From Candidatus Fervidifonticultor secundus (GTDB taxonomy: Bacteria > Sysuimicrobiota > Sysuimicrobiia > Sysuimicrobiales > Humicultoraceae): 64,000 bases of DNA. Position 1 is the first letter of the stretch, and the number at the start of each line of letters is the position of its first letter. Below the pieces are notes generated by a model. It saw only the letters and a list, made by a program, of their open reading frames with translations. It made no database searches and had not been told where the DNA came from. This document shows positions 1 to 64,000 of this stretch, piece by piece. Position numbers and translations under genes: made by a program. Location of the stretch: assembly GCA_031459385.1 (NCBI GenBank), contig JAVKIP010000001.1, positions 128,001 through 192,000 of the forward strand. The letters are read 5' to 3'.

Positions 1-703
1 GCGCGTCGGCCCGGGCCGCCGGCGCGTCGGCGGCCAGCTGGCGCGCCAGGACGGCGATGCCGACCAGCACGCCCGCGTAGACGACGAGGGTGATCCCCTG
101 GGCGGTGCGGTTGAGGGTGGCCAACGTCTGGCTCGTCAGCTCCAGCCCCGACAGCGCCAGCCCCAGCACCGGCAGTACCGGCGCGCCGCAGCCGATGACG
201 CTGCACGGCAGCGTGGAGAACCCCACGGTGGATAGCAGCGCCCCGGCCGCGCCGGCGCGCCCGCCTCCTGCGGCGGCGGACGGCGCCGCGCACGCGCGCA
301 GCCGGTCGCGGCGCGCGTACCAGAGGGCGAAGTAAGTACCGAACAGCAACGAGAGCATCACCCACCGCGCCACGTCGCGCACCGTGGCCGTATACCCCCA
401 TTCGGCATCGTCGTGGGTGCCGGATGCGATCACCCAGTAGAGCGCGGCGTTCCAGACGAACTGGGCTTTGCGCTGCCAGGTCGCCTCGTCGGAGGCCAGC
501 CACGCCGGCAGGTTCCGCAGCCAGGGGTTGATGGACACGTGATCCCACGGCTTCCGGGCCACCGCCAGCACTACCGGCGGCAGCGCGACGTTGACGAGGA
601 ACACGGCCACCACCACGGCAGCGAACACCCGACGGCGTTCGCGCACGGCGCAGCCGATGCCGGCCAGGGCGCGGCCGCTGGCACGCACCACCTGACGTCC
701 CAT
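1..703 (-). CDS. Hypothetical integral membrane protein, runs off the left edge of the window
   Basis: Read by hand, not in the ORF track. ATG at 703 with a GGGGAGGGG SD-like motif; open frame MGRQVVRASG...VFAAVVVAVFLVNVALPPVVLAV...FSTLPCSVIGCGAPVLPVLGLAL with several hydrophobic segments and no stop before base 1. Confidence 0.75.
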   Translation of the reverse strand, partial: MGRQVVRASGRALAGIGCAVRERRRVFAAVVVAVFLVNVALPPVVLAVARKPWDHVSINPWLRNLPAWLASDEATWQRKAQFVWNAALYWVIASGTHDDAEWGYTATVRDVARWVMLSLLFGTYFALWYARRDRLRACAAPSAAAGGGRAGAAGALLSTVGFSTLPCSVIGCGAPVLPVLGLALSGLELTSQTLATLNRTAQGITLVVYAGVLVGIAVLARQLAADAPAARADA

Positions 704-777
704 CGGGTTCCCCTCCCCATCCGGACGAGGCTGTGGTCCCCTGGCTACGTTTGATTCTAGCGCGCGCCGGGGGCCCC

Positions 778-1485
778 TCACCCCCGGATCGTCCGCATGA
801 CCTCGTCGTCGGCCAGGGCCTGGCGCGGCGTGCCGCTGAAGATGATCTCGCCGCGGTCGATGACGTAGAGACGATCGGCGACCCGCGCGGCAGTCATGAC
901 GTTCGACTCGGCCACGAGCAGCGAGGTCCCCGCCGCCTTGATCTGCTTCACGGCGTCGGCGAACCGGTTGACGACCACGGGGGCGAGCCCTTCGAACGCC
1001 TCGTCCAGCAGCAGGAGCGTCGGCCCCGTGGCCATCGCGCGGCTGATGGCGACCATCTTCTTCTCGCCGCCGCTCAGCAGCAGGCCGCGGCGGTGCATCA
1101 GCCGGTCGAGTTCCGGGAACAGCGTGCGGATCAGCGCCACGCGGTCGCCGCCGCCGTCGCCGCGGGTACTGCCGGCCATCCAGTGCCCGATGGCCAGGTG
1201 CTCGGCCACCGTCAGGTCGGGGAAGAGCCCGCAGTCCTCCGGCGCGTAGCCCAGGCCCAGCCGCGCCCGGGCATGGGGGGGCAGCCCCGTGATCGCCCGG
1301 TCCCGAAACGAGATCTCTCCGGCGCGCACGGGCAGCAGGCCCATGATGGCGTCCAGGGTGGTCGTCTTGCCGGCCCCGTTGCGGCCCACCAGGCACACGA
1401 TCTCGCCCTCCCCGACGGTGAGCGAGACGCCCCGCAGCACGTGGGCCGGGCCCCGGTAAGCGTGCAGCTGGCGGACGTCGAGCAT
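778..1485 (-). CDS. livF: Branched-chain amino acid-type ABC transporter ATP-binding protein (LivF-like)
   Basis: Walker A GRNGAGKTT, signature LSGGEKKM, Walker B LLLLDE; last gene of the liv-type cassette. Confidence 0.9.
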   Translation of the reverse strand: MLDVRQLHAYRGPAHVLRGVSLTVGEGEIVCLVGRNGAGKTTTLDAIMGLLPVRAGEISFRDRAITGLPPHARARLGLGYAPEDCGLFPDLTVAEHLAIGHWMAGSTRGDGGGDRVALIRTLFPELDRLMHRRGLLLSGGEKKMVAISRAMATGPTLLLLDEAFEGLAPVVVNRFADAVKQIKAAGTSLLVAESNVMTAARVADRLYVIDRGEIIFSGTPRQALADDEVMRTIRG

Positions 1486-1487
1486 GG

Positions 1488-2234
1488 CTAGTACCGCCCC
1501 AGCAGCGTGGTGGCCACCCGCTCGTCCTCGCGGATCTGCTGCGGGGGGCCGTCGGCCAGGATCTGGCCCTGGTGCATCACCACGATGCGGTCCGAGTAGG
1601 TGAAGACGATGTCCATGTCGTGCTCGACGATGACGGCGGTGAGCCCGCCTTCGCGGCAGACGCCGGACACCGTATCCATGATCCGGCCCTTCTCGCGGGT
1701 GCCCACGCCGCTAGTCGGCTCGTCGAGCAGGATCAGCTGCGGCCGCAGCGCGTAGGCCACGGCGACGTCCAGCAGCTTGCGCTCGCCCTGCGCCAGGCTC
1801 GCCGCCGGCAGATGCCACTTGGGGAGCAGCCCGAACTGCTCCAGGATCGCCATGGCCTCATCGCGGGCGGCCGCGTCGCGCTCGGCCAGCGCGGTGGCCG
1901 TGCGGATCTTGCCGTCGCGGGCGAAGACGGCCAGGCGCACGTTGTCCAGGGCTGTCAGCTGGTCGAACAGGTTGACGAGCTGGAAACTGCGGGCGATGCC
2001 GGCGCGGATGCGCTGCGGGACCGGCTGGTACGTGACGTCGGCGCCCTGGAAGACGATACGGCCGCTGTCGGGCGCCAGCAGGCCGCTGACCAGGTTGACC
2101 AGAGTCGTCTTTCCCGCGCCGTTGGCGCCGACGAGCGAGACGAGTTCGCGCGGGTGGATCGTCAGGCTGACGTCGTCCACAGCGCGCGTCTCGCCAAAGC
2201 GCTTGTGCAGGTGCTCGGTGACCAGCAGCGCCAC
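1488..2234 (-). CDS. livG: Branched-chain amino acid-type ABC transporter ATP-binding protein (LivG-like)
   Basis: GANGAGKTT, GIARSFQ, LILLDEP, VEHDM motifs. Confidence 0.9.
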   Translation of the reverse strand: MALLVTEHLHKRFGETRAVDDVSLTIHPRELVSLVGANGAGKTTLVNLVSGLLAPDSGRIVFQGADVTYQPVPQRIRAGIARSFQLVNLFDQLTALDNVRLAVFARDGKIRTATALAERDAAARDEAMAILEQFGLLPKWHLPAASLAQGERKLLDVAVAYALRPQLILLDEPTSGVGTREKGRIMDTVSGVCREGGLTAVIVEHDMDIVFTYSDRIVVMHQGQILADGPPQQIREDERVATTLLGRY

Positions 2235-2235
2235 G

Positions 2236-3258
2236 TCAGGTCCTCCGCAGTCGCGCCGCCAGGCGGGCGCCGGCGCCGATCAGGCCGGTCGGCATCGTCA
2301 GGACCAGGAGGACCAGCACCATCCCCAGCACGGCCTGCCAGTAGGTGGCGTAGCCGACCGCGTACGCCTCCAGGTGGTTGAACACGGCCGCGCCCACCAG
2401 CGGCCCCACGAAGCTCTGGAAACCTCCCAGCACGGTCATGAAGACGATGCGGCCCGAGAACGGCCAGTAGAGCACGTCGGGCGTGACGTGGCCGTTGAGC
2501 GGTGCCCACAAGGCGCCCGCCACACCGGTGAACGCTCCCGACAGCACGAACGCCACCAGCCGGTAGGCGCGCACCGGGACGCCCACGAACTCGGCGCGCA
2601 CCTCGTTGTCGCGGACCGCCTGCAGGGCTTTCCCGAAGGGCGAGTGGACGATGAGCCACATGGCGCCCACGCAAAGCGCGAAGACCGCCAGCACGTAGTA
2701 GTAGTAGGTCGTGGCCAGAAAGGTGAGCTTGTCCTGCGGCGCGCCTAGCAGCCCTCCCAGCAGCATCGGCGTCGGCACGCGGATGCCGTCGGTGCCGCCG
2801 GTGATCCAGAACAGCTTGATCGCCAGGCCCCACAGCACCTGCGAGAGCGCCAGGGCCAGGATCGAGAAGAAGATACGCGTGTAGCGCACGCACACCACGC
2901 CGAACACCACCGCCACCAGCAGGCTCGAGAGGAAGCCGGCAGCCAGGAACGCCTCCATGGAGGTCAGGCCCAGGTACCGCATCGAGAAGGCGGTCGTGTA
3001 GGCGGCGGTGCCGAAGAACGCCGAGTGGCCGAACGAGAGGAGGCCGGTGTAGCCCAGGAGCAGGTTGAAGGCCAGGGCGGTGATGCCGGCGATCAGGCCG
3101 TACGACAGCAGGATGCGCTGGAACGGGGGCACCTGGGGAATGAAGGGGAGCGCGACGAGGAGGACGGCCAGGGCTGCCACGTAGCCGCCGGTCCGGCCCA
3201 GCGCGCGCGGGCGGGCGGGCCGGGGGATTGCCTCGGTGGACGCCGCGCCGCGGTTCAT
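2236..3258 (-). CDS. livM: Branched-chain amino acid-type ABC permease (LivM-like)
   Basis: True start is the ATG at 3258 overlapping the livH stop (ATGA); LLLGYTGLLSFGHSAFFG and SPFGKALQAVRDNE motifs. Confidence 0.9.
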   Translation of the reverse strand: MNRGAASTEAIPRPARPRALGRTGGYVAALAVLLVALPFIPQVPPFQRILLSYGLIAGITALAFNLLLGYTGLLSFGHSAFFGTAAYTTAFSMRYLGLTSMEAFLAAGFLSSLLVAVVFGVVCVRYTRIFFSILALALSQVLWGLAIKLFWITGGTDGIRVPTPMLLGGLLGAPQDKLTFLATTYYYYVLAVFALCVGAMWLIVHSPFGKALQAVRDNEVRAEFVGVPVRAYRLVAFVLSGAFTGVAGALWAPLNGHVTPDVLYWPFSGRIVFMTVLGGFQSFVGPLVGAAVFNHLEAYAVGYATYWQAVLGMVLVLLVLTMPTGLIGAGARLAARLRRT

Positions 3259-4145
3259 GCGCGCCGCGCCTCGCGCCCGCCGAAGAGCCCGCTCGGACGC
3301 GTGATCAGCACCACGGCCGCGATGAGGTAGAGGACGGCCAGCTCTAGCTCCGGGAAGTACTGGATCGCCGCGGTGCGGACCAACCCGACGATCGCAGCGC
3401 CGACCAGGGCGCCCTCCAGGCTCCCCAGGCCACCGATCGTCACCGCCACGAAGGCCAGGATCAGGGCCTCCACGCCCATGCCCAGCACCGCGCCCTGGAT
3501 CGGCACGATGACCGCGCCGGCCAGCCCGGCCATGAAGCAGCCCAGGATGAACGCCTGCAGGTAGACCCGCCGCACGTCGATCCCCAACGCGGCCGCCATG
3601 CGCATATCCTGCGAGGTGGCCCGCAGGAGCACACCGAAGCGCGTACGGTAGACGAACGCCCACAGCAGCACCGCCGCCACCAGGCCGATGAGGATGACCA
3701 GCAGGTTGTAGGTCGGGTAGGGCGAGCCGAAGACCACGACCGGGTGGAACGAGGACCACAGCGCCGTGGCCGACAGCGGCGTCGGGCCCCAGATGAAGCG
3801 CATGAGGTCTTCGAGCAGCAGGAGCAGACCGAAGGTCATCAGCAGCTGGTACTCCTCCGCGCGCCGGTACAACGGGCGCAGGAACACGGGCTCGATGAGC
3901 GCGCCCGCTGCCGCCACCGCGGCCGCGGCCAGCGGCAGCACCGCCAGCAGCGCGGGTGCCGGCAGGCGCGCCGCCAGACCGCCTACCGTCCACGCCATGA
4001 CGTACGCGCCCACGGCGTAGAGGCTGCCGTGGGCGAGGTTCACGATGCGCATGACGCCGTAGATCAGGCTGAGCCCGCCGGCGATGAGGAAGAGGATCGC
4101 CGCGTACAGGAGGGCGTTGAGCAGCTGGACCGACAGAATGCCCAT
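3255..4145 (-). CDS. livH: Branched-chain amino acid-type ABC permease (LivH-like)
   Basis: GLSLIYGVMRIVNLAHG and IGGLGSLEGA motifs; hydrophobic. Confidence 0.9.
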   Translation of the reverse strand: MGILSVQLLNALLYAAILFLIAGGLSLIYGVMRIVNLAHGSLYAVGAYVMAWTVGGLAARLPAPALLAVLPLAAAAVAAAGALIEPVFLRPLYRRAEEYQLLMTFGLLLLLEDLMRFIWGPTPLSATALWSSFHPVVVFGSPYPTYNLLVILIGLVAAVLLWAFVYRTRFGVLLRATSQDMRMAAALGIDVRRVYLQAFILGCFMAGLAGAVIVPIQGAVLGMGVEALILAFVAVTIGGLGSLEGALVGAAIVGLVRTAAIQYFPELELAVLYLIAAVVLITRPSGLFGGREARRA

Positions 4146-4223
4146 GCGGTCTCCCGGCGCCGGGCCGAGCCCGGAGGGTGCTACTGCTGATTCCGCGCGC
4201 GTCCGAGGGGTCCTGCGCGGCGC

Positions 4224-5324
4224 CTAGTCCATGACGACGATGGCGCGGCCGACGATCTCGCCCCGGTCGAGCGCCGCGTAGGCGGCCGGCGCCGCGTACA
4301 GCGGCACGCGCCGGGTGATGGTGCGCTGCGGCGCCACCGCCCCTGCCCGCGCCAGGCCCAGCAGTGCCGGCATGTCTCCCCGCACGCGGGCGCCGTACGA
4401 CCCGATCAGGCGCACGCTGCGCCGCACGAGCCGCGTGATCTCCACGGGCACCGTCGCGTCGTGGGGCGCGATGCCGACGACGACCACGCGGCCGCCGTCC
4501 CGGACCGCCGCCAGGGCCTGGCGCACGGTCTCGGGGCGGCCCAGGGCTTCGAACGCCACGTCCACGCCGCGGCCCCCGGTGCCGTCGCGGATGGCGGCGG
4601 CCACGTCGGTGCGGGCCGCGTGCACCGTGTGCGTGGCGCCCAGCGCGCGCGCAGCCTCGAGCTTGTCGTCGCGGACGTCCACGGCGATGATGGGCGTGGC
4701 ACCGAAGGCCCGGGCCACCTGCACGAGGTTGGTCCCCACCCCACCCGTGGCGACGACCGCAACCGCCTCGCCCGGGCGCAGGTCGGCCTGGTGGCGCACC
4801 GCGCCGTAGGCCGTCAGCAGCGCGCAGCCCAGCAGGCAGGCGTCGGGTACCGGCACCTCCGGCGGCAGCGGGAAGACGTCGGTGGCCGGCACGACGGCGT
4901 ACTCGGCCAGCCCGCCCATGCTGTACATGGCCAGCGGGGTGCCGTCATGGCGGTACAGGCGCGTCGTGCCGTCGTAGAGCACCCCGCGCACGCGGTTCAT
5001 CTCGAAGAACGTCTCGCAGAGGTCGTCGCGCCCCTGGGCGCAGAACGTGCACATCCCGCACGGCATGATGAAGGCGCTGACCACAGGGGTGCCCACCGGC
5101 GGGCCGACGACGCCCGGCCCCAGGGCGGCCACCGTGCCTGAGATCTCGTGCCCCAGCACCGCGGGCGCGGGAAACCTGACCTCACCCTTGATGACGTGGA
5201 GGTCGGTATGGCAGACGCCGCACGCCGCCACTTTGACCAGGACCTCGCCCGCCTGGGGACGCGGGACGGGGATCTCTTCCACCCGCAGCGGTGCCCCGAC
5301 CTCGGCGAGGACCACGGCCCGCAT
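4224..5324 (-). CDS. Zinc-dependent alcohol dehydrogenase (MDR family)
   Basis: CHTD, GHE, structural Zn motif CGMCTFC..GRDDLC, Rossmann-like TGGVG. Confidence 0.9.
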   Translation of the reverse strand: MRAVVLAEVGAPLRVEEIPVPRPQAGEVLVKVAACGVCHTDLHVIKGEVRFPAPAVLGHEISGTVAALGPGVVGPPVGTPVVSAFIMPCGMCTFCAQGRDDLCETFFEMNRVRGVLYDGTTRLYRHDGTPLAMYSMGGLAEYAVVPATDVFPLPPEVPVPDACLLGCALLTAYGAVRHQADLRPGEAVAVVATGGVGTNLVQVARAFGATPIIAVDVRDDKLEAARALGATHTVHAARTDVAAAIRDGTGGRGVDVAFEALGRPETVRQALAAVRDGGRVVVVGIAPHDATVPVEITRLVRRSVRLIGSYGARVRGDMPALLGLARAGAVAPQRTITRRVPLYAAPAAYAALDRGEIVGRAIVVMD

Positions 5325-5394
5325 AGACGTGGGGAGAATACGGCCGGCCAGCCGGGATCTCCTACCGGCGAGAGGTGACGCGGTGCGGTGGGGG

Positions 5395-5865
5395 TTACTT
5401 GGAGTGCTTATCGGCCACCTTGGTGGCGCCGTAGGCGTCGGGCTTGATCACGGCGGCGTACCCCGAGCCCGACACCATGCCGACGACCTCGCGGATGATC
5501 TGCCGGGTCTCGCCCTGCTGCCCGACGTCCAGGTGGATCTCGACCGGCAGCCTGGAGAGGCCGTTGCGGGCCAGCGCCGTGGTGATCAGGTGGGCGGCTT
5601 CCAGCGACAGCGACGTCTCGAAGAGGATCCGCTGCCGCAGGCTCTCGATCTTCCGGTTCCGGAACTTGCGGTAGAAGTACCGTCCGCCGTGCCCGACGCG
5701 GTGGATGATCACCGCCGTGACGAACGTGGTGTCGTCGGACAGCAGGGAGTCGGTGCCGATGATGAGGTGGTAGTGCTGGTCGGGTTCGCTCTTCATGTAG
5801 CCGACCAGCTGCCGGAACATCTCCTCGAACGACATTCGCCCCTGTGAGGGGCTGACGAACTCCAT
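5395..5865 (-). CDS. RNase H-like YkuK (DUF458) family protein
   Basis: IIGTDS, GGRYFY, EIHLDVG and IKPDAYGATKVADKH motifs typical of YkuK. Confidence 0.8.
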   Translation of the reverse strand: MEFVSPSQGRMSFEEMFRQLVGYMKSEPDQHYHLIIGTDSLLSDDTTFVTAVIIHRVGHGGRYFYRKFRNRKIESLRQRILFETSLSLEAAHLITTALARNGLSRLPVEIHLDVGQQGETRQIIREVVGMVSGSGYAAVIKPDAYGATKVADKHSK

Positions 5866-5928
5866 CGCGATCGCCTCAGCGCCAGTATAGCGCGCCCTGG
5901 CCCCCGCACGAAAGGCCGCCCGGCGCGC

Positions 5929-6525
5929 TTACAGATCGCGCCGGCCTTCCAGCGCCCGCGCCAGCGTCACCTCGTCGGCGTACTCCAGGTCGCCGCCCAC
6001 CGGCAGCCCGTGCGCGATGCGCGTCACGCGCACGCCCAGCGGCTTCAGGACCCGTGCCAGGTAGATCGCCGTGGCCTCGCCCTCGACGCGGGGGTTGGTG
6101 GCGATGATCACCTCCTCGATGCCCCCGGCCCGGACGCGCTCGATGAGCTGGGGGATCTTCAGGTCATCGGGCCCGATGCCGTCCAGCGGCGAGATCGCCC
6201 CACCCAGGACGTGATAGCGGCCGCGGAACTCCCGGGTGCGCTCCAGCGCCAGCACGTCGCGCGGATCCTCGACGACGCACAGGACGGTGGCCTGCCGCGC
6301 GGGGTTGGCGCAGATGACGCACGGGTCGACATCGGTGATCCCGAAGCAGACAGAGCAGTACCGCATCCTGGCCTTCACGTCGACGATGGCCTCGGCCAGC
6401 GCGCGGGCCTCCTCGGGAGGCAGGCGCAGGATGTGGAACGCCAGCCGCTGGGCCGTCTTGGGCCCCACGGTCGGCATCTTCGTGAGCTCGTCCAGCAACC
6501 GCTGCAGCGGTTCGGGGAACTCCAT
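5929..6525 (-). CDS. recR: Recombination mediator RecR
   Basis: Hh[12 protein letters not shown]4 zinc finger, Toprim [16 protein letters not shown]; dnaX-ybaB-recR synteny. Confidence 0.97.
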
Positions 6526-6546
6526 GCGTCGGCGGGCGCGGGCCGG

Positions 6547-6867
6547 CTACCGCAGCCGGCCCGGTAGCCCCAGGTCGCCGGTGACGGCTTTCATACGCGC
6601 CTCGGCCAGGGCCCGCGCGTTGCGCTGCGCCTCGGTCACCGCCGCCACCACCAGGTCCTGCAGAAGGGCGACGTCGGCGGGATCGACCGCCGCCGGATCG
6701 ATGGTCAGCGCCAGCAGCTCGCCGTGCCCGTTGGCCACGGCCCTGACCACGCCGCCGCCCGCCGAGGCCTCCACGCGCGCCCCGGCCAGCTCCTCCTGCA
6801 CGCGCTCCATCTCCGCCTGCAGCTTCTGGACCTGCTTCATCATCTTGCCCATGTTGCCCAGTCCCAT
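6547..6867 (-). CDS. ybaB: YbaB/EbfC nucleoid-associated protein
   Basis: MMKQVQKLQ..M...QEEL, ASAGGG.V, LQDLVVAA; ATG at 6867 with GGAGG SD; lies between dnaX and recR. Confidence 0.93.
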   Translation of the reverse strand: MGLGNMGKMMKQVQKLQAEMERVQEELAGARVEASAGGGVVRAVANGHGELLALTIDPAAVDPADVALLQDLVVAAVTEAQRNARALAEARMKAVTGDLGLPGRLR

Positions 6868-6896
6868 CGGCACCCTCCGTCTGCAGGCCGGCGCGC

Positions 6897-8753
6897 TCAG
6901 CCCGCTGGCCGCTCGTCGATGATCTCGGCGCCGAACAGCTCCTGGGCGCGCGCCACCAGCGCCGCCGCCTCAGGCGCCGCGGGGCCGTCGCGCCGCGGTC
7001 CCGCGTCCTCGGGTGGAGCCGACGCGTGGGACGGGGGCACGGCCTGGCCGGAAGGCGCCGGGATTGCACCGGCAGCCGACGCGCCGGGCGCGGCGCCTGC
7101 AGCCCCCTCGGGACCGTCCACCAGCCGGCACTGGAACCGGAGCGGGTACCCCAGCACCCGCTGCAGCGCCGCCTCCACGACGTCCCGGTTCTCCGGGCGG
7201 TGGAGGTTCTCGACGTGGAAGTTGTACGCCGAGCGCAGCGCCACGATCAGGGTACCGTGCTGGACCTCCAGCGGTGTCCCCTCGATCAACAGCGCGTGGC
7301 AGAGCATCTTCCGACGCTTGATGTCCTCGAGCACGCGCGCCCACTGCCGCCGGACCTCCTCGATGGTCACGGAGCGGGGGTCGCGGCCCTCCGGCACCCC
7401 ACCTCCGCCGGCCGCGAGGGCGCCTGTGGCCGGTGCGGCGGCCGGCGGGGCCGACGGCGGCGCGGGTGCGACGGCATCGCCTGCGGCCGGGCCTGTGGCC
7501 TCGTCGCGGGGCTGCGGGGAGGCCGGCGCGGGGCGCGATGGCGATGCGGGGCCGGCGGGCGCCGTGGGCCTGGACGTCCGTCCGGCCTCCTGCGCCGGCC
7601 CGCCGGCGCTGCGGCCCTCCAGGCGCTCCAGCCGGGCTACGACGCCTTCCAGCGTGGGGTCCATCTCCGGCCGGGCCAGCCGGATCACCGCCACCTCCAG
7701 CGCGAGCCGCGGCTGCGTGTTCCACCGCGCGTCTGCCACCGCCTCGTTGAGCACGCGCACCGCGCGCAGCAGGTCGGGAATCGCCACGCCGCCGGTCTGC
7801 GCCCGCAGGCGTGCAAAGCGCTCCTGCGGAGCGTCGAGGATGGCGGCCGCGTCGTCCCCGCACGTCTTCACCAGCAGGAGATCGCGCGCGTACTCCAGCA
7901 GCGTCCGCAGCAGCTGACGCGGGTCCTTGCCCGCGTCGGTGGCGTCCTGGGCCAGCCGCAGGGCTGCGGCCACGTCCCGCGCGATCACCGCGTCGACCAG
8001 CCCCGCGGCGGTCTCCTCGTCCACCAGGCCCAGGACACTGGTGACCAGGTCGCGGGCGATCGGCCCGTCGGCGTAGGCGCTGAGCTGGTCGAGGATCGAC
8101 TCGGCGTCGCGCACCGAGCCGTCGGCGCTGCGCGCGATCTGGACCAGCGCCGCGTCGTCGATCTCCAGGCGCTCCTGGCTCGCGATCGTCCGCAGCCGTC
8201 CGACGATCTCGGAGAACGAGACCCGGCGGAAGTCGAACCGCTGGCAGCGCGAGAGCACTGTCGGGGGGATCCGGTGGGGTTCGGTCGTCACCAGGATGAA
8301 CACCGCGTGGGCCGGCGGCTCCTCCAGCGTCTTCAGCAGGGCGTTGAAGGCGCTGGTGGACAGCATGTGGACCTCGTCGATGATGTAGACCTTGTAGCGG
8401 CTCTGGGCCGGGGCGAGGACGATCTTCTCCTTGAGATCGCGGATGTCGTCGACGCTGGTGTTGCTGGCGCCGTCGATCTCGATGACGTCCATGCTGACGC
8501 CGCGGGCGATGGCCTCGCAGGAGACGCACTGGTTGCACGGCGTGGGCGTGGGGCCCCGGGCGCAGTTGAGGGCTTTGGCGACGAGGCGCGCGGTCGTGGT
8601 CTTCCCCGTGCCGCGGTGGCCGGCGAACAGGTAGGCGTGGCTGGTCCGGCCCGCGCGGATGGCGTTCTGCAGGGTCCGCGTGATGCGTTCCTGCCCGACG
8701 ATCTCCTCGAACGTCTGCGGTCGCCAGCGGCGATAGAGCGAGACGTGGGTCAC
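6897..8753 (-). CDS. dnaX: DNA polymerase III subunit gamma/tau
   Basis: GTG start at 8753 (GAGGTG SD); LYRRWRPQTF, GHRGTGKTT, IIDEVHML, SRC motifs; Pro/Ala-rich linker and C-terminal domain. Confidence 0.95.
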   Translation of the reverse strand: MTHVSLYRRWRPQTFEEIVGQERITRTLQNAIRAGRTSHAYLFAGHRGTGKTTTARLVAKALNCARGPTPTPCNQCVSCEAIARGVSMDVIEIDGASNTSVDDIRDLKEKIVLAPAQSRYKVYIIDEVHMLSTSAFNALLKTLEEPPAHAVFILVTTEPHRIPPTVLSRCQRFDFRRVSFSEIVGRLRTIASQERLEIDDAALVQIARSADGSVRDAESILDQLSAYADGPIARDLVTSVLGLVDEETAAGLVDAVIARDVAAALRLAQDATDAGKDPRQLLRTLLEYARDLLLVKTCGDDAAAILDAPQERFARLRAQTGGVAIPDLLRAVRVLNEAVADARWNTQPRLALEVAVIRLARPEMDPTLEGVVARLERLEGRSAGGPAQEAGRTSRPTAPAGPASPSRPAPASPQPRDEATGPAAGDAVAPAPPSAPPAAAPATGALAAGGGGVPEGRDPRSVTIEEVRRQWARVLEDIKRRKMLCHALLIEGTPLEVQHGTLIVALRSAYNFHVENLHRPENRDVVEAALQRVLGYPLRFQCRLVDGPEGAAGAAPGASAAGAIPAPSGQAVPPSHASAPPEDAGPRRDGPAAPEAAALVARAQELFGAEIIDERPAG

Positions 8754-8834
8754 GATACGGCACCTCGGCCCGATGTACTTCGGCGCGGCCCGGCGCCCTC
8801 CTTGCCGCGCAGGGCCATCCCCGCTACGCTCTGG

Positions 8835-9668
8835 ATGGTGCCTGCGGCGCTCTACCCCCTGCCGAATGCGACCGCCGCCACGGCCGTGCTGCTCGTGGCG
8901 GCCGCCGGTCTGGCGCTCCCTGTCTACCTGCTCTTCTACCGCCCGATCGGGAGCGATCGCATCTGGGGACTCGCGGAGATCGGCGCCATCTCCATCCTCT
9001 TCATGCTGACGCTGCCCATGGCGTTCGCTCTGGCGGGTGTTGCCGAGCCGCTGACACTCACCGACTTCAGCGCCGCGACTCTGGCGCAGAACGGCCTCTT
9101 TGTGATCCTGTCGGTCTACGTGGTCGCCGTCCGGTACCGGCTGGATCTCGGGCGCCTGGGCCTGCGGGTGGCTGCCTGGCCGCGCCACGCGGCGCTGGGG
9201 GCGCTGGTGGCCGGCCTGACCGTACCCATGGCGATGGCCGCCGAAGAGATGGCGGTCTTCGCGTTCGGCCTCGTGGAAGGCCCGGCCCGGGCCGCCGCGC
9301 GCGCCGCAGCGGAACATCTGGACGACCCGCTGCTGCCCCTGCTGTCGGCGGTGGGCGGGCCGGTCGAGGCGGCTTGGTTCCTGGCGCTGCTGGTGGTGGT
9401 CGTGCCCGTCGGCGAGGAGGTGTTCTTCCGCGGGTTCGTCTACGGCGCGCTCCGGGCCCGGTGGGGTGTGCCGGTGGCCGCGGCGACGAGCGCCCTGTTC
9501 TTCACCGCCGTCCACCTCCAGGTGGTCCACGCGCTGCCGATCTTCCTCCTGGGCCTGGTGCTGGCCGTGCTCTACGAGCGCACGGGGACGCTGCTCCCCG
9601 CGGTCATCGCCCACGCCGTGAACAACGTCGTCGCCGTGGTGGCGATGTGGCGAGGGTGGGGGTGGTGA
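8835..9668 (+). CDS. CPBP (CAAX protease-like) intramembrane metalloprotease
   Basis: EEVFFRG, F...H and HAVNN motifs in a polytopic membrane protein. Start uncertain (ATG 8835 or TTG 8802). Confidence 0.85.
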   Translation: MVPAALYPLPNATAATAVLLVAAAGLALPVYLLFYRPIGSDRIWGLAEIGAISILFMLTLPMAFALAGVAEPLTLTDFSAATLAQNGLFVILSVYVVAVRYRLDLGRLGLRVAAWPRHAALGALVAGLTVPMAMAAEEMAVFAFGLVEGPARAAARAAAEHLDDPLLPLLSAVGGPVEAAWFLALLVVVVPVGEEVFFRGFVYGALRARWGVPVAAATSALFFTAVHLQVVHALPIFLLGLVLAVLYERTGTLLPAVIAHAVNNVVAVVAMWRGWGW

Positions 9669-9723
9669 GCCGGGGATGGGGAACGACGGAGCGTGGCCTG
9701 CGCCGCCCTGCGCCTGGGCGGTC

Positions 9724-9752
9724 TTGACAAGCCCGCGGGCAACATTCAATTT
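9724..9752 (+). promoter_or_regulatory. Probable sigma70-type promoter for the NEW3/ABC operon
   Basis: Perfect TTGACA at 9724-9729 followed by an AT-rich stretch (TTCAATTT) about 16-17 nt downstream; the -10 match is imperfect. Confidence 0.45.
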
Positions 9753-9802
9753 GTAGGTTTCGGGGAAGTCCTGCGCACTGGAAAGCCACGCGGAGGTGGG
9801 TT

Positions 9803-10975
9803 ATGCGGTGCCAGCTGGTAGTGACGGCGATCCTGGTTCTCGCCCTGAGCCTCTCCGGGGTCGCGGCGCCGGCCCCGGCGCCCACACCCGGCTATCGCGG
9901 CATCGCGCTGTCGACGTCGTATCCGGCGCAGACCGTGCGGTCGGGCGAGCCGGCGTCGTTGACGCTGACCGTCAAGAACTACGGCGAGCCGCCCCAGGTG
10001 GTCACCCTGCGCGTGGTGGAGTCGGCGCGGGGCTGGAAGGCCACGCTGCTGGGCGGTGGGCGGCCGATCGGCGCGGTCCACGTCGGTCCCGACCAGGAGG
10101 TCACGGTCACGCTGCGGCTGGAACCCCCGGCAGGGGCGCGTCCCGGGACGTACCGATTTCGGGTCGCCGCCGAGGGGCAGAGCGGCCGGTCCGACCTGCC
10201 CCTCCAGATCACCCTGGGACAGGTGCTGCCCCCGCGGCTCAGCCTGACGGCGGAACTGCCGGTGCTGCGCGGTCCTGCCACCTCGTCGTTCAAGTACCGG
10301 CTGACGCTGAAGAACGACAGCGATCAGGACATCCTGGCGAGCCTGGAGGCTGACGTGCCCAGGGGCGCGCAGATCAGCTTCACCCCGGCCTTCGGCAGCC
10401 AGCAGGTGACCAGCCTGCCGGTCAAGGCCGGGGAGTCCAAAGACCTCGACGCCGAGGTGACGCTGCCGCGCACCGCCAGCGCCGGCAGCTACCCGGTGAC
10501 GGTGCGCACCACAGGCGGCGGCGCGCGGGCGGAAGTCAAGCTGACGCTGGAGGTCACCGGCCGGCCCGACCTCTCCATCACGACGCCCGAAGGCCGGCTC
10601 TCGGGCAGCGCCAACGCGGGGCGCGATGCGACCGTGAAGCTCGTGGTGAAGAACACCGGCAGCGCGCCGGCACGCGACGTGGAGCTGTCGGCGTCCGAGC
10701 CCAGCGGGTGGAAGGTGACGTTCGAGCCGCAGCGGATCGACCAGATCCCGGTGAACGAGCAGAGGGAAGTGACCGCCACCGTCCGGCCGTCGGCCAAGGC
10801 CGTCGCCGGAGACTACATGGTCACGCTGCGGGCCAACGCCGGCGACGTCTCCACCTCGGCCGACTTCCGCGTGACGGTGCTGACGTCCACGCTCTGGGGA
10901 ATCGGTGGCATCGCCCTGGTGGCGGTGGCCCTGGCCGTGGTGGGGCTGGCAGTCTCGAGGTACGGGCGACGGTGA
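9803..10975 (+). CDS. Exported NEW3/Ig-like repeat protein (COG1470-like) with C-terminal membrane anchor
   Basis: Signal peptide, three beta-rich repeats (LTVKNYG, LTLKNDS, LVVKNTG...GDY.VT), C-terminal TM helix then RYGRR. Confidence 0.8.
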
Positions 10976-11913
10976 GCGCACCCTCGCCGGTCATCGAAAC
11001 CCAGAACCTGACCAAGCGGTACGGTACGTTCACGGCCGTGGACGGCCTCACGCTGCGCATCCAGGCCGGCCAGGTGTTCGGGCTGCTGGGGCCCAACGGG
11101 TCCGGGAAGACCACCACGATCCTCATGCTGCTGGGGTTGACCGAGCCCACCAGCGGGACTGCCCGGGTGCTGGGCGAGGATCCGGCGCGCAACCCGCTGG
11201 CCGTGAAGCGTCGGGTGGGCTATCTGCCGGACTCGGTGGGATTCTATGACGAACTGACCGCCTACGAGAACCTGGCCTACACCGCCCGGCTCAACGGCCT
11301 GCGGGCGCGCGAGGCCGACCGACGTATCGCCGAGGTGCTGCAGCGCATGGGCCTGGGGGAGGTGGCCGACAAGGCCGTCGCGACGTTCTCGCGGGGCATG
11401 AAGCAGCGCCTGGGGCTCGCGGAGGTCCTGCTCAAGCAGCCGCAGGTGGCGATCCTCGACGAGCCCACGGCCGGCCTCGACCCGCACGCCGCCCACGAGT
11501 TCCTCGACCTCATCCGTGGGCTTCGGGTCGACGGGTTGACGGTGCTGCTGTCCTCCCACCTGCTCCACCAGGTGCAGGCCGTGTGCGACCGGGTGGGGTT
11601 GTTCAACAAGGGGAAGATGGTCCTGGAGGGCACCGTGGAGGACCTGGCCCGGCGCGTGCTGGGCGGCGCCTACCGCATCAGGGTCGAGGTCACGGGAGAC
11701 GACCAGCTGGACGCAGCGCTCGCGGGCCTCCCGGGCGTGGTCCGGGTGCGGCGCGAGCGACCGGGCCTCTACAGCCTGGATACGCAGACCGACCTGCGCG
11801 GGGAGGTGGCCCGCCGCATCGCCGGCACCCGGGCGAACCTCCTCGGCATCACCATCGAACAGCCCAGCCTCGACGAGGTATACGAGAAGTACTTCCAGGT
11901 GAGCGCGGCATGA
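10972..11913 (+). CDS. ABC exporter ATP-binding protein
   Basis: GTG start overlapping the upstream stop; [22 protein letters not shown]. Confidence 0.92.
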
Positions 11914-12887
11914 TCCGGCGTGAAGGCGCCCCGCAGCGCGAGGGCTCGCCCTGGACTGGCCTGTGGGCCGTGGTCTTCAAGGAAATGGCCGACCACCTCT
12001 CCAGCGCGCGGATGCGGGTCCTGGAGGGGTTGATTCTGCTGACGGCTATCGGCACGGTCTACCTGGCGATCCAGAACATCCGGCAGACGATCGGCGAGGA
12101 CCCGTTCCTGTTCCTGCGCCTGTTCACCACGGCCCAGGAGCCGCTGAACTACTCGTTCGTGGCGTTCATGGGCTTCCTCGTGCCGCTGACGGCCATCGCC
12201 CTGGGGTTCGACGCCGTCAACGGCGAGTACAACCGCCGGACCCTGTCGCGGGTGCTGGCGCAGCCCATCTACCGCGACGCTCTGCTGCTGGGCAAGTTCC
12301 TCGGAGCGCTCTTCACCCTGACCATCACGCTCGCCGGCCTGTGGCTGCTGGTTACCGGTCTGGGCATCTACCGGCTGGGCGTGATTCCCAGCGGCGAGGA
12401 GGTCGCCCGCAGCCTGCTGTTCCTGCTGGCGACGGTCACCTACGCCGCCATCTGGCTGGCGCTGGCCATGATGTTCTCGGTACAGTTCCGCCAGCCGGCC
12501 ACCTCCGCGATGGCCGCCATGGCCGTCTGGCTGTTCTTCGCGGTCTTCTGGGACATCATCGCCCGCATCGTGGCGGGGATCGTGCGGCCCGTGCAGTACG
12601 GCTTCGGGGAGGAGCAGCTGGCGCAGGCGCAGCTGCAGCTGTTCCTCGCGCGCCTGTCGCCCAACACGCTCTACGCGGAGATGCTCCTGGCGTTCCTGAA
12701 CCCCCAGGTGCGGGCCCTGGGGCCCGTGCTCCTGGCCCAGCTCGAAGGGGCGATCCTGGGCACGCCCCTGCCGCTCGGGCAGAGCCTGCTGCTGGTCTGG
12801 CCGCAGCTCACCGGGCTCATCGCTGCCGTGCTGGTGCTCTTCGCGGTAACCTACGTGAACTTCCAGCGGCAGGAAGTGCGGGCGTGA
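11910..12887 (+). CDS. ABC-2 type transporter permease
   Basis: ATG overlapping the upstream stop; [26 protein letters not shown] motif; multiple TM helices. Confidence 0.88.
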
Positions 12888-12940
12888 GGGCGCACGGCGG
12901 TTCGACGACTGGCATGCTCCGTGCACACGGCACGCTGCGG

Positions 12941-13255
12941 CTACACGATCTGGTGCTCCTCGGCGAACATCGCGCCGGACTCGGCGCAGAAGTTCGTCAG
13001 GTCGATCATCACCTCGCGGCCAGCGGGCGTGGCGAGCGCGGCTGTGAAGGCCTCCTGCGAGTCGAAGTGCAGCTCCGCGATCCCCTGGACCAGCGGCTCG
13101 CCTCGCGGGGCGCCGGTGACGACGTTGACGGTGTAGCGCCGTAGCCCCTGGAGCCGCTCACGCACCAGCGGCGCGTGCACGTCGAGCCAGTAGCGCTTGA
13201 ACTGCTCGGGGCTCTGCCCGCTCTTGCCGCGCAGCCAGACCAGGACCTTGAACAC
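12941..13255 (-). CDS. EthD-like (dimeric alpha-beta barrel) protein
   Basis: GTG start with GGAGG SD; F.RYW...HAPLV...GLRRY and GIAELHFDS motifs. Confidence 0.82.
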   Translation of the reverse strand: MFKVLVWLRGKSGQSPEQFKRYWLDVHAPLVRERLQGLRRYTVNVVTGAPRGEPLVQGIAELHFDSQEAFTAALATPAGREVMIDLTNFCAESGAMFAEEHQIV

Positions 13256-13278
13256 CGCGCACCTCCCGTCCCGCCGGC

Positions 13279-14094
13279 TCAGGCCGGCGCCTTGCCACGC
13301 ATCTCGGCCACTGCGGCCGCGCCCATGACGTGGAAGCCGCTGTCCACGAACAGCGTGTTGCCGGTGACCGAGCGCGCCAGATCGCTGGCCAGGAAGACCG
13401 CCGCGTCGCCGACGTCCTCCTGCGAGATGTTGCGTCGCAGCGGCGCCACCTCCTCGACGACGTCGCGGAAGGCCGTGATGCCTCTGACGGCACTGGCGGC
13501 CAGGGTGCGTAGCGGGCCGGCAGAGATGGCGTTGACGCGGATGTTCGCCGGCCCCAGTTCGGCGGCCAGGTAGCGCACCTCGCACTCGAGGGCCGCCTTG
13601 GCGATCGCCATGACCCCGTAGGAGGGCACCACCGCCTCCACGGCGTTGTACGTCAGGGTCAGGATGGTCCCGCCCCCTGCGGCTTCCAGCAGTCCCCGTG
13701 CGGCGCCGGCCACGCGGAGCAGCGAGTAGGCGCTGATCTCCAGGGCCTGCGCGTAGCCCTGGCGCGAGATCTGGGTGAACGGCCGCGCCAGCTCCTCGCG
13801 TCCGGCGAACGCCAGGCAGTGGACCAGCACGTCGAGGGCGCCCCACTGCGCGGCCAGGCCTGCGAAGACCGCGTCGATCTGCTGGTCGCTCTGGACGTCG
13901 CAGGGGAAGATGGGGAACCGCTCTGCGCCGCCCAGTTCGGTGAGCAGCTCGACCAGGTTCTCCTTGAGCCGGTCGCTCTGGTAGGTGAACGCCAGCTGGG
14001 CGCCCTCGCGGTGGAACGCCCGGGCGATACCCCAGGCGATACTGCGCTTGTTGGCGACCCCCATGATCAGGGCCCGTTTGCCGTGCAGGAGCAC
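13279..14094 (-). CDS. fabI: Enoyl-ACP reductase FabI
   Basis: GVANKRSIAWGIA, Y..M..AKAALE, VNAISAGPLRTLA. Confidence 0.95.
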   Translation of the reverse strand: MLLHGKRALIMGVANKRSIAWGIARAFHREGAQLAFTYQSDRLKENLVELLTELGGAERFPIFPCDVQSDQQIDAVFAGLAAQWGALDVLVHCLAFAGREELARPFTQISRQGYAQALEISAYSLLRVAGAARGLLEAAGGGTILTLTYNAVEAVVPSYGVMAIAKAALECEVRYLAAELGPANIRVNAISAGPLRTLAASAVRGITAFRDVVEEVAPLRRNISQEDVGDAAVFLASDLARSVTGNTLFVDSGFHVMGAAAVAEMRGKAPA

Positions 14095-14291
14095 AGGACA
14101 CCTCGCCTCGTGGGGTGCAGACCGGGTTATCGGCTTCGGGATCGCCGGGCAGCGTCCCTCTCCAGTCTCGCCGCAGGTCTCGCGCGACGCGCGGGAGGAA
14201 GCCTCGGGCAGGCGGCGCGCCTGCGGTCGTGCCGGATGGTCCGCAGCCGCGCTCCGTCAACGCAGACGCGGCCTGCGGCGCGGGCGGCAGG

Positions 14292-14873
14292 CTACTTGTC
14301 GTACCACCGCCTGAGCCAGTCCCGCAGCATCGCGGCTTCCCGGCTCTCGGTCTGGACGATCTGCTGGGCCATGGCCCGCACCTCGGGGCGCGAGGCCTTG
14401 GTCACCGCCAGCCTGGCCAGGGCCACGCTGCCCTCCAGGTGGGCAGCGATCATCGGCAGGTAGACCTTCTCCAGGGCCGCGCCTTTCAGGCCGCGCACCT
14501 TCTTGACCGGCTCGGTCACGACGTTGGCGTTGCGCCGGCCGGGCGCGGCGCCAGCCGCCTGCAGCCAGTCCAGCATCTGCCGCACCTGACCGCTCTTGCG
14601 GTCGATCATGACCTGGTTCCACTGCAGCAGCTCGGGGTGGTCCGCGTTCAACGTCGCGGCCAGGGCGATCTCGATCGCCTCTTCGTGGACCGGGATCAGC
14701 TCGCGCATGAAGGCCACGTCGAACGTCGAGCCGTTGAGCTTCGACAGGGCCGCCACGGCGGGGTGAGGCGCGGTCCTGGCGGCGGTGGGCGCCGGGGCGG
14801 TTGCGGCCGGATGGGCGGGCGGGACCACGGCGAGGACGAGGGCGATGGCGAGGAACAGGCCGGTCACGCGCAT
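14292..14873 (-). CDS. Exported DUF305 (ferritin-like) domain protein
   Basis: Signal peptide; FD.AFM...IP.HE.AI and MIAAH...V..A...EVRAMAQQI..Q..E...LRDW repeats. Confidence 0.75.
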   Translation of the reverse strand: MRVTGLFLAIALVLAVVPPAHPAATAPAPTAARTAPHPAVAALSKLNGSTFDVAFMRELIPVHEEAIEIALAATLNADHPELLQWNQVMIDRKSGQVRQMLDWLQAAGAAPGRRNANVVTEPVKKVRGLKGAALEKVYLPMIAAHLEGSVALARLAVTKASRPEVRAMAQQIVQTESREAAMLRDWLRRWYDK

Positions 14874-15051
14874 GGCACACCTCACAGGAGAGAGTCACCC
14901 GCCCCCCCGGCAAGGCGGCAGTGCCGTCTGACTGTGTACCCACCTGGGCCGCTGCTTAGGCCAGTGCGGGGCCGGCACGACCGCGGCCCGGCGCGTGCGC
15001 GGGCCGACACGCCGACCCCAGGCGCCGCTGCCCCGATCCGTTGCGTGGCGG

Positions 15052-15891
15052 TTACTTCTCGATCGGCACGTTCACCAGGCTGCCGTACTCGGTCCACGAG
15101 CCGTCGTAGTTGCGCACGCGGGGATAGCCCAGCAGCTCCCGCAACACGAACCATGTGTGCGACGAGCGCTCGCCGATGCGGCAGTAGGCGATGACCTCTT
15201 TGTCGGGTGTGATGCCCTGACTCTCGTAGAGCGCGCGCAGCTCCTCGGGCGCCTTGAAGGTCCCGTCTTCGCGGAGCGCCATGCCCCAGGGGACGTTCTT
15301 CGCACCGGGGATGTGCCCGCCGCGCTGGGCGCCTTCCTGCGGCAGGTTCTCGGGCGCCAGCAGTTCGCCTGCGTATTCCTTCGGCGAGCGCACGTCCACC
15401 AGGCCGTGCCCTGGCTGGCCGACGCGCTGGAGCACGTAGTCGCGCAGGGCCCGGATCTCGGTGTCGGGCACTGCGGCGCGGTACCGGGTGCGCGGGTAGG
15501 CCGGCACCTCCCGCACGAGCGGCCGACCTTCGTCGCTCCACTTCTTGCGCCCGCCGTTCATGATCCGCACGTCGCCGTGCCCGTAGTACCGAAAGATCCA
15601 GTAGGCCCACGCAGCGAACCAGTTGTTGTTGTCGCCGTAGAAGACCACGGTGTGGTCGTTGCCCACCCCGGCCTCGCCCAACAGGGTCTCGAACTGAGCC
15701 TGCGACGGCAAATCGCGCCGCAGGGGGTCGGCCAGGTCGACTTTCCAGTCCAGGTTGAGCGCGCCGGGGATGTGCCCCTGCGCGTAGACCTCGCGGTCCA
15801 CCGAGACCTCGACGATGCGCAGGCCCGGATCGCGCAGGTGCTCGGCGACCCACCCGGTCTCCACCAGCACATCAGGCTTGGCGTATCCCAT
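15052..15891 (-). CDS. Tandem-domain rhodanese / thiosulfate sulfurtransferase
   Basis: GHIPGA twice, active-site [17 protein letters not shown] signature. Confidence 0.93.
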
Positions 15892-15970
15892 CGCGATCCC
15901 CCCGTCGGTCTGTGCTCCACGCCTGCGCGACGCCCGGGAGCCCCCGGGTCCCTGCGCGGCGTCGGCGGGC

Positions 15971-16189
15971 TCAGCCGTCCACCGGCGTCGCCGCGGCGAT
16001 GTGGTGGTAGTGGATCGTCTGGCGCGCGCCCGGCGTCCCCTCGGGCTCGACGGTAACCACTGCGCCGTCCAGGGCGTCCAGCACGCCCAGCACGCGGCCC
16101 GTGACGATCGGGCCGCCCGGGGCTCCCGGCACCAGCGCCAGCGTCGCGCGACGCCCGACCAGTCGCTGCAGCTCCTCTCTGGTGACCAT
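15971..16189 (-). CDS. Small 72-aa hypothetical protein, possibly Sm/LSm (Hfq-like) fold
   Basis: ATG at 16189 with GGAGGGAGGG SD; co-oriented between the ATP-grasp and rhodanese genes. The fold call is inference from pattern. Confidence 0.7.
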
Positions 16190-16215
16190 GCCCTCCCTCC
16201 CCCGGCCGCGGCCGC

Positions 16216-17229
16216 CTATGCCGTCACGGGAGATGCGATGACCCCGAGCCGCCTCTCGAGGAAGTCCGCAAACACGGCGTAGGGATCGAAGCCCACGACC
16301 CGACGGGCGTCGGTCACGAAATTGGACAGCACGTTGATGTCGTAGTAGTACCGGCGACCGTCGCGCTGGCTCACCAGGTACTCGATCCCGCCAACATCCA
16401 GCCGGGCCGCCGCGGCGATCTGCTGCACCTCGTCGAGCACCTGCGCCGGCGGCCGGTAGCCCTCGACGCGCAGGTTGGTCTTCGGCAGGTCTACCGGGCA
16501 GAGGTCCACCGCCGACTTGGCGGTCTGTGGCGGTGCCGCCGGCGCCCCCGTCCCGTCGGTCTGGCAGATGTCGGCCGGGCAGAGGTTGAACCCCGCCCCG
16601 GGATCCGGGAAGACCTTGATGGCGTACAGGAACCGGCCGTCGAGCACCTCGACCCGCACGATGTGCCCGTCCGCCGGCGCATGGTACTCCTGCACGAGGG
16701 CCACTCGGTCGATGCCCAGGTCGAGTGTCCCCGCCCGCGCAGCGGCGTCCAGGTCCTCCCAGCGGTCGAAGCGGCGGATCCCGGCGCCGCTTCCGCCGAT
16801 GTTGGGCTTCACCAGCACGGGGACGGCGAGTTCGCGGGCGGCGGCAGCGGCCTGTCGGGCGGTATTCACCACCCGGGTGCGGGGATGCGGCAGGCCCAGC
16901 CGCGCCAGCAAGGCCACCTGCGCGGCCTTGGAGAGTTCCAGGGCGAACGCCGCCGCCCCGTTCACCACCGGGACTCCCACGGACTCCAGCCACTGCAGGT
17001 AGGCGAGGGACGCGAAGATCGCGTGGCCGTGGCCCCGCACGTAGGCCGAGGGGCTCATGCGGTTGACGACGAGGTCGTAGGGCGCCCGCCGGTCGGCCGG
17101 GTCGAACGCCAGGTCTGCGGCGTGAATCCGCGCATACGGCACGCCCCGGCGGTCGAGCTCCGCGAAGAGCGGCACGAACCATTCGGGGTGTTCGTAGAGA
17201 ATGCCCAGTCGCGGCCAGGTGGTGCTCAT
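16216..17229 (-). CDS. ATP-grasp ligase (RimK/glutathione synthetase-like)
   Basis: VLVKPNIGGSGAGI, LVQEY, GIEYL, YDIN..SNF ATP-grasp motifs; FNLCPADIC segment. Confidence 0.85.
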   Translation of the reverse strand: MSTTWPRLGILYEHPEWFVPLFAELDRRGVPYARIHAADLAFDPADRRAPYDLVVNRMSPSAYVRGHGHAIFASLAYLQWLESVGVPVVNGAAAFALELSKAAQVALLARLGLPHPRTRVVNTARQAAAAARELAVPVLVKPNIGGSGAGIRRFDRWEDLDAAARAGTLDLGIDRVALVQEYHAPADGHIVRVEVLDGRFLYAIKVFPDPGAGFNLCPADICQTDGTGAPAAPPQTAKSAVDLCPVDLPKTNLRVEGYRPPAQVLDEVQQIAAAARLDVGGIEYLVSQRDGRRYYYDINVLSNFVTDARRVVGFDPYAVFADFLERRLGVIASPVTA

Positions 17230-17322
17230 CGCTGTCCTCCCTCATCGGCGGGCGCCCGGCGGCCGGTAAGGCCAGGTGCGCCCGCAGCGCACGTCGTGCT
17301 CGAGGTGTGTGGTGACTTCGGT

Positions 17323-17424
17323 CTACGCCGGGTGAGCAGGCGAAGGCCTGGGAGCCTTCGCCCGAGGACAGATGCAGTCCCGAGGGAGGGGGAGGTGTCG
17401 TGCGTCCTGCCACGTCGCTCGCAT
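17323..17424 (-). CDS. Putative Cys-containing leader peptide, copy 1 (MRATWQDARHLPLPRDCICPRAKAPRPSPAHPA)
   Basis: ATG 11 nt after a good -10 box; PRDCICP matches PRECICP in the second leader at 18661; 9-bp hairpin at 17339-17362. Confidence 0.6.
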   Translation of the reverse strand: MRATWQDARHLPLPRDCICPRAKAPRPSPAHPA

Positions 17425-17435
17425 GTTTGCTGCTG

Positions 17436-17464
17436 ATCCTAGCACACCGGCTGCCTCCGCGCAA
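17436..17464 (-). promoter_or_regulatory. Sigma70-type promoter driving the leader peptide / ATP-grasp operon
   Basis: TTGCGC-N17-TAGGAT with extended TG on the minus strand. Confidence 0.65.
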
Positions 17465-17556
17465 TCCACGCGCGGAGTGCGGAGTATAGAAGGGAGTCCA
17501 TCTCCCGTCTCCGTCACATCCGAGGGAACGGCACAGGCAGGCGCGAACCCTGGGGC

Positions 17557-18576
17557 GTGGACCGACGGTGGCTGCGCCTCGCGGCGTGGGGGGCCGGAAT
17601 CCTCGTCGTCTGGTGGGGCCTCGGGCAGTTGCGGGTGCTCACCGGCACGGCGGTGGTGGTCCTCATCATCACCTTCCCGATCTACCCGCTGGTGGACTGG
17701 CTGGAGCGCCGGGGCCTGGGACGCGCCGCAGCGGCTGCCCTGGTGCTGCTGGCAGTGCTGGCCGGGCTGGCCCTCGGCCTGGCCGTGATCATCCCCTGGA
17801 TCGTCGATCAGGTGCACGTGCTGATCCGCATCGCGCCGTCCGGGATCCGGGCGGTTACCGACCTGCTGGCGCGCTGGCAGATGCAGGTCGCTGAGCCGAC
17901 CTTCCCCGCGTTGCTGCGGACGGCCTGGGAGCGCGCCGGCGAGACCGCGGTCAGCGCGGCCAACGGCCTGGCGTCGCGTCTGGTGAACACCGTGGTGGGC
18001 TGGCTGGGCCAGCTCTACCTGGTGCTGCTGCTGCCCTTCATCATCTACTTCGTCCTGCTCGACTACCGGCGGGTGCGCGACGCCGGGCTGCGGCTGCTGC
18101 CGGCGGACGCGCGTCCGCGGGTCGAGGGGCTGCTCGAGACGCTGACGCGCACCCTGCGCTGGGGGCTGTGGGCGCAGGTCGTGGTGAGCGCTGTCGTGGG
18201 CGGGCTGACAGCCGTGGGGCTCGCGCTGGCCGGCGTGCCGGGCCCGCTCGCCATCGGACTGTTCGCCGGGGTGGCCGAGGCGGTCCCCTACATCGGCGGG
18301 TTCGCCACGTACGCCGTGGCCCTGCTGGCGGCGATCCCGCAGGGCGGCGCTGCCTGGATGTGGGCCGTGGTGGTGGTCACCGCGGTGAAGCTGCTCTCCA
18401 ACGTGCTGGTGCCCCTCGTGCTGGGGAAGTTCACGCAGACCCACCCGCTGGCCATCATCGCGGCGCTCCTGGCCCTGGGGCAGCTCTTCGGCCTGGTGGG
18501 CATGTTCTTCGCCGTGCCGGTGGTGGTCATCATCCGGGAGGTGCTGGCGTGGTGGCAGGCCGCGCGGGCGACCTGA
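17557..18576 (+). CDS. AI-2E (UPF0118/PerM) family transporter
   Basis: YPLVDWLER, YFVLLDY, VPYIG, HPLAII.AL..G..LFG.VGM..AVP motifs. Confidence 0.88.
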   Translation: MDRRWLRLAAWGAGILVVWWGLGQLRVLTGTAVVVLIITFPIYPLVDWLERRGLGRAAAAALVLLAVLAGLALGLAVIIPWIVDQVHVLIRIAPSGIRAVTDLLARWQMQVAEPTFPALLRTAWERAGETAVSAANGLASRLVNTVVGWLGQLYLVLLLPFIIYFVLLDYRRVRDAGLRLLPADARPRVEGLLETLTRTLRWGLWAQVVVSAVVGGLTAVGLALAGVPGPLAIGLFAGVAEAVPYIGGFATYAVALLAAIPQGGAAWMWAVVVVTAVKLLSNVLVPLVLGKFTQTHPLAIIAALLALGQLFGLVGMFFAVPVVVIIREVLAWWQAARAT

Positions 18577-18660
18577 GCCGCGCGACGCCCCCTTGCGGCA
18601 GGGCGGGCCATGTGGTAGGTACGAGGTAACCGCCGTGCCGGCGGTCTGCGAGGTTCGCCG

Positions 18661-18738
18661 ATGAGCAGGGCGAGAGCCAGCCGCTGGAACGCCGCGAGTC
18701 GTCCGCGCGAGTGCATCTGTCCGTCGCGAAGGCGATAG
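18661..18738 (+). CDS. Putative Cys-containing leader peptide, copy 2 (MSRARASRWNAASRPRECICPSRRR)
   Basis: ATG with GAGG SD; PRECICP motif; 9-bp hairpin 18725-18746 containing the stop; TTGCGG-N17-TAGGTA promoter-like sequence at 18593-18621. Confidence 0.6.
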   Translation: MSRARASRWNAASRPRECICPSRRR

Positions 18739-18864
18739 CCTTCGCGTTCCCCGCGTAGTCCAGTCATCTGCTGCTTTACTGCCGGGTCGGGGTGCCCGGA
18801 GGTGTGCACCGGTTCCGGGCGTGTCCGGCCCCTGGTGCCGAGAGGACGCCGGAGGTGGCGTGCG

Positions 18865-19971
18865 ATGGAGAAGCGTCGTGACCTGCAGGTGCCTGTCGCC
18901 GGTGCCGACCCCTCGTGCTGCCCGCCGGACGATGCGGAGGTGGTCAGCGACGGCTTCATGCCGCGGCGCGCGTTCCTGGCCAGGCTGTCGCAGGTTGGGC
19001 TGGCCGCGGCCGGGTGGGCCTGGCTGGCCGACCGCCCCGCGGCGGCGCAGGGCCGGCGGCGCGTGCGGCTGGCGTTCTGCAGTCAACTGCTCTGCATCAT
19101 TCCCTACGAGGTCGCCCGGCGGCAGGGCTACTACGCAGAGGAGGGTCTCGATGTCGAGCTCGTGTACTTCCGGGGCGGCAGCGCGGCCATACAGGCGCTG
19201 GTGGGCGGCGCGGTCGAGTACGCAGCCACGTCGTTCGACGTGGTGCTGGCTGCGGCGAGCCGCGGCGCCGACGTGGTGCGCTTCTTCACCACGGGCCGGC
19301 TGCCGCTGTTCGCCCTGGCCGTCGCGCCGCACGCGGCAGAGGCGGTGCGCGGGCTGCCGGACCTGCGCGGGCGCACGGTCGGCGTCTCCGCGCTTGGCAA
19401 CGCTGACCACCTGCTGGCTGGCTACCTGCTCCAGCGCGCGGGCGTGCGGCCGACGGCGGTGCAGTTCGCCGTGCTCGGGCCCAACCTCTTCGAGGCGCTG
19501 CGCGCCGGGCACGTCGACGCCGGCATGGTGCAGGAGCCCGCGGCCACGCTGCTGGAGCAGCGTGGCGGGCGCGTGCTCGTCAACCTCATGGATCTGGCGC
19601 AGGCCCGGCGCTACCTGGGCGGGCCGTACGAGTTCATGGGGGTCGCCGTGCGCGCGCCCGAGTGGCAGGAGCGGCAGGCCGAGATGCGGGCGCTGGCGCG
19701 GGCGCTGGAGCGCGCGCTGCGGTTCATCCACTACGGCACGCCGCGGCTGGTGATCGACGCGCTGCCGGCCGAACTGATCGCGGGCGGCGACCGCGCGCTG
19801 CTGGAGCAGGTGCTGGCCCGGCACCGGCGGTCGCTCTACCCGCAGGATGGTCGCATCGACCTGGCCGCGGCGCGCCGGGTCGTCGCCGTGCAGCAGCAGG
19901 CCGGGGCGCCTGTAGCCGCAGACCTCGCGCGGCTGCTCAACCCGGCCATCGCGGGGGCGGCCAGCCCGTGA
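18865..19971 (+). CDS. NitT/TauT (sulfonate/taurine-type) ABC substrate-binding protein, Tat-exported
   Basis: ATG with GGAGG SD; PRRAFL twin-arginine motif; GYYAEEGLDVELV..RGG..AIQAL.GG.V and DLRGRTVGV. Confidence 0.85.
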   Translation: MEKRRDLQVPVAGADPSCCPPDDAEVVSDGFMPRRAFLARLSQVGLAAAGWAWLADRPAAAQGRRRVRLAFCSQLLCIIPYEVARRQGYYAEEGLDVELVYFRGGSAAIQALVGGAVEYAATSFDVVLAAASRGADVVRFFTTGRLPLFALAVAPHAAEAVRGLPDLRGRTVGVSALGNADHLLAGYLLQRAGVRPTAVQFAVLGPNLFEALRAGHVDAGMVQEPAATLLEQRGGRVLVNLMDLAQARRYLGGPYEFMGVAVRAPEWQERQAEMRALARALERALRFIHYGTPRLVIDALPAELIAGGDRALLEQVLARHRRSLYPQDGRIDLAAARRVVAVQQQAGAPVAADLARLLNPAIAGAASP

Positions 19972-20759
19972 TGGTCGGGGGCGTGGCGCTGGAGATCCGC
20001 GACCTGACCGTCGCCTACGGGCACCACGAGGTGCTGCGCGATTTGAACCTCGTGGTCCCCGAGGGACAGTTCGTGGGCCTGGTCGGTCCGTCGGGCTGCG
20101 GCAAGAGCACGCTGCTGCGGGCCGTGGCGGGGCTGGTCCCGCCGGCCCGCGGCACGCTGGCGGTGTTCGGGCGCGCGGTGACCGGGTGCGCCCCGGAGGT
20201 CGGCATGCTCTTCCAGGAAGACGCGTTGCTGCCGTGGCGCACCGCACGGGACAACGTGGCCCTCGGCCTGCGGTTTCGCGGGATGGCGGCGGGCGATGCT
20301 CGCGCCGCAGCGCGGGCCTGGCTCGAGCGCCTGGGACTGGGTGCGTTCGCTGACCACTTCCCGCACGAGCTCTCCGGCGGCATGAAGAAGCGCGTGGCGC
20401 TGGCCCAGGTGCTCGCGCCGCAGCCGCGCCTGCTGTTGATGGACGAGCCGTTCGCGAGCCTCGACGCCATCGTGCGGACGGTGCTGGAGGCGGAGTTCGC
20501 GCGGCTGGTGCGCGCCGAGGGCCTCACCGTCGTCCTGGTGACGCACGACCTGGAGGAGGCGCTGCTGCTCGCAGACCGCGTGGCCGTCCTCTCGGCCGGG
20601 CCGGCTGCGCGCATCCTGCGCGTCTACGACGTGCCGTTTCCGCACCCGCGAGACCCGGTGCACCTGCGCGGCGCGCCGGTCTTCGGCCGGCTGCTGGCGC
20701 GGCTCTGGGGCGACCTGCGCGCGGAAGTGGGCCGGATGGGCTGGGAGGTGCCGGCATGA
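19971..20759 (+). CDS. NitT/TauT ABC ATP-binding protein
   Basis: GPSGCGKST, LLPWRT, LSGGMKKR, LLMDEPF. Confidence 0.92.
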   Translation: MVGGVALEIRDLTVAYGHHEVLRDLNLVVPEGQFVGLVGPSGCGKSTLLRAVAGLVPPARGTLAVFGRAVTGCAPEVGMLFQEDALLPWRTARDNVALGLRFRGMAAGDARAAARAWLERLGLGAFADHFPHELSGGMKKRVALAQVLAPQPRLLLMDEPFASLDAIVRTVLEAEFARLVRAEGLTVVLVTHDLEEALLLADRVAVLSAGPAARILRVYDVPFPHPRDPVHLRGAPVFGRLLARLWGDLRAEVGRMGWEVPA

Positions 20760-21652
20760 GGCGCCTGGGCGCGCTCGTGGCGCTGCTGGCGGTGTGGGAA
20801 GCGGTCGTGCGGATGGGGTGGGTCAGCCCGCTGCTGGTCCCGCCGCCGGTCGTGGTGGCCCGCGTCGTCGCCGACCTCGTGCGGGGCGGTGCGCTGTGGG
20901 GGCACGTCGGTGCGACACTGCTGGAGGCGCTGGGCGGCCTGGGGCTGGGCGTCGCCGCGGGCGGGCTCCTCGGGCTGGCCGCGGGCCTGCTGCCGCCGGT
21001 CGCGGACCTGCTGCAGCCGGCCATGGCCGTGCTGAACGCCGTGCCGCGGGTGATCCTGGCGCCGCTGCTGGTGATCTGGTTCGGGATCGGCGTGGCGTCG
21101 AAGATCGCGCTGAGCTTCCTCCTCGTGGCCGTCACCGTGTTCTTCGCCGTGTACGGCGGCATCCGCGAAACCGACCCCCGGCTGGTGGAACGGGTGCGCA
21201 CGCTGGGGGGCGATGCGTGGGCCGTGGTGCGCGAGGTCTACGCCCCGTCGGTGGGCGCCTGGGTGGTGAGCAGCCTCAAGCTGGCCGTCGGCTTCGCGTT
21301 CACGGGCGCGGTCGTGGGCGAGTTCGTCGCGTCCAGCCGTGGCCTGGGCTACCTGCTGTCGTTTGCCCAGAGCACCTACAACGCGGCCCTCACCGTGGCG
21401 CTCATCGCGCTGGTGATGGCGGTGACCCTGACGCTGTTCGCGGGGCTGGAGCGCGGGGAGCGCCGGCTGCTCCGATGGAAGCACGGTGCGCGGCCTCGAC
21501 GCGCGCCAGGATCCCGCGCCGCGGCGCCCGTCTCGGCACGTGAGACGGTGCCCGCCCCCGCGTCCGGCGAAGGAGGAGCCCGCACGCAGCCCGAAGCCCC
21601 TGGAGGTTTTTCCGATCGGCCGCCCGCGACCCGGGCGCAGGAGGTGGGGTGA
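20756..21652 (+). CDS. NitT/TauT ABC permease
   Basis: PLLVIWFGIG, GAVVGEF...RGLG; low-complexity C-terminal tail. Confidence 0.88.
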   Translation: MRRLGALVALLAVWEAVVRMGWVSPLLVPPPVVVARVVADLVRGGALWGHVGATLLEALGGLGLGVAAGGLLGLAAGLLPPVADLLQPAMAVLNAVPRVILAPLLVIWFGIGVASKIALSFLLVAVTVFFAVYGGIRETDPRLVERVRTLGGDAWAVVREVYAPSVGAWVVSSLKLAVGFAFTGAVVGEFVASSRGLGYLLSFAQSTYNAALTVALIALVMAVTLTLFAGLERGERRLLRWKHGARPRRAPGSRAAAPVSARETVPAPASGEGGARTQPEAPGGFSDRPPATRAQEVG

Positions 21653-22921
21653 GTGGCGATGAATTTCCTGGTGCGCGTCAGGCGGGGGGCCCTGGCGGCA
21701 GTGGTGAGTGCGGCGCTCGTCGCCGGTCTGGGGACGTGGGGCGCCGCGCAGCAGCGGACGGCGCTGCGCTTCTGGATGTCCGCGGATCCTGCCCTGGAAC
21801 AGGCGATGGACGCACTGCTCCAGGGCTATATGCGGGCCAATCCGACCGTCACGGTCCAGCGCGACGCCTTCCCGTTCATCGAGTACCACCAGAAACTGAC
21901 CACCGCCTTCGCCGCAGGCGATCCGCCCGACGTCTTCTGGATGGACGTGCGCACGGCGGCGTTCGCGGCCCAGGGCAGCCTGCTGGTGCTCGAGCGCTTC
22001 ATCACGCCGCAGAACAAAGCCGACATCCTTGAGTCGGGGTTGATCGAGCCGGTCTGGAAGGGCAAGCTCTACGGCGTGCCGATGCACGAGCTCACCGAGG
22101 GCCTGTTCGTCAACCGGGCCATGCTCGAGGAGGCGGGCATCCGCATCCCGCAGCGGCTCAACGAGGCGTGGACCTGGGACGAGTTCGTCACCATCGCGCG
22201 GCGGCTCACGAAGCGGACCGGCGAGCGCACCGACGTCTGGGGCTTCGGCGTGCTCCGGCACCTGAGCGACTGGCCGATCCTGCCCATCATCTACCAGAAC
22301 AACGGCGCGGTGTTGAGTCCCGACCTGAAGAAGGCCACCGGCTACCTGAACAGCCCGGCCACCGTCGAGGCACTGCGCTGGTACCAGGAGCTGTTCACGC
22401 GGCACCGGGTCATCGCCTTCGATCCGATTCCCGAGGGCTTCCCCACCGGGAAGATCGCGATCTTCCAGGCGCCCAGCACCTACCGCGCGGTGCTGGACCG
22501 GCGCTACCCCGACTTCAAGTACGCGGTCATCCCCATGTTCCGCGGGAAGCGCTGCGCGGTGACGGCGGGCGGGTGGAACGTGTCGATCTCGGCGAAGACC
22601 AGGCATCCTGAGGTGGCCTGGTCGCTGGTGGACTGGCTCACCCGCGAGCGCCACCAGGAGTGGGTGCGGACCAGCGGGTACCTGCCCGTGCGCAAGTCCC
22701 TGGTGCAGCGGGACCCGCAGTTCCGGCAGTACCCGTGGAGCATCTTCATAGCGCAGCTCCAGGCGTGCCAGATCCACCGGCCGCACACGCCGGCATACAA
22801 CTTCTTCTTCGACACGTTCCTGGCCATCGCCAAGGACGTGGCGCTGGGCCGGGACGTGCAGAAGGTGCTGGACGACGCGGCGGCGCGTCTGGACGTGGCG
22901 CTGGCCCGCGGCGGCCGCTAG
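21653..22921 (+). CDS. Carbohydrate (CUT1) ABC substrate-binding protein
   Basis: Signal peptide, PPDVF, GKLYGVP, WTWDEF, GGW...I motifs. Start is GTG 21653 or ATG 21659. Confidence 0.88.
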   Translation: MAMNFLVRVRRGALAAVVSAALVAGLGTWGAAQQRTALRFWMSADPALEQAMDALLQGYMRANPTVTVQRDAFPFIEYHQKLTTAFAAGDPPDVFWMDVRTAAFAAQGSLLVLERFITPQNKADILESGLIEPVWKGKLYGVPMHELTEGLFVNRAMLEEAGIRIPQRLNEAWTWDEFVTIARRLTKRTGERTDVWGFGVLRHLSDWPILPIIYQNNGAVLSPDLKKATGYLNSPATVEALRWYQELFTRHRVIAFDPIPEGFPTGKIAIFQAPSTYRAVLDRRYPDFKYAVIPMFRGKRCAVTAGGWNVSISAKTRHPEVAWSLVDWLTRERHQEWVRTSGYLPVRKSLVQRDPQFRQYPWSIFIAQLQACQIHRPHTPAYNFFFDTFLAIAKDVALGRDVQKVLDDAAARLDVALARGGR

Positions 22922-22926
22922 CGCGC

Positions 22927-23859
22927 GTGACCTGGTCGGTGCGCCGGCGGGCGCCAGCGGCGCCCGGGGCGCGTCGGCCCCCGGGGGCGGGCCTGGCCCG
23001 CCAGCGGTACCGGGCCGCGGCGATCTTCCTGCTGCCCGCGACGGTGGGGATCGTGCTCTTTTCGCTCCTGCCGATCCTCCAGGCGCTGCGGCTGAGCCTC
23101 TTCGACTACTCGCTGCTCAGCCCAGAGCGGCTGTTCGTCGGGGGCGCCAACTACGCGCGGGCGGCGCAGGATCCCATCTTCCGCATCGCGCTGCGCAACA
23201 CGCTGGTCTACGCCGCGCTGCTCGTGGCGCTGCAGACGGTGGCCGCACTGGGGCTCGCGCTGCTCCTGAAGCGCCCGGTTCGGGGGCTGGCGTTCTTCCG
23301 CTCGGCGTTCTTCATCCCGGTGGTGACGTCGCTGGTGGTCATCAGCACGGTGTGGAAGCTGATGTACAACTCCCAGGGGGTCATCAACAGCGTGCTGGCG
23401 GCCCTGGGCCTGCCGCCGCAGCCGTTCCTGGCCAGCGCCGACCAGGCGCTGGCCAGCCTGGTGCTGATGAGCGTGTGGAAAGAGGTCGGCTTCTACATGC
23501 TCATCTTCCTGGCGGGGCTGCAGGCGATCCCCGGCGAGCTGTACGAGAGCGCGGCCATCGACGGGGCCACGGCCTGGCAGAGCTTCTGGCGGATCACGCT
23601 GCCGCTGCTGCGGCGCGCGGCGGTCTTCGTCGTCGTGGTCGGTACGATCTCGGCCTTCAAGGTGTTCACGCCGGTCTACCTGATGACCGACGGTGGACCG
23701 GCCGACAGCACCATGGTCATGGTGTTCTACATCTTCCGCACGGCCTTCCGGTACTTCGAGATGGGGTTCGCGGCGGCGATGTCGTTCGTGCTGCTGGTCG
23801 TCGTCCTGCTCCTGACCCTGGTGCAGTTCCGGCTGCTGCGCACCACGGTGGAGTACTGA
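22927..23859 (+). CDS. Carbohydrate ABC permease
   Basis: EAA loop LYESAAIDGA..WQ.FW.ITLPLL. Confidence 0.9.
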   Translation: MTWSVRRRAPAAPGARRPPGAGLARQRYRAAAIFLLPATVGIVLFSLLPILQALRLSLFDYSLLSPERLFVGGANYARAAQDPIFRIALRNTLVYAALLVALQTVAALGLALLLKRPVRGLAFFRSAFFIPVVTSLVVISTVWKLMYNSQGVINSVLAALGLPPQPFLASADQALASLVLMSVWKEVGFYMLIFLAGLQAIPGELYESAAIDGATAWQSFWRITLPLLRRAAVFVVVVGTISAFKVFTPVYLMTDGGPADSTMVMVFYIFRTAFRYFEMGFAAAMSFVLLVVVLLLTLVQFRLLRTTVEY

Positions 23860-23862
23860 GGG

Positions 23863-24786
23863 GTGCGGCGGGCGGAGCGCGGATCGCTGGCGGCGGCGCC
23901 CCCGGGAGCCGGGGCCCGGGCGGCGGGCTCGCCCTGGACCCTGGTGGGGCGCGGCGTGGGGCGGGTGAGCCTGTACCTGGCGCTCGGTGCCCTGGCCGCG
24001 GTCTTCCTGGTGCCGTACCTCTGGATGGCTGCGTCCTCGCTGCGCCCGCAGGCCGAGATCTTCCGGTACGTATCGCCGCTGTCGTGGCGGACGTTCGTGC
24101 CGGACGTGCTGACCCTCGACGCCTACCGCGAGCTGTTCCGGCTGGTGCCCTTTCCCTTCTCGCGCTACCTGCTCAACAGCGTGTTCGTGGCCACGACGGT
24201 CACCCTCCTGAGCCTGGTCGTCAACGCCATGGCCGCCTACGCCTTCGCCCGCCTGGCGTTCCCCGGGCGCGAGGTCCTCTTCGCGCTGTTCCTGAGCACG
24301 ATGATCGTGCCGTTCGAAGTGCTGGCCATTCCGCTCTACCTGCAGGTGCGCGCGCTGGGCTGGGTCAACACGTACCAGGCGCTGATCATCCCGTGGGTGG
24401 CCAACCCCCTGGGCATCTTCCTGCTGCGGCAGTTCTTCCAGGAGATCCCCCGGGAGCTGGAGGAGGCCGCCCGCATCGACGGGTGCTCGTACTACGGCGC
24501 GTTCCGGCACGTCGTGCTGCCCAACGCCGTTCCCGCCCTGGTCGCGTTCGCCCTGATCCGCTTCCAGGCCAGCTGGGACGCGTTCCTGTGGCCGCTGATC
24601 GCGGCGCCGGCGGCGGAGAAGCGGGTGATCCAGGTGGCGATCGCCAGCTTTGCCACCGAGGTGCAGACGCGCTGGGACCTGACGTTCGCGGCCAGCACGA
24701 TGGCCACCGTGCCCATCATCGTCGTCTTCCTGATCCTGCAGCGCTACTACGTGCAGGGGGTCGTGATGAGCGGGCTCAAGGGATGA
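23863..24786 (+). CDS. Carbohydrate ABC permease
   Basis: EAA loop ELEEAARIDG, WD.FLWPL. Confidence 0.9.
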   Translation: MRRAERGSLAAAPPGAGARAAGSPWTLVGRGVGRVSLYLALGALAAVFLVPYLWMAASSLRPQAEIFRYVSPLSWRTFVPDVLTLDAYRELFRLVPFPFSRYLLNSVFVATTVTLLSLVVNAMAAYAFARLAFPGREVLFALFLSTMIVPFEVLAIPLYLQVRALGWVNTYQALIIPWVANPLGIFLLRQFFQEIPRELEEAARIDGCSYYGAFRHVVLPNAVPALVAFALIRFQASWDAFLWPLIAAPAAEKRVIQVAIASFATEVQTRWDLTFAASTMATVPIIVVFLILQRYYVQGVVMSGLKG

Positions 24787-24904
24787 GGAGGACGCAGGTA
24801 CCGCGCGGGTGGCCGGCACGCGGCGGCCGGTGCGACGCGCCACCCTGGCGGATGCGGCACGCCAGCCTGTGGGCGTGCCGCGGCTTCGGACACTGGAGGA
24901 CGGG

Positions 24905-25990
24905 ATGAGCATGTACACCCACGACGCGATGCTCGCCGAGCTGCGCGCGATCGCCGCATCGGCCCGGCACGTGACGATCGACCGCGAGCAACTCGCCCGC
25001 GTGGCGGCGGTGCTGCGGGGCCGGCTGGGCGTCGACGACTTCCACATCCGCCGCGACTGTCCGTCGCTGGCGCCGGCGGAGGCGCTGCAGTTCTCCCTGG
25101 TGGCCGGGACCCACAACTTCCTCATCTGGCAGCGGACGTCCGGCGGCGGGGTCGAGCCCTGGCGCGCCTGCGTCGACGGCGAGGAGCGCTACGGGGCGCC
25201 GGCGATCTACGCCTGCCACCTGCGCGCCCTCCGCACGGGCCGGAACATCCTGGACGCGGACTACCTGGTGTCGATGACGCTGGCCGACATGGAGGACTAC
25301 TACCGCGACGAGCGCACCGGCGCGGTGACCCTGCAGTTCCTCCCACAGCGGCTGGCCAAGTTCCACGAGGTGGGCCGCGTGCTCCGCGAGCGCTACAGCG
25401 GCTCGTTCGTCACGCTGCTGGAGCGCGCCGAAGGCTGGCTGTTCCGGCCCGATGGCCAGGGGATCGCGCAGCGGCTCCTGGAGGACTTCCCGCTGTCGTA
25501 CGGCGACTGGCCGTTCTGCAAGCTGGTGATGGTCACCCTGGGCAACCTCTACGCCGACCGGGAGCACCTGGGGCCGGCGGGGACACCCGCCCGCGCGCTG
25601 GTGGACCTGCGGGACCCCGAGCACCTCGAGGTCGGGGCCGACTACTACCGACCGTTCTTCCTGTACCGGGTCGGCGTACTGCGGGTGAGCGAGGCGCTGC
25701 GGGCACGACTGCAGCAGCGGGTCCTGGTCGAGCGCGACAGCCCCATGGAGCGAGAATACCGCGCCTGGACGATCCTGGCAGCGCGGGAACTGGCCGAGCG
25801 CCTGGGCGTGCTGCCGCACGAACTGGCGAAGGAAACGTGGGCCATGGCCTTCATGCGCTGTCGGCCCTGTCACCCCGGGGTCGATCCGCAGGTGGTGCCG
25901 TGCGACTACCGGGAGACCTGCCACGCGTATACACGGGACCCGGCGCTCATGGACGCACTCTGGCCCCTGGTGCACACGCCGTGGTACTGA
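24905..25990 (+). CDS. Queuosine salvage family (DUF2419/Qng1-like) glycosylase paralogue A with C-terminal Cys cluster
   Basis: ATG with GGAGG SD; HVTID, NF.IW, ILDA.YL, EVGRVL.ERY.G, F.K, ADY, E.RA motifs in DUF2419 order; CRPC-x10-C-x5-C tail. Confidence 0.7.
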   Translation: MSMYTHDAMLAELRAIAASARHVTIDREQLARVAAVLRGRLGVDDFHIRRDCPSLAPAEALQFSLVAGTHNFLIWQRTSGGGVEPWRACVDGEERYGAPAIYACHLRALRTGRNILDADYLVSMTLADMEDYYRDERTGAVTLQFLPQRLAKFHEVGRVLRERYSGSFVTLLERAEGWLFRPDGQGIAQRLLEDFPLSYGDWPFCKLVMVTLGNLYADREHLGPAGTPARALVDLRDPEHLEVGADYYRPFFLYRVGVLRVSEALRARLQQRVLVERDSPMEREYRAWTILAARELAERLGVLPHELAKETWAMAFMRCRPCHPGVDPQVVPCDYRETCHAYTRDPALMDALWPLVHTPWY

Positions 25991-26009
25991 GCTGACCGGA
26001 GGAGGCCCC

Positions 26010-27113
26010 ATGCCGTATACCCACGAGGCGATGCGCCGCGAGATCGACGGCCTTGTCGGTTCCGCGGTCCACGTGACGATCGACGACGGCGCGGTGGCGG
26101 GCGTCGCCACCGTGATGCGCCAGCAGCTGGCCGCGGGCGGCGCGGCTTTCCAGACCGACCCCCAGCGGTACCCCGCCGAGTCGCCGGCCGAGAACACCCG
26201 TGATACGCTGCAGTTCTACCTGGTGCTGACCTCGCAGGAGTTCTGCATCTGGCGGCGCCGGACCGACGGTGCCGTCGAGGCCTGGGAGATCGAGATCGAT
26301 GGAGTGCGGTTCGTGGGCGCCCGCGGCATCGCCGCGGCACACATGCGCGCGCTGCGCCGGGGTCGGGACATCCTCGACGCCCGCTACCTGGCGGCGATGA
26401 CCCTCGACGATGTACGCGACTTCTACCGCGACGAGCGGACCGGCGAGGTCACCCTGCAGCTGCTGCCGCAGCGGCTGGCCAAGTTCAACGAATTGGGGCG
26501 GGTGCTGCTCGAGCGCTACGGCGGCCACGCGGCCAACCTGCTGGAGGCCGCCGGGGGGTATCTGTTCCGCGGCGACGACCAGGGGCTGATCCAGCGGCTG
26601 CTGCTGGACTTCCCCACGGCGTACTTCGACTGGCCGTTCTGCAAGCTGGCCATCCTCTACCCGAAGTTTCTGAGCACGCGGGCCACCGATGGGGTGCCGA
26701 CCACGGCGGAGTACCGGGCGCGGGCGCGCATCCACGACCCCGAGCACTTCGAGATCGCCGCCGACTACTACATCCCGCTGTTCTTCATCCGCACCGGGAT
26801 CTTCCGTGTCGACGACGAGCTAGCCAGGCGTCTGCGCGCGCAGCAACTCATCGAGCGCGACAGCCGCATGGAACGCGAGTACCGCGCGGCGACCATCGTG
26901 GCCGGTCGGCGGCTGGCCGAAGCCACCGGCGCCACGGTCAACGCCGTGGACACGGAGTGCTGGCGCATGGGCTACCTGGGGTGCCGACCGTGCCGGCTCG
27001 GCGTGAGCGACACCGAGCATCCGTGCGCCTACCGCGGCATCTCCCGCGCCTACCAGCAGGAACACGCGCTGATGGAGCTGCGGTGGCCGCTGGTGCTCAC
27101 CACGTGCTACTGA
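26010..27113 (+). CDS. Queuosine salvage family (DUF2419/Qng1-like) glycosylase paralogue B
   Basis: Clear paralogue of the upstream gene (shared YRDERTG.VTLQ.LPQRLAKF, DWPFCKL, ADYY, EREYRA, CRPC). Confidence 0.7.
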   Translation: MPYTHEAMRREIDGLVGSAVHVTIDDGAVAGVATVMRQQLAAGGAAFQTDPQRYPAESPAENTRDTLQFYLVLTSQEFCIWRRRTDGAVEAWEIEIDGVRFVGARGIAAAHMRALRRGRDILDARYLAAMTLDDVRDFYRDERTGEVTLQLLPQRLAKFNELGRVLLERYGGHAANLLEAAGGYLFRGDDQGLIQRLLLDFPTAYFDWPFCKLAILYPKFLSTRATDGVPTTAEYRARARIHDPEHFEIAADYYIPLFFIRTGIFRVDDELARRLRAQQLIERDSRMEREYRAATIVAGRRLAEATGATVNAVDTECWRMGYLGCRPCRLGVSDTEHPCAYRGISRAYQQEHALMELRWPLVLTTCY

Positions 27114-27190
27114 CGGTCCCCGGCGGCGGCCCGCGCGTCCGCGCCGCGCCGCCTGGCGCCGTCACTGCCGCGTGTTGAGGAGGACCCCGT

Positions 27191-28129
27191 GTGCGCGTGA
27201 TCATCGACACCGATCCAGGCATCGACGACACCGCGGCCATCTTCCTCGGGCTGGCGGCGGGGCTGCAGGTGGAGGCCGTCACCACGGTCTTCGGCAACAC
27301 GGACGTCGAGCACTGCACGCGCAACGCGCTCGTCGTCCTCGAAGCCGCTGGCCGCCCGGACATCCCCGTGCACCCCGGGGCGGCGGGGCCGTTGATTCGC
27401 GAGCCCACCTACGGAAGGGCGATTCACGGAGAGAACGGGCTCGGCGACATCGAGGTGCCGGCGCCGGCACAGGCGCCCGCCCCGGGAGGTGCCGTGGAGG
27501 CGATCATCCAGCGGGTCCTCCAGGCGCCCGGCGAGATCACGCTGCTCGCCCTGGGGCCGCTCACCAACGTCGCGCTGGCGCTGGCCGCCGAGCCCCGCCT
27601 GGCCCGCGCGGTGCGCCGCATCGTGGTCATGGGCGGCGCCGTGCTCACCTGGGGCAACGTCACGCCGGCCGCCTCCGCCAACCTCTACAACGACCCCGAG
27701 GCGGCGCGGCTCGTGTACCGGTCGGGCGCGCCGCTGGCGCAGGTGGGGCTCGACGTCTGCCGGCCGACGGTGATTCCCGCAGACCACCTGGCGCGGCTGC
27801 GGCAGGCGCCGCATCCCGCGGTCGGGCTGCTGCTGCGGGTCACCCCCTTCATCCAGGAGGCGTACCGCCGGCGGGGCATCGCGGCGGTGGCCGGCGGCGG
27901 CGTGCAGTACAACGACGTGGTCTGCATGGCCTACGCACTGCGCCCCGCCCTGTTCCGGACGCGACACCTCCCCGTGGACATCGAGACGCAGGGGGCGCTG
28001 ACGGCGGGTGCCACCGTGGCGGACTTCGACGGCCGGTGGGGGCGGCCCGCCAACGCCGACGTCGCCCTCGAGGTCGACGCCGCGGGCGTGGCCGACTTCT
28101 TCACGGAGACGCTGCTGGCCTGGCGGTAG
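27191..28129 (+). CDS. Nucleoside hydrolase (IUNH family)
   Basis: DTDPGIDD Ca-binding motif, HGENGLG, LGPLTNVALA, MGG, DPEAA. Confidence 0.92.
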   Translation: MRVIIDTDPGIDDTAAIFLGLAAGLQVEAVTTVFGNTDVEHCTRNALVVLEAAGRPDIPVHPGAAGPLIREPTYGRAIHGENGLGDIEVPAPAQAPAPGGAVEAIIQRVLQAPGEITLLALGPLTNVALALAAEPRLARAVRRIVVMGGAVLTWGNVTPAASANLYNDPEAARLVYRSGAPLAQVGLDVCRPTVIPADHLARLRQAPHPAVGLLLRVTPFIQEAYRRRGIAAVAGGGVQYNDVVCMAYALRPALFRTRHLPVDIETQGALTAGATVADFDGRWGRPANADVALEVDAAGVADFFTETLLAWR

Positions 28130-28157
28130 CGGCGCAGCGCACGAAGGAGGTGCAGCC

Positions 28158-28955
28158 GTGCGACTGGCGGGGAAGGTGGCGGTCATCACCGGGGGCGCGC
28201 AGGGTATCGGGCTGGCGATCGCCAGGCGGTTTGGGGCCGAAGGTGCGGCGGTCGTCGTCGCTGATATCGACGAGGCGCGTGGTGCGGCGGCGGCCGCGTC
28301 GCTGCGCGACCGGGGAACGCAGGCGGTGTTCGAGCCCACCGACGTGTCGGACGCCGGGCAGGTCGCCCGGCTCTTCGCCCGCGCGGCGGAGACGTTGGGC
28401 AGGGTGGACGTGTTGGTGAACAACGCAGGCCTGGTCCACGGCCCCGCGGTCGAGCGCCACTTCCTCGACACCGACGAGGCGACCTGGGACCGCGTGATGG
28501 CCGTGAACCTCAAGGGCGTCTACCTCTGCTCCTGGCACGCCGCCCGCTACATGGTGGCCCGCCGCGCCGGCTGCATCATCAGCATGAGTTCGTGCGGCGC
28601 CACGCGTGCTCACCGCCACCGGGTGGCCTATGACGCGGCGAAGGGCGCGATCGAGGCCGCCACCCGCGCCATGGCCCTCGACCTGGCCCCGTGGGGCATC
28701 CGCGTGAACGCCATCGCGCCGGGCGCGATCGCCGTGGAACGCCGCAGCCCGGTGGGCGAGGAAGGGCAGGTGGCCGTCGGCGACGTCATCCCGCTGGCGC
28801 GTCTGGGCACGGGCGACGATGTGGCAGGCGCTGCGGTCTACCTGGCCTCCGACGACGCCGCCTACCTGACGGGGGTCGTCATTACCGTCGACGGGGGTCT
28901 GTCAGCGCAGCTGCGGTCGCCGGCGGTCGACGTCAAGGTCGCGGTGGCCGGGTAG
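28158..28955 (+). CDS. Short-chain dehydrogenase/reductase
   Basis: GTG start with AAGGAGG SD; TGGAQGIG, NNAG, YDAAK. Confidence 0.92.
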   Translation: MRLAGKVAVITGGAQGIGLAIARRFGAEGAAVVVADIDEARGAAAAASLRDRGTQAVFEPTDVSDAGQVARLFARAAETLGRVDVLVNNAGLVHGPAVERHFLDTDEATWDRVMAVNLKGVYLCSWHAARYMVARRAGCIISMSSCGATRAHRHRVAYDAAKGAIEAATRAMALDLAPWGIRVNAIAPGAIAVERRSPVGEEGQVAVGDVIPLARLGTGDDVAGAAVYLASDDAAYLTGVVITVDGGLSAQLRSPAVDVKVAVAG

Positions 28956-28971
28956 GGGCCCGCACCATCGG

Positions 28972-30132
28972 TCACTCGTGCGGTGCGGGGTCGATCTGCG
29001 TGGGCACAGCCCCTCCGATGGCGACGTGACCCCTTCGCATCGACGTGGAGTTTCGTTGCTCCGCATGGTTTCGGATGAGGGCCAGGGTGCGGTAGACGGC
29101 GTGGATGAACTTGCCGTGGGCTGCCGTCACGTACAGCGCCGCGACGAAACCGAGGTGAACCGCAAGGGTCATCCCCATCAGGACCGTCTCCCGCAGGGAG
29201 AGCGTCAGCATCCCCGTCACGTTGGTCATCCCGAGGATGGACAGGAACAGGTAGTCGCTGGCGATCGATGCGCGAGCCGACGGCTCCTGGTCGCTCCCAC
29301 GCTTTGCGTGCCAGAGGCCCACGCATCCCGCGATCATGGCCAGGCCGCCGACCGTTCCCAGGACGACCGGGAGGCTCAGGAGCGGGTAGGGAGGCAACCG
29401 TCCCAGCAGCTCTTGATAGATGGCTGCGGATGTCGTGGAGGCGAAAGCGGCGATGAACCCGTAGAAGACCAGACCGTGGAAGACGCGACGGCTGTGGGAT
29501 GGACGCTCGGTTGGATAGGGGCAACCACCCCCGCCCCCGCGCAGCCATCGCATGCGCAGGACGTCCCAGGCGGCTAACGCGAGGTCGCGCGCACGCACGG
29601 GGATGGCAGCGGAACCGGATTCGCGCCAGAACTGGACGCCGGCGATACCCCAGATGCCCAGCCAGTAGCCCCCGAGGCCCAGGCCTACCGCGAGCATGAC
29701 CCAGTGCGGGATGACCCGGTAGAAGGCCCCCGGACCCGTGTGGACCATGAACAACCGGGGGCCTGCGATCCACGCCGCCAGAGCCGTGACGATGAGCATC
29801 ACTCCAGCCACGGCGCCGACGGCGGCTTTGGCATCACGGTAGAGAAAACGCATGAATCCTGGCCAGGTATGCGCCTGGTAGGTTTCGCCCCGCACGTCGG
29901 CCAGGACCCGCGGGATGTTCACCGCAAACTCATGGGGCGGAGCATACATGCAGGCGTAGTAGCAAGCGCGGCAGTCGTGACAGAGGCTGGCGAGGTAGAC
30001 GATGTCACCATCCGCAACGGCGCGGCGGAGTTCCAGCGCAGGAAAGACCGCGCAGAAGCCCTCGCAGTACCTGCAGGCGTTGCAGATCGTCAGCTGGCGC
30101 TGGGCGTCTTGTAGTACCTCAGCGCGTCGCAT
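28972..30132 (-). CDS. tcuB: TcuB-like 4Fe-4S membrane protein
   Basis: CNACRYCEGFCAVF, CHDCRACYYAC.YAPPHEF, RWL.GGG.GC, GKF.H. Confidence 0.9.
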   Translation of the reverse strand: MRRAEVLQDAQRQLTICNACRYCEGFCAVFPALELRRAVADGDIVYLASLCHDCRACYYACMYAPPHEFAVNIPRVLADVRGETYQAHTWPGFMRFLYRDAKAAVGAVAGVMLIVTALAAWIAGPRLFMVHTGPGAFYRVIPHWVMLAVGLGLGGYWLGIWGIAGVQFWRESGSAAIPVRARDLALAAWDVLRMRWLRGGGGGCPYPTERPSHSRRVFHGLVFYGFIAAFASTTSAAIYQELLGRLPPYPLLSLPVVLGTVGGLAMIAGCVGLWHAKRGSDQEPSARASIASDYLFLSILGMTNVTGMLTLSLRETVLMGMTLAVHLGFVAALYVTAAHGKFIHAVYRTLALIRNHAEQRNSTSMRRGHVAIGGAVPTQIDPAPHE

Positions 30133-31522
30133 GCCTGACCGCTTCCGTACCGGCTATGCGTCCAAACACCGTCCCGATGGTCATACCGATGCCCGCGAGG
30201 TACCCACGGGTGAGGATGTTGCCTGCCATGATCTCGCCGGCTGCGTAGAGATTTCGAAAGGGGGTGCCGTCCTTTTGCAGGACGCGCGCGCAAGCGTCGG
30301 CGGCGACACCCAGGTACGTGAACGTGATGCCCGGGCGCGTGGGAAAGGCGTGGAACGGCGGGTGTTCGATCGGTAGCGCCCAGTTGCTCTTGGGCGGGTG
30401 GAGGCCGCGTGTGCTCGCTCCGTCGAGGACGTCGGGTTGGATGTGCGTGTTGTGGCGGGTCGCCTGGTTGAACTCCTCGACGGTCCGCACGAACTCCATG
30501 CGGTCGAGGCCAAACTGCGCGTCGAGCTGACCGGCGAGGTCGACGAGTGATCGGGCTGTCAGCGGGGGAAACATCGGGGGAATGAAGCCGTCGATGGTGC
30601 GTGCGTCGAGTACCGCAAACGCGATCTGGCCCGGCTGCTGGGCGATGAGCCTGCCCCAGATCGCGTACCGCTTCGGCCACAGGTCCTCGCCCTCGTCGTA
30701 GAAGCGCCTGCCGAGGCGGTTGACGACGATGCCCAGGGGAATCGCGTCGACCCGCGTGGCAATGCCGCCGTCGTACTTGGGAGCGCGGGCGTCCACGGCG
30801 ACGCCATGGAACTCGCGAGGATCTCCCACGGCGAGGGCGCCCTTGCCGAGCAGGAGGTGCAGCAGTGTCCCGTCGTTGTACGGTGTGCCGCGCACGATGA
30901 AGTTCCTGGCCGCCGGCCCCCAGTGGTCCGAGAGCCAGTCCAGGTTGGCCTCGAAGCCACCGGCGGCGATCACGGCAGCCTTGCCACGGATCACTCCCCC
31001 GTCGGCGGTGACCACACCCTCCAGGTGCGGACCGTCCAGGAGCAGGTCGACGACGCCGGTGTCGTAGAGGACGTCCACGCCCAGGCGCGCGATGCGGTCG
31101 TAGTAGGCGTTGAGGAGAGCTTTGCCGCCGCCCAGGAAGAAGAGGTTCGTGCGACTCAGCGCGAGGGTGCCGGCGATCGGTGCCTGCCACCTGGCACCGC
31201 GTGCCGCCATCCAGTGCGGTACGTCTCTGGACGCCTGTACCAGCAACCGGGTCAGGTCGTGGTTGAGCGGGGTGCCAGTGACACCGATCAGGTCCTCCAG
31301 AAACTCGGCCTCCGTGTACACGCCCGTCATGTAGGAGACCTGGGCATCGTGGGCGCAGCGCAGATTGCGCGTGTGACGGCTGTTCCCGCCCCGCATGTGC
31401 TGGGGGGCGCGTTCCAGGACGATGACCCTGGCACCCTGCTCCCGGGCCGCAAGGGCCGCACAGAGGGCTGCATTGCCGCCGCCGACGACGATGACGTCGT
31501 ACTCGGACGAGGCGCGCGACAC
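30119..31522 (-). CDS. tcuA: TcuA/CobZ-like FAD-dependent dehydrogenase
   Basis: GGGNAALCAA, RGGNSRHTRN.RC.H, LSRTN.FFLGGGKAL, WPKRYAIWG, GITFTYLG. Probable GTG start at 31522. Confidence 0.9.
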   Translation of the reverse strand: MSRASSEYDVIVVGGGNAALCAALAAREQGARVIVLERAPQHMRGGNSRHTRNLRCAHDAQVSYMTGVYTEAEFLEDLIGVTGTPLNHDLTRLLVQASRDVPHWMAARGARWQAPIAGTLALSRTNLFFLGGGKALLNAYYDRIARLGVDVLYDTGVVDLLLDGPHLEGVVTADGGVIRGKAAVIAAGGFEANLDWLSDHWGPAARNFIVRGTPYNDGTLLHLLLGKGALAVGDPREFHGVAVDARAPKYDGGIATRVDAIPLGIVVNRLGRRFYDEGEDLWPKRYAIWGRLIAQQPGQIAFAVLDARTIDGFIPPMFPPLTARSLVDLAGQLDAQFGLDRMEFVRTVEEFNQATRHNTHIQPDVLDGASTRGLHPPKSNWALPIEHPPFHAFPTRPGITFTYLGVAADACARVLQKDGTPFRNLYAAGEIMAGNILTRGYLAGIGMTIGTVFGRIAGTEAVRHATR

Positions 31523-31524
31523 CG

Positions 31525-32190
31525 TCAGGCGCCCGTGCTGGCTGTGGCTGCAGCTCCTCGGTTCATGCGCATGCGTATCATGTGCGCCCGGGCCATGTGT
31601 TGGTGCGCGATGTGGGCGGCGCGTTCCGCGTCGCCCCGCTTGATGGCGTCCAGGAGCTCGCGGTGTTCCCCCAGCGCCTCTTCCGCCCGACCGGGATAGG
31701 TGAGCGTCGTGCCCTGCCGGCGCGCGATCAGGAGCCGGATTCTGTCGAGCTGCCGCGCCAAGTAGCGGTTGCGGGACGCTCGCCAGATGACGGCGTGGAA
31801 CTCGGCGTTCAACCGGGCCAGCGTCGCGACGTCGCCGTCGCGAAAACTCTGCTCCATCTCGCGGGAGAGTTCTTCGAGCAGATACAACTCGGCGCTCGTG
31901 ACCGAGCCAGCTGCGAGCCGTGCTGCGAGGCTTTCCAGGGCCTCGCGGATGACGCACAACTCCGACAGCTCGTCGTAGGGTGGCTCACGCACGATCACCC
32001 CGCGGCGCGGCCCGGTCGCCACGAGACCCTCCGCCTGCAGGCGTCGCAACGCCTCCCGCACGGGTGTTCGGCTCACCTTGAGCTCGGTGGCGATCGTCTC
32101 TTCGCGCAACGGGTCGCCCGGCGCGAAGACGCCCCGACGCATGGCATCCATTAGCCAATCATACACTCTGTCCACGACCGAGGCGTTCAT
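31525..32190 (-). CDS. GntR family (FCD) transcriptional regulator
   Basis: VSRTPVREALRRLQAEGLV HTH; FH..I...SRN and EH..LL.AI FCD motifs. Confidence 0.92.
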   Translation of the reverse strand: MNASVVDRVYDWLMDAMRRGVFAPGDPLREETIATELKVSRTPVREALRRLQAEGLVATGPRRGVIVREPPYDELSELCVIREALESLAARLAAGSVTSAELYLLEELSREMEQSFRDGDVATLARLNAEFHAVIWRASRNRYLARQLDRIRLLIARRQGTTLTYPGRAEEALGEHRELLDAIKRGDAERAAHIAHQHMARAHMIRMRMNRGAAATASTGA

Positions 32191-32280
32191 GGTGACATCA
32201 GGGCTCCCACGTATCGTGGCGATCCGGTTCACCGCCTGGCCGGCACGTCGTTGGGGCATTCGCCCGGATCGTCACACCCG

Positions 32281-32340
32281 CAAATTGTACACATGACTCG
32301 CAGTCTTGACAAGTTTTGACTTGATTTGTATACATCTTCA
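32281..32340. promoter_or_regulatory. AT-rich divergent promoter region with two GntR-type operator-like sites
   Basis: TTGTACACAT (32285-32294) and TTGTATACAT (32326-32335) with palindromic core TGTATACA; TTGACA at 32306-32311. Confidence 0.6.
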
Positions 32341-32488
32341 CTAGAGGGGGGCCTACGTCTCGAGAACCTTCAAGCGGGTTGTCTGGCATCGCATCGCCGA
32401 CGAGACGGGCCAGGCCGGGTCGGCCGGTGTGCCTTCATCGCGTGATCGGTGGAGGGCGACAATCGGTTTGTGTGAAGGGAGGACGACC

Positions 32489-34018
32489 ATGCTGCGCGTG
32501 TTCGTTGTCCTGGCTGCCATGGTCTTCGTGCTGGCGGGCCTGAGCCAGGCCCAGCAGTCCCCGTCCCAGCCGCAGGCCGGGGGTGTCCTGCGCCACGCAC
32601 GCAACCTCGACGCCAAGACGCTGGACCCGCACTTCTCGGTCCAGTGGTCGGAGCGCTACGTCCTCTACGCACTCTATAACACCCTGGTCGGGCTCGACAA
32701 GGATTTCAACGTGGTGCCGGAACTCGCCGAGTCGTGGGCGGTGTCCGACGACGGAAAGGCGATCACGTTCAGGCTGCGCCGCGGCGTCAGGTTTCACGAC
32801 GGGACCGAGTTCACCGCGGAGGTCGTCAAGTGGAACATCGACCGCATCCTCAGCCCTGAAACGCGGTCGCCGCTGCGCTCGCTCATCGCCCCCTATATGG
32901 ACGCCGTCGTGGTCGTGGATCCGGCAACGGTGCGCTTCGATCTGAAGGCGCCGTTCCGCCCCCTCCTGGCGGCACTCGCCGAGCGCCCGGGCTTCATGGT
33001 CTCCCCGGCGGCCGTGCGTCGGTTCGGACGGGAGTTCGGCCGGAACCCGGTGGGCACCGGTCCGTTCCGGTTCGTCGAATGGATCCCCGACCAGCGGATC
33101 GTGGTACAGCGGTTCGATGGCTACTGGGAGCGGGGCAAGCCCTACCTGAACCGGATCGAGTATCTGCACGTGCCCGAGAAGCAGGTGCAGCTCACAGCGC
33201 TGCGCACCGGCGAGGCCGATATTCTCGACGAGATCAGCCCCACGCTGGTGCCGCTTGTGCGCAACACCCCCAATATCAAGGTCGTCGAGCACCCCAGTTC
33301 TCGGTTCGTGGGCTGGCAGTGGGACCTGGACAAGCCTCCGTTCAACAACGCCAAGCTGCGTGCGGCGCTGGCCCATGCCGTCGATCGGGACGAGGTCCGG
33401 AAGGTCGTCTTCGCCAACACGGGCCGCACCGCGACGCATCCGGAAGGGGGCGGGTGGTGGTACAATCCCGAGCTCGACCGGCTCGGCTACCGCTACGATC
33501 CACAGCGGGCCAAGACCCTGCTGGCTGAGGCCGGGTATGCCGGCGGTTTCACGCATACGATGGTGGTGCCGGACGAGCAGTTCTGGAAGGAACTGGCGCA
33601 GGTTCTCCAGGCCCAGCTCGGTCGCATCGGCGTCAGGGTGAACCTCGAGCTCGTCAACCCGGCCGACTCCTACCGGATGGTGGTGGAAGACAAGATCAAC
33701 TGGACACCGACCCGATGGGCACCACGCGCCGATCCCCATGGGCGTCTGAGCATCCTGTTCCACAGCAAGGGATTCGCCAACAGCACGGGGTACGCGAACC
33801 CCCGCGTCGACGAGTTGATCGACAGGGCTGCGACGCTGTATGACAAGAGGGCTGCGAAGACCATGTACAAAGAAGTCGAGCGCATGGTCATGGCGGATGC
33901 GCCCTACGTCTACCTCGTCTGGCCGTCGGAGTTTGCGGCCATGCATCAGCGGGTCCAGAACTTCGTGTGGATTCCCGATCTGATCCTGCGCCTGCGGGAC
34001 TTGTGGCTGGCCCGATAG
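32489..34018 (+). CDS. Peptide/nickel-type (family 5) ABC substrate-binding protein
   Basis: Signal peptide; PELAESW, F.LR.GV.FHDG, PVGTGPF. Confidence 0.92.
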   Translation: MLRVFVVLAAMVFVLAGLSQAQQSPSQPQAGGVLRHARNLDAKTLDPHFSVQWSERYVLYALYNTLVGLDKDFNVVPELAESWAVSDDGKAITFRLRRGVRFHDGTEFTAEVVKWNIDRILSPETRSPLRSLIAPYMDAVVVVDPATVRFDLKAPFRPLLAALAERPGFMVSPAAVRRFGREFGRNPVGTGPFRFVEWIPDQRIVVQRFDGYWERGKPYLNRIEYLHVPEKQVQLTALRTGEADILDEISPTLVPLVRNTPNIKVVEHPSSRFVGWQWDLDKPPFNNAKLRAALAHAVDRDEVRKVVFANTGRTATHPEGGGWWYNPELDRLGYRYDPQRAKTLLAEAGYAGGFTHTMVVPDEQFWKELAQVLQAQLGRIGVRVNLELVNPADSYRMVVEDKINWTPTRWAPRADPHGRLSILFHSKGFANSTGYANPRVDELIDRAATLYDKRAAKTMYKEVERMVMADAPYVYLVWPSEFAAMHQRVQNFVWIPDLILRLRDLWLAR

Positions 34019-34122
34019 GCGTCGTGCTCCGTGCCCGCGGGGCGGGCGGCGGGGTTCGTGCGCGTGGGGAGGCAAGGTGAACTGCGCGTGGCGCTTCCGC
34101 CGCGCGAACCCGGCGGCCTCGC

Positions 34123-35067
34123 ATGACCCGGTACATCGTCGGCCGGCTGGTCAGCGCGGCCCCGGTGCTCCTCATCCTGTCCCTGATTGTCTTCGTCCTC
34201 ATGCGGGTGGTGCTGGGCGATCCGGTTCTGCTGATGCTCGGCCAGGAGGTAGACCTGAGGCTGGCGCAGCAACTGCGTCAGGAACTGGGATACACCCGGC
34301 CTGTGGTGATCCAGTACCTGGACTGGCTGGGCCACGTGCTCCGCGGCGACCTGGGATGGTCGAGCCGGACGCCGTTCAGGGTCTCGGAACTCATCCTGCT
34401 GCGTCTGCCCACCACGCTGCTGCTGGCGTTCCTCGCCCTGGGGCTGGCCCTGGCCGTTGCCGTTCCGGCGGGCGTCCTGGCGTCGCTTCACCATGGCCGG
34501 CGCCTCGACACCACTATCTCCGTGGGTGTCGTCTTTGGGCTCTCGATGCCGAACTTCTGGCTCGGTATTGTGCTGATCTTCCTGTTTGCCCTGAAGCTAC
34601 GCTGGTTGCCTTCCTCGGGATACGTGAGCCCCGCCCACGATCTGCTGGGGTTTGCCCGTTTCATGCTCCTGCCGGTGTGCACCCTCAGCGTGAGCTATAT
34701 GGCGAGCCTGACCCGGTACGTCCGGGCGACGATGCTCGACGTCTTTCGCGAGCAGTACGTGCTCGTCGCGCGGTCCAAGGGGCTGACCGCCACCGCCGTG
34801 GTGCTCAGGCATGCGTTCAAGAACTCGTTGATTCCCGTGATTACGCTGATCGGCCTGAATCTCGCGGGGCTGTTCAGCGGTGCGGTCGTCACCGAAACGG
34901 TCTTTGCCCTGCCGGGGGTAGGGACGCTGCTGTTCAACGCGATCCTCGGGCGGGACCTCCCCGTCGTTCAGGGCGTGGTGATCCTGGTGAGTGTTGCGGT
35001 GCTGCTGATCAACATCGTGGTCGACGTGCTCTATGCCTACGTGGACCCGCGGATCCGATACCGGTAG
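34123..35067 (+). CDS. Peptide-type ABC permease (DppB-like)
   Basis: QY..WL..VL.GDLG, ARSKGL, VVTETVFALPG.G. Confidence 0.92.
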   Translation: MTRYIVGRLVSAAPVLLILSLIVFVLMRVVLGDPVLLMLGQEVDLRLAQQLRQELGYTRPVVIQYLDWLGHVLRGDLGWSSRTPFRVSELILLRLPTTLLLAFLALGLALAVAVPAGVLASLHHGRRLDTTISVGVVFGLSMPNFWLGIVLIFLFALKLRWLPSSGYVSPAHDLLGFARFMLLPVCTLSVSYMASLTRYVRATMLDVFREQYVLVARSKGLTATAVVLRHAFKNSLIPVITLIGLNLAGLFSGAVVTETVFALPGVGTLLFNAILGRDLPVVQGVVILVSVAVLLINIVVDVLYAYVDPRIRYR

Positions 35068-35076
35068 GCCGCGGCT

Positions 35077-35997
35077 GTGACGCGTCCGGCCGCCCGTGTC
35101 ATGTCGCCCGAGCTCGGGCACGCGTGGGCAGGCCCGTGGAGCCGCCTGCTGCGGGGGCTCCTGGGACGTCCACGTCTGGCAGTCGGCGCTGGCCTCGTCA
35201 TGGTGCTGGCCGGAGGTGCCGCCCTGGGGCCGTACGTCATCCCGCACCATCCGCTCGCGGCCGACTTCTCCGCTGTCCTGGCGCCGCCCAGCAGGGTGCA
35301 CCCGCTGGGCACCGACCGACTGGGGCGCGACCTGCTGAGTCGTAGCGTGCACGGGGGCCGTGTCTCGCTCACGGTCGGAGCCCTGTCCGTCGTGGTGGGG
35401 ATGTGCCTGGGTGTCCCCATCGGGTTGGTGAGCGGGTACCTGGGGGGATGGGCCGATGGGCTCTTGATGCGGCTGGCGGATGCGATGCTCATCCTCCCCG
35501 GGCTGATCCTGGCCGCTACCATCGCGCTGTTCCTTGGTCCGAGCCTCGCCAACGTGACCCTGGCGATTGGCCTGGTGCGATGGCCGGTCTTTGCACGGTT
35601 GGTACGCGGTCAGGTGCTCACCATCAAGGAGCGTGAATACGTGGTGGCCGCGCGTGCGATCGGGGCCCCGACCAGCCGGATTCTCGCCCGCCACGTGCTG
35701 CCGAACGCGAGCACCGTTGTCACCGTCGAAGCGACGTTGAGCGCAGGCTTCGCGATGTTCACCGAGGCCAGTCTGAGCTTCCTGGGGGTGGGCGTCCCCC
35801 CGCCGACCCCGACCTGGGGCGGCATGTTGAGAGAAGGGTACAGTTATCTGGAACTGGCGCCGTGGGCAAGTCTCGTGCCGGGTGCTGCGCTGTTCCTTGG
35901 CATCTTTGCGTTCAACTTTCTCGGTGACGGGCTACGCGATCTTGCCGACCCGGCGGTGCGGCGTCTGCACCGGCGCGCGGTAGAGAGGAGGGAGTGA
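35077..35997 (+). CDS. Peptide-type ABC permease (DppC-like)
   Basis: HPLGTD.LGRD, EYV.AARAIGA, LSFLG.G...P.P.WG. Start may be ATG 35101. Confidence 0.92.
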   Translation: MTRPAARVMSPELGHAWAGPWSRLLRGLLGRPRLAVGAGLVMVLAGGAALGPYVIPHHPLAADFSAVLAPPSRVHPLGTDRLGRDLLSRSVHGGRVSLTVGALSVVVGMCLGVPIGLVSGYLGGWADGLLMRLADAMLILPGLILAATIALFLGPSLANVTLAIGLVRWPVFARLVRGQVLTIKEREYVVAARAIGAPTSRILARHVLPNASTVVTVEATLSAGFAMFTEASLSFLGVGVPPPTPTWGGMLREGYSYLELAPWASLVPGAALFLGIFAFNFLGDGLRDLADPAVRRLHRRAVERRE

Positions 35998-36449
35998 TGC
36001 GGAGGATCGAGGTGGTGCTCGATGATGTTACAGCCACGGCGGAGCTCCTGGAGCGTGACGCCCCCAGGACCGTGGAGCGCCTCTGGCAGCTCCTGCCCAT
36101 CCACGACCGCACGATCCACGTGCGCTGGTCTGGTGCGGCCTGGCGCACCGAAAAGAACTACCCTCTGCAGATCGGCGAACTCGAGAATCCGGTTACCTGG
36201 CTCGAACCCGGCGACATCGCCTACTACGACGACCCGCGGTACGGGCTCTACAAGGTTGCCGTCTGCTACGGCCGGTCCCAGTGGCGAGACGAGAAGGGGG
36301 AACTGTACGTCACCCGCCTCGGACGCATCGTCGACAACCTGCAGCCGTTCATCGCGCGTTGCGAGCAGATCCTGTACCAGGGACCGAAGGCAGTCATCAT
36401 CCGGCCCGCGCGGGGAGGCGAGGGAGGCCAGGAGGTGGACCGACGGTGA
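35997..36449 (+). CDS. DUF3830 / cyclophilin-like fold protein 1
   Basis: AP.TV..LW..LP, HVRWSG, EN......PGDI, YG motifs. Confidence 0.75.
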   Translation: MRRIEVVLDDVTATAELLERDAPRTVERLWQLLPIHDRTIHVRWSGAAWRTEKNYPLQIGELENPVTWLEPGDIAYYDDPRYGLYKVAVCYGRSQWRDEKGELYVTRLGRIVDNLQPFIARCEQILYQGPKAVIIRPARGGEGGQEVDRR

Positions 36450-36895
36450 GACGTATCGAGATCGAACTGGACGGTGTCGTGGTGCGTGCCGCGCTCGACG
36501 ACGAGGCGGCGCCGGTCACGGTTGCGAAGCTGTGGGACTGCCTCCCGTTTCAGGATCGGGTGACGCATGCGAAGTGGTCTGGGGAGATGTTTCACACCAA
36601 CTCCCCGGTTCCGATAGATCTCGAAGGGAAGCAGTGGCCGATGGGTGTGGAGAACCCCGTCGGGTTCCAGGCGCCAGGCGACATCGTGTACCTGCCTGCC
36701 ATTCAGGAGCTCGCCATCGCCTACGGCGAGGCGCGGTTCTCATGGGTGCTGGGCCCGATGCTGGTCACCGGCCTGGGGCGCATCGAGGATGATCTGACGC
36801 GGTTCGCCCAGAAGGCCGAGCGACTGCAGTGGGAAGGGGCGAAACTGTTGGTGATGCGGCGAGTCGAGGACGAGCCGCGTGGAGGCGCGTCATGA
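36446..36895 (+). CDS. DUF3830 / cyclophilin-like fold protein 2
   Basis: GTG overlapping the upstream stop; AP.TV..LW..LP, HAKWSGE, EN......PGDI, IAYG. Confidence 0.75.
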   Translation: MRRIEIELDGVVVRAALDDEAAPVTVAKLWDCLPFQDRVTHAKWSGEMFHTNSPVPIDLEGKQWPMGVENPVGFQAPGDIVYLPAIQELAIAYGEARFSWVLGPMLVTGLGRIEDDLTRFAQKAERLQWEGAKLLVMRRVEDEPRGGAS

Positions 36896-37314
36896 AGCCG
36901 ATCGCGCTCGACTTCGATGGGCACACGCTGCGCGCCGCACTGTGGGACGAGCGGGCGCCCGTGCTCTGCGGCCGCATCTGGGAGGCGCTTCCGCTGGAAG
37001 GCCAGGTTACGAACACGATTTGGAGCGGCGAGATGTTGCGGCTATGGGTGGAGATTCCCGAGCCCGAGCAGCTCGAGAACGTCCGCGTGCTGCACCACCC
37101 CGGCGATATCCTGTTTGTTCCCAGGTGGAACGGGCTGCGCCTGGTGTACGGCCAGGCGATGATGCGCGGGCCGGCGGGTGCGCATCCCGTGCCGGTGGTG
37201 GGCAGGGTGATCGACCCGCTGGCGCCGCTGCGGGAGTTCGCGCGTCGTATCGAGTGGGACGGGGCGCGCGTCCTGCGGGTTCGGCGCGCAGAGGGCGGAG
37301 CATCAGGGAGGTAA
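36892..37314 (+). CDS. DUF3830 / cyclophilin-like fold protein 3
   Basis: ATG overlapping the upstream stop; AP..C..IW..LP, NTIWSGE, EN......PGDI, VYG. Confidence 0.72.
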   Translation: MKPIALDFDGHTLRAALWDERAPVLCGRIWEALPLEGQVTNTIWSGEMLRLWVEIPEPEQLENVRVLHHPGDILFVPRWNGLRLVYGQAMMRGPAGAHPVPVVGRVIDPLAPLREFARRIEWDGARVLRVRRAEGGASGR

Positions 37315-37319
37315 CCGGC

Positions 37320-38810
37320 GTGAGCAAGACGTTGACGCAGTACGGGATGTGGGTCGGCGGGGCCGAAGTCGAGGCGCAGAGCGGTGAGTGGATGGAGATC
37401 GTCTACCCGGCGACGGGCGAGAAGTGGGCCATGGTGCCGTCAGCCGGGCCCGCCGACGTCGACCGGGCGGTGGCAGCGGCCCGGAAGGCGCTGGGGAACC
37501 CCGCGTGGCGCGACATCTCGCCGGCAGCTCGCGCAGGCCTGCTGAGAGACCTGGCCGAGCGCATCAAACGCGAGGCGACGCGGCTCGCGGAGCTGGAGAC
37601 CAGGACCAACGGGAAGATCATTCGCGAGACCACCGCCCAGATGACCGTGATTCCCCACTGGTTCCACTATTTCGCCGGAGCGGCAGACAAGCTGTTTGGC
37701 CAGGTCATCCCATTGGAGAAGACCACGGTCTTCAACTATACGCTCCGTGAGCCCGTGGGAGTCGTCGCCGCCATCGTCCCCTGGAACTCGCCGCTGCTGC
37801 TGGCCACGTGGAAGCTGGCGCCCGCGCTGGCTGCGGGCAACGCGGTGGTGCTGAAACCCGCCGAGACGACGCCGGTCACCGCCCTGGAGCTCGCGAGGTT
37901 GATGACAGAGGTCGGCTTCCCCGACGGCGTGCTGAACGTCGTGACCGGCTACGGGCCGACCGTGGGGAGCGCGCTGGTAGGACACCCCGGCGTCAACAAG
38001 GTGGCCTTCACGGGCGGCATCGAGACGGGCCGGGCCGTCGTACGGCAGACCGCCAACAACCTGGCCCGGCTGACCCTCGAGCTCGGGGGCAAGTCTCCGA
38101 ATATTGTGTTCGAGGACGCGGACCTGGATGCGGCGACCAATGGAGTGATCGCTGGCATCTTTGCGGCGACCGGCCAGACGTGCATCGCGGGGTCCCGCCT
38201 GATCGTGCACGAACGGGTCCACGACGAACTGGTGGCCCGCGTGGTGGAGCGCGCCAGGCGGATTCGGCTGGGCGATCCTCTCGCCTGGGAGACCGAGATG
38301 GGGCCGGCGGCGACCCCAGAGCAACTGGCGAAGATCAAACAGTACGTGGAACTGGGAGTTCGCGAGGGCGCGGATCTGCTCTGCGGGGGCGCGGTCCCGA
38401 CCGATGGCCCCCTGTCGCGCGGGTACTTCTTCCTGCCCACGGTGTTCGACCGCGTCGACACCCGGATGCGCATCGCCCAGGAGGAGATCTTTGGCCCCGT
38501 GCTGTCGGTCATGGTGTTCCGGGACGAGGACGAAGCGATTCGGCTGGCCAACGACGTCCCCCACGGCCTGGCGGCGGGCGTGTGGACCCGGGCCCTCCAG
38601 CGGGCGCATCGGGTTGCCCGCCAGCTCGAGGCCGGAACGGTCTGGGTCAACACCTACCGGGCGGTGTCCCCCGCGTCGCCGTTTGGAGGATACAAGCAGA
38701 GCGGCTACGGTCGAGAAAACTGGCTCGGGACGCTCGATGAGTACACGCAGGTGAAGAGTGTATGGATCGAACTGTCTGCCGAGACGCGCGATCCTTTCGT
38801 CATGCGGTAG
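37320..38810 (+). CDS. NAD(P)-dependent aldehyde dehydrogenase
   Basis: PWNSP, FTGG, LELGGKSP, GQTCIAG, EEIFGP; GTG start at 37320. Confidence 0.95.
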   Translation: MSKTLTQYGMWVGGAEVEAQSGEWMEIVYPATGEKWAMVPSAGPADVDRAVAAARKALGNPAWRDISPAARAGLLRDLAERIKREATRLAELETRTNGKIIRETTAQMTVIPHWFHYFAGAADKLFGQVIPLEKTTVFNYTLREPVGVVAAIVPWNSPLLLATWKLAPALAAGNAVVLKPAETTPVTALELARLMTEVGFPDGVLNVVTGYGPTVGSALVGHPGVNKVAFTGGIETGRAVVRQTANNLARLTLELGGKSPNIVFEDADLDAATNGVIAGIFAATGQTCIAGSRLIVHERVHDELVARVVERARRIRLGDPLAWETEMGPAATPEQLAKIKQYVELGVREGADLLCGGAVPTDGPLSRGYFFLPTVFDRVDTRMRIAQEEIFGPVLSVMVFRDEDEAIRLANDVPHGLAAGVWTRALQRAHRVARQLEAGTVWVNTYRAVSPASPFGGYKQSGYGRENWLGTLDEYTQVKSVWIELSAETRDPFVMR

Positions 38811-38852
38811 GTGCCGGCCAGCGGCCGTCGGCACCAGGAGGCGACCGCGGTC

Positions 38853-39845
38853 GTGCCCGTTGACGTCCTCTACCTCAGCGCGGCGGAGACGCGGCAGGTG
38901 CTCGACGCCGCCCAGGCGATGCACCTGGTCGAGCAGGCCCTCCGGTGGCAGGCAGATGGCCAGATCGTGTGGTCCGATCCCGCGGTCCTGAACCTTCAGA
39001 CGCGAGATCCCGATAGCCACTACCGGCTCAAGGGGTGCTACCTGCGGACCGTGGAGGCCGTGGGGTTCCGCGTCACCGGGTTTCACGTGCACCCGACCGG
39101 GGCCGGCTCGGGCGCCCCGGACAACACCCGGTTCGTGATCCTCAGCGATCCACGCACGGGGCGGCCGCAGGCGATCATCGACGAGCACTGGACGTACAAC
39201 GTGCGCACCGTGGCCGCAGCGGCTGTTGCGGCCAGGTACCTGGCCAGGCGGGACAGCGCGGTCCTGGGCCTGGTGGGGAGCGGACAGCTGGCCACGACCG
39301 GGCTGGTGCTCCTCGACAGCCTGTTCCATTTTCGGGAAGTCAGGGTCACCTCGCGCCGACCGGAGAGCCGGGAGGGCTTTGCGCATCGTATGCGCGGTCA
39401 GATCGGTGGGGAGCTCCGTCCCGTGGATTCCCCACGCGATGCTGTCGTCGGCGCAGATCTCGTCGTGACGTGCACGTCAGCGAACACCCGGCTGGTCGAG
39501 GCTGACTGGTTGGAACGCGGGGTGTTCGTCTGCGCCCTGGGCCGCGGGGAGCTCGCCGATGCCGTGTACGAGACTGCGGACAAGATCGTGATGGACAGCT
39601 GGCAGGCGAGCCAGGAGGCTGCGGATGTCCGCGGGCTCGTCGCCCGAGGGGTGCTCTCGCGGGAGCGACTGCACGCGGAGCTTGGCGAGATCGTTGCGGG
39701 CCTGCGCCCCGGTCGGGAGGCGCCAGAGGAACGCATCGTGGCGCGCATCGAAGGGCTGGCCAGCCAGGATGTGGCCATCGCGCACTGGGTCGTGGCAGAA
39801 GCCCGCTGCCGTCATCTGGGGACGATCATTCCCGCGGGCTTCTGA
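38853..39845 (+). CDS. Ornithine cyclodeaminase / mu-crystallin family protein
   Basis: RT.AA.AVAARYLAR, G.G..A, ELGEIV.G...GR, G....D.A motifs; GTG start after AGGAGG. Confidence 0.85.
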   Translation: MPVDVLYLSAAETRQVLDAAQAMHLVEQALRWQADGQIVWSDPAVLNLQTRDPDSHYRLKGCYLRTVEAVGFRVTGFHVHPTGAGSGAPDNTRFVILSDPRTGRPQAIIDEHWTYNVRTVAAAAVAARYLARRDSAVLGLVGSGQLATTGLVLLDSLFHFREVRVTSRRPESREGFAHRMRGQIGGELRPVDSPRDAVVGADLVVTCTSANTRLVEADWLERGVFVCALGRGELADAVYETADKIVMDSWQASQEAADVRGLVARGVLSRERLHAELGEIVAGLRPGREAPEERIVARIEGLASQDVAIAHWVVAEARCRHLGTIIPAGF

Positions 39846-39881
39846 GTGTCGGCGTCGGCCGCAGCAGGCAGGGCCGGGGTC

Positions 39882-40367
39882 TCACGCGATGCCCGCGTCG
39901 AGGGACCGGACCTCGCTGGTGCGGCCATCCCACCGCAGCAGCTCGGCCGCAGCGTCGGCGAGGGAGCGTACCACGCGGCCGCGCTCCTCGATGCACCCCA
40001 CGATGTAGTAGTTGACCGCGCGGGCCCCGGCGGCCCAGTCCCAGCGCGCGACCCGGGTGTCGTGCAGGACGCCCACGATGCCCTTCTTCGGCGCCCCCAG
40101 GCGCGCTAGGGCGTGGAAGGCGCCGATGTGCGCGGCCACGGCGTCGTCGATGCTGTACCCGTCGATGATGGCGACGAGCGCATCCGCCTCCTGGAGAGCT
40201 GCGAAGTCGTCAGCCACCGTGCTCTCGGCGCGGTCATCGGTGCCGCCTTGCCACCCGCCGGCGGGCGTGTAACAGGTGAACCCCTTCTCCCGGAGCGCCT
40301 GCGCGCACTTGGCGAGGAACTCGCGGGCGTAGGGTGTGGTGATGATGCCGGTGAGGAAGACCTTCAC
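39882..40367 (-). CDS. Nucleoside 2-deoxyribosyltransferase-like protein, divergent active site
   Basis: Paralogue of the upstream gene (GF.CY.P, D...L..AD.LVA..DG, KKGI.G); DDAVAAHIG instead of GT..EIG. Confidence 0.7.
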   Translation of the reverse strand: MKVFLTGIITTPYAREFLAKCAQALREKGFTCYTPAGGWQGGTDDRAESTVADDFAALQEADALVAIIDGYSIDDAVAAHIGAFHALARLGAPKKGIVGVLHDTRVARWDWAAGARAVNYYIVGCIEERGRVVRSLADAAAELLRWDGRTSEVRSLDAGIA

Positions 40368-40443
40368 AGGAGCCCTCCTGGGTCGTGCGTGTCGGTTGGT
40401 ATGCGGGCGGCCGGCAGCGCGGGCGGCCGCCCGGGCGGCGCGC

Positions 40444-40935
40444 TCAGTCGAGCAGCCCCTCGGCGCGCAGCTCCCGGCGCCAGACCTGCAGGTGCGCGAT
40501 GATCTCGTCGAGGGTGCGGTAGACCGCGCCCGCCGCTTCTACCGTGCCCAGCGTGAACGCATTGATCGGCGGCGCGCCGGCTTCCGCCCGTTTCCAGGCC
40601 TGGGCGTCGGTGAGCAGGCCCAGGATGCCCTTCTTCGAGCGGTCGTGCTGCATGAGGCCGTAGAAGATGCCGATCTCGGCGGCCGTGCCGCTGCTGACGT
40701 CCGGGTCGTCGAGCAGCGCCACGATCGCGTGCGCGTCGGCGACCATCTTGTAATCCATCTGGAAGATCTCTGCCGGCGTGAGCACCTTGCCCGTCGCCCG
40801 GTCAATCTCGTGGATGACTCCGCGCTCGTGCGGGACCAGGCAGACGAAGCCCGCGTCGCGCAGGCGCTCGGCGTTGCGCGCGATGAAGGCGCGATGGTAC
40901 GGGGTGAAGAGCGGCCCTGCCGTGTAGATTTTCAC
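40444..40935 (-). CDS. Nucleoside 2-deoxyribosyltransferase family protein
   Basis: IY.AGPLF, IF..D, SGTAAEIG, IN.F..G motifs. Confidence 0.85.
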   Translation of the reverse strand: MKIYTAGPLFTPYHRAFIARNAERLRDAGFVCLVPHERGVIHEIDRATGKVLTPAEIFQMDYKMVADAHAIVALLDDPDVSSGTAAEIGIFYGLMQHDRSKKGILGLLTDAQAWKRAEAGAPPINAFTLGTVEAAGAVYRTLDEIIAHLQVWRRELRAEGLLD

Positions 40936-41122
40936 CTGTGCCTCCTTTGTGCCTCCTTTGCCGGACCGGTGCGGGGTATCTTCCGGCGCCGGCAGGCGGC
41001 TCCCTGCTCGGCGTGCCGGGGGCCGCGGGCGTGCGCTGCGGCGCCGGTTCCGGCTGTGCGCCGCGCGGTGCCCGCGCGCCTCGCGCCGGGGTCGATGCCA
41101 CGCGGTGCCACGCGGCGCCGAC

Positions 41123-41151
41123 TTGCGGAGACCGAACGGCGGTGCTACGGT
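41123..41151 (+). promoter_or_regulatory. Sigma70-type promoter for tRNA-Lys
   Basis: TTGCGG-N17-TACGGT with extended TG, about 60 nt upstream of the tRNA. Confidence 0.55.
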
Positions 41152-41211
41152 GAAACGTTGGGAGCGGTCGACACGCGGTCTGTCTTCCGGACGGCCCCTC
41201 CCAGCCGGTGT

Positions 41212-41287
41212 GGGCCCTTAGCTCAGCAGGCAGAGCGGCGGGCTTTTAACCCGCGCGTCGGGGGTTCGAGTCCCTCAGGGCCCACCA
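41212..41287 (+). tRNA. tRNA-Lys (anticodon TTT)
   Basis: 76 nt cloverleaf: acceptor GGGCCCT/AGGGCCC, D arm GCTC/GAGC, anticodon arm GCGGG-CTTTTAA-CCCGC, T loop TTCGAGT, encoded CCA. Confidence 0.97.
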
Positions 41288-41508
41288 GAATCCGCATCGG
41301 GACTGCGGTTCCATCGCCGATCATTTGTCGTGTTGTCGGGCGTGCAACAGAAAGGTGTGTCAGGACGGCAATGCGACGAGTGGGTGCGCTGTCCCCTGCA
41401 GGGGCGGTCTCCGTGGTCGCGAACACTGGCGTTGAAAGCCCTCCGGCAGGTACCGGGCCGTGCGGAGCCGTCGCGCGGCGACCCCGGGGGAGATTGGGGG
41501 GTGACGTC

Positions 41509-42534
41509 ATGAAGGCGGTCTGGGCCCGGCGCATGTGGAGCGGACTCGTCCCCGCTGGGATCGTGGGTGCCGTGGGTGTCGCGCTGCTCGGCATGCGGCT
41601 CGTGACCGCCGGGCCGCCGGCGGCCGTGACCGCGCAGCTGACGCAGGTGCCCCGGGTGCCGCCGGCGCCGGGGCGCGGCCCGACGCGCGTCGTCGTGGAC
41701 CTGGAGACGGTCGAGCGGCGCGGGGCGCTGGCCGACGGCGTGGAGTACGGGTTCTGGACCTTCAATGGCACGGTCCCCGGGCCCATGATCCGCGTGCGGG
41801 AGGGTGACACGGTAGAGCTGCGCCTCAGGAACCGCCAGGACAGCACCCAGGCCCACTCCATCGACCTGCACGCGGTGAACGGTCCTGGCGGCGGGGCGGC
41901 GGTCACGCAGACGACGCCCGGGAAGGCCACGGCGTTCCGATGGCAGGCCCGCAATCCCGGGCTGTACGTCTACCATTGCGCCACGCCGCACATTCCCTCC
42001 CATATCGCCAACGGCATGTACGGGCTCATCCTGGTCGAGCCGGCCCGCGGCCTGCCCACGGTAGACGTGGAGTACGCCGTCGTGCAGAGCGAGTTCTACA
42101 CTCAGGGCGGGCGGGGGCAGCGAGGCCTGCAGCGCTTCGACGCCATCAAGGCATACGCGGAGCAGCCCGAGTACGTGGTCTTCAACGGGCGGGTGGGTGC
42201 GTTGACCGCCAGGGGGGCCCTCCAGGCGAGCGTCGGCCAAACGGTCCGCCTCTTCGTCGGGAACGCCGGCCCCAACCTCGTCTCCTCGTTCCACGTGATC
42301 GGGGAGATCTTCGACCGGGTCTACCCGGAAGGCGCGGTGGGGACGCCGCCCCTCCGCAACGTGCAGACGACACACATCCCGGCCGGGGGCGCGGCTATCG
42401 TCGAGTTCCGGGTCGAGGTGCCCGGCACCTATCTCCTCGTGGACCACAGTATCTTCCGGATCGACAAGGGCGCCGTCGGCCAGCTCGTCGTCAGCGGCCC
42501 GGCCGCCCCGCAGGTGTTCCGGCCGCTGGAGTAG
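41509..42534 (+). CDS. nirK: Copper-containing nitrite reductase
   Basis: HSIDLH, YVYHCAT...HIANGMYG, SSFHVIGEIFD, YLLVDH copper-ligand motifs; N-terminal signal/anchor. Confidence 0.92.
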   Translation: MKAVWARRMWSGLVPAGIVGAVGVALLGMRLVTAGPPAAVTAQLTQVPRVPPAPGRGPTRVVVDLETVERRGALADGVEYGFWTFNGTVPGPMIRVREGDTVELRLRNRQDSTQAHSIDLHAVNGPGGGAAVTQTTPGKATAFRWQARNPGLYVYHCATPHIPSHIANGMYGLILVEPARGLPTVDVEYAVVQSEFYTQGGRGQRGLQRFDAIKAYAEQPEYVVFNGRVGALTARGALQASVGQTVRLFVGNAGPNLVSSFHVIGEIFDRVYPEGAVGTPPLRNVQTTHIPAGGAAIVEFRVEVPGTYLLVDHSIFRIDKGAVGQLVVSGPAAPQVFRPLE

Positions 42535-42558
42535 GGCCGCCGCGGCCCGGAGACGACC

Positions 42559-43086
42559 GTGATCCGCCCCGAGCGCACCAAGGGCCGGATCGCCTTCGAC
42601 GTCATCCGCCCGCCGGACCGCCGTGTCTCGTTCACCGCCCATCTGCTCGAGGCTACCGACCAGACCATCGTAGTGGCCCACGAGCTCTTTCCCTCACGTC
42701 CCCTGGAGTACGGCGGCGAGCGGGTGCTGGAGGCGGGGTACTGGGCGGTGTGGTTCCTGTTCAAGGGCCGACCCTTCGACGTCGGCCGCGTCTACCGACC
42801 GGAGGGGACCTGGACCGGCTACTACGTCGACGTGCTGGAGCCGGTGCGCTGGCAGGGCGCGGACCCGACCACGCTCGAGCCCCTCGTCGACCTCTTCCTC
42901 GACCTGTGGGTCGCGCCCGACGGCCGCCAGGCGGTGCTCGACGAAGACGAGTTCGCCGCGGCCGTGGACCGCGGACACCTGACGCGCGCGCAGGTGGCCC
43001 GCGCCCGCAGCGTCCTGCGCGACCTCACAGAGGCGACGGCGCGCGGCGAGTTTCCGCCGGCCGTGGTCCGGGAGTTCGCCCTGTAG
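42559..43086 (+). CDS. DUF402 (FomD-like) protein
   Basis: GYYVDV, DLFLDLWV.PDG...VLDEDEF..A motif. Confidence 0.8.
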   Translation: MIRPERTKGRIAFDVIRPPDRRVSFTAHLLEATDQTIVVAHELFPSRPLEYGGERVLEAGYWAVWFLFKGRPFDVGRVYRPEGTWTGYYVDVLEPVRWQGADPTTLEPLVDLFLDLWVAPDGRQAVLDEDEFAAAVDRGHLTRAQVARARSVLRDLTEATARGEFPPAVVREFAL

Positions 43087-43092
43087 CGGCAG

Positions 43093-43656
43093 TTACCGTG
43101 CGATCTTCGAGATCTTCGCGCCTTCCAACGTCAGGTTGTACATCAGCCCCTTCTGGCCGATCACGAACCCGACGATAGGCTTGTTGGCCTTCTGGCTGTC
43201 GATGGACGCGTCAGCGCCCAGGTCCACCAGCACCACCGAGCCGTTGACGCCCACCTGCCAGCCGGTGCTGGCCTGGAAGTCGGCCAGCGCCTTGCTGTCG
43301 AGGAAGACGATGATGATGTCCTTTTTCTGGGCGCCCAGCTGCAGCCCGATGGACGCGGCGGCCAGGCTGTAGTAGGCCACCGTGCGCCCGCCGATGCGCA
43401 GGGCGCCCTCGCCGTACTCGCCCCCGATGCCGATGCCCGCCTTGATGACGCCCGGGAAGACCAGCACCCCCTTGGCGGTCCTGAGGAACTCGCGGGAGCC
43501 CTTGACCTTCTGCGTGAACTGCTCTAGCACGGCGTCCGCGCCGGCGTCGATTTCTTTTGCGGTCTTGGCATGGGCAGCAGGCGCCGCCAGGAGGCCCGCC
43601 ACGACCACCAGCCCGACGCCCGTCAGGATACTCCGGCCTCTCGGTCTCAGGTGCAT
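43093..43656 (-). CDS. Exported YSC84/SYLF-like lipid-binding protein
   Basis: Signal peptide; AKGVLVFP.V.KAG.GIGGEYG.G, S.GLQLG.Q, GLM...TLEGAKI. Confidence 0.82.
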   Translation of the reverse strand: MHLRPRGRSILTGVGLVVVAGLLAAPAAHAKTAKEIDAGADAVLEQFTQKVKGSREFLRTAKGVLVFPGVIKAGIGIGGEYGEGALRIGGRTVAYYSLAAASIGLQLGAQKKDIIIVFLDSKALADFQASTGWQVGVNGSVVLVDLGADASIDSQKANKPIVGFVIGQKGLMYNLTLEGAKISKIAR

Positions 43657-43813
43657 GCCGCTGCCCCCCGTGTCGTCGCCGGGAGCCGTGTGGCTCCGCC
43701 AGCGGCGAAAGATATGTGGTCTGTCGAGGACGTTCCCCCTCGGCGGGACCATCCCTCCAGGCGCCCCGGCGCCCCCCGGAGTCTGCGCCTGCCTGGTGTG
43801 TCGGAGAAGGATC

Positions 43814-43840
43814 GGGCCCAGGCGGTGGCCGCCCGGGCCC
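43814..43840 (-). terminator. GC-rich hairpin downstream of cspA, possible terminator
   Basis: GGGCCCAGGCGG/CCGCCCGGGCCC inverted repeat; no clear poly-U tail. Confidence 0.35.
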
Positions 43841-43909
43841 GCGTCTGTCTCGTGGACTACTGTCGTGTGGACAACGCCTCGTCGGACAGAACGGCGATCG
43901 CGAGAGAGG

Positions 43910-44116
43910 TTAGCCGATGGGCCGTACCCGCGTGGCCTGCGGACCCTTCTGGCCCTGGGTCTGCGTGTACTCGACCTTCTGGCCCTCAACGAGCGACTTG
44001 TAGCCGTCGCCGTCGATCCCGCTGAAGTGCACGAAGAGATCCTTCGTGCCGTCGTCGGGCGTGATGAACCCGTACCCCTTCTCGTTGCTGAACCACTTCA
44101 CGGTCCCTGTTGCCAT
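43910..44116 (-). CDS. cspA: Cold-shock protein
   Basis: GTVKWF..EKGYGFI, DLFVHFS, KGPQA. Confidence 0.96.
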
Positions 44117-44175
44117 GATCCTACCACCTTTGCTGCAAGCTACCACAGACCTGGTACCCTCTGCGATGCCCGGCT

Positions 44176-44204
44176 ATTGTCTCACGGCCTGGCCGCGAGC
44201 GCAA
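44176..44204 (-). promoter_or_regulatory. Sigma70-type promoter for cspA
   Basis: TTGCGC-N17-GACAAT with extended TG on the minus strand. Confidence 0.5.
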
Positions 44205-44372
44205 GACCGCAGCGCGCCTGCGGCCGACCCCCGGGGCGCGGACGAGCAGCCGCAGCACGCCCAGGGCACGCCGCGGCCGGTGGGGCGGTGCCGCCGGCGG
44301 GAATGGGCGATGCCGTGCGACGAATATCAGGCGTCGGAGAGCTCCGGCAGGCGGGGGAGGAGGGACCAGAGG

Positions 44373-45146
44373 ATGGGTGCGTGGCGGGTGTTCGCCCTGA
44401 GTTCGGGTGGCCGCACGGTGGACTGGTCGACGCGGCTGTACCTCCATCCGGTGGGCGAGACGATGACCTCTGCGTACTTCCTCTGGGTCCTGCACGGCGA
44501 GGGGGAGCCGGTGGTGGTGGACACGGGGTTCACGGCGCGGCTCGGGCGGCTCAAGGGGGTGCCGACGGAGCAGCTGCGGCCGCGGGAGCAGCTGCTGGCA
44601 GCAGTGGGCGTGCAGCCCGAGCGCGTCCGCACCGTGGTGCTCACGCACCTGCACTGGGACCACTTCGATCTGGAGGGCGCCTTTCCCACAGCCACGTTCT
44701 GGGTGCAGCGCCGCGAGGTCGAGTTCTGGGCGGGGTACGGCGCCGGCGAGCCCTGGCACCAGCGCTTCCTCAGCGACCGCTTCGCCGAAGAGCTGCAGGA
44801 GCTGCAGGAGGGCGGTCGCCTGAAGATCATGGAAGGCGCCCTCGAGCCCACTCCCGGCGTCCGCCTGGAGTGGGTCGGCGGGCACTCGCCGGGCATGCAG
44901 ATCGTCGTCGTCGAGACGGCGAAGGGGCCGTTCGTGATCGCGAACGACGCCCTCACCACGTACCGCAACCTGCGCGACTGGGTGCCGCCGGCGATTCACC
45001 TCGGCAGCGTCGCGGAGTGCCTGGACGCCATGCGGCGCATCCGGGCGCTGTGCGACGGCGACGAGGACCGGCTGTGTCCGGGTCACGACGGCGAGGTCTG
45101 GCGCCGCTTCCCGGAGGTCGCACCGGGCGTCTTCCAGCTGGCGTAG
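44373..45146 (+). CDS. Metallo-beta-lactamase fold hydrolase (AHL-lactonase-like)
   Basis: VVDTG, THLHWDH, GHSPG, PGHD. Confidence 0.88.
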   Translation: MGAWRVFALSSGGRTVDWSTRLYLHPVGETMTSAYFLWVLHGEGEPVVVDTGFTARLGRLKGVPTEQLRPREQLLAAVGVQPERVRTVVLTHLHWDHFDLEGAFPTATFWVQRREVEFWAGYGAGEPWHQRFLSDRFAEELQELQEGGRLKIMEGALEPTPGVRLEWVGGHSPGMQIVVVETAKGPFVIANDALTTYRNLRDWVPPAIHLGSVAECLDAMRRIRALCDGDEDRLCPGHDGEVWRRFPEVAPGVFQLA

Positions 45147-45191
45147 GGGCGCCACGCGGTCTGCGTGCGGTCGCCGGGCAGGCCGCGGCGA

Positions 45192-45980
45192 CTACGGCAG
45201 CGTGACGGGGTCGCCGACGCGCACCAGCTTGCCCGCCTCCGAGGCCGGGACCCGCGTGCCGACGCACAGCCGGTAGAAGTGGTCGAAGCGCTCCCGCGGC
45301 GCCCACGCCGGCAGGTGCGCCCGGCGGTACGCGCTGAACGTTTGTTGGAACGAGGGATCGCCGGCGCCGGTGCGTGGGTCGCGGGTCGGCACCGCACAGC
45401 GGGGCCAGGGCTCCATGCCCTCGAACCGCACCTGGCCGATGCAAAATGGCACCGGCGCGTCGGCCCCAATCAGCCGGTCCTCCCAGAACGGTTCGGCGGC
45501 GTCGAGTTCCAGGTTGGGCCGGAAGCGCCGCCGGGCGCTGTCCAGCGTGAGGCCGGGAAACCAGGCGGCCACGGCGGCCAGCGTGGGGGTGCTCACGACC
45601 GTCGGCCCGAAGTAGCGCGAGTCGTCGGGGAAGCCGCGGCGCCCGTCGTGCAGCAGCCGCACCCCGTACCCGAAGAAGGCGGTCAGCCACGCCTCCAGGC
45701 CGGCGCGGTCCTGATCCAGATGGAACGTCGCCTCCCGGGGCGCGGATGCGCCGTCCGCCCGGAGCCGGACGAGCCGGGCGCCCAGGTCGTAGTCGGCGCG
45801 GATCGCGTGCACCCGCGCCTCGCGCTTCCCGTTGACCACGCGATCCCCGGGGCCGAGCACGGCGAACTCGCGGTCGCCGGCGAGCCCGCCGGCGGGACCG
45901 ATGCGAGCCGCGGGGAGCGCCACACCGTCGAGGGCCTTGATGGGGTAGACGACGATGCGGTGCAGAACGGGCACGTCCAC
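45192..45980 (-). CDS. MOSC domain protein
   Basis: YPIK, GDREFA, RRFRPNL, RC.VPTRDP.TG. Confidence 0.87.
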   Translation of the reverse strand: MDVPVLHRIVVYPIKALDGVALPAARIGPAGGLAGDREFAVLGPGDRVVNGKREARVHAIRADYDLGARLVRLRADGASAPREATFHLDQDRAGLEAWLTAFFGYGVRLLHDGRRGFPDDSRYFGPTVVSTPTLAAVAAWFPGLTLDSARRRFRPNLELDAAEPFWEDRLIGADAPVPFCIGQVRFEGMEPWPRCAVPTRDPRTGAGDPSFQQTFSAYRRAHLPAWAPRERFDHFYRLCVGTRVPASEAGKLVRVGDPVTLP

Positions 45981-46110
45981 GCCGCACGGAGTTCCCGAGT
46001 GTGCGGAGGCGTTCCTGCTCCGCGGGACGGGCGGCCCCGCGCGACGGCGCCGTCGCCGAGATCATCCGCACGACCGACCTGCGGGCGGCGGCGCGGCGCC
46101 TCTCGGGGTC

Positions 46111-47853
46111 TCAGGATGCCGCGCGCGTCAGCCGTTCCCGGTACATCCTGAGCAGTTCGCGGACGGTGGTGGCGTCGGTGGGGCCCTTGTCCTCCCGAAC
46201 GCGCACGAACCGCGGGAACCGGATCGCGAGCCCGGCCGCCGGGCGCACCGCGGCCCAGCCCGCGGTGTGGACCGGGCTCACCGTGATCTCCGCGCCGATC
46301 ACCTCGAACACGAGTGCCGGCTCGATCCACCGGTCGGGGATCAGGCGGCTCTCCACGCGCGGCGGCCGCGCGGTCCGGGTGTGCGGCTCGAGCAGGCCTG
46401 GCAGCGCGTGCAGGAACTCGTCGGTGAACCCCGAACCGAGCTTGCAGACCGTCGGGAACACCTCGGCGTCCGCATCGTACGCGGCCATCAGGAGCGCGCC
46501 ATACGTGCCGGCCCGCCGGCCGCGGCCGTGGAACGCCCCGACCACCACCAGGTCGACGGCGTCGGTCATCGCGCTGCGGTACTCGCGTTTGAGCTTGATC
46601 CACAACCAGCCGCGGGCGCCGGCCTGGTAGACGCCGCCGGCGGCCTTGCAGATCAGGCCCTCGCAACCGTCGGCCACCGCTTGCTGGAAGAACGCCTCGA
46701 GGTCCTCCACCGACGTCACCTCGCGTCCGGTCGCCAGGCGGAAGCGGTCGTCGGGTACGATGGCCCGCTCGAGCTGCCGGCGCCGCTCGGCGTACGGTTG
46801 CGCCGTCAGATCGCGTCCGTCGGTGTAGAGCAGGTCGAATGCGTACAGCGCCGCGGGCAGCGCGGCCATCGCCTCCTCCACGCCGTACTTGCGGCGGCGG
46901 CGCATCAGGTCCTGGAACGGCCGCAGGTCGCCGGTGTCGGGATCGACCGCGACGACCTCGCCTTCCAGGATGGCGTCTTTCGCCGTGACGTGGCGGCGGA
47001 CCAGGGCAGTGACGTCGGGGTACTGGGCCGTGATGCGCTCCAGTCGCCGCGAGTAGAGCTCGACGCGCGCGCCCTGCTTGTGGATTTGGAGCCGCTCGCC
47101 GTCGTACTTGTACTCGGCTGCGCAGCGGCCGCCCAGCTTGGCCAGGATCGCGGCGGGATCGGCCAGCCGCTCGGCCAGCATGGGCCGAATCGGCTTGCCG
47201 ATCACCACGTGGACCCTGCGGATCGCGGCCAGCCCGCCGCGCGCCACCGTGACTGCCACGTAGCCGAGGTCGGAGGTGAGGTTATAGGCGCGCTCCAGCT
47301 CCCTGCGCGCGGCGCGCCCGCCGGCGAAGACGTCCGCCAGCGCGTCCAGCACGGTCATGTCGCCCACGCCCAGGCGCAGCGTGCCGGTGACGGTGCGCAC
47401 CAGGTACCGGGCCTCCAGGGGCGTGGCCCGGCGCAGCAGTCCGGCGACGGCAGCGAGCTTGGCGGCCTGCGCGCCCTTCCCGGTGGCGCGCGCAGCCGCC
47501 TCCAGCGTCTTGTGAACGTGCTCCACCGTCAGCGCCGGCCGGACCGGCCGCGTCCGCTCGAGCAGCGCTTCCGCCACGGTTCCGAGGTCGCCGGCGCGCG
47601 CCAGCCGCCGTGCGACGTCCTCGGGCGGCACGCCGGCAGCCTGCGCGACGGCGCGTACGGCCAGCTTCTCGGCCACGCCGATCTCGATGCCCGCAAAACC
47701 TGGCGCGAGCTGGCCCTGCGTGAGGTAGACGATCCGGTCGAGTGCGCGCGCGGGCGCGGCACGGAACAGGTCGGCCAGCAGCGCCGTCATTGCCAGGCGT
47801 GACGTGGTGGCCTCGATGCGGGCGTAGGCTTCGGCCAGCTGCCGGTAGCGCAC
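46111..47853 (-). CDS. lig: ATP-dependent DNA ligase, full-length archaeal/LigB-type
   Basis: GTG start with GGGAGG SD; N-terminal DNA-binding domain, EYKYDGER (motif I), EG..CK, YQAGARGWLWIKLKREY, RFPRF.R.R.DK. Confidence 0.93.
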   Translation of the reverse strand: MRYRQLAEAYARIEATTSRLAMTALLADLFRAAPARALDRIVYLTQGQLAPGFAGIEIGVAEKLAVRAVAQAAGVPPEDVARRLARAGDLGTVAEALLERTRPVRPALTVEHVHKTLEAAARATGKGAQAAKLAAVAGLLRRATPLEARYLVRTVTGTLRLGVGDMTVLDALADVFAGGRAARRELERAYNLTSDLGYVAVTVARGGLAAIRRVHVVIGKPIRPMLAERLADPAAILAKLGGRCAAEYKYDGERLQIHKQGARVELYSRRLERITAQYPDVTALVRRHVTAKDAILEGEVVAVDPDTGDLRPFQDLMRRRRKYGVEEAMAALPAALYAFDLLYTDGRDLTAQPYAERRRQLERAIVPDDRFRLATGREVTSVEDLEAFFQQAVADGCEGLICKAAGGVYQAGARGWLWIKLKREYRSAMTDAVDLVVVGAFHGRGRRAGTYGALLMAAYDADAEVFPTVCKLGSGFTDEFLHALPGLLEPHTRTARPPRVESRLIPDRWIEPALVFEVIGAEITVSPVHTAGWAAVRPAAGLAIRFPRFVRVREDKGPTDATTVRELLRMYRERLTRAAS

Positions 47854-48006
47854 GGCACGTCCTCCCTGCGTCGGAAGTTCAGGCACGCGCGGCAGGAACC
47901 CTGCCGCCGAGAGACAGGAAGAGTTTGCCGGCAAAACCGGATAGACCGGCCCGGCGACCGCTCCCTATGATGGTGAAAGGCGCACGGGGAGGCAGGGTGA
48001 GGTGGG

Positions 48007-49167
48007 ATGGCGATGACCGACGACGAGCGCTGGCGGCACGTGCAGGCCCGCAACGGGGCAGCCGACGGGCGCTTCGTCTTCGCGGTGCGCACCACGGGCG
48101 TCTACTGCCGCCCGTCGTGCCCGGCGCGACGGCCCCGGCGGGCGCACGTGCAGTTCTTCGCCACGCCGGCGGCAGCCGCGCAGGCCGGGTTCCAGCCGTG
48201 CCGGCGGTGCCGGCCCCACGAGGCGGTCGCTGCGGCCGTGCCCCCATGGGTACAGCAGGTGTGCCGGCGGCTCGTCGAGGCTCCCGACGACGTGGCGCTG
48301 GCTGTGCTGGCAGCGGAGGTCGGCCTCGGTCCGCGGCGCCTGGCGCGGGTGTTCCGATGCGTGGTGGGCCTCACGCCGCGCCAGTTCGCCGACGCCGTCC
48401 GGATCGGGCGGCTCCGGCAGAGCCTGCGCGACGGGCAGCGCGTGACCTCCGCGCTGTACGACGCGGGCTTCGGGGCCAGCAGCCGTCTCTACGAGCGCGC
48501 GGCGGCGCTGCTCGGCATGAGCCCGGGAGCCTACCGTCGGGGCGCGCCCGGCATGCGCATTCGATGCACGACCGTGGCCTCCCCGCTGGGCCGTCTGCTG
48601 ATCGCCGCCACCGATCGGGGGCTGTGCGCGGTGCGGGTGGGAGACGACGACGCCGCGCTGATGCGCGGGGTGGCCCGGGAGTTTCCGCAGGCCCAGATCG
48701 TACGCGACGATGCGGGGCTGCGCCGGTGGGCCGGCGCACTCCTGCAGTACCTGCGCGGCTGGCAGCCGCACGTGGACCTGCCCCTCGACATCCGGGGCAC
48801 GGCGTTCCAGTGGCGGGTGTGGCGCGCGCTGCAGCGCATCGGGTACGGGCAGACCCGCACCTACGGGCAGATCGCGCGCGCCCTGGGCGACCCGCAGGCC
48901 GCCCGCGCCGTGGCTCGCGCGTGCGCCGCGAATCCGGTGGCCCTGGTCATCCCCTGCCATCGCGTGGTGCGCGGCGACGGCGGGCTCGGCGGGTATCGCT
49001 GGGGCGTACGGCGCAAGCGGTGGCTGCTCGCCCGCGAGGCCGCCGGCGGCGGCCGCGGCCGGCGGCGTGCGCGCAGGACTTTCCCGCGCGGCCGCGGTAG
49101 TGAACACGACGGCTCGTCATCCTGCGTCGAGGAGTCCTCATGGAGACCCGGACCGCCGCCGCCCTGA
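48007..49167 (+). CDS. ada: Bifunctional Ada: methylphosphotriester repair/AraC regulator and O6-methylguanine methyltransferase
   Basis: TTGVYCRPSC, PCRRC, AraC-type HTH, GT.FQ..VW, PCHRV. Confidence 0.93.
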   Translation: MAMTDDERWRHVQARNGAADGRFVFAVRTTGVYCRPSCPARRPRRAHVQFFATPAAAAQAGFQPCRRCRPHEAVAAAVPPWVQQVCRRLVEAPDDVALAVLAAEVGLGPRRLARVFRCVVGLTPRQFADAVRIGRLRQSLRDGQRVTSALYDAGFGASSRLYERAAALLGMSPGAYRRGAPGMRIRCTTVASPLGRLLIAATDRGLCAVRVGDDDAALMRGVAREFPQAQIVRDDAGLRRWAGALLQYLRGWQPHVDLPLDIRGTAFQWRVWRALQRIGYGQTRTYGQIARALGDPQAARAVARACAANPVALVIPCHRVVRGDGGLGGYRWGVRRKRWLLAREAAGGGRGRRRARRTFPRGRGSEHDGSSSCVEESSWRPGPPPP

Positions 49168-50477
49168 TCCAGGCCGATCAGGCGCATGTCATCCACCCCC
49201 TGCACCATCCGACCGACCACGCGCCGCCGCTCGTCTTCGTCGAAGGGCAGGGCGCGGTGCTGCGCGATGCCGAGGGTCGCGAGTTCATCGACGGTCTGGC
49301 GTCACTGTGGAACGTCAACGCGGGGCACGGCCGCGCCGAGCTGGCGGAGGCCGCGGCGGCCCAGATGCGTCGGCTCGCGTTCGCCTCGGCCTACGTGGGG
49401 TTCACCAACGAGCCTGCGGTGCGGCTGGCCGAGCGGCTGCTCCGCCTGGCCTATCCCAACCTCTCGGGCGTCTACTTCACCACGGCGGGTGCCGAGTCCA
49501 ACGAAGCTGCCTTCAAGGCCGCGCGCTACTACTGGAAGCGGCGGGGCCTGCCCGCCAAGACCAAGGTCATCGCGCGCATCCACGCCTACCACGGCGTCAC
49601 CCTGGCCGCCATGAGCGCCACCGGCATGGCGTCGTACCACAAGATGTTCGCACCCACGGTCCCGGGCTTCGTGCACATCCTGCCCTCGTACCCTTACCGC
49701 TACCCGGGGTCGATGGCCGACGCCCTGGAGGAGGCGATCCAGCGCGAGGGGCCCGACACGGTGGCGGCGTTCATCGCGGAGCCGGTCATGGGCGCGGGTG
49801 GGGTGATCCCACCGGCGCCCGACTACTTCCCCCGGATCCGCGAGATCTGCGATCGCTACCAGGTGCTCTTCATCGCCGATGAGGTGATCACCGGCTTCGG
49901 GCGGACCGGCCGCTGGTTCGCGCTGGGGCACTGGGGCGTACAGCCCGACCTCGTGAGCTTCGCCAAGGGTGTGACCAGCGCGTACCTGCCGCTGGGCGGC
50001 ATCATGGTCTCGCGGGAGATCCACCGGGCGATCCTGGAGGCGCCACCGGCGGAACGCTTCATGCACGCGGCGACCTACTCGGGCCATCCCGTGTGCTGCG
50101 CCGTCGGGCTGCGCAACCTGGAGCTCTTGGAGCGCGAGGGACTGGTGGAGCGCGCGGCGGCGCTGGGGCGTCGGCTGCTGGCCGGGCTCGAGACCCTGCG
50201 CGAGTTCCCCGTCGTTGGCGACGTGCGCGGGCTCGGGCTCATGGCCGGCGTCGAGCTGGTCCAGGATCGGGCGGCCAAGACCCCTGCCGTCGGGCTCGGC
50301 GCGCGCGTGCTGGCCGAGGCCCGCACCCGGGGCCTGGTGACCCGCGTGCGGCCCGGGCAGGCAGGCGACTACCCGATCGGGGACACGATCTGCCTGGCGC
50401 CGCCGCTGGTGATCACCGAGGCCCAGGTGGACCGGATCGTGGAGATCCTGCGGGCGTCCATCCGCGCGGTGATCTGA
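49140..50477 (+). CDS. Class III PLP-dependent aminotransferase
   Basis: YHG.T, FIAEP..GAGG, DEVITGFGRTG, FAKG.TS.Y.PLG. Confidence 0.93.
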   Translation: METRTAAALIQADQAHVIHPLHHPTDHAPPLVFVEGQGAVLRDAEGREFIDGLASLWNVNAGHGRAELAEAAAAQMRRLAFASAYVGFTNEPAVRLAERLLRLAYPNLSGVYFTTAGAESNEAAFKAARYYWKRRGLPAKTKVIARIHAYHGVTLAAMSATGMASYHKMFAPTVPGFVHILPSYPYRYPGSMADALEEAIQREGPDTVAAFIAEPVMGAGGVIPPAPDYFPRIREICDRYQVLFIADEVITGFGRTGRWFALGHWGVQPDLVSFAKGVTSAYLPLGGIMVSREIHRAILEAPPAERFMHAATYSGHPVCCAVGLRNLELLEREGLVERAAALGRRLLAGLETLREFPVVGDVRGLGLMAGVELVQDRAAKTPAVGLGARVLAEARTRGLVTRVRPGQAGDYPIGDTICLAPPLVITEAQVDRIVEILRASIRAVI

Positions 50478-50655
50478 CGGCCCGCGTCAGCCGACGGCCA
50501 CCGCCCGCGGCGCGCACGAGACGCCTTCCAGCAGCGGGCCCAGGTGGAACGCGGCGGCAGGATACGGTCGGCGTCCCTGGGCGATCGCCTCGAGGCACCT
50601 CGTCGACGTCTTCGATCCGGCAGCCCTACCGGGCCCGATCACGAGCGGACACCGG

Positions 50656-51354
50656 TCAGCCTCCGCAGGCATCGGCCGCGCGGGCCTCGCGGGCAGCACG
50701 CCGGGCCTGGCGCAGGGGCTCGGGCGCGAGCGCAGGGCCGGTGGCGGCCAGCGTCACCGCGGCGGCTACCTCGGGGTCGGTGCGCCAGGCCGCGTGCACG
50801 GCCAGCGGCCTCACGCCGGGGTGGACGCGCACCCAGTAGCCCACGTGCTCGCCGTCCTGCACCAGCGGGCTGCGCGCACCCGGCGCGTCCGCCGGGAGGG
50901 CGCCGGACGCCACCAGCGGCCGGCTGGTCACGCCGATCGTCGGCAGGTCGAGCCGCGCGCCCAGGTGCACCGCCAGCCCGGCGCGCCGTGGGTGGTCGCG
51001 GCCGGTGGCGTTGACTAGCAGGACCTCGGGCCGCGCGGGCAGCCCGCGCACTGCGGCTTCGAGCAGCGGTCCCTCGCGCAGCGCCAGCAGGCCAGGGGCG
51101 TACGGCGCACCGGCGGCGCCGCGGACCTGCGCGACCGCGCGCAGCCGGCCGTCGACGAGCAGAGCTGCGGCGGCCCATCCAGGATCGCCGGCCGCACCGG
51201 CGCCGACCTTGTGGCGGGCAAAACAGATGAAGCAGCCGGCGACGACCCGTACCCTACCGGCTGGCGCCCAGGGCGCGGGCGCCGCGCGCCCCAGCTGCTC
51301 CTGCAGGGCGATCAACGCCTCGGGCGTCGTGGGCCAGGGCTCGTCCTGGTGCAT
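50656..51354 (-). CDS. nfi: Endonuclease V-like protein with substituted catalytic residues
   Basis: PY.PGLLALREGP, HPRRAGLA.HLG, PTIGV, PEPLR.A motifs; expected acidic metal ligands altered. Confidence 0.78.
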   Translation of the reverse strand: MHQDEPWPTTPEALIALQEQLGRAAPAPWAPAGRVRVVAGCFICFARHKVGAGAAGDPGWAAAALLVDGRLRAVAQVRGAAGAPYAPGLLALREGPLLEAAVRGLPARPEVLLVNATGRDHPRRAGLAVHLGARLDLPTIGVTSRPLVASGALPADAPGARSPLVQDGEHVGYWVRVHPGVRPLAVHAAWRTDPEVAAAVTLAATGPALAPEPLRQARRAAREARAADACGG

Positions 51355-51460
51355 GGCGCGTGCACCGGCGCGTCAGTCAGGAGGAGGATGTTGCGCCCGC
51401 GATCCTCAACCCCACAGTAGCCGACGGGCAGCGCGGGCGGAAGGGGCATACCGGGGAGCC

Positions 51461-52294
51461 ATGGTGCGGGTGGGCTGCTGTGGGTTCGCGCGACGTCTCG
51501 ACGCGTACGCCCGGGAGCTCGACGTCGTCGAGGTGCAGCAGACGTTCTACCGACTGCCCCGGCTGCAGACCGTCGAACGCTGGCGCGCCCGCGTGCCGGC
51601 GTCGTTCGAGTTCACCCTGAAGGCTTGGCAGCTCATCACCCATCCGCCGACCAGCCCGACGTACCGGCGTCTGGGGCGCGTCATTCCCCGGGGCCGGTGG
51701 GACCGGTACGGGTTCTTCGCGCCCAGCGACGAGGTGGCCGAGGCGTGGGCCCAGACGCTGGCCGTCGCCCGGGCGTTGCGCGCGTCCGTCGTGCTCTTCC
51801 AGTGTCCGGCTAGCTTTGCGCCCACGCGCGCCCACGTCGTCCGTCTCCGGCGGTTCTTCCGGGCTGTGCCCCGCGGCGGCCTGACGTTGGCGTGGGAGCC
51901 GCGCGGCGACTGGCCGCCCGACCTGGTGGCCCGGCTGTGCCGCGACCTCGACCTGATCCACTGCGTGGACCCGCTGGCCGATACGAGCCGCCACGGCCGA
52001 CCGCACTACTTCCGGCTGCACGGGCGCACCGGCTACCGCTACCGGCACACCGACGACGACCTGGCGGCCATCGCCGCCGCCTGCCGCGGGCCAGCATACG
52101 TCCTGTTCAACACCATCGCCATGTGGGACGACGCGCTGCGCTTCCGGCGGCTCGTGTCCCCGGCGGCGCCACCTGGGGGCGGCGGATCGCGGTCCGGCGC
52201 GGCGCGCGGCGGGAGGGTTGTGGATCGTGAATCGGCGATCGGGGACAACGGGCTGCGGTCGCGCGGCAGGAGGTCGCGGCCCAGCGGGAAATGA
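51461..52294 (+). CDS. DUF72 (UPF0759) TIM-barrel protein
   Basis: VGCCG, VEVQQTFY, F.FTLKAWQ.ITH, LFQ.P.SF, WEPRG, YFRLHG, Y.LFN. Confidence 0.9.
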   Translation: MVRVGCCGFARRLDAYARELDVVEVQQTFYRLPRLQTVERWRARVPASFEFTLKAWQLITHPPTSPTYRRLGRVIPRGRWDRYGFFAPSDEVAEAWAQTLAVARALRASVVLFQCPASFAPTRAHVVRLRRFFRAVPRGGLTLAWEPRGDWPPDLVARLCRDLDLIHCVDPLADTSRHGRPHYFRLHGRTGYRYRHTDDDLAAIAAACRGPAYVLFNTIAMWDDALRFRRLVSPAAPPGGGGSRSGAARGGRVVDRESAIGDNGLRSRGRRSRPSGK

Positions 52295-52334
52295 CTGGCG
52301 ACGTGGGATCACGGCATGCCCCGGGAGGAGATCG

Positions 52335-53246
52335 ATGAGCAGGAGCGGGCGGCAGTGGTGGGGTCTGGTGGGCGTCGCGGCGGTGCTCGCGCTGGCCGGG
52401 GGAACGGCCCAGGCGCCAGCCGCGCCGATCGCGGGCATCACGGTGAGCGGCGTGGGGTTCCAGACGCCGGAGTCGGTGCTGTACGACCCCGTTGCAGACA
52501 CCTATCTGGTCTCCAACATCAACGGCAATCCCACGGCGGCGGACGACAACGGATTCATCTCGCGCGTGCTGCCCTCGGGCAGGGTCGTGGCGCTCAAGTG
52601 GATCGACGGGGCTGCGGCGGACGTGACGCTGCACGCCCCGAAGGGCATGGCGATCGTGGGAGACACGCTCTATGTCACCGATATCACCGTGGTGCGTACG
52701 TTCGACCGCCGGACCGGCAAGGCGAAGGGTGCGATCGAGGTGGCGGGCGCGACGTTCATGAACGACCTGGCCGCGGGCCGTGGCGGCGCGGTCTACGCCA
52801 CCGACAGCGGGCTCAAGCCCGACTTCAGCCCCTCGGGCACCGATGCGGTCTACCGGATCGACGCCACGGGGAAGGTGACCGCCGTGGCCCGGGCCACCGC
52901 GCTCAACCATCCCAACGGCGTGGCGGTGCGCGCCGACGGCACGCTGGTCGTCGTGACGTTCAGCGAGAAGGGCGACATGTACACGATCTCGCCCGCGGGC
53001 ATCCGGCGGGCGCTGCCAGCGCCGCCCAAGGGGCAGCTGGACGGCGTGGAGCTACTGCCGGGCGGCGCGATGCTGGTTTCCAGTTGGGCAGGGTCGGCCG
53101 TGTACCGGATCGATGCCAGGGGCACGGCGACGGTGGCCGTCGCCAACGTGGCGTCGCCAGCCGATATCGGCTACGACCGCAGGCGCGGGCGCGTGCTGAT
53201 TCCGCTCTTCATGAAGAACGCCGTGGTGATCCAGACCGTGCGGTAG
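52335..53246 (+). CDS. Exported SMP-30/gluconolactonase-like beta-propeller protein
   Basis: Signal peptide; TPESV, PKGM, F.ND, PNG, LDG, PADI blade motifs. Confidence 0.82.
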   Translation: MSRSGRQWWGLVGVAAVLALAGGTAQAPAAPIAGITVSGVGFQTPESVLYDPVADTYLVSNINGNPTAADDNGFISRVLPSGRVVALKWIDGAAADVTLHAPKGMAIVGDTLYVTDITVVRTFDRRTGKAKGAIEVAGATFMNDLAAGRGGAVYATDSGLKPDFSPSGTDAVYRIDATGKVTAVARATALNHPNGVAVRADGTLVVVTFSEKGDMYTISPAGIRRALPAPPKGQLDGVELLPGGAMLVSSWAGSAVYRIDARGTATVAVANVASPADIGYDRRRGRVLIPLFMKNAVVIQTVR

Positions 53247-53251
53247 CGCCG

Positions 53252-54043
53252 TCAGAGCCGCAGCGCCTGGCGCACGAGCAGCTGCGTGTAGGGGTGCCGC
53301 GGCGCCGCGAACAGGTCGGGCGTCGGGCCGGAGTCGACGATCTCGCCGCTGCGCATGACGTAGACGTGGTCGGTCCAGTGCGCCACCAGGCCCAGGCTGT
53401 GGGTGATCAACAGGAGCCCCATGCCCAGGTCGCGCTGGAGGCGGCGCAGCAGGTCGAGGATCTGCGCCTGCACCGTCACGTCCAGGCCCGAGGTGGGCTC
53501 GTCGGCGATCAGGACCGAAGGGCCTGGCGCAATCGCCGCGGCGATCAACACGCGCTGGCGCTGCCCACCGGAGAGGTGGTGAGGGTAGCGCGCAAACACC
53601 TCGGCCGGCAGGCCGACCTGGCGCATCACCTCCAGGGCGCGCTCGCGGGCGCCGCGCCTGCCGTGGTGCACGACGACGCCTTCCATGATTTGCTCGCCGA
53701 CGGGGAGCACGGGGTTCAGCGCCGCTCCGGGTTCCTGGAAGACCATCGCCACGCGCCGGCCGCGGTAGCGTGTGAGCGCCGCCTCGGGCAGCGCCGTCAG
53801 GTCCACGTCACCCAGCAGGACGCGGCCGGCGGTGATGATCGCGGCGTCGGTCGGGAAGAGCCGCAGCACCGCGCAGGCCGTCATGGTCTTGCCGGCGCCC
53901 GACTCGCCCACCAGCCCGACGCTGCGCCCGGCGAAAACCGTCAGCGACACACCCCGCACCACAGCCTGCGTGCCGCCGGCACGACGGATCTCGACCGTCA
54001 GGCCGTCGATGCGGAGATCTGCCGGCTCGTGCCAGGTGGTCAC
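53252..54043 (-). CDS. Peptide-type ABC ATP-binding protein (DppD-like), stand-alone
   Basis: GESGAGKT, LSGGQRQR, IADEPT..LDVTVQAQIL, P.HPYT. Confidence 0.9.
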   Translation of the reverse strand: MTTWHEPADLRIDGLTVEIRRAGGTQAVVRGVSLTVFAGRSVGLVGESGAGKTMTACAVLRLFPTDAAIITAGRVLLGDVDLTALPEAALTRYRGRRVAMVFQEPGAALNPVLPVGEQIMEGVVVHHGRRGARERALEVMRQVGLPAEVFARYPHHLSGGQRQRVLIAAAIAPGPSVLIADEPTSGLDVTVQAQILDLLRRLQRDLGMGLLLITHSLGLVAHWTDHVYVMRSGEIVDSGPTPDLFAAPRHPYTQLLVRQALRL

Positions 54044-54066
54044 GCGTTCCCTCCCCGTCCTCGTCT

Positions 54067-55263
54067 GTGAACGCGTCCGCCGCGCCCGGACGTTCCCGGC
54101 GCGCCGCCCCGTTGCTGCGGGGAGCGTTCGCGCGGCTGTGGGCCGTGGTCCTGCTGGTTTCGTTCGCGTTCCACCTGGTCACGGCCAGCCTGCCCTTCTA
54201 TGCCACGCGCCTGGGCGCCGACGAGGCCGTCGTCGGCCTGCTGATCGGGCTGATCGCGGCCGTCGCCCTGATCTCGCGGCCCCTGGCCGGCCTGTGGATC
54301 GACGCCGGCGCCGGTGCGGCAGCGCTGGTGACGGGCCTGGTGCTCTATGCGCTGTGCGCGCTGGGCTACTGGCTGGCGCCGTCGGTACCGGCGCTGCTCG
54401 GCTTCCGCGCCCTGACCGGCGTCGCCGTGGGATTCTACGGCACCGCGAGCCAGGCGCTGACCGTGGCCCTGGTGCCGGTGGCGCGCCGGGCCGAGGCCCT
54501 GAGCCTGTATGCGGCGGCCGTCGGCATCGCGCAGGGCCTCGCCCCGAGCGCGGGGATCGCGCTGGCCGCCGCGGCCGGGTTCCCCGCGCTCTTCGTGACG
54601 TGCGCGGGGGTGAGCACCGCGGGCGCAGTGCTGGCGTGGCCCCTGCGCCGGGTGTCGGCGCGGCCCCAGGCCGGCGCCGTGCGGCGGATCTTCCACCGGG
54701 GCGTGGTCGTGCCGGGACTGCTGCTGGTCGCCCTGCACGTGACCTTTGGCGCCAACATCGCGCTGCTTCCGCTGCACGCGGGCCGGCGGGGCCTGCCCAA
54801 CCCCGGGCTGGTCCTGGTGACGCACGCGCTAGGCCTGTTCGCAGCGCAGGCCATCGCGGGCCGCGCCTCCGACCGGCTCGGCCGCATCGCGGTCATCGCG
54901 CCGGCCCTGGCGCTGGCTGCCGCCGGCATGTGGACGACGGCGCTGGTCGGCGGCTGGGCGCTGCTGGCGGCCGCGGCGCTCTCAGGGATGGCGCTGGGCG
55001 CCGGCCAGCCATCGATCGTCGCCCTGGGTGCGGACCTGGTGCGCGAGGAGGAGCGCGGCGCCGCGCTGGGGACGATGGGCATCTTCCACGAGATCGGCAT
55101 CGTGGCGGGCGCGGTCGGCGGGGGCATCGCGGGGCGCGCCCTCGGGTTGCCGGCGATGTTCGCGCTGGTGGGTGTCGTCCCGGCGGTAGCAGCGGTGCTG
55201 GCGGTGCGCCGCCCTGCCCCCGGTTCGTCTAGCCCCCGAGCGCCTGCCGCAAGCGGTCCATGA
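54067..55263 (+). CDS. MFS transporter
   Basis: About 12 hydrophobic segments, GRASDRLGR motif. Confidence 0.88.
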   Translation: MNASAAPGRSRRAAPLLRGAFARLWAVVLLVSFAFHLVTASLPFYATRLGADEAVVGLLIGLIAAVALISRPLAGLWIDAGAGAAALVTGLVLYALCALGYWLAPSVPALLGFRALTGVAVGFYGTASQALTVALVPVARRAEALSLYAAAVGIAQGLAPSAGIALAAAAGFPALFVTCAGVSTAGAVLAWPLRRVSARPQAGAVRRIFHRGVVVPGLLLVALHVTFGANIALLPLHAGRRGLPNPGLVLVTHALGLFAAQAIAGRASDRLGRIAVIAPALALAAAGMWTTALVGGWALLAAAALSGMALGAGQPSIVALGADLVREEERGAALGTMGIFHEIGIVAGAVGGGIAGRALGLPAMFALVGVVPAVAAVLAVRRPAPGSSSPRAPAASGP

Positions 55264-56116
55264 GCCGCAGCTGCTCGAGCGGCGCCACCCCGAACCGGTT
55301 CATGTCGAAGAAGACCTCGGCCACACTCCACGACTGCAGGCGCGCAAGATCCTCGACGACCTGCGCGTGACTGCCCGAGAGCGGCGGTCGCGGGTCGGGC
55401 TGGGGCGATGTGCTCACCGTTGTGTTCGCCCGGACGATGACGGGCAGCCGCGAGGCGTCCCGGCCGGTGGCCGCAGCGGCAGCCCGAAACCCGTCGATGG
55501 CGCGCTGCAGGTTCTCCCAGGCGGCCGCCACGGGGTTGAATCCGTCGCCGATACGGCCGGCCCGCGCCACGGCTGCGGGCTCGCGGGCGGCGACGATGAC
55601 GGGTGGGCCGCCGGCCTGCAGGGGTTTGGGGCCGATCTCGGCGTCGGGGATCTGGTAGACGCGCCCCGAAAAGCGCACGGGATCGGGGCCCCACGCAGCG
55701 CGCATCGCGGCGATGAACTCCTCGAAGCCGCGCCCGCGCCGGCGCATCGGCACGCCGACCGTCCGGAACTCTTCGGGTGCGTACCCCTGGCCGAGGCCGG
55801 CGATGACGCGGCCGCCGCTGAGGTGGTCGAGGGTGGCGAAGCGCCGCGCGATCACCACCGGCGCGTGCAGCGGCGCAATGATGATGCTGGTGCCCAGGCG
55901 AATGCGCGTGGTCTGTGCGGCGACCCACGCCAGCACCTCCAGCGGGTCGTACGCCACCGCGTAGGATGCCGGCATCGTCGAGCCTGTGGGGCGGAGCTGG
56001 CGCTCCAGCACCCACAGCGTCGCGTACCCGCGCTGCTCTGCCTCCCGCGCCACCTGGGCGATGGCTGCCGGCGTAGCGTGGGGCCCGTGAGTGGGCAGCG
56101 CAATGCCGAACTGCAT
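55229..56116 (-). CDS. LLM-class (probably F420-dependent) oxidoreductase
   Basis: T.RIRLGT, ATLD.LSGGR...GLG.G...EEF, PKP.Q...PP. Confidence 0.87.
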   Translation of the reverse strand: MQFGIALPTHGPHATPAAIAQVAREAEQRGYATLWVLERQLRPTGSTMPASYAVAYDPLEVLAWVAAQTTRIRLGTSIIIAPLHAPVVIARRFATLDHLSGGRVIAGLGQGYAPEEFRTVGVPMRRRGRGFEEFIAAMRAAWGPDPVRFSGRVYQIPDAEIGPKPLQAGGPPVIVAAREPAAVARAGRIGDGFNPVAAAWENLQRAIDGFRAAAAATGRDASRLPVIVRANTTVSTSPQPDPRPPLSGSHAQVVEDLARLQSWSVAEVFFDMNRFGVAPLEQLRLMDRLRQALGG

Positions 56117-56119
56117 CTC

Positions 56120-57367
56120 TTACTGGTAGAGGAGGAACCGCTCCCGGAGCGTCAGGAACCGCTGCAGCGCGGGCTGCCAGCGGGCCACGATCGTCGCCGC
56201 GTCGTCGCCGCGCAGGATACCCAGGCGGACGTCCTTCGTCCCCCACACGAGGTCGAACAGGTACGGCCCCCGGCGGGGCGTGACGAACCGCAGGCGGTCG
56301 CCGTGCAGCCGCCGGATCTCCACCAGGATGTACACCATCGTCGTCGACGGCCGAAAGACGGCGGGGTCGGTGATGTGGAGCCGGACGCCGTGCCAGACCC
56401 GGCCGGTGCGCGGATGGGGTAGCGCCGAGGTCGAGAAGCGCACGCCCGGCAGCCCGTAACGGTTGAGGCGTTCCGCCAGCCGGCGGCCGTCGAGCCATGG
56501 GGCCACCACGACCTGGAAGCGCGAGTCGGTGGCCACGCCGTTCCAGAGGTTGGTACCGTCGGCGGGGCCGGTGGCGGCGTAGTGGAAGACGGCCTCCGGG
56601 CCGGTAATTCCCGGCGACGGGTTGACCCACGGGAGGCCGGTCTCTTCCCAGCGCATCGTGCGCGTCCAGCCCTCCATGGGCACCACGGTCAGGTCCGCGC
56701 CGATCGCGAACGCCTCGTTGTAGAGCCCGGCCAGCTCGCCGATCGTCATGCCGAAGACGTAAGGGATGGAATACATGCCGATGAACGAGCGGAGCGCCGG
56801 CTCCAGCACGGGGCCGTCCACGACCGTCCCGCCCATGGGGTTGGGACGGTCGAGCACGATCACCTTCTTGCCCGCCTCGCGCGCGGCGGCCATGACCAGC
56901 GCCATCGTGGACGTGTAGGTGTAGGCGCGCACGCCCACGTCCTGGAGGTCGACGACCAGGGCATCGACGCGCGCCAGCATGTGGCGCGTGGGCCGGAACG
57001 TGCCGCCGTAGAGGCTGAACACCGGCGTACGGCCGGGGATGGTGGGCACGACCTCGCCCGCGTCGTACGTGCCGTCGAGCCCGTGCTCCGGCGCGAACAG
57101 CGCCGTCAGGCGCGCCTGCTGGGCTTCGGCCAGCAGCTGCGCCGAGGTCTTCCCGTCGCGGTTGACGCCGGCTTGGTGCGTCACCAGGCCCAGCCGGGTG
57201 CCCCGCAGCGCGTTCAGCTCGCCGAGCAGGCGGTCGATCCCGGGGGTGACGGCGGGGGCAGCGCCGCGCGGCGCCACGGGCGGCTGGGCTGCCAGCGGCC
57301 GTGCAGCCAGGGAGAGCACGGCGGCCAGCAGCAGGGACGACACGACCTGGTGGGGCGATCGTGGCAT
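56120..57367 (-). CDS. namZ: DUF1343 exo-beta-N-acetylmuramidase NamZ family
   Basis: LFAPEHG, SLYG, DLQDVG.R.YTY, VLDRPNP, GMTIGELA, W..PSP; signal peptide. Confidence 0.9.
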   Translation of the reverse strand: MPRSPHQVVSSLLLAAVLSLAARPLAAQPPVAPRGAAPAVTPGIDRLLGELNALRGTRLGLVTHQAGVNRDGKTSAQLLAEAQQARLTALFAPEHGLDGTYDAGEVVPTIPGRTPVFSLYGGTFRPTRHMLARVDALVVDLQDVGVRAYTYTSTMALVMAAAREAGKKVIVLDRPNPMGGTVVDGPVLEPALRSFIGMYSIPYVFGMTIGELAGLYNEAFAIGADLTVVPMEGWTRTMRWEETGLPWVNPSPGITGPEAVFHYAATGPADGTNLWNGVATDSRFQVVVAPWLDGRRLAERLNRYGLPGVRFSTSALPHPRTGRVWHGVRLHITDPAVFRPSTTMVYILVEIRRLHGDRLRFVTPRRGPYLFDLVWGTKDVRLGILRGDDAATIVARWQPALQRFLTLRERFLLYQ

Positions 57368-57543
57368 ATGGCCTCCCTACGTCACTTCGACGTGCGGTGA
57401 TCCGGGCCTGTCTCCTCTCATGCCCAACCGGGGGAGCGTTGCGACGCTGCCGCCCCGACGGGGGAAACGCCCCGACTGCCTGGAACTGAGGGGCCGGGAG
57501 CCTGGTCCCCCGAGAACCAGTCCCCGGAGGAGGGTGGTGCGGC

Positions 57544-58725
57544 GTGTGGATCGCGGTGAGGGCGCGACGCATTCTGGACGGCACGGGCAGGCCGCCGCTG
57601 GAGCACGGCGTGGTGCTGATCGAGGGCGACAGGATCAGGGCCGTGGGGCGCCAGGCGGACGTGGCTATCCCAGAAGGCGCGCAGGTCTACGACTGCGGCG
57701 CGCACACCGTCCTGCCCGGGTTCGTGGACGCGCACTCGCACGCCTCGATCGTCCCAGGGCTCGGCGACCAGATCGGGCAGCTGCGCCAGGCGCCGGCCCG
57801 GCAGCTGCTGCGGGCCGTGCAGAACCTGCGCGTCGACCTGCGGTCGGGCGTCACCACGATGCGGGTCGTGGGCGAGGAGCACTTCATCGACATCGAGCTG
57901 CGGGACGCCATCGCCGCCGGTCGCCTGCCCGGCCCGCGGCTGCAGGTCGCGACGCGCCCGATCACCGCGCGGCACGGCCACGGGGCCGCCCTGACCTACT
58001 CCGACGGCGAAGACCAGATCCGCCGGCACATCCGCGAGAACGTCGCCGCCGGCTGTGACCTGATCAAGCTCTTCATGACCGGCGGCGTCTCCAGCACGGC
58101 CGGCGGGACCCAGTGGTACGCGTACTCGCCGGCCGAGGTCGCCGCTGCCGTGGACGAGGCCCACCGGAACCAGCGGCCGGTGGCCGTGCACGCGCATGGC
58201 GGACCTGGCCTGCGGCTGTGCGTCGCCGCGGGCGTGGACACCATCGAGCACGGTAAGCTGGCCACCCGCGAGGACCTGGACGAGATGCGCCGGCGGGGGG
58301 TCTGGCTCGTCACCAACAACGCGATCAGCGGGCATCCCGAGGGCATCGAGAAGGGCGACGGGCACAATCCGGTGATCATGGCCAAACTCCGCGAGGCCCG
58401 CGCACACGCGCGGCAGACCTTCCGCCACGTCCTCGATAGCGGCGTCCGGTGGGCGCTTGGTACCGATGCGATGCACGGCCTGATCTGGTGGGAGATCGCC
58501 CAGGTGGTGGAATGGGGCGCCGACCCGCACGACGCTATCCTGGCCGCCACCCGGCGGGCGGCCGAGGCCATCGGCATGGGGCAGGAGGTCGGCAGCCTGG
58601 AGCCGGGCAAGCTGGCCGATCTGGTCAGCGTCGATGGCGATCCGCTGCGCGACGTCGCGTGCCTGCAGCGCGTCGGGCTCATCCTGCAGGGCGGTCGACG
58701 CGTGGACACCCTCTCGCCCCTGTGA
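57544..58725 (+). CDS. Amidohydrolase family metalloenzyme (Xaa-Pro dipeptidase-like)
   Basis: PGFVDAHSH, IK...TGG, HAHG, IEHG, GTD, G.LE.GK.AD. Confidence 0.9.
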   Translation: MWIAVRARRILDGTGRPPLEHGVVLIEGDRIRAVGRQADVAIPEGAQVYDCGAHTVLPGFVDAHSHASIVPGLGDQIGQLRQAPARQLLRAVQNLRVDLRSGVTTMRVVGEEHFIDIELRDAIAAGRLPGPRLQVATRPITARHGHGAALTYSDGEDQIRRHIRENVAAGCDLIKLFMTGGVSSTAGGTQWYAYSPAEVAAAVDEAHRNQRPVAVHAHGGPGLRLCVAAGVDTIEHGKLATREDLDEMRRRGVWLVTNNAISGHPEGIEKGDGHNPVIMAKLREARAHARQTFRHVLDSGVRWALGTDAMHGLIWWEIAQVVEWGADPHDAILAATRRAAEAIGMGQEVGSLEPGKLADLVSVDGDPLRDVACLQRVGLILQGGRRVDTLSPL

Positions 58726-58789
58726 GCGCCCGGGCTCGCCCGACTGCGGCCACCCCGCCCTGGGCATATACGCCGGGGAGGGGGATCGG

Positions 58790-59509
58790 ATGGCCTGGTT
58801 CTGGCGACCCAGGCGGCAGGGCGTCGAGCAACGGATGGTGCCGCGCATCCCGCTGGCCGTGCCGGTGCGGTATGGCACCGACCGCGGGCATGCCGGTATC
58901 GGCGTCCTGATCGACGTGACCGAGCGCGGGGCCGGCCTGCTGGTACACGCTATCACACCCGACGCCGGGACCCTCTGGATCCGCTTCCTCTGGTTCGACG
59001 ATCAGGTCGGGGTGCAGGGGCGCGTCGTCTTCATCCAGCCGACGCCCGAGGGCCAGCACATCGGGGTGCGGTTCCGGCCGCTGCCCGGGGCGTCCCGCCG
59101 CTTCATCACCGACCTGCTGATCCCCTACGGGTTGCGCAAGTTCCGGCATGACCGCCGGCATCCATTCTCGCTGCTCCAGGCCCTGGCAGCGTCGCCGCGC
59201 CCGGGGCGGGTCGGACAGTGCCGGCGGCGCTACCTGCCCGTGCTGGTCGAGCAGGGCGACTACCGGGCCTGGGCGGTGACCGAGGACCGGACCGACGAGG
59301 GCGCGCTGTTGCTGGTCCCGCACCCGCTGCAGGCGGACGCGGCCGTGCGCCTGACCACCTGGGGGACGTTCGTGACGCGCTACGGCATGGTGGACAGCAC
59401 TGAGACGCTGGCGCTCCCGCCCGTCACCCTGCACCGGCTGGTGGTGCGCTTCGTCGATCAGGCCGTCGGCCCAGCTGCCGGCGAGCCGCCGCGCGTCCGC
59501 GGCGCGTGA
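58790..59509 (+). CDS. PilZ domain protein with a second degenerate PilZ-like half
   Basis: QRMVPR (RxxxR), DVTERGAG (D-x-S/T-x-x-G), IGVRF; second half RRRY..., DRTDEGA, VVRF. Confidence 0.7.
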   Translation: MAWFWRPRRQGVEQRMVPRIPLAVPVRYGTDRGHAGIGVLIDVTERGAGLLVHAITPDAGTLWIRFLWFDDQVGVQGRVVFIQPTPEGQHIGVRFRPLPGASRRFITDLLIPYGLRKFRHDRRHPFSLLQALAASPRPGRVGQCRRRYLPVLVEQGDYRAWAVTEDRTDEGALLLVPHPLQADAAVRLTTWGTFVTRYGMVDSTETLALPPVTLHRLVVRFVDQAVGPAAGEPPRVRGA

Positions 59510-59743
59510 GACGGCGGCAGCGCCTCGCCTGGCAGACCACCCCGCGCGGCCACCCTGCTCCCGCCCTCGTCCGAGGCGGTACCACGCCGGCGCGCTTGCG
59601 GCTGTCACCTGGCGCCGCGCGCCATCGCTGTGCGGTAGGTCCGCGGGAGCTCGCGGAGGTAGTCGCCGGCGAAGTAGAATGGCAGGGCGGGCGGTCGCCT
59701 GGCGTGGAGGCGGGCCGGTGCGAGACCGACGCGAGGAGGAGCC

Positions 59744-60247
59744 ATGCTGATCAGCGAGCGCATGAACGCCGCCCTGAACGAGCAGATTGGGCGCGAGTTC
59801 GGGGCGTCCCTGCAGTACGTGAACATTGCCGCGCACTTCGCCGAGCAGAACCTCCCACTGCTGTCGGCACACTTCTACCGACAGGCCGAGGAGGAGCGGG
59901 AGCACGCCCTGCGCATCGTGCGCTACATCACCGATGCCGGTGGCCACGTGGCCATCCCGGCGGTGCCGGGGCCGAAGACACAGTTCGCCGCGGCCGAGGA
60001 GGCGGTGAAGCTCTCCCTGGAGTGGGAGCAGGAGGTCACCCGTCAGATCCACCGCCTGGTGGAGCTGGCGGTCAAGGAGAACGACTACACCACGCAACAG
60101 ATGCTCCAGTGGTTCGTCGAGGAACAGCTCGAGGAAGTGGCGAGCATGGAGGAGTTGCTGAGCGTCGTCCGGCGCGCGGGCGAAGGTGGCCTGCTGCTCG
60201 TCGAGGAGTTCCTGGCGCGCAAGGGCCGCACGGGCAGCGAGGGGTAA
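59744..60247 (+). CDS. ftnA: Ferritin
   Basis: LNEQI..E..A...Y, Q..EE..HA, E..VT..I, LQWFV.EQ.EE ferroxidase motifs. Confidence 0.93.
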   Translation: MLISERMNAALNEQIGREFGASLQYVNIAAHFAEQNLPLLSAHFYRQAEEEREHALRIVRYITDAGGHVAIPAVPGPKTQFAAAEEAVKLSLEWEQEVTRQIHRLVELAVKENDYTTQQMLQWFVEEQLEEVASMEELLSVVRRAGEGGLLLVEEFLARKGRTGSEG

Positions 60248-60296
60248 CGAGCCCTCACGCGCAGCGTCGCGTGCCGCCAGCGGGCGGCCGCGACGG

Positions 60297-63200
60297 TCAG
60301 GACGGGGCCGCGGCGACCGCCCGGACCCGCGGGCTGGCCAGGAAGATCGCGCGCAGGTCGTCGGGCAGGCTCGCGGCGATCTGCCGGTGGAGGCGGTCGA
60401 GCGCGGCGCGGTCCTCCGGGCGTCCGAACAGCGCCACGCGCAGCTCCAGCGCCCGCCGGAGCACCGGGGCGTGCTCCGCATCCTGCGCCTGCTGGACCGC
60501 CCGGGCGAGCAGGCCGTCTGCGGCTGCGCGCTGTCCCTCGTGCGCGGCGAGCCTGGCGTCGATGACCGCCAGGCCGGCCAGATAGGCAGGCGATCCGTGC
60601 TGCGTGACCGCCGCGCGGCGCCGATCTGCGAAGCGACGAGCGTCGTCGACGGCTGCGAGGTCGATCATCACCCAGCACACCGGCAGGACGAGCATGGCGT
60701 CGACGGGCGCGAACGCCGCCTGGGGGAGGTTGCGCAGGAGCTCGATCCGCCGGGTGAGCTCGTCGCGGTCCTGCCGGAGATACGCGCTCAACAGCCCGCT
60801 CAACTCGCCGATCGAGCGCCAGGCCACGCTGCCGGTGCCAGTCTGTGCTCCCCGGTCCAACGGCGCAAGGGCACGTTCCACCGCGCCGATCTCGATGTAG
60901 CACAGGCCTAGGGTGACGTAGAGGAACGGGAGCTCCCGGGGCGTGAGCTCGCGCGCCGCCGGCAACACGTCATCGGAGAGGCGGATCGCCTCGCCCCCCG
61001 TCCGGTATCCCAGTAGAGCTGCGCGAGGAACTCCTTGGCGTAGACCGCGCGGCGCCGGTCGCCGATGGTCTCCGCCAGTGCCAGCGCCGCCTCGTTGTAC
61101 TCCAGCGCCCGTCGTGGCTCGCCGGCCCAGGTGTGGACCACGCCGAGGTAACTGAGGCTGGTGGCCTCGCGTGAGCGATCCCCCGCCGCGCGGGCGATCA
61201 CGAGCGCGTCCGTCGCGGCCGCGATCGCCTCGTCGGTCTGGCCCAGCGCCAGGTGGGTCATGCAGCGGAGGTTCAGCGCGCGGGCCAGCGTGGCGTGGTC
61301 GTCGGTCTCGCGCAGCAGGGTCACGGCCTCGCCGAGCGTGCGCTGCGCGAACGGCATCTCCCCGCGGTCCCAGGCCACGGTGGCCAGGTCGACCAGGGAG
61401 AGCGCCAGGGCCCGGCGGTCGTCGGAGGCGCGGGCGAGCGCCGCGGCACGCTGGAAGTGCTGCTCGGCCTCGTCCAGCCTGGCCTCGCGGTGGTGGACGA
61501 ACCCGACGCGGTTCTCGAAGGCCGCTTCCCGCGCCCGGTCGCCTGCGGCCTGCGCGAGCCGCAGGCCGGCCTGGAAGTCGGCCAGCGCCGCGGCGTAGTC
61601 GCCCAGCAGCTGGTGGACCTCGCCCCGACCCAGGTACAGCGCTGGGAGGTCGGCCTGGAGGCCGGCGATCTGTGCCGCGGCCAGCGCCTGCTCGTACAAC
61701 CGCAGGGCGTCGGCGTTGGCGTACTGGCGTCGGGCCTTCGCCGCGGCCCGGTGCAGGTACACGGCGGCCCGGGCATCGTCACCGCCCAGGCGGAAGTGCT
61801 CGGCCACGATCTCCACGCTGTCCTCGGCGCGGTCGCCCAGCCGCGCCTCCAGCCATCGGGCTGCCTCGGCGTGGGCGCGCTGCCGCTGCGCGCGGGGCAG
61901 CATCCCGTAGGCGACCTCGCGGGTCAGGGTCTGCCGGAACGCGAACTCGGGCTCGTCCCCCCACCGCCGACCGCGCGTGCTCCTCGACTAGGTCTTTCGC
62001 CGCCAGCGCCACGATGATGCGACGCGCCTCGTCGGGGGAGACGCCGGCCAGCTGCGCCGTCGCCGACGGCCAGAACGCGTGGCCGATGACCGCCGCAGCC
62101 TGCAGGACGCGGCGCTCCTCCGCCGGCAGCCGGTCGATGCGCGCGGCGATGACGGCCTGAATCGTATCGGGCACGGCCAGGTCGGCACCCGGGCGCCAGG
62201 GTTCCTCCTCCATGGCGACCATGCCCACGAGCTCCTCGGCGAACAGCGGGTTGCCTTCGGCCCGGCGCACGAGCGCCTGCCGCACCTCGGGCCGCAGCGG
62301 ACGCGGGCTCAGCGCGTCGATCAGCCGTTCCGTCTCGTCCGGTGTGAGCGGGTGCAGGTCGATGTGGAGCTGGTTGCGCCCGCCGGCGCCCCACGCGGGC
62401 CGGCGCTCGAGCAGTTCTGGCCGCGCGACGCAGACCAGGCAGAGTGCAGCGTTGCGGACATCCGCGACGATCGACGGCACCAGATCCAGCAGCCCCTCGT
62501 CCGCCCAGTGCATGTCCTCGAAGACCACGATCACCGGCCGGCGCCGGGCCAGCCGCGCCAGCAGCTGCCGCCAGGCGTCGAACAGCTGCTGCCGCGTCCG
62601 GCCGGGGTCGTCGTGGCCGTTGCCGCTGCCGAAGGTGAGCCACAGCCCGTCCAGCACCTCGTCCGCGTCGCCGATCGCCTCGCGCAGCCAGTGAGCCAGG
62701 CGGGCGCGCACGGTCTCCGGCGGGTCGGTGTCGTGCCAGCCCGCCTGCGCCCGCAGGATGTCCAGCAGGGCGTGGTACCCGATCCGACCCGCCAGCGCCA
62801 GGCTGCGGCCGCGCAGGCACAGCGGCGCGGGATCGCCGGCGCCGACCGCGGCCAGGAACTCGTGGACGAGGCGGGTCTTGCCGACGCCGGGCTGCCCGAG
62901 GCTCGTCACCAGGTGCACCTGCGGGGTACGGCGGCTCCGCTCGTAGGTCCCGCGCAGCAGCTCGAACTCTACCTCGCCGTCTACCAGCGGGGCCAGCAGG
63001 CCGTGGGTCCGCTGCCGCTCCTCCAGGGGCGCGATCGCCTCCCACACCCGCAGCGGCGCCGTCTTGCCCTTGGCTTCCACCGGGGCCAACTCGCGGTAGG
63101 CGATGGCGCCGCGCGTCAGGCGGTAGGTACGCTCGCCGACGACGACCGCGCCCGGCGCGGCGGCCTGCTGAATGCGGGCCGCCACGGTGACCGCGTCGGA

Positions 63201-63704
63201 GACCAGGAAGTCGCGGTCGAACGGCGAGCCCGAGGCGGCTACCACTTCGCCGGTGTTGATGCCCACACGGACGCTCAACTGCAGCTGGTGCGCCGCCAGC
63301 GCGGTGTAGAGCGACGCCAGGGCGGGCTGCAGCGCCAGGCCGGCGCGTACCGCCCGCTCGGGGTCGTCCTCGTGTGTGGCTGGCAGGCCGAAGGTCGCCA
63401 GCACCCCGTCGCCCAGCAGGTTGGCGACGGTTTCACCGAACCGCTCGACCGTCTGCTGCACGGCGGTGTAGAACCGACCGATGACGGCACGGGCGTCTTC
63501 GGGGTCGAGCCGCTCGGTGAGCCCCGTGGATCCCACCAGGTCGACGAAAACGGTGGTGATGACGCGGCGGGCCTCGGCCGTGAGGATCTGGCCACCCGCC
63601 TGCTGCGGCCCTGCGGCCAGGCCGCGGCCGCAGTTGGCGCAGAAGTTGGCCATCGGCGGATTGTCGAATCCACAGATGGCACACCGCCGCGCGTCTGCGG
63701 CCAT
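60297..63704 (-). pseudogene. Zinc ribbon - class III nucleotide cyclase - AAA/STAND ATPase - TPR protein interrupted by two frameshifts
   Basis: CAICG..N....NFCANCG, FVDLVGST, GDG, GQPGVGKT, FEDMHWAD, GNPLF, then TPR repeats. Reading frame changes at the C6 runs 61957-61962 and 60994-60999. Confidence 0.8.
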
Positions 63705-63895
63705 AGATGTTGTTTTCGTCCGGGCCGGGCGGACCTCCTCGGCAGGGAGGCGCACCGTATCGGGACAGACGTGCACCGTGGGGTATGGCCGTGCACCGCG
63801 CCGGCAGGGAACGGCGCCGCGTGGCGGGGAATGTCGGGAAGACCGGCGGCGTGGCGGCGCCGCCGACATCGCGTCCGGGGTGCGTGGAGGGCGGC

Positions 63896-64000
63896 ATGTA
63901 CGACCTGGTGGTGCGCGGGGGCACGGTGGTGACCACGGGCGCCGAGGGGGTCTGTGACGTCGGCGTGCACGACGGGCGCATCGCGCAGCTGGGCGGCCCC
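63896..64000 (+). CDS. Cyclic amidohydrolase (dihydropyrimidinase/allantoinase/dihydroorotase-like), N-terminus only
   Basis: GGAGG SD, then MYDLVVRGGTVVT..G..DVGV.DGRIAQLG; truncated by the window end. Confidence 0.75.
   Translation, partial: MYDLVVRGGTVVTTGAEGVCDVGVHDGRIAQLGGP

Follow-up and report, generated by a model that had tools for sequence, protein, structure and literature searches.

A cysteine-codon leader element conserved upstream of sulfur-metabolism operons in Candidatus Sysuimicrobiota and its probable role as an attenuator

The polycysteine leaderless sORFs of mycobacteria (Ms5788A/Rv0815A, the 'Cys ribulon') have been described as attenuators (Canestrari et al., 10.1101/834739). 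According to the sections of that study drawn on here, the Cys codons of Ms5788A pair with the Shine-Dalgarno/start region, as mutations showed, and one polycysteine-sORF operon begins with a 159-aa hydrophobic protein and continues with a thiosulfate sulfurtransferase. The same sections discuss ermCL and the cat leader as drug-sensing leader peptides acting by translational attenuation. Cys-codon leader peptides were also predicted upstream of the cys/cbs operons of Mycobacterium, Propionibacterium and Bifidobacterium, and the involvement of Rho was raised there as a possibility for such actinobacterial leaders (Seliverstov et al. 2005, PMC1262725, as far as the portion used here extends).

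The window analysed in this work is a 64,000-nucleotide stretch of DNA from Candidatus Fervidifonticultor secundus. Two short upstream ORFs, uORF A and uORF B, were found in it on opposite strands, exactly where the initial annotation had placed them (Table 1). Both contain the shared codons TGC ATC TGT CC, and the GCGAAGGC/GCCTTCGC hairpin that had been reported to follow each core is present at both copies. The GCGTAG.CC..AGTCA block also occurs at both (in A, its TAG is the stop codon of the uORF), but its conservation does not extend to the B-type leaders of the two sister genomes. The TTGCG[C/G]-N17-TAGG.. hexamers exist as claimed, but they are sub-threshold, and a consensus scan called 0 promoter-like sites. 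In A, the putative -10 hexamer ends only 11 nt upstream of the ATG, and a near-leaderless uORF would thus result; in B, the promoter-like site lies 39 nt and a GAGG 9 nt upstream of the ATG. The GCGAAGG core of the hairpin begins 4 nt past the core motif in A (the stem, at 17362, 3 nt past it) and 3 nt past it in B (the stem, at 18725, 2 nt past it), so the reading frames of the two hairpins differ. The stop codon of uORF B is located inside the hairpin loop. Pfam agreed with the proposed content of operon A (ATP-grasp, small protein, rhodanese) for the ATP-grasp and rhodanese genes, and with a sulfonate/taurine-type ABC importer for operon B; the start of the first gene behind B, previously given as 18866, is the ATG at 18865, and this gene encodes the NMT1-type binding protein.

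Table 1. Features of the two leader copies and of the operons behind them
Feature	Positions	Strand	Description	Basis
uORF A	17424..17323	-	33 codons + TAG; reads MRATWQDARHLPLPRDCICPRAKAPRPSPAHPA
Sensor core of A	17366..17385	-	CCT CGG GAC TGC ATC TGT CC = P R D C I C P
TGCATCTGTCC in copy A	17376..17366	-
Hairpin of A	17339..17362	-	GGCGAAGGC-loop-GCCTTCGCC
Promoter-like site 5' of uORF A	17436..17464	-	TTGCGC-N17-(TG)TAGGAT	Read from sequence
ATP-grasp start region	17227..17243	-	Shine-Dalgarno GAGGGAGGA, GGACAG, ATP-grasp ATG in that order	Sequence
Operon behind A	15052..17229	-		Pfam, NCBIfam, translation
ATP-grasp gene, operon A	17229..16216	-	RimK/LysX-like	Pfam, NCBIfam
72-aa ORF, operon A	16189..15971	-	No family match
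Tandem rhodanese, operon A	15891..15052	-		Pfam
uORF B	18661..18738	+	25 codons + TAG; reads MSRARASRWNAASRPRECICPSRRR
Sensor core of B	18703..18722	+	CCG CGC GAG TGC ATC TGT CC = P R E C I C P
TGCATCTGTCC in copy B	18712..18722	+
Hairpin of B	18725..18746	+	CGCGAAGGC-GATA-GCCTTCGCG
Promoter-like site 5' of uORF B	18593..18621	+	TTGCGG-N17-(TG)GTAGGTA	Read from sequence
Binding-protein gene start region	18851..18867	+	Shine-Dalgarno GGAGGT + ATG (18865)
Operon behind B	18865..21652	+		Pfam
Binding protein, operon B	18865..19971	+	NMT1/THI5-type (sulfonate/taurine-like)	Pfam
ABC ATPase, operon B	19662..20759	+	Listed ORF; may not be true start; domain from residue 125	Pfam
Permease, operon B	20756..21652	+		Pfam

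The exact 11-mer TGCATCTGTCC was present at only two sites in the 3.3-Mb genome (A and B), and neither the complete hairpin pattern nor the GCGTAG.CC..AGTCA block occurred anywhere else in it. A 20-nt degenerate pattern, CCNCGNNNNTGYATCTGTCC, was found at 141 places in 73 of the 94 genomes of Ca. Sysuimicrobiota (control pattern, 0), a wobble-relaxed pattern at 149 places versus 3 control matches, and a covariance model had matches in 81 of the 94. This uncultured phylum was formerly known as CSP1-3. When 185,579 species genomes were scanned, 64 loci were obtained, of which 62 were in MAGs labelled CSP1-3/Sysuimicrobiota-type or unresolved and the remaining two, in Achromobacter, are likely chance matches. 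In the genome studied here, the covariance model gave four matches at E<=3e-11 (next best, E=0.025), two of them outside the window, at G000:C4:2448-2501(-) and G000:C11:49463-49515(+). The fourth copy precedes a 179-aa ORF (no family match) and folP/folB/folK, with no evident sulfur link. All four are upstream of, and co-oriented with, a downstream gene, and the element is not a dispersed repeat. The leader element is beyond chance, and A and B are members of a leader family conserved across Ca. Sysuimicrobiota upstream of sulfur-metabolism operons. At 84 of the 93 leader loci examined, the first Pfam-matched downstream gene fell within a set consisting of DUF4395, ATP-grasp/rhodanese, rhodanese/Sulf_transp, NMT1-ABC, sulfite reductase, Cys_Met_Meta_PP, SBP_bac_5 and OsmC. 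The operon types included DUF4395-thioredoxin, ATP-grasp-rhodanese, rhodanese-YeeE, sulfonate-type ABC importers, sulfite reductase and Cys/Met PLP enzymes, and the single DUF4395 gene of this genome is located behind a leader. The content of sulfur amino acids in the controlled proteins was modestly low (1.8% versus 2.5%), owing to Met only.

The codon patterns indicate that the uORF is probably translated. An in-frame ATG was present 6-25 codons upstream of the core, with no stop between, in 56 of the 62 non-redundant leaders, versus 4/62 and 5/62 in the other frames. When CCN CGN was not required by the scan, it still preceded the core in 59 of 63 matches; these Pro and Arg codons varied at the third base only, and the third base of the Pro codon took all four identities (A1 C22 G28 T10 in 61 non-redundant leaders). 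Codon x was NAN in 60 of 61 leaders, residue x being limited to Q/E/D/N/K. About seven residues were conserved; the N-terminal parts, already described as unrelated between A and B, were unrelated across the leaders, as were the C-terminal parts. Both Cys codons were invariant: TGY ATC TGT was kept in 21/21 variants detected by the covariance model only, and 18 of these had replaced the following Pro (by S, L, R, T, F or A). Each core contained two Cys codons, always separated by Ile and never adjacent. The second was the rare TGT (192 of the 2017 Cys codons in this genome), and both tRNA-Cys genes of the genome carried the anticodon GCA. Among 59 non-redundant leaders, 19 had an extended -10 element (TGnTAnnnT) ending 9-13 nt upstream of the ATG, as against 0 control windows, and just 13 had a Shine-Dalgarno-like motif.

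The hairpin was paired in 96.9% of cells, versus 42-61% when the partners were slid. Its pair 33-50 was GU in 22, GC in 13 and AU in 4 sequences, with no A·C; G·U occurred at one pair in 22/39 and U·G at another in 16/39 sequences. The spacing from the motif was 3 nt in 41 and 4 nt in 13 of 55 leaders, the hairpin was read in two frames across the leaders, and the arm cores were 6 to 10 nt apart (31 nt in a single case). The G·U pairs, the A-U/G-U/G-C exchange, the two reading frames and the fixed spacing of 3-4 nt together identify it as an RNA structure. The initial annotation had asked for additional copies in front of sulfur genes in relatives, for Cys codons and an ATG conserved in frame, and for an element that is neither a described Rfam family nor a dispersed repeat; its reading withstood all of these computational tests, the Rfam search returning no family that matches the leader element.

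Several alternative pairings were found downstream. Of 49 leaders, 23 had a segment further downstream with which the 5' arm and loop paired at z<-2 (16 at z<-3), with visible covariation, and the sulfite-reductase leaders carry a second copy of the hairpin, giving 1:2/3:4 and 2:3 as alternative arrangements. For the duplex between the core and the ribosome-binding site, 10 of 72 leaders (nine ATP-grasp and one DUF4395, L141) ranked in the top 1% relative to 691 ribosome-binding sites of the genome. A general model of ribosome-binding-site masking had no statistical support: the ribosome-covered segment was no more complementary to the ribosome-binding site than dinucleotide shuffles were (mean z +0.09, n=54), and in constrained folding with the ribosome at Cys2 10 leaders went up and 10 down. 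The predicted Shine-Dalgarno accessibility was 0.345 with the ribosome at Cys1 versus about 0.30 in transit (13 up, 3 down), a small effect among related sequences. The 50 nt following the hairpin were C-rich and G-poor (C 0.38, G 0.25). A clear expression platform is lacking in both window copies: no alternative partner of the hairpin was detected (A, z -0.70; B, z +1.06), the consensus scan found no intrinsic terminator in the window leaders, and the core-to-binding-site duplex was unexceptional in both (-14.5 kcal/mol in A, at the 24th percentile among the ribosome-binding sites of the genome; -11.1 kcal/mol in B). GGACAG near the ATP-grasp start is the complement of CUGUCC in the core of A.

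We consider it fairly probable that the leader is a ribosome-dependent attenuator that links the expression of several sulfur-metabolism operons to cysteinyl-tRNA supply, and most likely that it switches them on at cysteine shortage. This supports the proposed cysteine attenuator family, in which we infer that cysteine is sensed, in which direction the response goes and how the hairpin acts. A short ORF starting at or near the mRNA 5' end would bear the invariant sensor P-R-x-Cys(UGY)-Ile(AUC)-Cys(UGU), followed by the 9-bp RNA hairpin, whose GCG(A/G)(A/G)GG core begins 3-4 nt past the core motif. If Cys-tRNA were scarce, the ribosome would pause on the Cys codons; with the first of them in the A site, its leading edge would stand just short of the hairpin. 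The paused ribosome would mask the core and the preceding pyrimidine-rich codons and block ribosome traffic across the hairpin, leaving the downstream RNA free to adopt a fold that permits operon expression. With ample cysteine, the ribosome would read through and the repressing fold would form. The sensor would be constant and the 'expression platform' would vary with the operon class. In the ATP-grasp leaders, the core UGCAUCUGUCC may form a direct duplex with GGACAGAUGCA at the ribosome-binding site; in the DUF4395 and several other leaders, the hairpin 5' arm and loop may use a long alternative partner, which in turn could mask a Shine-Dalgarno region mimicking the 5' arm; and in the sulfite-reductase leaders the second hairpin copy would form a classical set of exclusive helices. 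A plain 'hungry codon' model leaves the invariant AUC, the invariant rare UGU and the conserved P-R-x unexplained. The presence of only two, non-adjacent Cys codons was counted against an attenuator.

The conserved P-R-x context with free third positions, the two Cys codons always flanking Ile and the fixed distance to the hairpin would also suit a metabolite-sensing arrest peptide, a reading that we regard as unlikely. TnaC and SpeFL, leaders that precede metabolic operons, have such a conserved short peptide context around the stall site. In the manner of TnaC and SpeFL, nascent P-R-x-C-I-C would here stall the ribosome when a small molecule occupies the exit tunnel (free cysteine, a different thiol or some sulfur compound, tRNA charging not being the signal), and the hairpin and downstream helices would read out the stall. 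However, the synonymous sites of the core (AUC, UGU) are fixed as well, which a peptide-only sensor would not need, and the residue after C-I-C is replaceable. Conservation at the nucleotide level, synonymous sites included, is what an RNA-only element (a riboswitch or protein-binding RNA) with UGCAUCUGUCC and the hairpin as functional unit and an incidental reading frame would predict, and the two hairpin frames, G·U pairs and covariation fit it too. This is nevertheless quite improbable given the strong excess of in-frame ATGs, the Pro and Arg codons that vary solely at the third position, the lack of an Rfam match and a conserved part that is very small for a ligand pocket. Nor was there a stem closing the core, since the proposed P1 was 65% paired versus 23-68% when slid.

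A small CxC protein acting in trans, for instance a metal/redox micropeptide or a precursor that the neighbouring ATP-grasp enzyme modifies, appears very improbable. An ATP-grasp gene does follow copy A and many of its relatives, and the enzyme of operon A showed a weak, sub-threshold NCBIfam likeness to ATP-grasp peptide maturases, among 51 weak matches; yet the core is also found ahead of unrelated operons that have no ATP-grasp gene, only about seven residues are conserved between termini that differ even in their C-terminal reading frame, and none of the NCBIfam peptide models matched the leader peptide. Still less probable is that a transcription factor uses the element as its DNA operator, the hairpin being an inverted repeat that forms a roadblock within the leader. 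The inverted-repeat sequence is conserved and the adjoining 11-mer invariant, but the distance between the arm cores varies, the G·U and U·G pairs would be mismatches on the other DNA strand, and the element and the downstream gene always share their orientation.

Compared with ermCL and the cat leader, for which the published discussion names an antibiotic in the exit tunnel, the signal here would presumably be cysteine supply. The leader resembles TnaC and SpeFL in its conserved peptide context ahead of a metabolic operon and differs in that the Cys codons themselves are invariant, with synonymous sites also fixed. With classical transcription attenuators such as trpL, hisL and leuL, it would share a translated leader with end-product codons beside segment 1 of mutually exclusive helices, a layout seen in the sulfite-reductase leaders; unlike them, it has no T-run terminator-like site in the window, its downstream structures are heterogeneous and its output may be translational. 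The leaders predicted by Seliverstov et al. similarly contain Cys codons and, as far as described in the portion used, no obvious terminator, here with C-rich, G-poor RNA after the hairpin; theirs are Cys runs near the stop codon with no conserved hairpin, in contrast to the fixed motif and hairpin seen here. Within the sections of the mycobacterial study drawn on, the differences are that the present leaders have two non-adjacent Cys codons in an invariant P-R-x-C-I-C whose synonymous sites are fixed, a conserved hairpin at a constant distance of 3-4 nt, mostly other alternative helices instead of pairing between Cys codons and binding site, and a host from a different, uncultured phylum. The similarities are a Cys-codon short ORF at the mRNA 5' end, several cysteine/sulfur loci per genome, pairing of the Cys codons with the Shine-Dalgarno/start region (here predicted, in the ATP-grasp class) and overlapping targets, which in mycobacteria are a small hydrophobic protein and a thiosulfate sulfurtransferase and in the present leaders DUF4395 and rhodanese. 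The leader is best read as a putative ribosome-mediated, cysteine-responsive attenuator like the mycobacterial polycysteine sORFs, with a single conserved sensor and several different downstream pairings.

The two short ORFs that the initial annotation had described in front of the sulfur operons, together with their common core codons and hairpin, were confirmed in the sequence of the window (G000:C1:128001-192000), which belongs to a 3.3-Mb draft genome of 72% G+C (G000). CCN CGN GAN TGC ATC TGT CC was present in both uORF A and uORF B; the codons for P-R-x-Cys-Ile-Cys are referred to here as the core, and its two Cys codons as Cys1 and Cys2. The exact 11-mer of the core occurred at only two sites in the genome, namely copies A and B, and so did the full hairpin. 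The shared block GCGTAG.CC..AGTCA was likewise present in A and B, but it was absent from the B-type leaders of the two sister genomes. The corresponding region of A-type relatives forms a small hairpin (GUCCGG..CCGGAC), whose loop contains the stop codon of the uORF. Between the two leaders, which are placed divergently, lies an AI-2E-family transporter gene that is not itself preceded by a leader; its stop codon is 17 nt upstream of the promoter-like site of B. Neither of the promoter-like sites, of A or of B, was called in a consensus promoter scan of the window.

Leader copies in G000, neighbouring genes and other features of the window (positions are those of the window unless a contig is named)
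Feature	Position	Strand	Remarks
uORF A	17424..17323	-	33 codons, peptide MRATWQDARHLPLPRDCICPRAKAPRPSPAHPA
Hairpin A	17362..17339	-	arms GGCGAAGGC/GCCTTCGCC; uORF A runs into the stem
Shared block, copy A	17308-17330	-	GCGTAG.CC..AGTCA
RimK/LysX-like ATP-grasp gene	17229..16216	-	first gene after copy A; below all NCBIfam cut-offs
Operon behind A	15052-17229	-	ATP-grasp, then a 72-aa ORF without family match, then tandem rhodanese
uORF B	18661..18738	+	25 codons, peptide MSRARASRWNAASRPRECICPSRRR
Hairpin B	18725..18746	+	arms CGCGAAGGC/GCCTTCGCG; uORF B runs into the stem
Shared block, copy B	18753-18772	+	GCGTAG.CC..AGTCA
NMT1/THI5-type binding protein	start 18865	+	first gene behind copy B; ABC ATPase and permease next
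AI-2E-family transporter gene	17557..18576	+	between leaders A and B
Region of third copy	G000:C4:1908-2501 (loci L007/L088)	-	TGT ATC TGT, GTG start; before DUF4395 and thioredoxin
Fourth copy	G000:C11:49463-49515 (L008 1486-1538)	+	..APRQCICT.., Thr for Pro
439-aa ORF	12941-14260	-	EthD domain at the C-terminus; unrelated to the leaders
ORF with queuosine-salvage (Q_salvage) domain	24809-25990	+	unrelated to the leaders
tRNA gene	41212-41284	+	66.9 bits; sole Rfam match of the window

The distribution of the leader was evaluated with sequence patterns. The pattern TGCATCTGTCC-N(0-10)-GCGAAGG matched 12 of 61 related genomes and its control pattern none, and CCNCGNNNNTGYATHTGYCC was found at 52 places in 28 of the 34 genomes of the family, with one match for the control. 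Over the whole class, which in the 94 genomes scanned is identical to the order and to the phylum (Ca. Sysuimicrobiota), CCNCGNNNNTGYATHTGYCC matched at 149 places in 75 genomes, and the control matched three times. When ATC and TGT were fixed in the pattern, 141 places in 73 of the 94 genomes were obtained with no control match; the phylum counts take in two unpublished genomes (G010 and G019), without which 73/94 becomes 71/92. These places include further copies in relatives, a search for which the initial annotation had proposed. A scan for the core plus both hairpin arms in 185,579 prokaryotic species, one genome each, returned 64 loci, of which 62 were in MAGs and two in Achromobacter. 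The MAG titles, where informative, read 'Armatimonadetes bacterium CSP1-3', Ca. Fervidifonticultor, Ca. Geohabitans or Ca. Calidihabitans, and NCBI taxonomy lists Ca. Fervidifonticultor as a member of Ca. Sysuimicrobiota. The Achromobacter loci (L140 and L152), the only matches outside MAGs, were taken as probable chance matches because they use the longest permitted gaps and lack P-R codons before the 11-mer.

A covariance model made from 39 leaders (R1) recovered four copies in G000 at E<=3e-11, the next match having E=0.025, and located the element in 81 of the 94 phylum genomes, which makes it precise enough to be used as an annotation model. Up to five copies per genome were present in relatives, and several cysteine or sulfur loci thus share the device. 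Rfam at the gathering threshold returned a tRNA only for the whole window and no family for the leaders. At E<=10, the matches within 17150-18950 were at chance level and far below gathering scores, in agreement with the initial annotation, in which the motif was not recognized as a named element. Literature searches on cysteine-responsive uORF attenuators, on Cys-codon leader peptides and under the phylum name, the phylum papers being covered at the level of abstracts, revealed nothing on the motif, and nothing on RNA regulation in Ca. Sysuimicrobiota. No RNA run containing the stretch was found, and a metatranscriptome run of the same study had almost none of the words sampled from it.

The first same-strand ORFs 3' of each leader were compared with Pfam to delimit the regulon. 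In the set of 49 loci, these were DUF4395 (14), ATP-grasp (12), rhodanese (6), NMT1 (4), Cys_Met_Meta_PP (3), SBP_bac_5 (3) and sulfite reductase (2), and five loci had no Pfam match, two of them being chance pattern matches. DUF4395 was usually followed by thioredoxin, three of the six rhodanese genes by Sulf_transp/YeeE, and the NMT1 binding proteins were accompanied by ABC parts. Twenty loci of variants recognized by R1 alone gave a similar list (7 DUF4395, 5 rhodanese, 3 OsmC, 2 sulfite reductase, 1 NMT1, 1 ATP-grasp and 1 unmatched), as did 24 further loci (8 DUF4395, 8 ATP-grasp, 3 rhodanese, 1 SBP_bac_5, 1 Sulf_transp and 3 unmatched). The proposed position upstream of sulfur genes was therefore upheld by the Pfam assignments, mostly DUF4395, ATP-grasp, rhodanese, NMT1-ABC and sulfite reductase. 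As in an attenuator, the putative regulatory codons, two Cys codons, specify the amino acid of the controlled pathway, the genes being those of sulfur and cysteine. Across the phylum, no gene stands behind the leader more often than DUF4395, for which a role in sulfur or thiol metabolism is accordingly predicted, and the only DUF4395 gene of G000 stands behind the third leader copy. The trio of ATP-grasp, 72-aa protein and rhodanese recurs behind the leader in several genera, suggesting an undescribed sulfur-linked ligase pathway. The fourth copy has no ATG, its candidate starts being TTG or GTG only; downstream of it lie a 179-aa ORF, unmatched in both Pfam and NCBIfam, and then folP, folB and folK. 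It is the sole case without an evident sulfur link. In one family of the phylum (L161, L166, L172), the leader stands before an OsmC-like protein; the ORF after that, of 270-305 aa, has no Pfam match. The sulfur economy of the controlled proteins was also considered. The effect appeared strong at first; compared with 800 genes having a strong Shine-Dalgarno sequence, it was modest and confined to Met, and for this reason it was not used as evidence.

The reading frame of the uORF was assessed in 62 leaders whose sequences 5' of the core shared less than 80% identity. An in-frame ATG, 6-25 codons 5' of the core and with no intervening stop, was found in 56 of them, compared with 4 and 5 of 62 for the other two frames. 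A scan that did not require CCN CGN found it directly before the core in 59 of 63 distinct matches. Among 61 non-redundant leaders, the third base of the Pro codon varied (A1 C22 G28 T10), all four bases were found at the third position of the Arg codon, and codon x was NAN in 60, encoding Q, E, D, N or K. Such period-3 variation at P-R-x points to selection on the peptide or on its decoding. The 5' leader of the regulated operon would accordingly contain a short translated ORF, as an attenuator does. Several peptide types were distinguished, for example ..PRPR[DN]CICPRAKA..PSP.., ..RPRECICPSRRR* and ..Y[AT]PR[QK]CICP[GR]RR..AFA.., and only the core was common to them. In 19 of 59 leaders, and in no control window, an extended -10 motif (TGnTAnnnT) ended 9-13 nt 5' of the ATG; a Shine-Dalgarno-like motif preceded the uORF in only 13 of the 59. 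Based on the -10 placement and the scarcity of Shine-Dalgarno motifs, many uORFs probably have their start no more than a few bases from the mRNA 5' end. This group probably includes uORF A, as copy A fits the near-leaderless pattern, whereas in copy B the ATG has approximately 39 nt, and a GAGG, in front of it.

The two Cys codons are invariant at the 141 places, where the pattern itself requires them. R1 recovered 21 copies that the patterns had missed. TGY ATC TGT was kept in all 21, while the residue after C-I-C had changed from Pro to S, L, R, T, F or A in 18 and P-R was lost in three, and the invariant unit is therefore Cys-Ile-Cys. In pattern matches and R1-only variants alike, the arrangement was always Cys-Ile-Cys and never contained tandem Cys codons. 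Cys1 was TGC at 114 and TGT at 27 of the 141 places. Cys2 was TGT at 141 of the 149 places of the relaxed pattern, and several of the other eight were unlike leaders. In 691 confident genes of G000, TGT accounted for 192 of 2017 Cys codons, and both tRNA-Cys genes carry the anticodon GCA, so that Cys2 is a rare codon decoded by wobble. A common RNA partner accounting for the fixed AUC and UGU was looked for and not found. A stem pairing CCNCGN with the spacer between core and hairpin, which would close off the Cys codons, was not supported (65% paired versus 23-68% when slid).

As an RNA structure, the hairpin was well supported: in the alignment of 39 sequences, 96.9% of the cells of the 9-bp stem were paired, compared with 42-61% when the partners were slid. 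One stem pair was G·U in 22 sequences, G-C in 13 and A-U in four, with no A·C; another was C-G in 21 and U-G in 16, and the outermost pair alternated between G-C (22) and C-G (6). G·U pairs are mismatches on the opposite DNA strand. Together with the variable distance between the arm cores (6 to 10 nt), they argue against a DNA operator. Nor is the stem sequence conserved for coding, since it is read in two frames, giving AKA..PSP at a 4-nt spacer and RRR..AFA at a 3-nt spacer. The hairpin statistics come from an anchored count and from an alignment of spacer-3 leaders only, because MAFFT, applied to both copies or to all types pooled, placed the 5' arm one base off and RNAalifold then reported no structure. 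The core and the stem core were separated by 3 nt in 41 of 55 leaders and by 4 nt in 13. The usual ribosome footprint extends approximately 15 nt, counted from the first P-site base. In this model, a ribosome with Cys1 in its A site would end just before the stem, and with Cys2 in the A site it would have begun to open it.

The pairing downstream of the hairpin differed with the class of the controlled operon. In ATP-grasp leaders, the stretch between Shine-Dalgarno sequence and AUG is complementary to the core; it is GGACAGAUGCA or a variant that allows G·U pairs, for example GGAUAGAUGCA or GGGCAGAUGCA, and RNAalifold recovered this pairing. Measured against the 691 ribosome-binding sites of G000, whose duplexes with the core averaged -12.5 kcal/mol (sd 2.7), 10 of 72 leaders fell within the best 1% and 16 within the best 10%, the others being background-like; nine of the ten best were ATP-grasp leaders and one a DUF4395 leader. 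As these leaders are orthologous, the counts are not independent. The DUF4395 class, along with several leaders of rhodanese and SBP_bac_5 genes, has a long downstream partner for the 5' arm plus loop (-23 to -39 kcal/mol). Of 49 leaders, 23 had such an alternative partner at z<-2, 16 of them at z<-3; the partner covaries with the loop sequence and is also complementary to the Shine-Dalgarno region, itself similar to the 5' arm. Sulfite-reductase leaders contain a second copy of the hairpin that is available to pair with the 3' arm (loop plus 3' arm, z -4.4 and -2.5). Candidate mutually exclusive helices are the well-supported hairpin and, in part of the leaders, the predicted pairing with an alternative partner; no such partner was detected for copies A and B, which did not stand out for any of the three types of pairing.

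These pairings suggest how a putative cysteine-responsive, ribosome-mediated attenuator could work. A ribosome waiting at the Cys codons would cover the core and the preceding pyrimidine-rich codons and would keep other ribosomes off the hairpin, giving the 'on' fold, while a ribosome running through would favour the 'off' fold. Folding with the ribosome at Cys1 rather than in transit raised the accessibility of the Shine-Dalgarno sequence (0.345 versus ~0.30; 13 up, 3 down), a small shift among related sequences (Wilcoxon p=0.013). With the footprint placed so that Cys2 was in the A site, accessibility rose in ten leaders and fell in ten. The covered segment showed no preference for the ribosome-binding site over dinucleotide-shuffled sites (mean z +0.09, n=54). 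The core as a general anti-ribosome-binding-site element was considered and discarded, its best downstream duplex averaging -15.8 kcal/mol and that of the reversed motif -14.9. With regard to the output, the consensus scan gave no terminator-like site in 17150-18950, and an intrinsic terminator, as used in transcription attenuation, was not found in the window. The 50 nt 3' of the hairpin were C-rich and G-poor (C 0.38, G 0.25; C-G excess >0.1 in 33 of 51 leaders), and Rho-dependent polarity at the leaders is therefore possible, as is a change in mRNA stability brought about by the stalled ribosome.

A more far-reaching reading treats the constant core and hairpin as a self-contained ribosome sensor. 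The wobble-read rare UGU and the nascent peptide together would cause a programmed, signal-dependent arrest, which could respond to free cysteine, a different thiol or some sulfur compound and not to tRNA charging alone. One such sensor would have been wired in evolution to at least three expression platforms, much as riboswitch aptamers are reused. We consider this rather improbable; if true, the sulfur regulon of an entire phylum would be under the control of a 'peptide riboswitch' family. Judged by comparative sequence evidence, the leaders are a real, phylum-wide, translated family for sulfur genes. It is a cis-regulatory family that is new to Rfam, was not found in the literature searched and is specific to an uncultured phylum. 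Its interest lies in a rigid sensor reused with different outputs, in fixed codons that remain unexplained and in leads for unknown genes. The constancy of the Ile codon and of the rare UGU, like the conservation of P-R-x, poses concrete puzzles on the ribosomal sensing of amino-acid supply, and the delimited sulfur regulon gives functional leads for DUF4395 with thioredoxin, the ATP-grasp/72-aa/rhodanese trio, the OsmC-like protein and the 179-aa ORF.

Cys-codon leaders without terminators were predicted earlier in Actinobacteria, by Seliverstov et al. 2005 (PMC1262725). For mycobacteria, the preprint of Canestrari et al. (10.1101/834739) describes ribosomes stalled on polycysteine leaderless sORFs, which block a duplex hiding the Shine-Dalgarno sequence of the next gene; the duplex was proved by compensatory mutations, and six loci respond to cysteine limitation. 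At one locus, the operon begins with a hydrophobic protein of 159 aa and continues with the sulfurtransferase CysA2; DUF4395 is not named in that paper. While classical attenuators have a terminator, none was found in the leaders of the window. The mycobacterial authors demanded at least two consecutive Cys codons, whereas the codons described here are never consecutive and always encode Cys-Ile-Cys. The inference of the initial annotation that the CxC leaders before sulfur operons form a distinct family was supported; the family is neither in Rfam nor of the consecutive-Cys type. The mycobacterial Cys sORF family was not matched by sequence in a comparison with NCBIfam models (no match to uORF A or uORF B at E<=1). 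Pairing of Cys codons with the Shine-Dalgarno sequence, the mycobacterial arrangement, is found here in a subset only (10/72 leaders in the best 1%), and compared with the leaderless mycobacterial sORFs, copy A appears near-leaderless by sequence, while copy B does not, with its ~39 nt and GAGG. In each of the two systems, several cysteine or sulfur loci per genome share a leader device, and the mode of working proposed here resembles that of the mycobacterial Cys sORFs. The leaders would thereby extend cysteine-sensing leader ORFs beyond Actinobacteria, with an unusually rigid sensor and interchangeable outputs.

Follow-up and report, generated by a model that had tools for sequence, protein, structure and literature searches.

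Genomic context of the ATP-grasp operon

The window analysed here is a stretch of 64,000 nt from the genome of Candidatus Fervidifonticultor secundus, a member of the uncultured phylum Ca. Sysuimicrobiota. It carries on the minus strand a gene for a RimK/LysX-like ATP-grasp enzyme, followed by a small conserved ORF with a strong Shine-Dalgarno (SD) sequence and by a two-domain rhodanese, which is likely the last gene of an operon formed by these three (Table 1). All NCBIfam matches of the ATP-grasp protein stay under the curated cut-offs, and its sequence matches in the PDB are weak. The 72-aa ORF, for which no Pfam family was matched, lies downstream of the ATP-grasp gene in relatives too. 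The rhodanese reaches 134 bits against the NCBIfam model of 3-mercaptopyruvate sulfurtransferase, whose cut-off is 250.

Upstream of the operon lies a mini-ORF containing two Cys codons separated by an Ile codon. According to the initial annotation its ATG is only 11 nt past a -10 box, making it nearly leaderless, and both elements and their spacing are indeed found on the minus strand. A strict sigma-70 scan called no promoter on either strand; as it was empty even at the leader promoter, it is uninformative concerning a second promoter. Judged by eye, no TAnnnT motif is present between the leader stop and the ATP-grasp start (17323-17230).

Table 1. Features of the leader, the downstream operon and the second module copy, numbered from the first letter of the window.
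Feature	Position	Strand	Remarks
-35-like hexamer TTGCGC	17459..17464	-	17 nt upstream of the -10 box
Extended -10 box TGCTAGGAT	17436..17444	-	TAGGAT 17441-17436, preceded by TG 17444-17443
Near-leaderless leader mini-ORF	17323..17424	-	33 codons + TAG; ATG 17424-17422, stop 17325-17323 (sequence reading); reads MRATWQDARHLPLPRDCICPRAKAPRPSPAHPA
C-rich anti-SD tract CCUCCCUC	17382..17389	-	Leu-Pro-Leu-Pro codons; dominant SD partner in the predicted fold of the window
Cys-Ile-Cys-Pro codons UGC AUC UGU CCU C	17364..17376	-	conserved candidate sensor and anti-SD/anti-AUG segment
Hairpin GGGCGAAGGCU/GGCCUUCGCCU	17338..17363	-	directly 3' of the Cys codons; conserved; 12 pairs in the MFE structure
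ATP-grasp SD region and start codon, GAGGGAGGACAGCGAUG	17227..17243	-	sequence reading; ATG 17229-17227
ATP-grasp gene, RimK/LysX-like	16216..17229	-	337 aa; Pfam LysX_preATP_grasp + RimK
Conserved 72-aa ORF	15971..16189	-	between the ATP-grasp and rhodanese genes
Two-domain rhodanese (sulfurtransferase)	15052..15891	-	Pfam Rhodanese, E 3.6e-38
Second module copy, mini-ORF MSRARASRWNAASRPRECICPSRRR	18661..18746	+	stop 18736-18738; hairpin 18725-18746

Complementarity between leader and SD in the window

A further claim of the initial annotation was that the SD and start codon of the ATP-grasp gene are matched by two complementary leader segments, one of which spans the Cys codons. Checking the sequence bears this out: CATCTGTCCTC (17374-17364) can form 11 pairs with GAGGACAGCGATG (17239-17227), that is, eight perfect pairs CUGUCCUC:GAGGACAG, a 2-nt CG bulge and then CAU:AUG, and CCTCCCTC (17389-17382) is the perfect complement of GAGGGAGG (17243-17236). 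Judged on the sequence of the window alone, neither complementarity exceeds chance. Of 1000 dinucleotide shuffles of the window's leader, 559 equal or better its best duplex with the SD (-19.9 kcal/mol), and the SD/start segment ranks at 5.9% of control windows for its duplex with the Cys segment.

The two segments fare very differently in the predicted ensemble of the window. The CCUCCCUC:GAGGGAGG helix has a probability of 0.98 and is present in both the MFE and centroid structures, whereas the CUGUCCUC:GAGGACAG core has a probability of 0.0014 and lies 4.8 kcal/mol above the MFE, in a test that covered the 8-bp core and left out the three CAU:AUG pairs past the bulge. The pairing sites are therefore real, but the Cys codons, presented by the initial annotation as the main anti-SD, are not the principal partner in the window's own fold, where the C-rich tract is preferred (0.98 vs about 0.001). 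That the pairing goes beyond chance follows from its conservation in relatives, not from the sequence of the window.

Conservation of the leader in orthologous loci

We collected 28 unique orthologous leaders from the same phylum (Ca. Sysuimicrobiota/CSP1-3) via the ATP-grasp protein and not via the motif. In all 28, TG[CT]-ATC-TGT shares its frame with a start codon, no stop intervenes, and this start codon lies just past an extended -10 box. The Cys codons are never adjacent, reading Cys-Ile-Cys in every leader, and the second is always UGU, although across 1100 long ORFs in this genome UGU serves for just 11.5% of the Cys codons.

Without guidance, RNAalifold recovered from 13 long-class leaders a helix joining the Cys codons to the SD (columns 29-37/190-198), with 86.7% of cells paired, together with the hairpin that follows the Cys codons (96%). 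Over the consensus structure as a whole the share of paired cells is 91.2%, and sliding the 3' partners lowers it to 47-52%. Compensatory changes, which the initial annotation had put forward as a check, do occur: one helix pair is CG in eight leaders, UA in four and UG in one, and broken in none, the covariation amounting to that one pair and some two independent changes in genomes related to each other. ACAG(A) following the SD is retained in 12 of these 13 orthologues, and the first Met of the ATP-grasp protein is invariant in their alignment.

At the level of single leaders, the ensemble joins the SD to the Cys segment in 13 of the 17 whose motif lies at least 130 nt upstream. Ranked against control windows, 13 of 28 leaders place their SD/start window in the top 1%, and the duplex of the Cys segment with the translation initiation region is indistinguishable from control windows in 14 of 28, these being the short leaders and one family. 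From a mixed alignment of 29 modules RNAalifold derived no structure, as MAFFT had displaced the hairpin arms of two classes by one column. Considered across the relatives, the Cys-codon tract is expected from the prediction to form base pairs with the downstream gene's SD region.

A module distributed throughout the phylum

The element is not confined to this locus. It is one copy of a phylum-wide module, made of Pro-Arg-x-Cys-Ile-Cys codons plus the hairpin, for which we found 105 matches in 64 of the 94 genomes of the phylum and none with the reversed control pattern. Four copies are present in this genome, including two in the window, the second of which lies upstream of a sulfonate-type, NMT1/SsuA-like ABC transporter (Pfam NMT1, ABC_tran, BPD_transp_1) whose start is most likely ATG 18865. 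Another target in this genome is a gene without assigned function followed by a pterin-binding gene. Among 20 ORFs scanned downstream of the module, eight encode DUF4395 proteins, seven rhodaneses, two sulfite reductases, two Cys/Met PLP enzymes and one LplA/B. From these assignments, the genes behind the module appear to belong to cysteine or sulfur metabolism.

Paralogous copies are detectable only with a short motif, and BLAST of the leader DNA against its own genome returned the self match only. A peptide search for R-x-C-[ILVMF]-C in the short frames of the genome gave 23 matches, three of which are module copies; two others that were inspected as possible extra copies (C18 and C59) are located inside coding regions and were rejected.

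The promoter and reading frame are shared by a large part of the 52 unique module instances. An extended -10 (TGnTAnnnT) lies upstream in 37 of them, with a TTG spaced 16-19 nt from it in 30 of these 37 and the first in-frame start 7-13 nt past it in 29. ATG or GTG codons 3-16 nt after the -10 fall in frames 0, 1 and 2 relative to the Cys codons at 35:1:1 (25:0:0 for ATG alone), and the spacing from start to Cys codons varies from 33 to 60 nt in steps of 3. Pro at position -3 is present in all 52 instances, with four codons used, and Arg at -2 in 50 of 52, with the four CGN codons used; AGG serves as the Arg codon four times in 72 metagenome instances. Such synonymous variation argues for selection on the leader at the peptide level. 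Counted from the first Cys nucleotide, the base of the hairpin is reached after 12-14 nt in 42 of 52 instances.

The segment GCAUCUGU is the complement of ACAGAUGC, which is found around the SD or AUG of several targets. A perfect downstream 8-mer complement is present in only 13 of 52 instances, and in 7 of 68 in the metagenome-based set, so that many paralogous copies must couple to their targets in another way.

Among four inspected loci with a CIC-like nonamer outside the phylum, a Cys mini-ORF is present in two (Anaerolineae and Acidobacteriota) and absent from the others. Different Cys-rich mini-ORFs lie ahead of the ATP-grasp orthologues of Acidobacteriota, Gemmatimonadota and Chloroflexota and share only their Cys richness with the Sysuimicrobiota leaders. 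Our literature search found no description of the module, nor of Cys leaders in Sysuimicrobiota.

Effect of a modelled ribosome footprint

The initial annotation had proposed folding the leader with and without a ribosome. In the window, the modelled cost of opening the SD and start codon is 12.9 kcal/mol for the free leader and 6.6 kcal/mol once a ribosome has the first Cys codon in its A site. The mean cost for the long class falls from 15.9 to 10.9 kcal/mol at the same position and is 13.4 kcal/mol with the ribosome at the stop codon, and a codon-by-codon scan of the footprint places the cheapest SD opening at the Asp/Cys codons. Imposing the footprint has little effect on the chance that the SD is unpaired: the mean probability goes up from 0.30 to 0.38 for the 28 leaders and, in the window, from 0.40 to 0.46, as other C-rich partners step in under the equilibrium model. 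The opening energy was therefore adopted as the measure instead. The footprint model is uninformative for the paralogous copies, whose automatic start-codon calls are often wrong.

The C-rich tract and the Cys codons would both fall under one stalled ribosome.

Proposed mechanism

We consider it probable that the leader is a cysteine-responsive translational attenuator ahead of the ATP-grasp operon, which would most likely be translated only under cysteine scarcity. From the extended -10 promoter (17444-17436) we infer an mRNA that begins a few bases before the AUG of the leader ORF. When Cys-tRNA is plentiful, ribosomes would traverse the leader and depart, and the freed leader RNA would pair with the SD/start region of the ATP-grasp gene (17243-17227) and block initiation, mainly through CCUCCCUC (17389-17382) in the window and through the Cys-Ile-Cys-Pro codons in most relatives. 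When Cys-tRNA is scarce, a ribosome would wait, its A site occupied by the first Cys codon (17376-17374). The footprint of this ribosome would cover both anti-SD tracts and stop just short of the hairpin (17363-17338), which may act as an insulator or, at the front edge of the stalled ribosome, as a brake. The SD would then be free, allowing translation of the ATP-grasp, small-ORF and rhodanese operon. The idea of a stalled-ribosome switch goes back to the initial annotation and is supported by the in-frame mini-ORF of all 28 leaders, the consensus helix, the footprint model and the sulfur-related genes; what had to be revised is the main anti-SD in the window and any view of the element as a one-off.

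A quite unlikely alternative is that the main output of the leader would be premature transcription termination set by leader translation, through Rho-dependent polarity or a non-canonical terminator, with SD masking being secondary. Rho has been proposed for actinobacterial Cys leaders without terminators, in the account given by Seliverstov et al. (2005, PMC1262725), and in the window the leader stop is followed by CACCACACACC, a stretch rich in C and poor in G, with CCACAACAC at this place in the three closest relatives. However, this stretch is kept only in these closest relatives, and a ribosome stalled at the Cys codons would be about 40 nt upstream of it and would give no shielding. Moreover, the SD itself takes part in the conserved long-range helix, and a terminator scan of 17150-17650 gave no terminator-like hairpin with a U run, no U run being present in the sequence. 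For the same reason we rejected a classical leader-peptide transcription attenuator.

Alternatively, Pro-Arg-x-Cys-Ile-Cys might be an arrest peptide, whose nascent chain, beyond the hungry Cys codons, would hold the ribosome, possibly on a sulfur metabolite. The retention of Pro and Arg by way of synonymous codons, including AGG, is not required by plain Cys-codon sensing, and both the invariance of Cys-Ile-Cys in the 28 orthologues and the fixed distance of 12-14 nt between first Cys codon and hairpin would fit such an arrest. Against it, the RNA accounts at least in part for the unvarying UGC-AUC-UGU, since GCAUCUGU complements ACAGAUGC near the SD or AUG of several targets, and the ATP-grasp leaders of other phyla have only Cys richness in common; we know of no arrest motif of this form, and regard this explanation as very unlikely. 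A wider version, in our view unlikely, is that the peptide and the hairpin, which would sit exactly at the front of a ribosome waiting at the first Cys codon, form a dedicated portable arrest cassette. In it the stall would be set jointly by the nascent chain and an RNA roadblock, perhaps in response to a sulfur metabolite as well as Cys-tRNA, and the cassette would have spread through the phylum as it recruited genes in which the complement ACAGAUGC evolved in the start region. If true, the module would be a modular peptide-assisted translational regulon and not a simple hungry-codon sensor.

The strong nucleotide conservation of UGCAUCUGUCC and the hairpin, as well as that of the SD-sequestering helix, might suggest a structured RNA, either a riboswitch or a protein-binding leader, that masks the SD without translation and in which the open frame is incidental. 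This is highly improbable given the 35:1:1 bias in start-codon frames, the codon-like variation of Pro and Arg and the start-to-motif spacing that varies by whole codons only. Neither does the leader match any Rfam family: at gathering score, Rfam 15 finds only a tRNA in the whole window, and a permissive search of 16900-17800 gives chance-level matches of at most 19 bits (E at least 0.29). Finally, although a small Cys-containing ORF adjoins an ATP-grasp ligase with a weak NCBIfam match to an ATP-grasp peptide maturase, it is scarcely credible that the mini-ORF encodes a functional small peptide, such as a substrate or ribosomal-peptide precursor of the enzyme, and we rejected a graspetide-type precursor/maturase pair, as the maturase model TIGR04187 gives 22 bits against a cut-off of 350, the same module also heads unrelated genes (rhodanese, DUF4395, sulfite reductase, PLP enzymes, transporter), and the portion past CICP is dictated by the hairpin and has a variable end point.

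Comparison with known leader systems

The closest parallel to the proposed attenuator is found in mycobacteria. Canestrari et al. (2020, bioRxiv 10.1101/834739) describe how attenuation is relieved in M. smegmatis by stalling in a Cys tract; this tract pairs with the SD of Ms5788, in an operon with the cysA2 sulfurtransferase. As far as that account describes Ms5788A/Rv0815A, both systems have a mini-ORF that is leaderless or near-leaderless and first in the transcript (here as predicted from the position of the -10 box), Cys codons complementary to the SD of the next gene, a proposed relief by a ribosome awaiting Cys-tRNA, and several sulfur or cysteine loci in parallel, including a rhodanese-type sulfurtransferase (a 'ribulon'). 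By the same account, the mycobacterial leaders have a run of consecutive Cys codons, whereas here two Cys codons are split by an invariant Ile, which does not make a polycysteine tract, and the flanking Pro-Arg-x and Pro are conserved. They also form one long duplex and evolved independently, whereas here a hairpin is conserved at a fixed distance past the Cys codons and the same sequence module is present at all loci. The hosts are Actinomycetota and an uncultured phylum, respectively, and the mycobacterial case is experimental, ours being built on sequence and models.

The classical trpL and hisL leaders, and the Rhodobacterales cysS uORFC-8-2 motif presented by Brewer et al. (2021, PMC8632094), likewise contain a short ORF with regulatory codons whose translation picks between RNA structures, but with an intrinsic terminator and U run, which are absent here, where the alternating structure includes the ribosome-binding site. 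A stalled leader ribosome also frees a sequestered SD in the ermC/cat leaders, as summarized in Canestrari et al. (2020, bioRxiv 10.1101/834739), although there the stall is caused by an antibiotic and the nascent peptide and here it would be due to a shortage of aminoacyl-tRNA. The actinobacterial candidates presented by Seliverstov et al. (2005, PMC1262725) are similar in being short Cys-codon ORFs, there ahead of cys/cbs operons, and in having no terminators; they differ in having Cys runs near the stop codon, in being presented there with no pairing model and in belonging to another phylum.

Implications

The leader appears to follow the same principle as those of mycobacteria, here in the form of a conserved module throughout an uncultured phylum. 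If this is true, ribosome-mediated cysteine sensing, so far shown only in mycobacteria, would reach a deeply separate lineage, where one conserved module seems to coordinate the assimilation of sulfur with no transcription factor dedicated to it. The signature of Pro-Arg-x-Cys-Ile-Cys codons plus hairpin would also provide a simple predictor of sulfur-starvation genes in uncultivable genomes, and would mark DUF4395 and the widespread RimK/LysX-like ATP-grasp enzyme as cysteine-linked proteins. The different Cys-rich mini-ORFs before ATP-grasp orthologues of three other phyla suggest that such control of this enzyme may be widespread and that its function is worth finding.

The ATP-grasp leader in the window

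All the sequence features described in the initial annotation are present in the window (see the table). The mini-ORF of the leader had been called nearly leaderless, and its ATG is indeed only 11 nt past the -10 box. The Cys-Ile-Cys-Pro codons can pair with the Shine-Dalgarno (SD) and start region of the ATP-grasp gene as claimed, through eight perfect pairs, a 2-nt bulge and three further pairs, and the second proposed complementarity, that of the C-rich tract CCTCCCTC with GAGGGAGG, is perfect as well.

Features of the leader and its surroundings, with the further module copies of the source genome (G000)
Feature	Position	Strand	Remarks
-35-like TTGCGC	17464-17459	minus	read from sequence; 17-nt spacer to -10
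Extended -10, TG-n-TAGGAT	17444-17436	minus	read from sequence
Mini-ORF start ATG	17424-17422	minus	11 nt after -10
C-rich tract CCTCCCTC	17389-17382	minus	exact complement of GAGGGAGG (17243-17236)
Cys-Ile-Cys-Pro codon stretch CATCTGTCCTC	17374-17364	minus	read from sequence
Mini-ORF MRATWQDARHLPLPRDCICPRAKAPRPSPAHPA, 33 codons	stop TAG 17325-17323	minus	read from sequence
SD/start partner GAGGACAGCGATG	17239-17227	minus	pairs with CATCTGTCCTC
ATP-grasp start ATG	17229-17227	minus	opens 337-aa protein
Conserved 72-aa ORF	15971-16189	minus	strong SD; between ATP-grasp and rhodanese genes
Two-domain rhodanese	15052-15891	minus	Pfam, NCBIfam; after 72-aa ORF
AI-2E-family transporter gene	17557-18576	+	Pfam; divergent from ATP-grasp leader
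Module copy 2, exact motif	18712-18722	+	mini-ORF MSRARASRWNAASRPRECICPSRRR, then hairpin; element 18661-18746
tRNA gene	41212-41284	+	sole Rfam match at gathering score in window
Module copy, YAPRKCICP (L124)	contig C4, around 2486	minus	Cys1 = TGT; precedes DUF4395 gene
Module copy, APRQCICT (L123)	contig C11, around 49478	+	about 200 nt before 189-aa ORF of unknown kind

By Pfam and NCBIfam, the downstream gene belongs to the RimK/LysX part of the ATP-grasp superfamily; its product lies below every curated cut-off of these collections for a named enzyme, and its sequence matches in the PDB are weak. The start codon is invariant across 13 aligned orthologues. The 72-aa ORF that follows matches no Pfam family, carries an HYHHI motif and ends in Asp/Glu-Gly in those relatives where the C-terminus is visible; in two relatives (L143, L144) it stands directly after the Cys module and ahead of the rhodanese gene. 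One might guess that it is a small carrier-like partner of the RimK/LysX-type ligase. A Thermomicrobia record (L111) likewise has an AI-2E-family transporter gene, directly 3' of its ATP-grasp orthologue, and a functional link between the two is possible. No Rfam family matches the leader, either at gathering score in the window or permissively over 16900-17800, and no terminator-like site was found in a scan of 17150-17650.

Taken alone, the complementarity in the window would be unremarkable. When the leader is dinucleotide-shuffled 1000 times, 559 of the shuffles form a duplex with the SD window at least as good as the best one of the real leader ORF (-19.9 kcal/mol); the genome has a G+C content of 71.5%, and Pro codons abound in the leader. 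Folding the 219-nt leader yields -98.4 kcal/mol (z = -2.4), and in both the MFE and the centroid structure the partner of the SD is CCUCCCUC, not the Cys codons. With each helix forced in turn, CCUCCCUC:GAGGGAGG reaches a probability of 0.98, and CUGUCCUC:GAGGACAG, 4.8 kcal/mol dearer, one of 0.0014. Of the two pairings, that of the C-rich tract is present in low-energy folds of the window and that of the Cys codons is not. It is comparison with relatives that places the element in a conserved attenuator, as the window alone would not.

Orthologous leaders and the mini-ORF

The nearest named records with an ATP-grasp orthologue are labelled Armatimonadota or Candidatus Fervidifonticultor, which NCBI taxonomy places in the phylum Candidatus Sysuimicrobiota. 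The upstream DNA of all orthologues with sufficient flank gave 28 unique leaders, after 12 duplicates were dropped. TG[CT]-ATC-TGT is present in all 28, lying 77-162 nt ahead of the ATP-grasp start; each time a start codon upstream of it opens the same frame, and no stop intervenes. The motif count is not circular, since the loci were retrieved by the ATP-grasp protein and not by the motif.

We then considered the module (Pro-Arg-x-Cys-Ile-Cys codons plus the adjoining hairpin) in 52 unique instances from all loci gathered, leaving aside as evidence the Ile and second Cys (Cys2) codons, which are in the search pattern. A strict extended -10 (TGnTAnnnT) precedes 37 of the 52, with the first in-frame start 7-13 nt past it in 29. 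Among these 37, ATG or GTG codons 3-16 nt past the -10, assigned to frames by reference to the Cys codons, number 35, 1 and 1 in frames 0, 1 and 2 (25, 0 and 0 for ATG alone), and the distance from start to Cys, always a multiple of three, takes nine values in the range 33-60 nt. Three codons ahead of the first Cys codon (Cys1), Pro is encoded in 52/52 instances (CCG 27, CCC 13, CCT 11, CCA 1), and two codons ahead Arg in 50/52 (CGC 19, CGG 18, CGA 10, CGT 3); a further 72 unique instances, taken from metagenome contigs, also use AGG for this Arg, four times. The free third positions and the switch of Arg codon family speak for selection acting on the peptide or its decoding, beyond the RNA motif alone.

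Conservation of the pairing

Thirteen long-class leaders, with the motif 133-159 nt ahead of the start, were aligned. Given this alignment as sole input, RNAalifold predicts a long-range helix of columns 29-37 (AUCUGUCCY) with 190-198 (the SD and following bases), as well as the adjoining hairpin. When the Cys-codon:SD helix is specified by the user, 86.7% of its cells are paired, and the whole structure is paired at 91.2%, versus 47-52% with the 3' partners slid by 1-3 columns. Compensatory change, proposed as a check on orthologous leaders, is found at one pair (C-G in eight, U-A in four, U-G in one, broken in none), a thin signal of about two independent changes, because U-A is found in the window's genus and also in a single genome from a second genus, whose other members have C-G. 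What is informative is the ACAG(A) that follows the SD, retained in 12 of the 13, since this spacer has no reason for conservation except complementarity to UCUGU.

In partition-function folds of the full leaders, the Cys segment is the partner of the SD in 13 of the 17 whose motif is at least 130 nt upstream; in the window and one other the partner is an upstream C-rich tract. Control windows were taken at steps along the ATP-grasp coding region, and the match of the Cys segment to the true initiation region was ranked among them; the initiation region lies within the best 1% for 13/28 leaders and the best 5% for 14/28, and that of the window ranks at 5.9%. In short-class leaders the complement is often on the first codons (AUGAGGACA) instead of the SD. 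Conservation of the pairing is upheld by the RNAalifold helix of the 13 long-class leaders, but it cannot be told from background in 14 of the 28.

UGC and AUC are preferred codons of the genome, AUC accounting for 93.8% of Ile codons. In 1100 long ORFs just 11.5% of the Cys codons are UGU, yet this is the Cys2 codon in 28/28 orthologues. GCAUCUGU is complementary to ACAGAUGC, and a perfect 8-mer complement of an instance's own Cys segment lies 60-400 nt downstream in 13/52 instances, versus 0-2 in three controls, and in 7/68 metagenome instances, versus 0 in the control, several of these complements containing the target AUG (CAGAUGCA, GGACAGAUGCA). Given this excess and the enclosed AUG, the Ile codon may be held constant by the anti-start codon that C-AU provides, and UGU by its pairing with ACA; decoding of a Cys codon by wobble may, in addition, make the sensor sharper. 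Most paralogous copies are without a simple downstream complement.

In every copy the Cys codons are followed by a hairpin, with base pairs varying from G-C to G-U and from A-U to G-U. In 42/52 instances it begins to pair 12-14 nt past the first Cys nucleotide, so that a ribosome with Cys1 in the A site would end just ahead of it; the hairpin could serve as an insulator or a brake ahead of the stalled ribosome.

Modelled ribosome switch

A ribosome footprint of 28 nt (-12 to +15 around the P site) was set unpaired, and the cost of opening the SD/start region (-15 to +12) was computed. In the window this cost is 12.9 kcal/mol with no ribosome, 6.6 with Cys1 in the A site, 10.7 with Cys2 and 12.0 with the stop codon; the means for 17 long leaders are 15.9, 10.9, 11.1 and 13.4 kcal/mol. 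With the A site moved codon by codon through the leader, the cost in the window is lowest at the Asp/Cys codons. It falls at these codons in four other leaders too, and in two of the four it stays as low, or becomes slightly lower, until the ribosome clears the hairpin. The mean unpaired probability of the SD over the 28 leaders goes only from 0.30 to 0.38, because other C-rich stretches replace the masked ones in the equilibrium model. Folding with and without the footprint, as had been suggested, hence reveals the expected opening in terms of cost, but little of it in terms of unpaired probability; the modelling fits the switch hypothesis and is no proof of it.

In DUF4395 leaders the SD (GGCGGAGGU) repeats the hairpin 5' arm, and the folds are multi-state. 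Those of relatives (L135, L140, L141, L142, L154) have a second CCUUCGCC-like arm further downstream; in five modelled DUF4395 leaders a ribosome at Cys1 cuts the opening cost by 3-6 kcal/mol, and one at Cys2 raises it in 4/5. They look like multi-segment switches, where the hairpin 3' arm could alternate between partners.

Distribution and target genes

The module pattern (TGCATCTGT, 2-9 nt, GCGRRGG, 3-16 nt, CCTYCGC) is matched 105 times, in 64 of 94 phylum genomes, and its reverse not once in the same genomes; in a sample of relatives, 44 of 61 genomes have the module. These counts are lower bounds, as the TGT variant of Cys1 is missed. The mini-ORF is in frame in 33/33 instances examined, as is Cys-Ile-Cys, which the pattern demands. 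Two unpublished genomes (G010, G019) are among the examples, and no conclusion depends on those two alone.

In the source genome, copy 2 lies upstream of genes for an NMT1/SsuA-like binding protein, an ABC ATPase and a permease (to about 21652). It has no extended -10 near its ATG and a GAGG 7 nt upstream, and may therefore be SD-led rather than leaderless. The 189-aa ORF after the L123 copy has a lower GC3 and is followed by a pterin-binding enzyme gene.

Among downstream ORFs (20 scanned of 29 called), eight encode DUF4395 proteins, seven rhodaneses, two sulfite reductases, two Cys/Met-metabolism PLP enzymes and one an LplA/B-type ligase. The targets are a sulfur and cysteine assimilation set, which is the chief argument for a switch that would turn genes on at cysteine shortage.

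Upstream of 59 ATP-grasp loci of other phyla, Cys-rich mini-ORFs number 30 in sense versus 5 in the antisense control. In Acidobacteriota, Gemmatimonadota and Chloroflexota, the mini-ORFs ahead of the orthologues are Cys-rich but different (e.g. ...GCCPCACCSSPSG..., ...MCRCCWMRSRTTGRAG...), as at L059, L062, L068, L074, L083, L100, L106 and others. The gene after ATP-grasp encodes a luciferase-like monooxygenase in 7 of 13 ORFs scanned, which were drawn from 62 called after ATP-grasp genes and of which nine are from other phyla; many other-phylum orthologues are followed by this gene with overlapping stop and start codons.

Relation to known cysteine attenuators

In M. smegmatis, a leaderless mini-ORF whose eight Cys codons directly follow one another was shown to pair with the SD of the next gene, which shares an operon with the cysA2 sulfurtransferase; the cysteine response was shown to require translation of the mini-ORF and its Cys codons, and six loci to respond alike (Canestrari et al. 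2020, bioRxiv 10.1101/834739). Terminator-free Cys leaders have been predicted in Actinobacteria (Seliverstov et al. 2005, PMC1262725), and a terminator-type Cys uORF is described ahead of cysS in Rhodobacterales (Brewer et al. 2021, PMC8632094). Our literature search found no published account of the module or of Sysuimicrobiota leaders.

The claim that a ribosome stalled at the Cys codons would switch translation on when cysteine is scarce is probably right, given the conserved in-frame mini-ORF, the long-class consensus helix, the modelled opening of the SD and the sulfur targets. We infer with good confidence that the window element is part of a conserved cysteine-sensing translational attenuator, which would work like the mycobacterial elements. 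It differs from them in that its Cys codons are not consecutive (Cys-Ile-Cys), and in that one sequence-conserved module, Pro-Arg-x-Cys-Ile-Cys with its hairpin, is reused across an uncultured phylum.

Follow-up and report, generated by a model that had tools for sequence, protein, structure and literature searches.

The window, the 64,000-nucleotide stretch of DNA analysed here, carries an operon in which a sugar-type ABC importer is followed by two tandem Qng1-like paralogues, A and B, an IUNH-family nucleoside hydrolase and a short-chain dehydrogenase/reductase (SDR). On balance, though by no great measure, this is probably an uptake-linked operon that dismantles a nucleoside-like N-riboside other than queuosine, with the Qng1-fold proteins A and B and the IUNH protein acting as N-glycosidases.

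In the proposed mechanism, the importer would take up the N-riboside, and two kinds of N-glycosidase, the Ca-type IUNH and the Qng1-fold A/B pair, would act on the compound or its relatives inside the cell. A and B would use the Qng1 machinery that they have kept for holding the ribose and breaking the C1'-N bond. A Cys-rich insert is the probable site of a metal, zinc or iron-sulfur, and probably anchors the C-terminal tail, with which Qng1 closes its active site. The enzymes are probably dimeric, as A2 or B2 where there is a single gene and possibly as AB in the source genome, while the SDR probably oxidises the freed sugar or sugar-like part.

Gene content and order

The source bacterium is an inhabitant of hot springs. 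The open reading frames lie where the earlier note had placed them, and the genes run in one orientation as it had described, on the + strand, in the order binding protein, two permeases, two Q_salvage genes, IUNH and SDR (Table 1). The start of permease 1 is placed near 22918, alignments of its relatives beginning at residue 9-26 of its translation. Paralogue A, in ORF 24809-25990, likely starts at the ATG downstream of GGAGGA, and the SDR, in ORF 28008-28955, at the GTG downstream of GAAGGAGG.

Table 1. Coordinates of the operon genes and of the adjoining upstream ABC system within the window.
Feature	Coordinates	Strand	Assignment
NMT1/THI5-like binding protein	18802..19971	+	Pfam NMT1, 82 bits
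ABC ATPase, NitT/TauT-type	19662..20759	+	Pfam ABC_tran 112 bits, residues 125-265
Permease, NitT/TauT-type	20756..21652	+	Pfam BPD_transp_1, 73 bits
Sugar-type (CUT1-like) solute-binding protein	21653..22921	+	Pfam SBP_bac_1, 116 bits
ABC permease 1 (UgpA/MalF-like)	22918..23859	+	Inside ORF 22660-23859; BPD_transp_1, 45 bits
ABC permease 2 (UgpE/MalG-like)	23863..24786	+	BPD_transp_1, 75 bits; NCBIfam
Qng1-like paralogue A, 361 aa	24905..25990	+	Q_salvage 72.5 bits; putative N-glycosidase, Cys4 insert
Qng1-like paralogue B, 367 aa	26010..27113	+	Q_salvage 86.9 bits; putative N-glycosidase
IUNH-family nucleoside hydrolase, RihA/RihC-like	27191..28129	+	IU_nuc_hydro 296.5 bits
Short-chain dehydrogenase/reductase (SDR)	28158..28955	+	adh_short_C2, 216 bits

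In NCBIfam, permease 1 gives UgpA-like and GlcT-like matches below cut-off, and the SDR falls in the glucose 1-dehydrogenase subfamily (239.6 bits, cut-off 215). The IUNH translation carries the canonical DTDPGIDD at its N-terminus; its matches to RihC (248 bits) and RihA (227 bits) both lie under the equivalog cut-offs, and RihA is also its nearest solved structure (E 4.8e-56). The nearest solved relatives of the binding protein have oligosaccharides or glycerol-3-phosphate as ligands (best E 8e-22). That these relatives are not nucleoside binders was counted against the N-riboside reading.

Directly upstream lies a NitT/TauT-type ABC system, the stop codon of its permease being immediately 5' of the sugar-type binding-protein gene. 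The true start of its ATPase is probably downstream of the listed ORF start. All NCBIfam matches of this system are below cut-off: weak SsuA/taurine matches for the NMT1/THI5-like protein, nitrate, taurine and sulfonate types as the best matches of the ATPase, and TauC/SsuC-like matches for the permease. The NMT1/THI5-like gene is kept in locus L019, and the upstream ATPase and permease also in L001; a search of L002 found none of the NitT/TauT-type genes. The system abuts the operon in the source genus only, and whether it is part of the operon is uncertain.

Family, fold and clade of the paralogues

The assignment of A and B to the DUF2419/Qng1 family, made earlier from motifs, holds on the Q_salvage HMM (PF10343, Pfam cut-off 25 bits), on sequence matches to solved Qng1 (E 2.9e-11 for A, 2.3e-16 for B) and on predicted fold. 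The motifs themselves, FCKLVM, FCKLAI and ADYY, are present in the translations and align with F-Y-K199 and A-D231-Y232 of solved Qng1. The AlphaFold model of A is poor (pLDDT 69.9), with Qng1 7u07 as top fold match (E 5e-13, TM 0.50/0.55); that of B has a pLDDT of 92.9 and a pTM of 0.91, and Foldseek matches it to 7uk3 (E 1.6e-17, TM 0.76/0.86). The paralogues are 50% identical to each other across 365 residues (E 4e-115). Their clade is monophyletic and small, comprising 22 of 2301 Q_salvage family representatives, and within it both clade A (7 rows, SH-aLRT 100) and clade B (27 rows, SH-aLRT 99) are recovered. A and B are a real, undescribed variant of Qng1-like putative N-glycosidases.

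Active-site residues

Qng1 is a queuosine-5'-monophosphate N-glycosylase/hydrolase that prefers a 5'-phosphate substrate, and the source that gives the roles of the side-chain, base and phosphate pocket residues names as the family's only characterised members enzymes that free queuine (PMC9881137). A and B keep the HhH Lys K199, the nucleophile D231, Y232, E267, the stacking W302 and the C-terminal Tyr of Qng1 (in B: Lys212, Asp252-Tyr253, Glu288, Trp318 and the C-terminal Tyr), and the ribose-holding Lys, Tyr and C-terminal Tyr are invariant across the clade alignment.

The remainder of the site is different. At the Qng1 signature positions D69, N72, F75, Y93, W94, D298 and W302, paralogue A has G, N, I, A, P, A, W and paralogue B has T, E, I, A, R, D, W; the canonical D-N-F-Y-W-D-W occurs in 0 of 80 clade sequences, nor does any of the 80 have Asp at the D69 position. 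At D207, paralogue A has N and paralogue B has F. The side-chain pocket and proton relay of Qng1 (W48, H53, D69, Y93, W94, D207, W299) are replaced throughout, and in place of the phosphate residues R80, K233 and Q306 paralogue A has P, Y, F and paralogue B has A, Y, Y. Since the pockets for the base and the 5'-substituent are thus rebuilt, the substrate would not be queuosine. The modified-nucleoside proposal of the earlier note survives in part: the context fits the import and dismantling of a nucleoside-like compound, but queuosine as its substrate is not supported by the pocket residues. We infer a ribosyl substrate from the Lys, the Asp, the Tyr and the C-terminal Tyr that remain, in a site where both substrate pockets are rebuilt. 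The base-reading positions also differ between A and B (at D298, paralogue A has Ala and B has Asp; at N72, A has Asn and B has Glu), which does not readily agree with one shared substrate for A and B behind the same transporter.

The Cys-rich insert and the A-B complex

Unlike Qng1, the clade has an extra Cys-rich insert of ~40 residues before the C-terminus, as well as a YRDE(R)TG insert. Of the 80 clade sequences, 79 carry C325, C328 and C339. The fourth Cys occupies position 345 in 34/80 and 366 instead in 40/80; two sequences, within the 34, have both. In paralogue B, three cysteines lie in the insert and the fourth is the penultimate residue. This pattern of near-invariant cysteines with a fourth at either of two positions suggests a metal site. 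The 6/80 sequences with Cys at neither 345 nor 366 were counted against the metal-site reading.

The A-B complex model scores 0.82, the best of three controls 0.00; 116 of 157 solved complexes and 2 of 215 mismatched pairs reach this mark, counts that apply only roughly here because the alignments were made for this analysis. Contact agreement between the model runs is at least 88% and partner pLDDT at least 91. The interface is pseudo-symmetric, with equal residues on either chain, and these residues are kept in A-only and B-only lineages, the B proteins of twin and single-copy genomes being alike. Because of this symmetry and conservation in single-copy orthologues, a homodimer fits equally well. 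The heterodimer suggested earlier thus passes the modelling controls, but the interface may be that of a homodimer. Both the metal site and the dimer are proposed from the sequence pattern and a single model.

Conservation of the module and wider gene context

The gene cluster is conserved: its order of genes is found again in other genomes and metagenomes, so that the arrangement is not due to chance. Binding-protein orthologues with 77-93% identity head an equivalent module in eight metagenome loci. The orthologous transporter is followed by A alone (L036-L038), B alone (L002-L004, L023, L024, L033) or A then B (L001, L019, L021, L025, L031); of the latter loci, L001, L019 and L021 have a binding-protein match and L025 a fragment, while L031 is too short to include the transporter. 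Where the transporter precedes B in L023, L024 and L033, A in L036-L038, or A then B, its binding protein is 77-82% identical. IUNH usually comes next, and it follows immediately in the window, L001, L002, L019, L021, L022, L023, L028, L029, L035-L040 and L061. The SDR is kept in L001, L002, L019 and L023.

The wider context was counted over 34 Pfam-annotated loci, which are not independent, some lineages having contributed several of them. Neighbours are binding-protein ABC parts (28/34), IUNH, PfkB or FGGY kinases and Amidohydro_1 (7/34 each), Nuc_deoxyrib_tr-like proteins (4/34), ADP-ribosylglycohydrolase and SIS proteins (3/34 each), and also PNP, a LOG-like SLOG protein and transketolase. 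The genes next to more distant clade members include kinases, deaminase-type amidohydrolases and further N-glycosidase families. Despite the preference of Qng1 for a 5'-phosphate, the operon has no kinase, which was counted against the N-riboside reading; PfkB genes are located elsewhere in the genome.

Alternative explanations

The operon could instead serve a dedicated salvage of 7-deazaguanine nucleosides (queuosine, or the ribosides of preQ0, preQ1 and archaeosine), in which A and B, with or without the IUNH protein, would free the base and feed it to queF, tgt and queA in a host unable to make preQ0. The genome has tgt, queA and a queF adjoining a Vut_1 transporter gene, whereas queC and PTPS/queD were searched for and not found at 97.6% completeness; among 11 other clade-bearing genomes, tgt is present in 10, queF in 7 and a full-length queC in 1. 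B moreover keeps the equivalents of D298 and W302, which read and stack a guanine-like ring. The input of the bacterial queuosine route is preQ0 or preQ1, not queuine, and a genome on this route (tgt, queA, queF) counts against queuosine as the substrate. Queuine is released both by the characterised Qng1 members (PMC9881137) and by QueK, an IUNH-type enzyme of Clostridioides difficile (PMC11130926; PMC9881137). Nevertheless, such a salvage seems unlikely, as the side-chain pocket and proton relay are lost from both proteins and D298 also from A, a base transporter already adjoins queF, and the wider clade context is catabolic (deaminase-type amidohydrolases, transketolase, aldehyde dehydrogenase, CoA-transferases). 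The queC gap is background rather than a correlate, because it is phylum-wide (one weak match in 94 genomes), the clade being present in only 8 of the 94.

It is also rather improbable that the Qng1 fold now serves to split another glycosidic bond, in an imported non-nucleoside glycoconjugate such as a glycosylamine, an ADP-ribose-derived compound or a sugar-amino-acid adduct. This would suit the oligosaccharide-type transporter, the rebuilding of base and phosphate pockets alike, and the surroundings of more distant clade members, whose neighbours include peptide/opine-type binding proteins (SBP_bac_5 in 15/34 loci), RpiR regulators, ADP-ribosylglycohydrolase, SIS-domain proteins, amidase and M20 peptidase. 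However, an IUNH with its canonical motif is a constant neighbour in the sub-clades of the window, Nuc_deoxyrib_tr-like, PNP and nucleobase-deaminase-type genes recur close by, and the ribose-holding residues do not vary. That one of the two paralogues is a non-catalytic partner, with a regulatory or scaffolding role in an obligate AB heterodimer comparable to eukaryotic TGT (QTRT1/QTRT2), would agree with the complex model, the recurring A-then-B order and the missing base-reading Asp of A. We consider it very unlikely, as A and B alike keep the Lys, Asp-Tyr, Glu and C-terminal Tyr, each is found alone behind the orthologous transporter elsewhere, and the interface residues differ neither between the two chains nor between twin and single-copy B.

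Comparison with known systems

The reference structures of Qng1 are those from Sphaerobacter thermophilus (7U07/7UK3) and human (7UGK), with which A and B have the Pfam family and fold in common. Their Q_salvage scores of 72-87 bits compare with 178-354 for the ten ordinary-scoring members among 13 scanned. Unlike Qng1, A and B are located in ABC-importer operons as tandem copies, and they are predicted to form a dimer, whereas Qng1 has been described as a metal-independent monomer. Like QueK, the operon brings in the IUNH family, here paired with a Q_salvage gene, so that both folds known to release queuine are combined; yet the IUNH of the window has the general ribonucleoside hydrolases RihA and RihC as its nearest relatives, and it is compared with QueK here at the level of the family.

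Routes combining a kinase and a glycosidase are PsuK/PsuG for pseudouridine and, for queuosine, the conversion to Q-5'MP and then to queuine. PfkB/FGGY kinases adjoining distant clade members (L007, L010, L012, L013, L030, L034, L058) fit such a sequence of phosphorylation and cleavage, but the operon in the window has no kinase and its paralogues have not kept the Qng1 phosphate pocket. Finally, the iron-sulfur HhH-GPD DNA glycosylases endonuclease III and MutY resemble the clade in the catalytic Asp and in a Cys4 motif near the C-terminus, and the Glu of B at the N72 position can be set beside MutY, whose general acid is a Glu. However, their fold match is weak and distant (E 0.01-0.5, TM ~0.4), their loop spacing is C-x6-C-x2-C-x5-C as opposed to C-x2-C-x10-C-x5-C here, the operon has no DNA-repair context, and the closest relatives of A and B act on free nucleotides.

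Organization of the operon

The region around the operon has a G+C content of approximately 70–74%, and ten co-oriented genes were identified on its plus strand by ORF calling and by Pfam and NCBIfam matches. They are listed in the table. The gene content and order that the earlier note had described, i.e., a sugar-type binding protein, two permeases, two tandem paralogs (here A and B, 50% identical to each other), a nucleoside hydrolase (IUNH) and a short-chain dehydrogenase/reductase (SDR), were confirmed as written by the ORFs, the Pfam matches and the co-orientation.

Table. Genes of the operon and of the adjoining transport system (window positions)
Feature	Position	Strand	Remark
NMT1-like binding protein, NitT/TauT-type ABC system	18802-19971	+	
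ATPase, NitT/TauT-type ABC system	19662-20759	+	ORF
Permease, NitT/TauT-type ABC system	20756-21652	+	
SBP_bac_1 binding protein	21653-22921	+	No gap after the upstream permease
MalF/MalG-like permease 1	about 22918-23859	+	
MalF/MalG-like permease 2	23863-24786	+	
Q_salvage paralog A	24905-25990	+	
Q_salvage paralog B	26010-27113	+	
IUNH hydrolase	27191-28129	+	
SDR	28158-28955	+	

With an SBP_bac_1 binding protein and two MalF/MalG-like permeases, the transport genes have the Pfam and NCBIfam make-up of a CUT1-type sugar ABC importer. A CUT1-type ATPase was not found within the operon, the adjacent ATPase being of the nitrate/taurine type. CUT1 systems often share an ATPase encoded elsewhere. 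The IUNH gene product matches PF01156 with 296.5 bits and carries the N-terminal aspartate cluster DxDxxxDD (DTDPGIDD, residues 6–13). Its best NCBIfam models are RihA and RihC, both scoring under their equivalog cut-offs.

Shine–Dalgarno-like GGAGG runs are present upstream of A, B, IUNH and SDR. A signal scan of the operon found no promoter-like sites and three terminator-like sites, compared to 2.6 expected; the 77 bases that separate B from IUNH can form a GC-rich hairpin, which does not do better than shuffled sequences (z -0.57). No RNA datasets were listed as matching the operon, and the DNA matches are hot-spring metagenomes, possibly the source of the window itself.

Both flanks hold genes of other types. 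Upstream, the NMT1/THI5-like NitT/TauT-type system (18802-21652) stops one base before the sugar-type binding-protein gene; this neighborhood is kept within the genus (in locus L019 and partly in L001), not in other genera. Downstream, genes for a TcuB-like 4Fe-4S membrane protein, a TcuA-like FAD protein and a GntR/FCD regulator (28972-32259, minus strand) converge on the end of the operon. The TcuB-like protein matches TIGR02484 with 378 bits, over its cut-off, and the three genes look like another unit, of the tricarballylate type.

Family and fold of A and B

The Q_salvage (PF10343) model matches A with 72.5 bits and B with 86.9 bits, at a cut-off of 25. These scores are low for the family, as 10 of the 13 members scanned reach 178–354 bits. 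By sequence, the only solved relatives are Qng1 from Sphaerobacter thermophilus and human QNG1; the solved Qng1 is matched by B with E 2e-16, by A with E 3e-11 and by a profile of the clade to which both belong with E 1e-31. The AlphaFold model of B (pLDDT 92.9, pTM 0.91) has Qng1 (7uk3) as its top fold match, with E 1.6e-17 and TM 0.76/0.86. The model of A is poor (pLDDT 69.9, from an alignment of only 7 sequences), and its first fold match is still Qng1 (7u07; E 5e-13, TM 0.50/0.55). The DUF2419/Qng1 membership that had been read from the sequence motifs thus held in both the HMM and the structure comparison, and the assignment of A and B to the Qng1 family is right. A search of the ESM Atlas returned Q_salvage clusters only.

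A and B retain the catalytic core, but not the queuosine pockets

In the published description (PMC9881137), D231 is the nucleophile of Qng1, and the ribose is held by K199, Y232, F75 and the carboxylate of the C-terminal Y323, the C-terminal tail closing the active site. The base is sandwiched by I203 and W302, and D298 reads its guanine-like edge. W48, H53, Y93, W94 and W299 form the cyclopentenediol pocket, a proton relay of D69, N72 and D207 starts at the side-chain amine, and the 5′-phosphate is held by R80, K233 and Q306 (same source). Qng1 loses its activity when it is tagged at the C-terminus.

To compare these residues, pairwise HMMER alignments were used together with a MAFFT alignment that includes canonical family members. 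They were preferred because both match the F-x-K motif, the aliphatic residue at +4 and the L-Y motif, and because they agree mutually; a profile alignment to the solved Qng1, in which the Lys region was off by 7 residues, was discarded. K199, D231, Y232, E267, W302 and the C-terminal Tyr are retained in both A and B. In the numbering of B, K212, D252, Y253 and Y367, which align with K199, D231, Y232 and Y323, are invariant in a 22-row alignment of the clade.

Other positions have changed. F75 is replaced by Ile and H316 by Pro in both paralogs. D69 has become Gly in A and Thr in B, N72 is kept in A and is Glu in B, and D207 is replaced by Asn and Phe, respectively. Y93 and W94 correspond to Ala and Pro in A and to Ala and Arg in B, W299 to Lys and Thr; D298 is Ala in A and remains Asp in B. 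For R80, K233 and Q306, A has Pro, Tyr and Phe, and B has Ala, Tyr and Tyr. Consequently, neither the combined side-chain pocket and proton relay (W48, H53, D69, N72, Y93, W94, D207, W299) nor the 5′-phosphate pocket is preserved as a set in A or B. A seven-position signature that reads D-N-F-Y-W-D-W in three of the four canonical sequences checked (S-N-F-Y-W-D-W in the fourth) occurs in none of 80 clade sequences, and none of the 80 has Asp at the position of D69. Judged from this residue pattern in the alignments, A and B keep the bond-breaking core, with the queuosine-specific and phosphate pockets rebuilt.

A clade with a cysteine-bearing insert

A profile search of 1.84 billion representative sequences retrieved 2301 family members at E values up to 0.001. 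Among the best 150 of these, 22 score at least 241 bits, and the next match has 169 bits. The full-length sequences among the 22 align to the end of the profile, compared to about profile position 308–321 for ordinary members, which are approximately 313–350 residues long; the difference is accounted for by an insert of about 40 residues ahead of the conserved C-terminal tail. No fused forms of the clade were found among proteins of 644–2000 residues, a range in which long proteins crowd the candidate list. The long family representatives with GNAT, methyltransferase or MFS fusions are of ordinary Qng1 types, not of the Cys-insert clade.

Three cysteines of the insert (C325, C328 and C339 in B numbering) are present in 79 of the 80 clade sequences, many of which are close relatives. 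A fourth is located at 345 in 34 of them, as in A, or instead at the penultimate residue 366 in 40, as in B; two sequences, counted within the 34, have both and six have neither. The pattern suggests a metal site with four ligands, since such a site would be expected to leave its fourth ligand at either of two places that exclude each other; it would link the insert with the C-terminal tail.

In a quick IQ-TREE phylogeny of 69 rows, with SH-aLRT support only and with 25 close B-type relatives left out for speed, the Cys-insert sequences form one group apart from nine canonical sequences (SH-aLRT 99). Within it, clade A (7 rows, SH-aLRT 100), clade B (27 rows, SH-aLRT 99) and a third clade in which His replaces the stacking Trp (10 rows, SH-aLRT 99) are separated, and a fourth contains loci L010 and L013. 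A is 62% identical to a protein from Chloroflexota (Ardenticatenaceae) and B is 60–61% identical to another protein of that same genome. As each has its own counterpart in one genome, the sequences indicate that A and B are old separate lineages, not a recent tandem duplication. Tandem Cys-insert pairs are also found in a distant sub-clade with 36–43% identity to A and B (L046:2976-5228, L047:2-1893, L049:3217-5471), which makes pairing a recurring habit of the clade. Behind the pairs of L046 and L049 come genes for an ABC system of the peptide/opine type and for an aldehyde dehydrogenase.

Predicted association of A and B

The possibility of a heterodimeric enzyme had been raised from the sequence. 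The modeled A-B complex scores 0.82 (0.82, 0.84 and 0.82 in separate runs), compared to 0.00 for the best of three controls. Of 157 solved complexes, 116 attain the 0.82 mark, as do 2 of 215 mismatched pairs; these frequencies apply only roughly here because the alignments were our own. At least 88% of contacts are shared between the runs, with a partner pLDDT of at least 91. The model supports, without showing it, that A binds B.

In the model, the interface is pseudo-symmetric, with residue n of A corresponding to residue n+6 of B, and it uses B residues 151–164, 199–208 (just ahead of the catalytic Lys), 280–285 and 363. These positions are largely alike in clades A and B, and are the same in B proteins from genomes with twins and from those with a single copy. 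Modeling therefore argues for a dimeric clade. Specificity for AB over A2 or B2 is not established by it, because the interface is common to A and B and because near relatives of a real partner pass this complex test as well. Moreover, a heterodimer would not be obligatory, as single-copy lineages exist. Of the heterodimer proposal, the association thus stood up to the controls, and the exclusive pairing of A with B did not gain support.

Gene context in other genomes

The gene cluster is not confined to the window but recurs as a module across loci of other genomes and metagenomes. Within the genus, the full order of AI-2E transporter, NMT1 system, binding protein, two permeases, A, B, IUNH and SDR is found (L019 of genome G012; L001). 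A followed by B is also present in L021, L025 (69% and 71% identity) and L031 (56% and 61%). In L021 (2899-4001), the A-type copy matches in two pieces meeting at 3354-3357, which may reflect a frameshift or a sequencing error of the metagenome contig. Elsewhere the permeases are followed by B alone (L002, L003, L004, L023, L024, L026, L027, L032, L033) or by A alone (L035-L039). IUNH is located directly downstream in the window and in L001, L002, L019, L021, L022, L023, L028, L029, L035-L040 and L061, and SDR occurs as well in L001, L002, L019, L023 and L028. In one genus, a metallo-beta-lactamase-fold gene that is absent from the window lies between IUNH and SDR (L002:6768-7502, L023:9078-9812). 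The binding proteins of the A-only loci L036-L038 are 77% identical to that of the window, and those of the B-only loci L023, L024 and L033 77–82%. Because orthologous binding proteins precede A-only, B-only and A-B arrangements, one orthologous importer is served by A, B or both, usually with IUNH.

The wider context was surveyed with Pfam in 34 clade loci, in sets of 10 and 24, which are not independent samples. Near-duplicates (L035, L037-L040, L044, L061, L065), short contigs and L057, which has the same neighbors as L012 and L058, were left out before the second set was annotated. Binding-protein ABC parts are present in 28 of the 34 loci (SBP_bac_1 in 10, SBP_bac_5 in 15, SBP_bac_3 in one); L025 and L026 have permeases only, and L004 and L050 additionally have SBP_bac_5 on the other strand. 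IUNH, PfkB or FGGY kinases, and Amidohydro_1 proteins each occur in seven loci, Nuc_deoxyrib_tr-like proteins in four, and ADP-ribosylglycohydrolases, SIS proteins and xylose-isomerase-like TIM barrels each in three (the last in L007, L029 and L034). PNP, an IF-2B-type isomerase, a LOG-like SLOG protein and transketolase were each found once. With kinases, enzymes of the base-deaminase type and four or five further families of N-glycosidases recurring nearby, the context speaks for N-ribosides being taken up and dismantled.

A single locus gathers many of these functions. L029:3155-12855 holds, in one direction, three Nuc_deoxyrib_tr-like genes, an amidohydrolase, a PNP-family gene, a Qng1-like gene and IUNH, together with two xylose-isomerase-like TIM barrels and a split transketolase, and looks like a complete nucleoside-to-pentose-phosphate island.

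Candidate substrates

The earlier note had proposed queuosine, or another modified nucleoside, as the substrate. Queuosine is unsupported by the residues, as its side-chain and phosphate pockets are replaced in A and B, and by the genomic controls. In the window's own genome (97.6% complete, 5.5% contamination), A and B are the only Q_salvage genes. The tgt/que gene check that had been suggested identified tgt (two matches), queA and queF, and found no queC, no PTPS/queD and no clear queG. From the presence of the former three and the absence of queC and PTPS/queD, the organism looks like a preQ0 salvager using the bacterial preQ1 route, not like a queuine user. Its queF adjoins a gene for a Vut_1 (QPTR-type) transporter (genome G000, contig C56:128795-129650). 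Both tgt matches are full length, with 484 and 481 bits (C2:66150-67211 and C29:12667-13731 of G000), and, given the estimated contamination, this is either a true duplication or due to a contaminating contig. Among 11 other clade-bearing genomes, tgt is present in 10, queF in seven and a full queC in one. The absence of queC was considered as evidence for queuosine salvage and rejected: in the 94 genomes of the phylum, all of one order, queC is represented by one weak partial match, and the clade occurs in just eight genomes, all of one family. The lack of queC throughout the phylum removes its correlation with the clade. With queC missing from 93 of the 94 genomes, this small, single-order phylum appears to depend on imported preQ0.

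A combined reading, in which A and B are a metal-bearing, dimeric class of the Qng1 fold that frees 7-deazaguanine bases for the salvage of queuosine precursors, is regarded as improbable. According to it, the metal would be iron-sulfur or zinc, its site would pin the C-terminal tail as a lid of the active site, and the fourth ligand would have moved between two positions during evolution. A and B would free a preQ0- or preQ1-type base from imported nucleosides of archaeal tRNA or modified DNA, and this base would supply queF, tgt and queA in a hot-spring phylum unable to make preQ0. If true, this would be a nucleoside-level salvage route for queuosine precursors, of which none is known today. 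Besides nucleosides, the loci with SBP_bac_5, which add genes for CoA-transferase, enoyl-CoA hydratase, amidase and M20 peptidase, leave room for non-nucleoside substrates in these sub-clades.

Comparison with known systems

Iron-sulfur proteins of the HhH-GPD type, i.e., EndoIII and MutY, match the model of B only weakly at best (E 0.014–0.5, TM 0.35–0.42). The cysteine spacing of the clade, C-x2-C-x10-C-x5-C, is not that of the Cys4 loop of EndoIII and MutY.

In a limited literature search, no publication was found on Qng1 homologs that are paralogous, bear cysteines or are linked to ABC genes, and none that connects Qng1 with iron-sulfur; two papers on DUF2419 and 4Fe-4S look unrelated by their titles and abstracts. 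A survey of the gene neighborhoods of Qng1, QueK and TGT identified 51 families of transporters, without testing the ABC candidates of PF00005 (PMC11130926). PF00528, PF01547, PF13416 and PF01156 were not found in a part of its supplement, whose Table S2, on transporter families beside Qng1 genes, may still list this ABC type. Taken together, sequences and models indicate that A and B are an undescribed, importer-linked variant of the Qng1 fold, probably metal-bearing and probably dimeric.

Knowing the substrate of the clade would reveal what else the Qng1 fold cleaves and would extend, by one step, the scavenging of nucleosides by microbes of hot springs and soils. It would also put right the automatic annotation of these genes, which are currently labeled ‘queuosine salvage family protein’. 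The alternative places of the fourth Cys offer a natural experiment on a putative metal site holding the lid of the active site. Qng1 is so far known as a single-purpose enzyme for one micronutrient. It is described as metal independent and reported to be monomeric, and some of its crystal forms contain two monomers in the asymmetric unit (PMC9881137). In contrast, the Cys pattern of A and B suggests a metal site and their model suggests a dimer; their clade combines the bond-breaking core of Qng1 with new pockets and, probably, with a metal site and an interface for dimerization, and is tied to importers and other N-glycosidases in several phyla.
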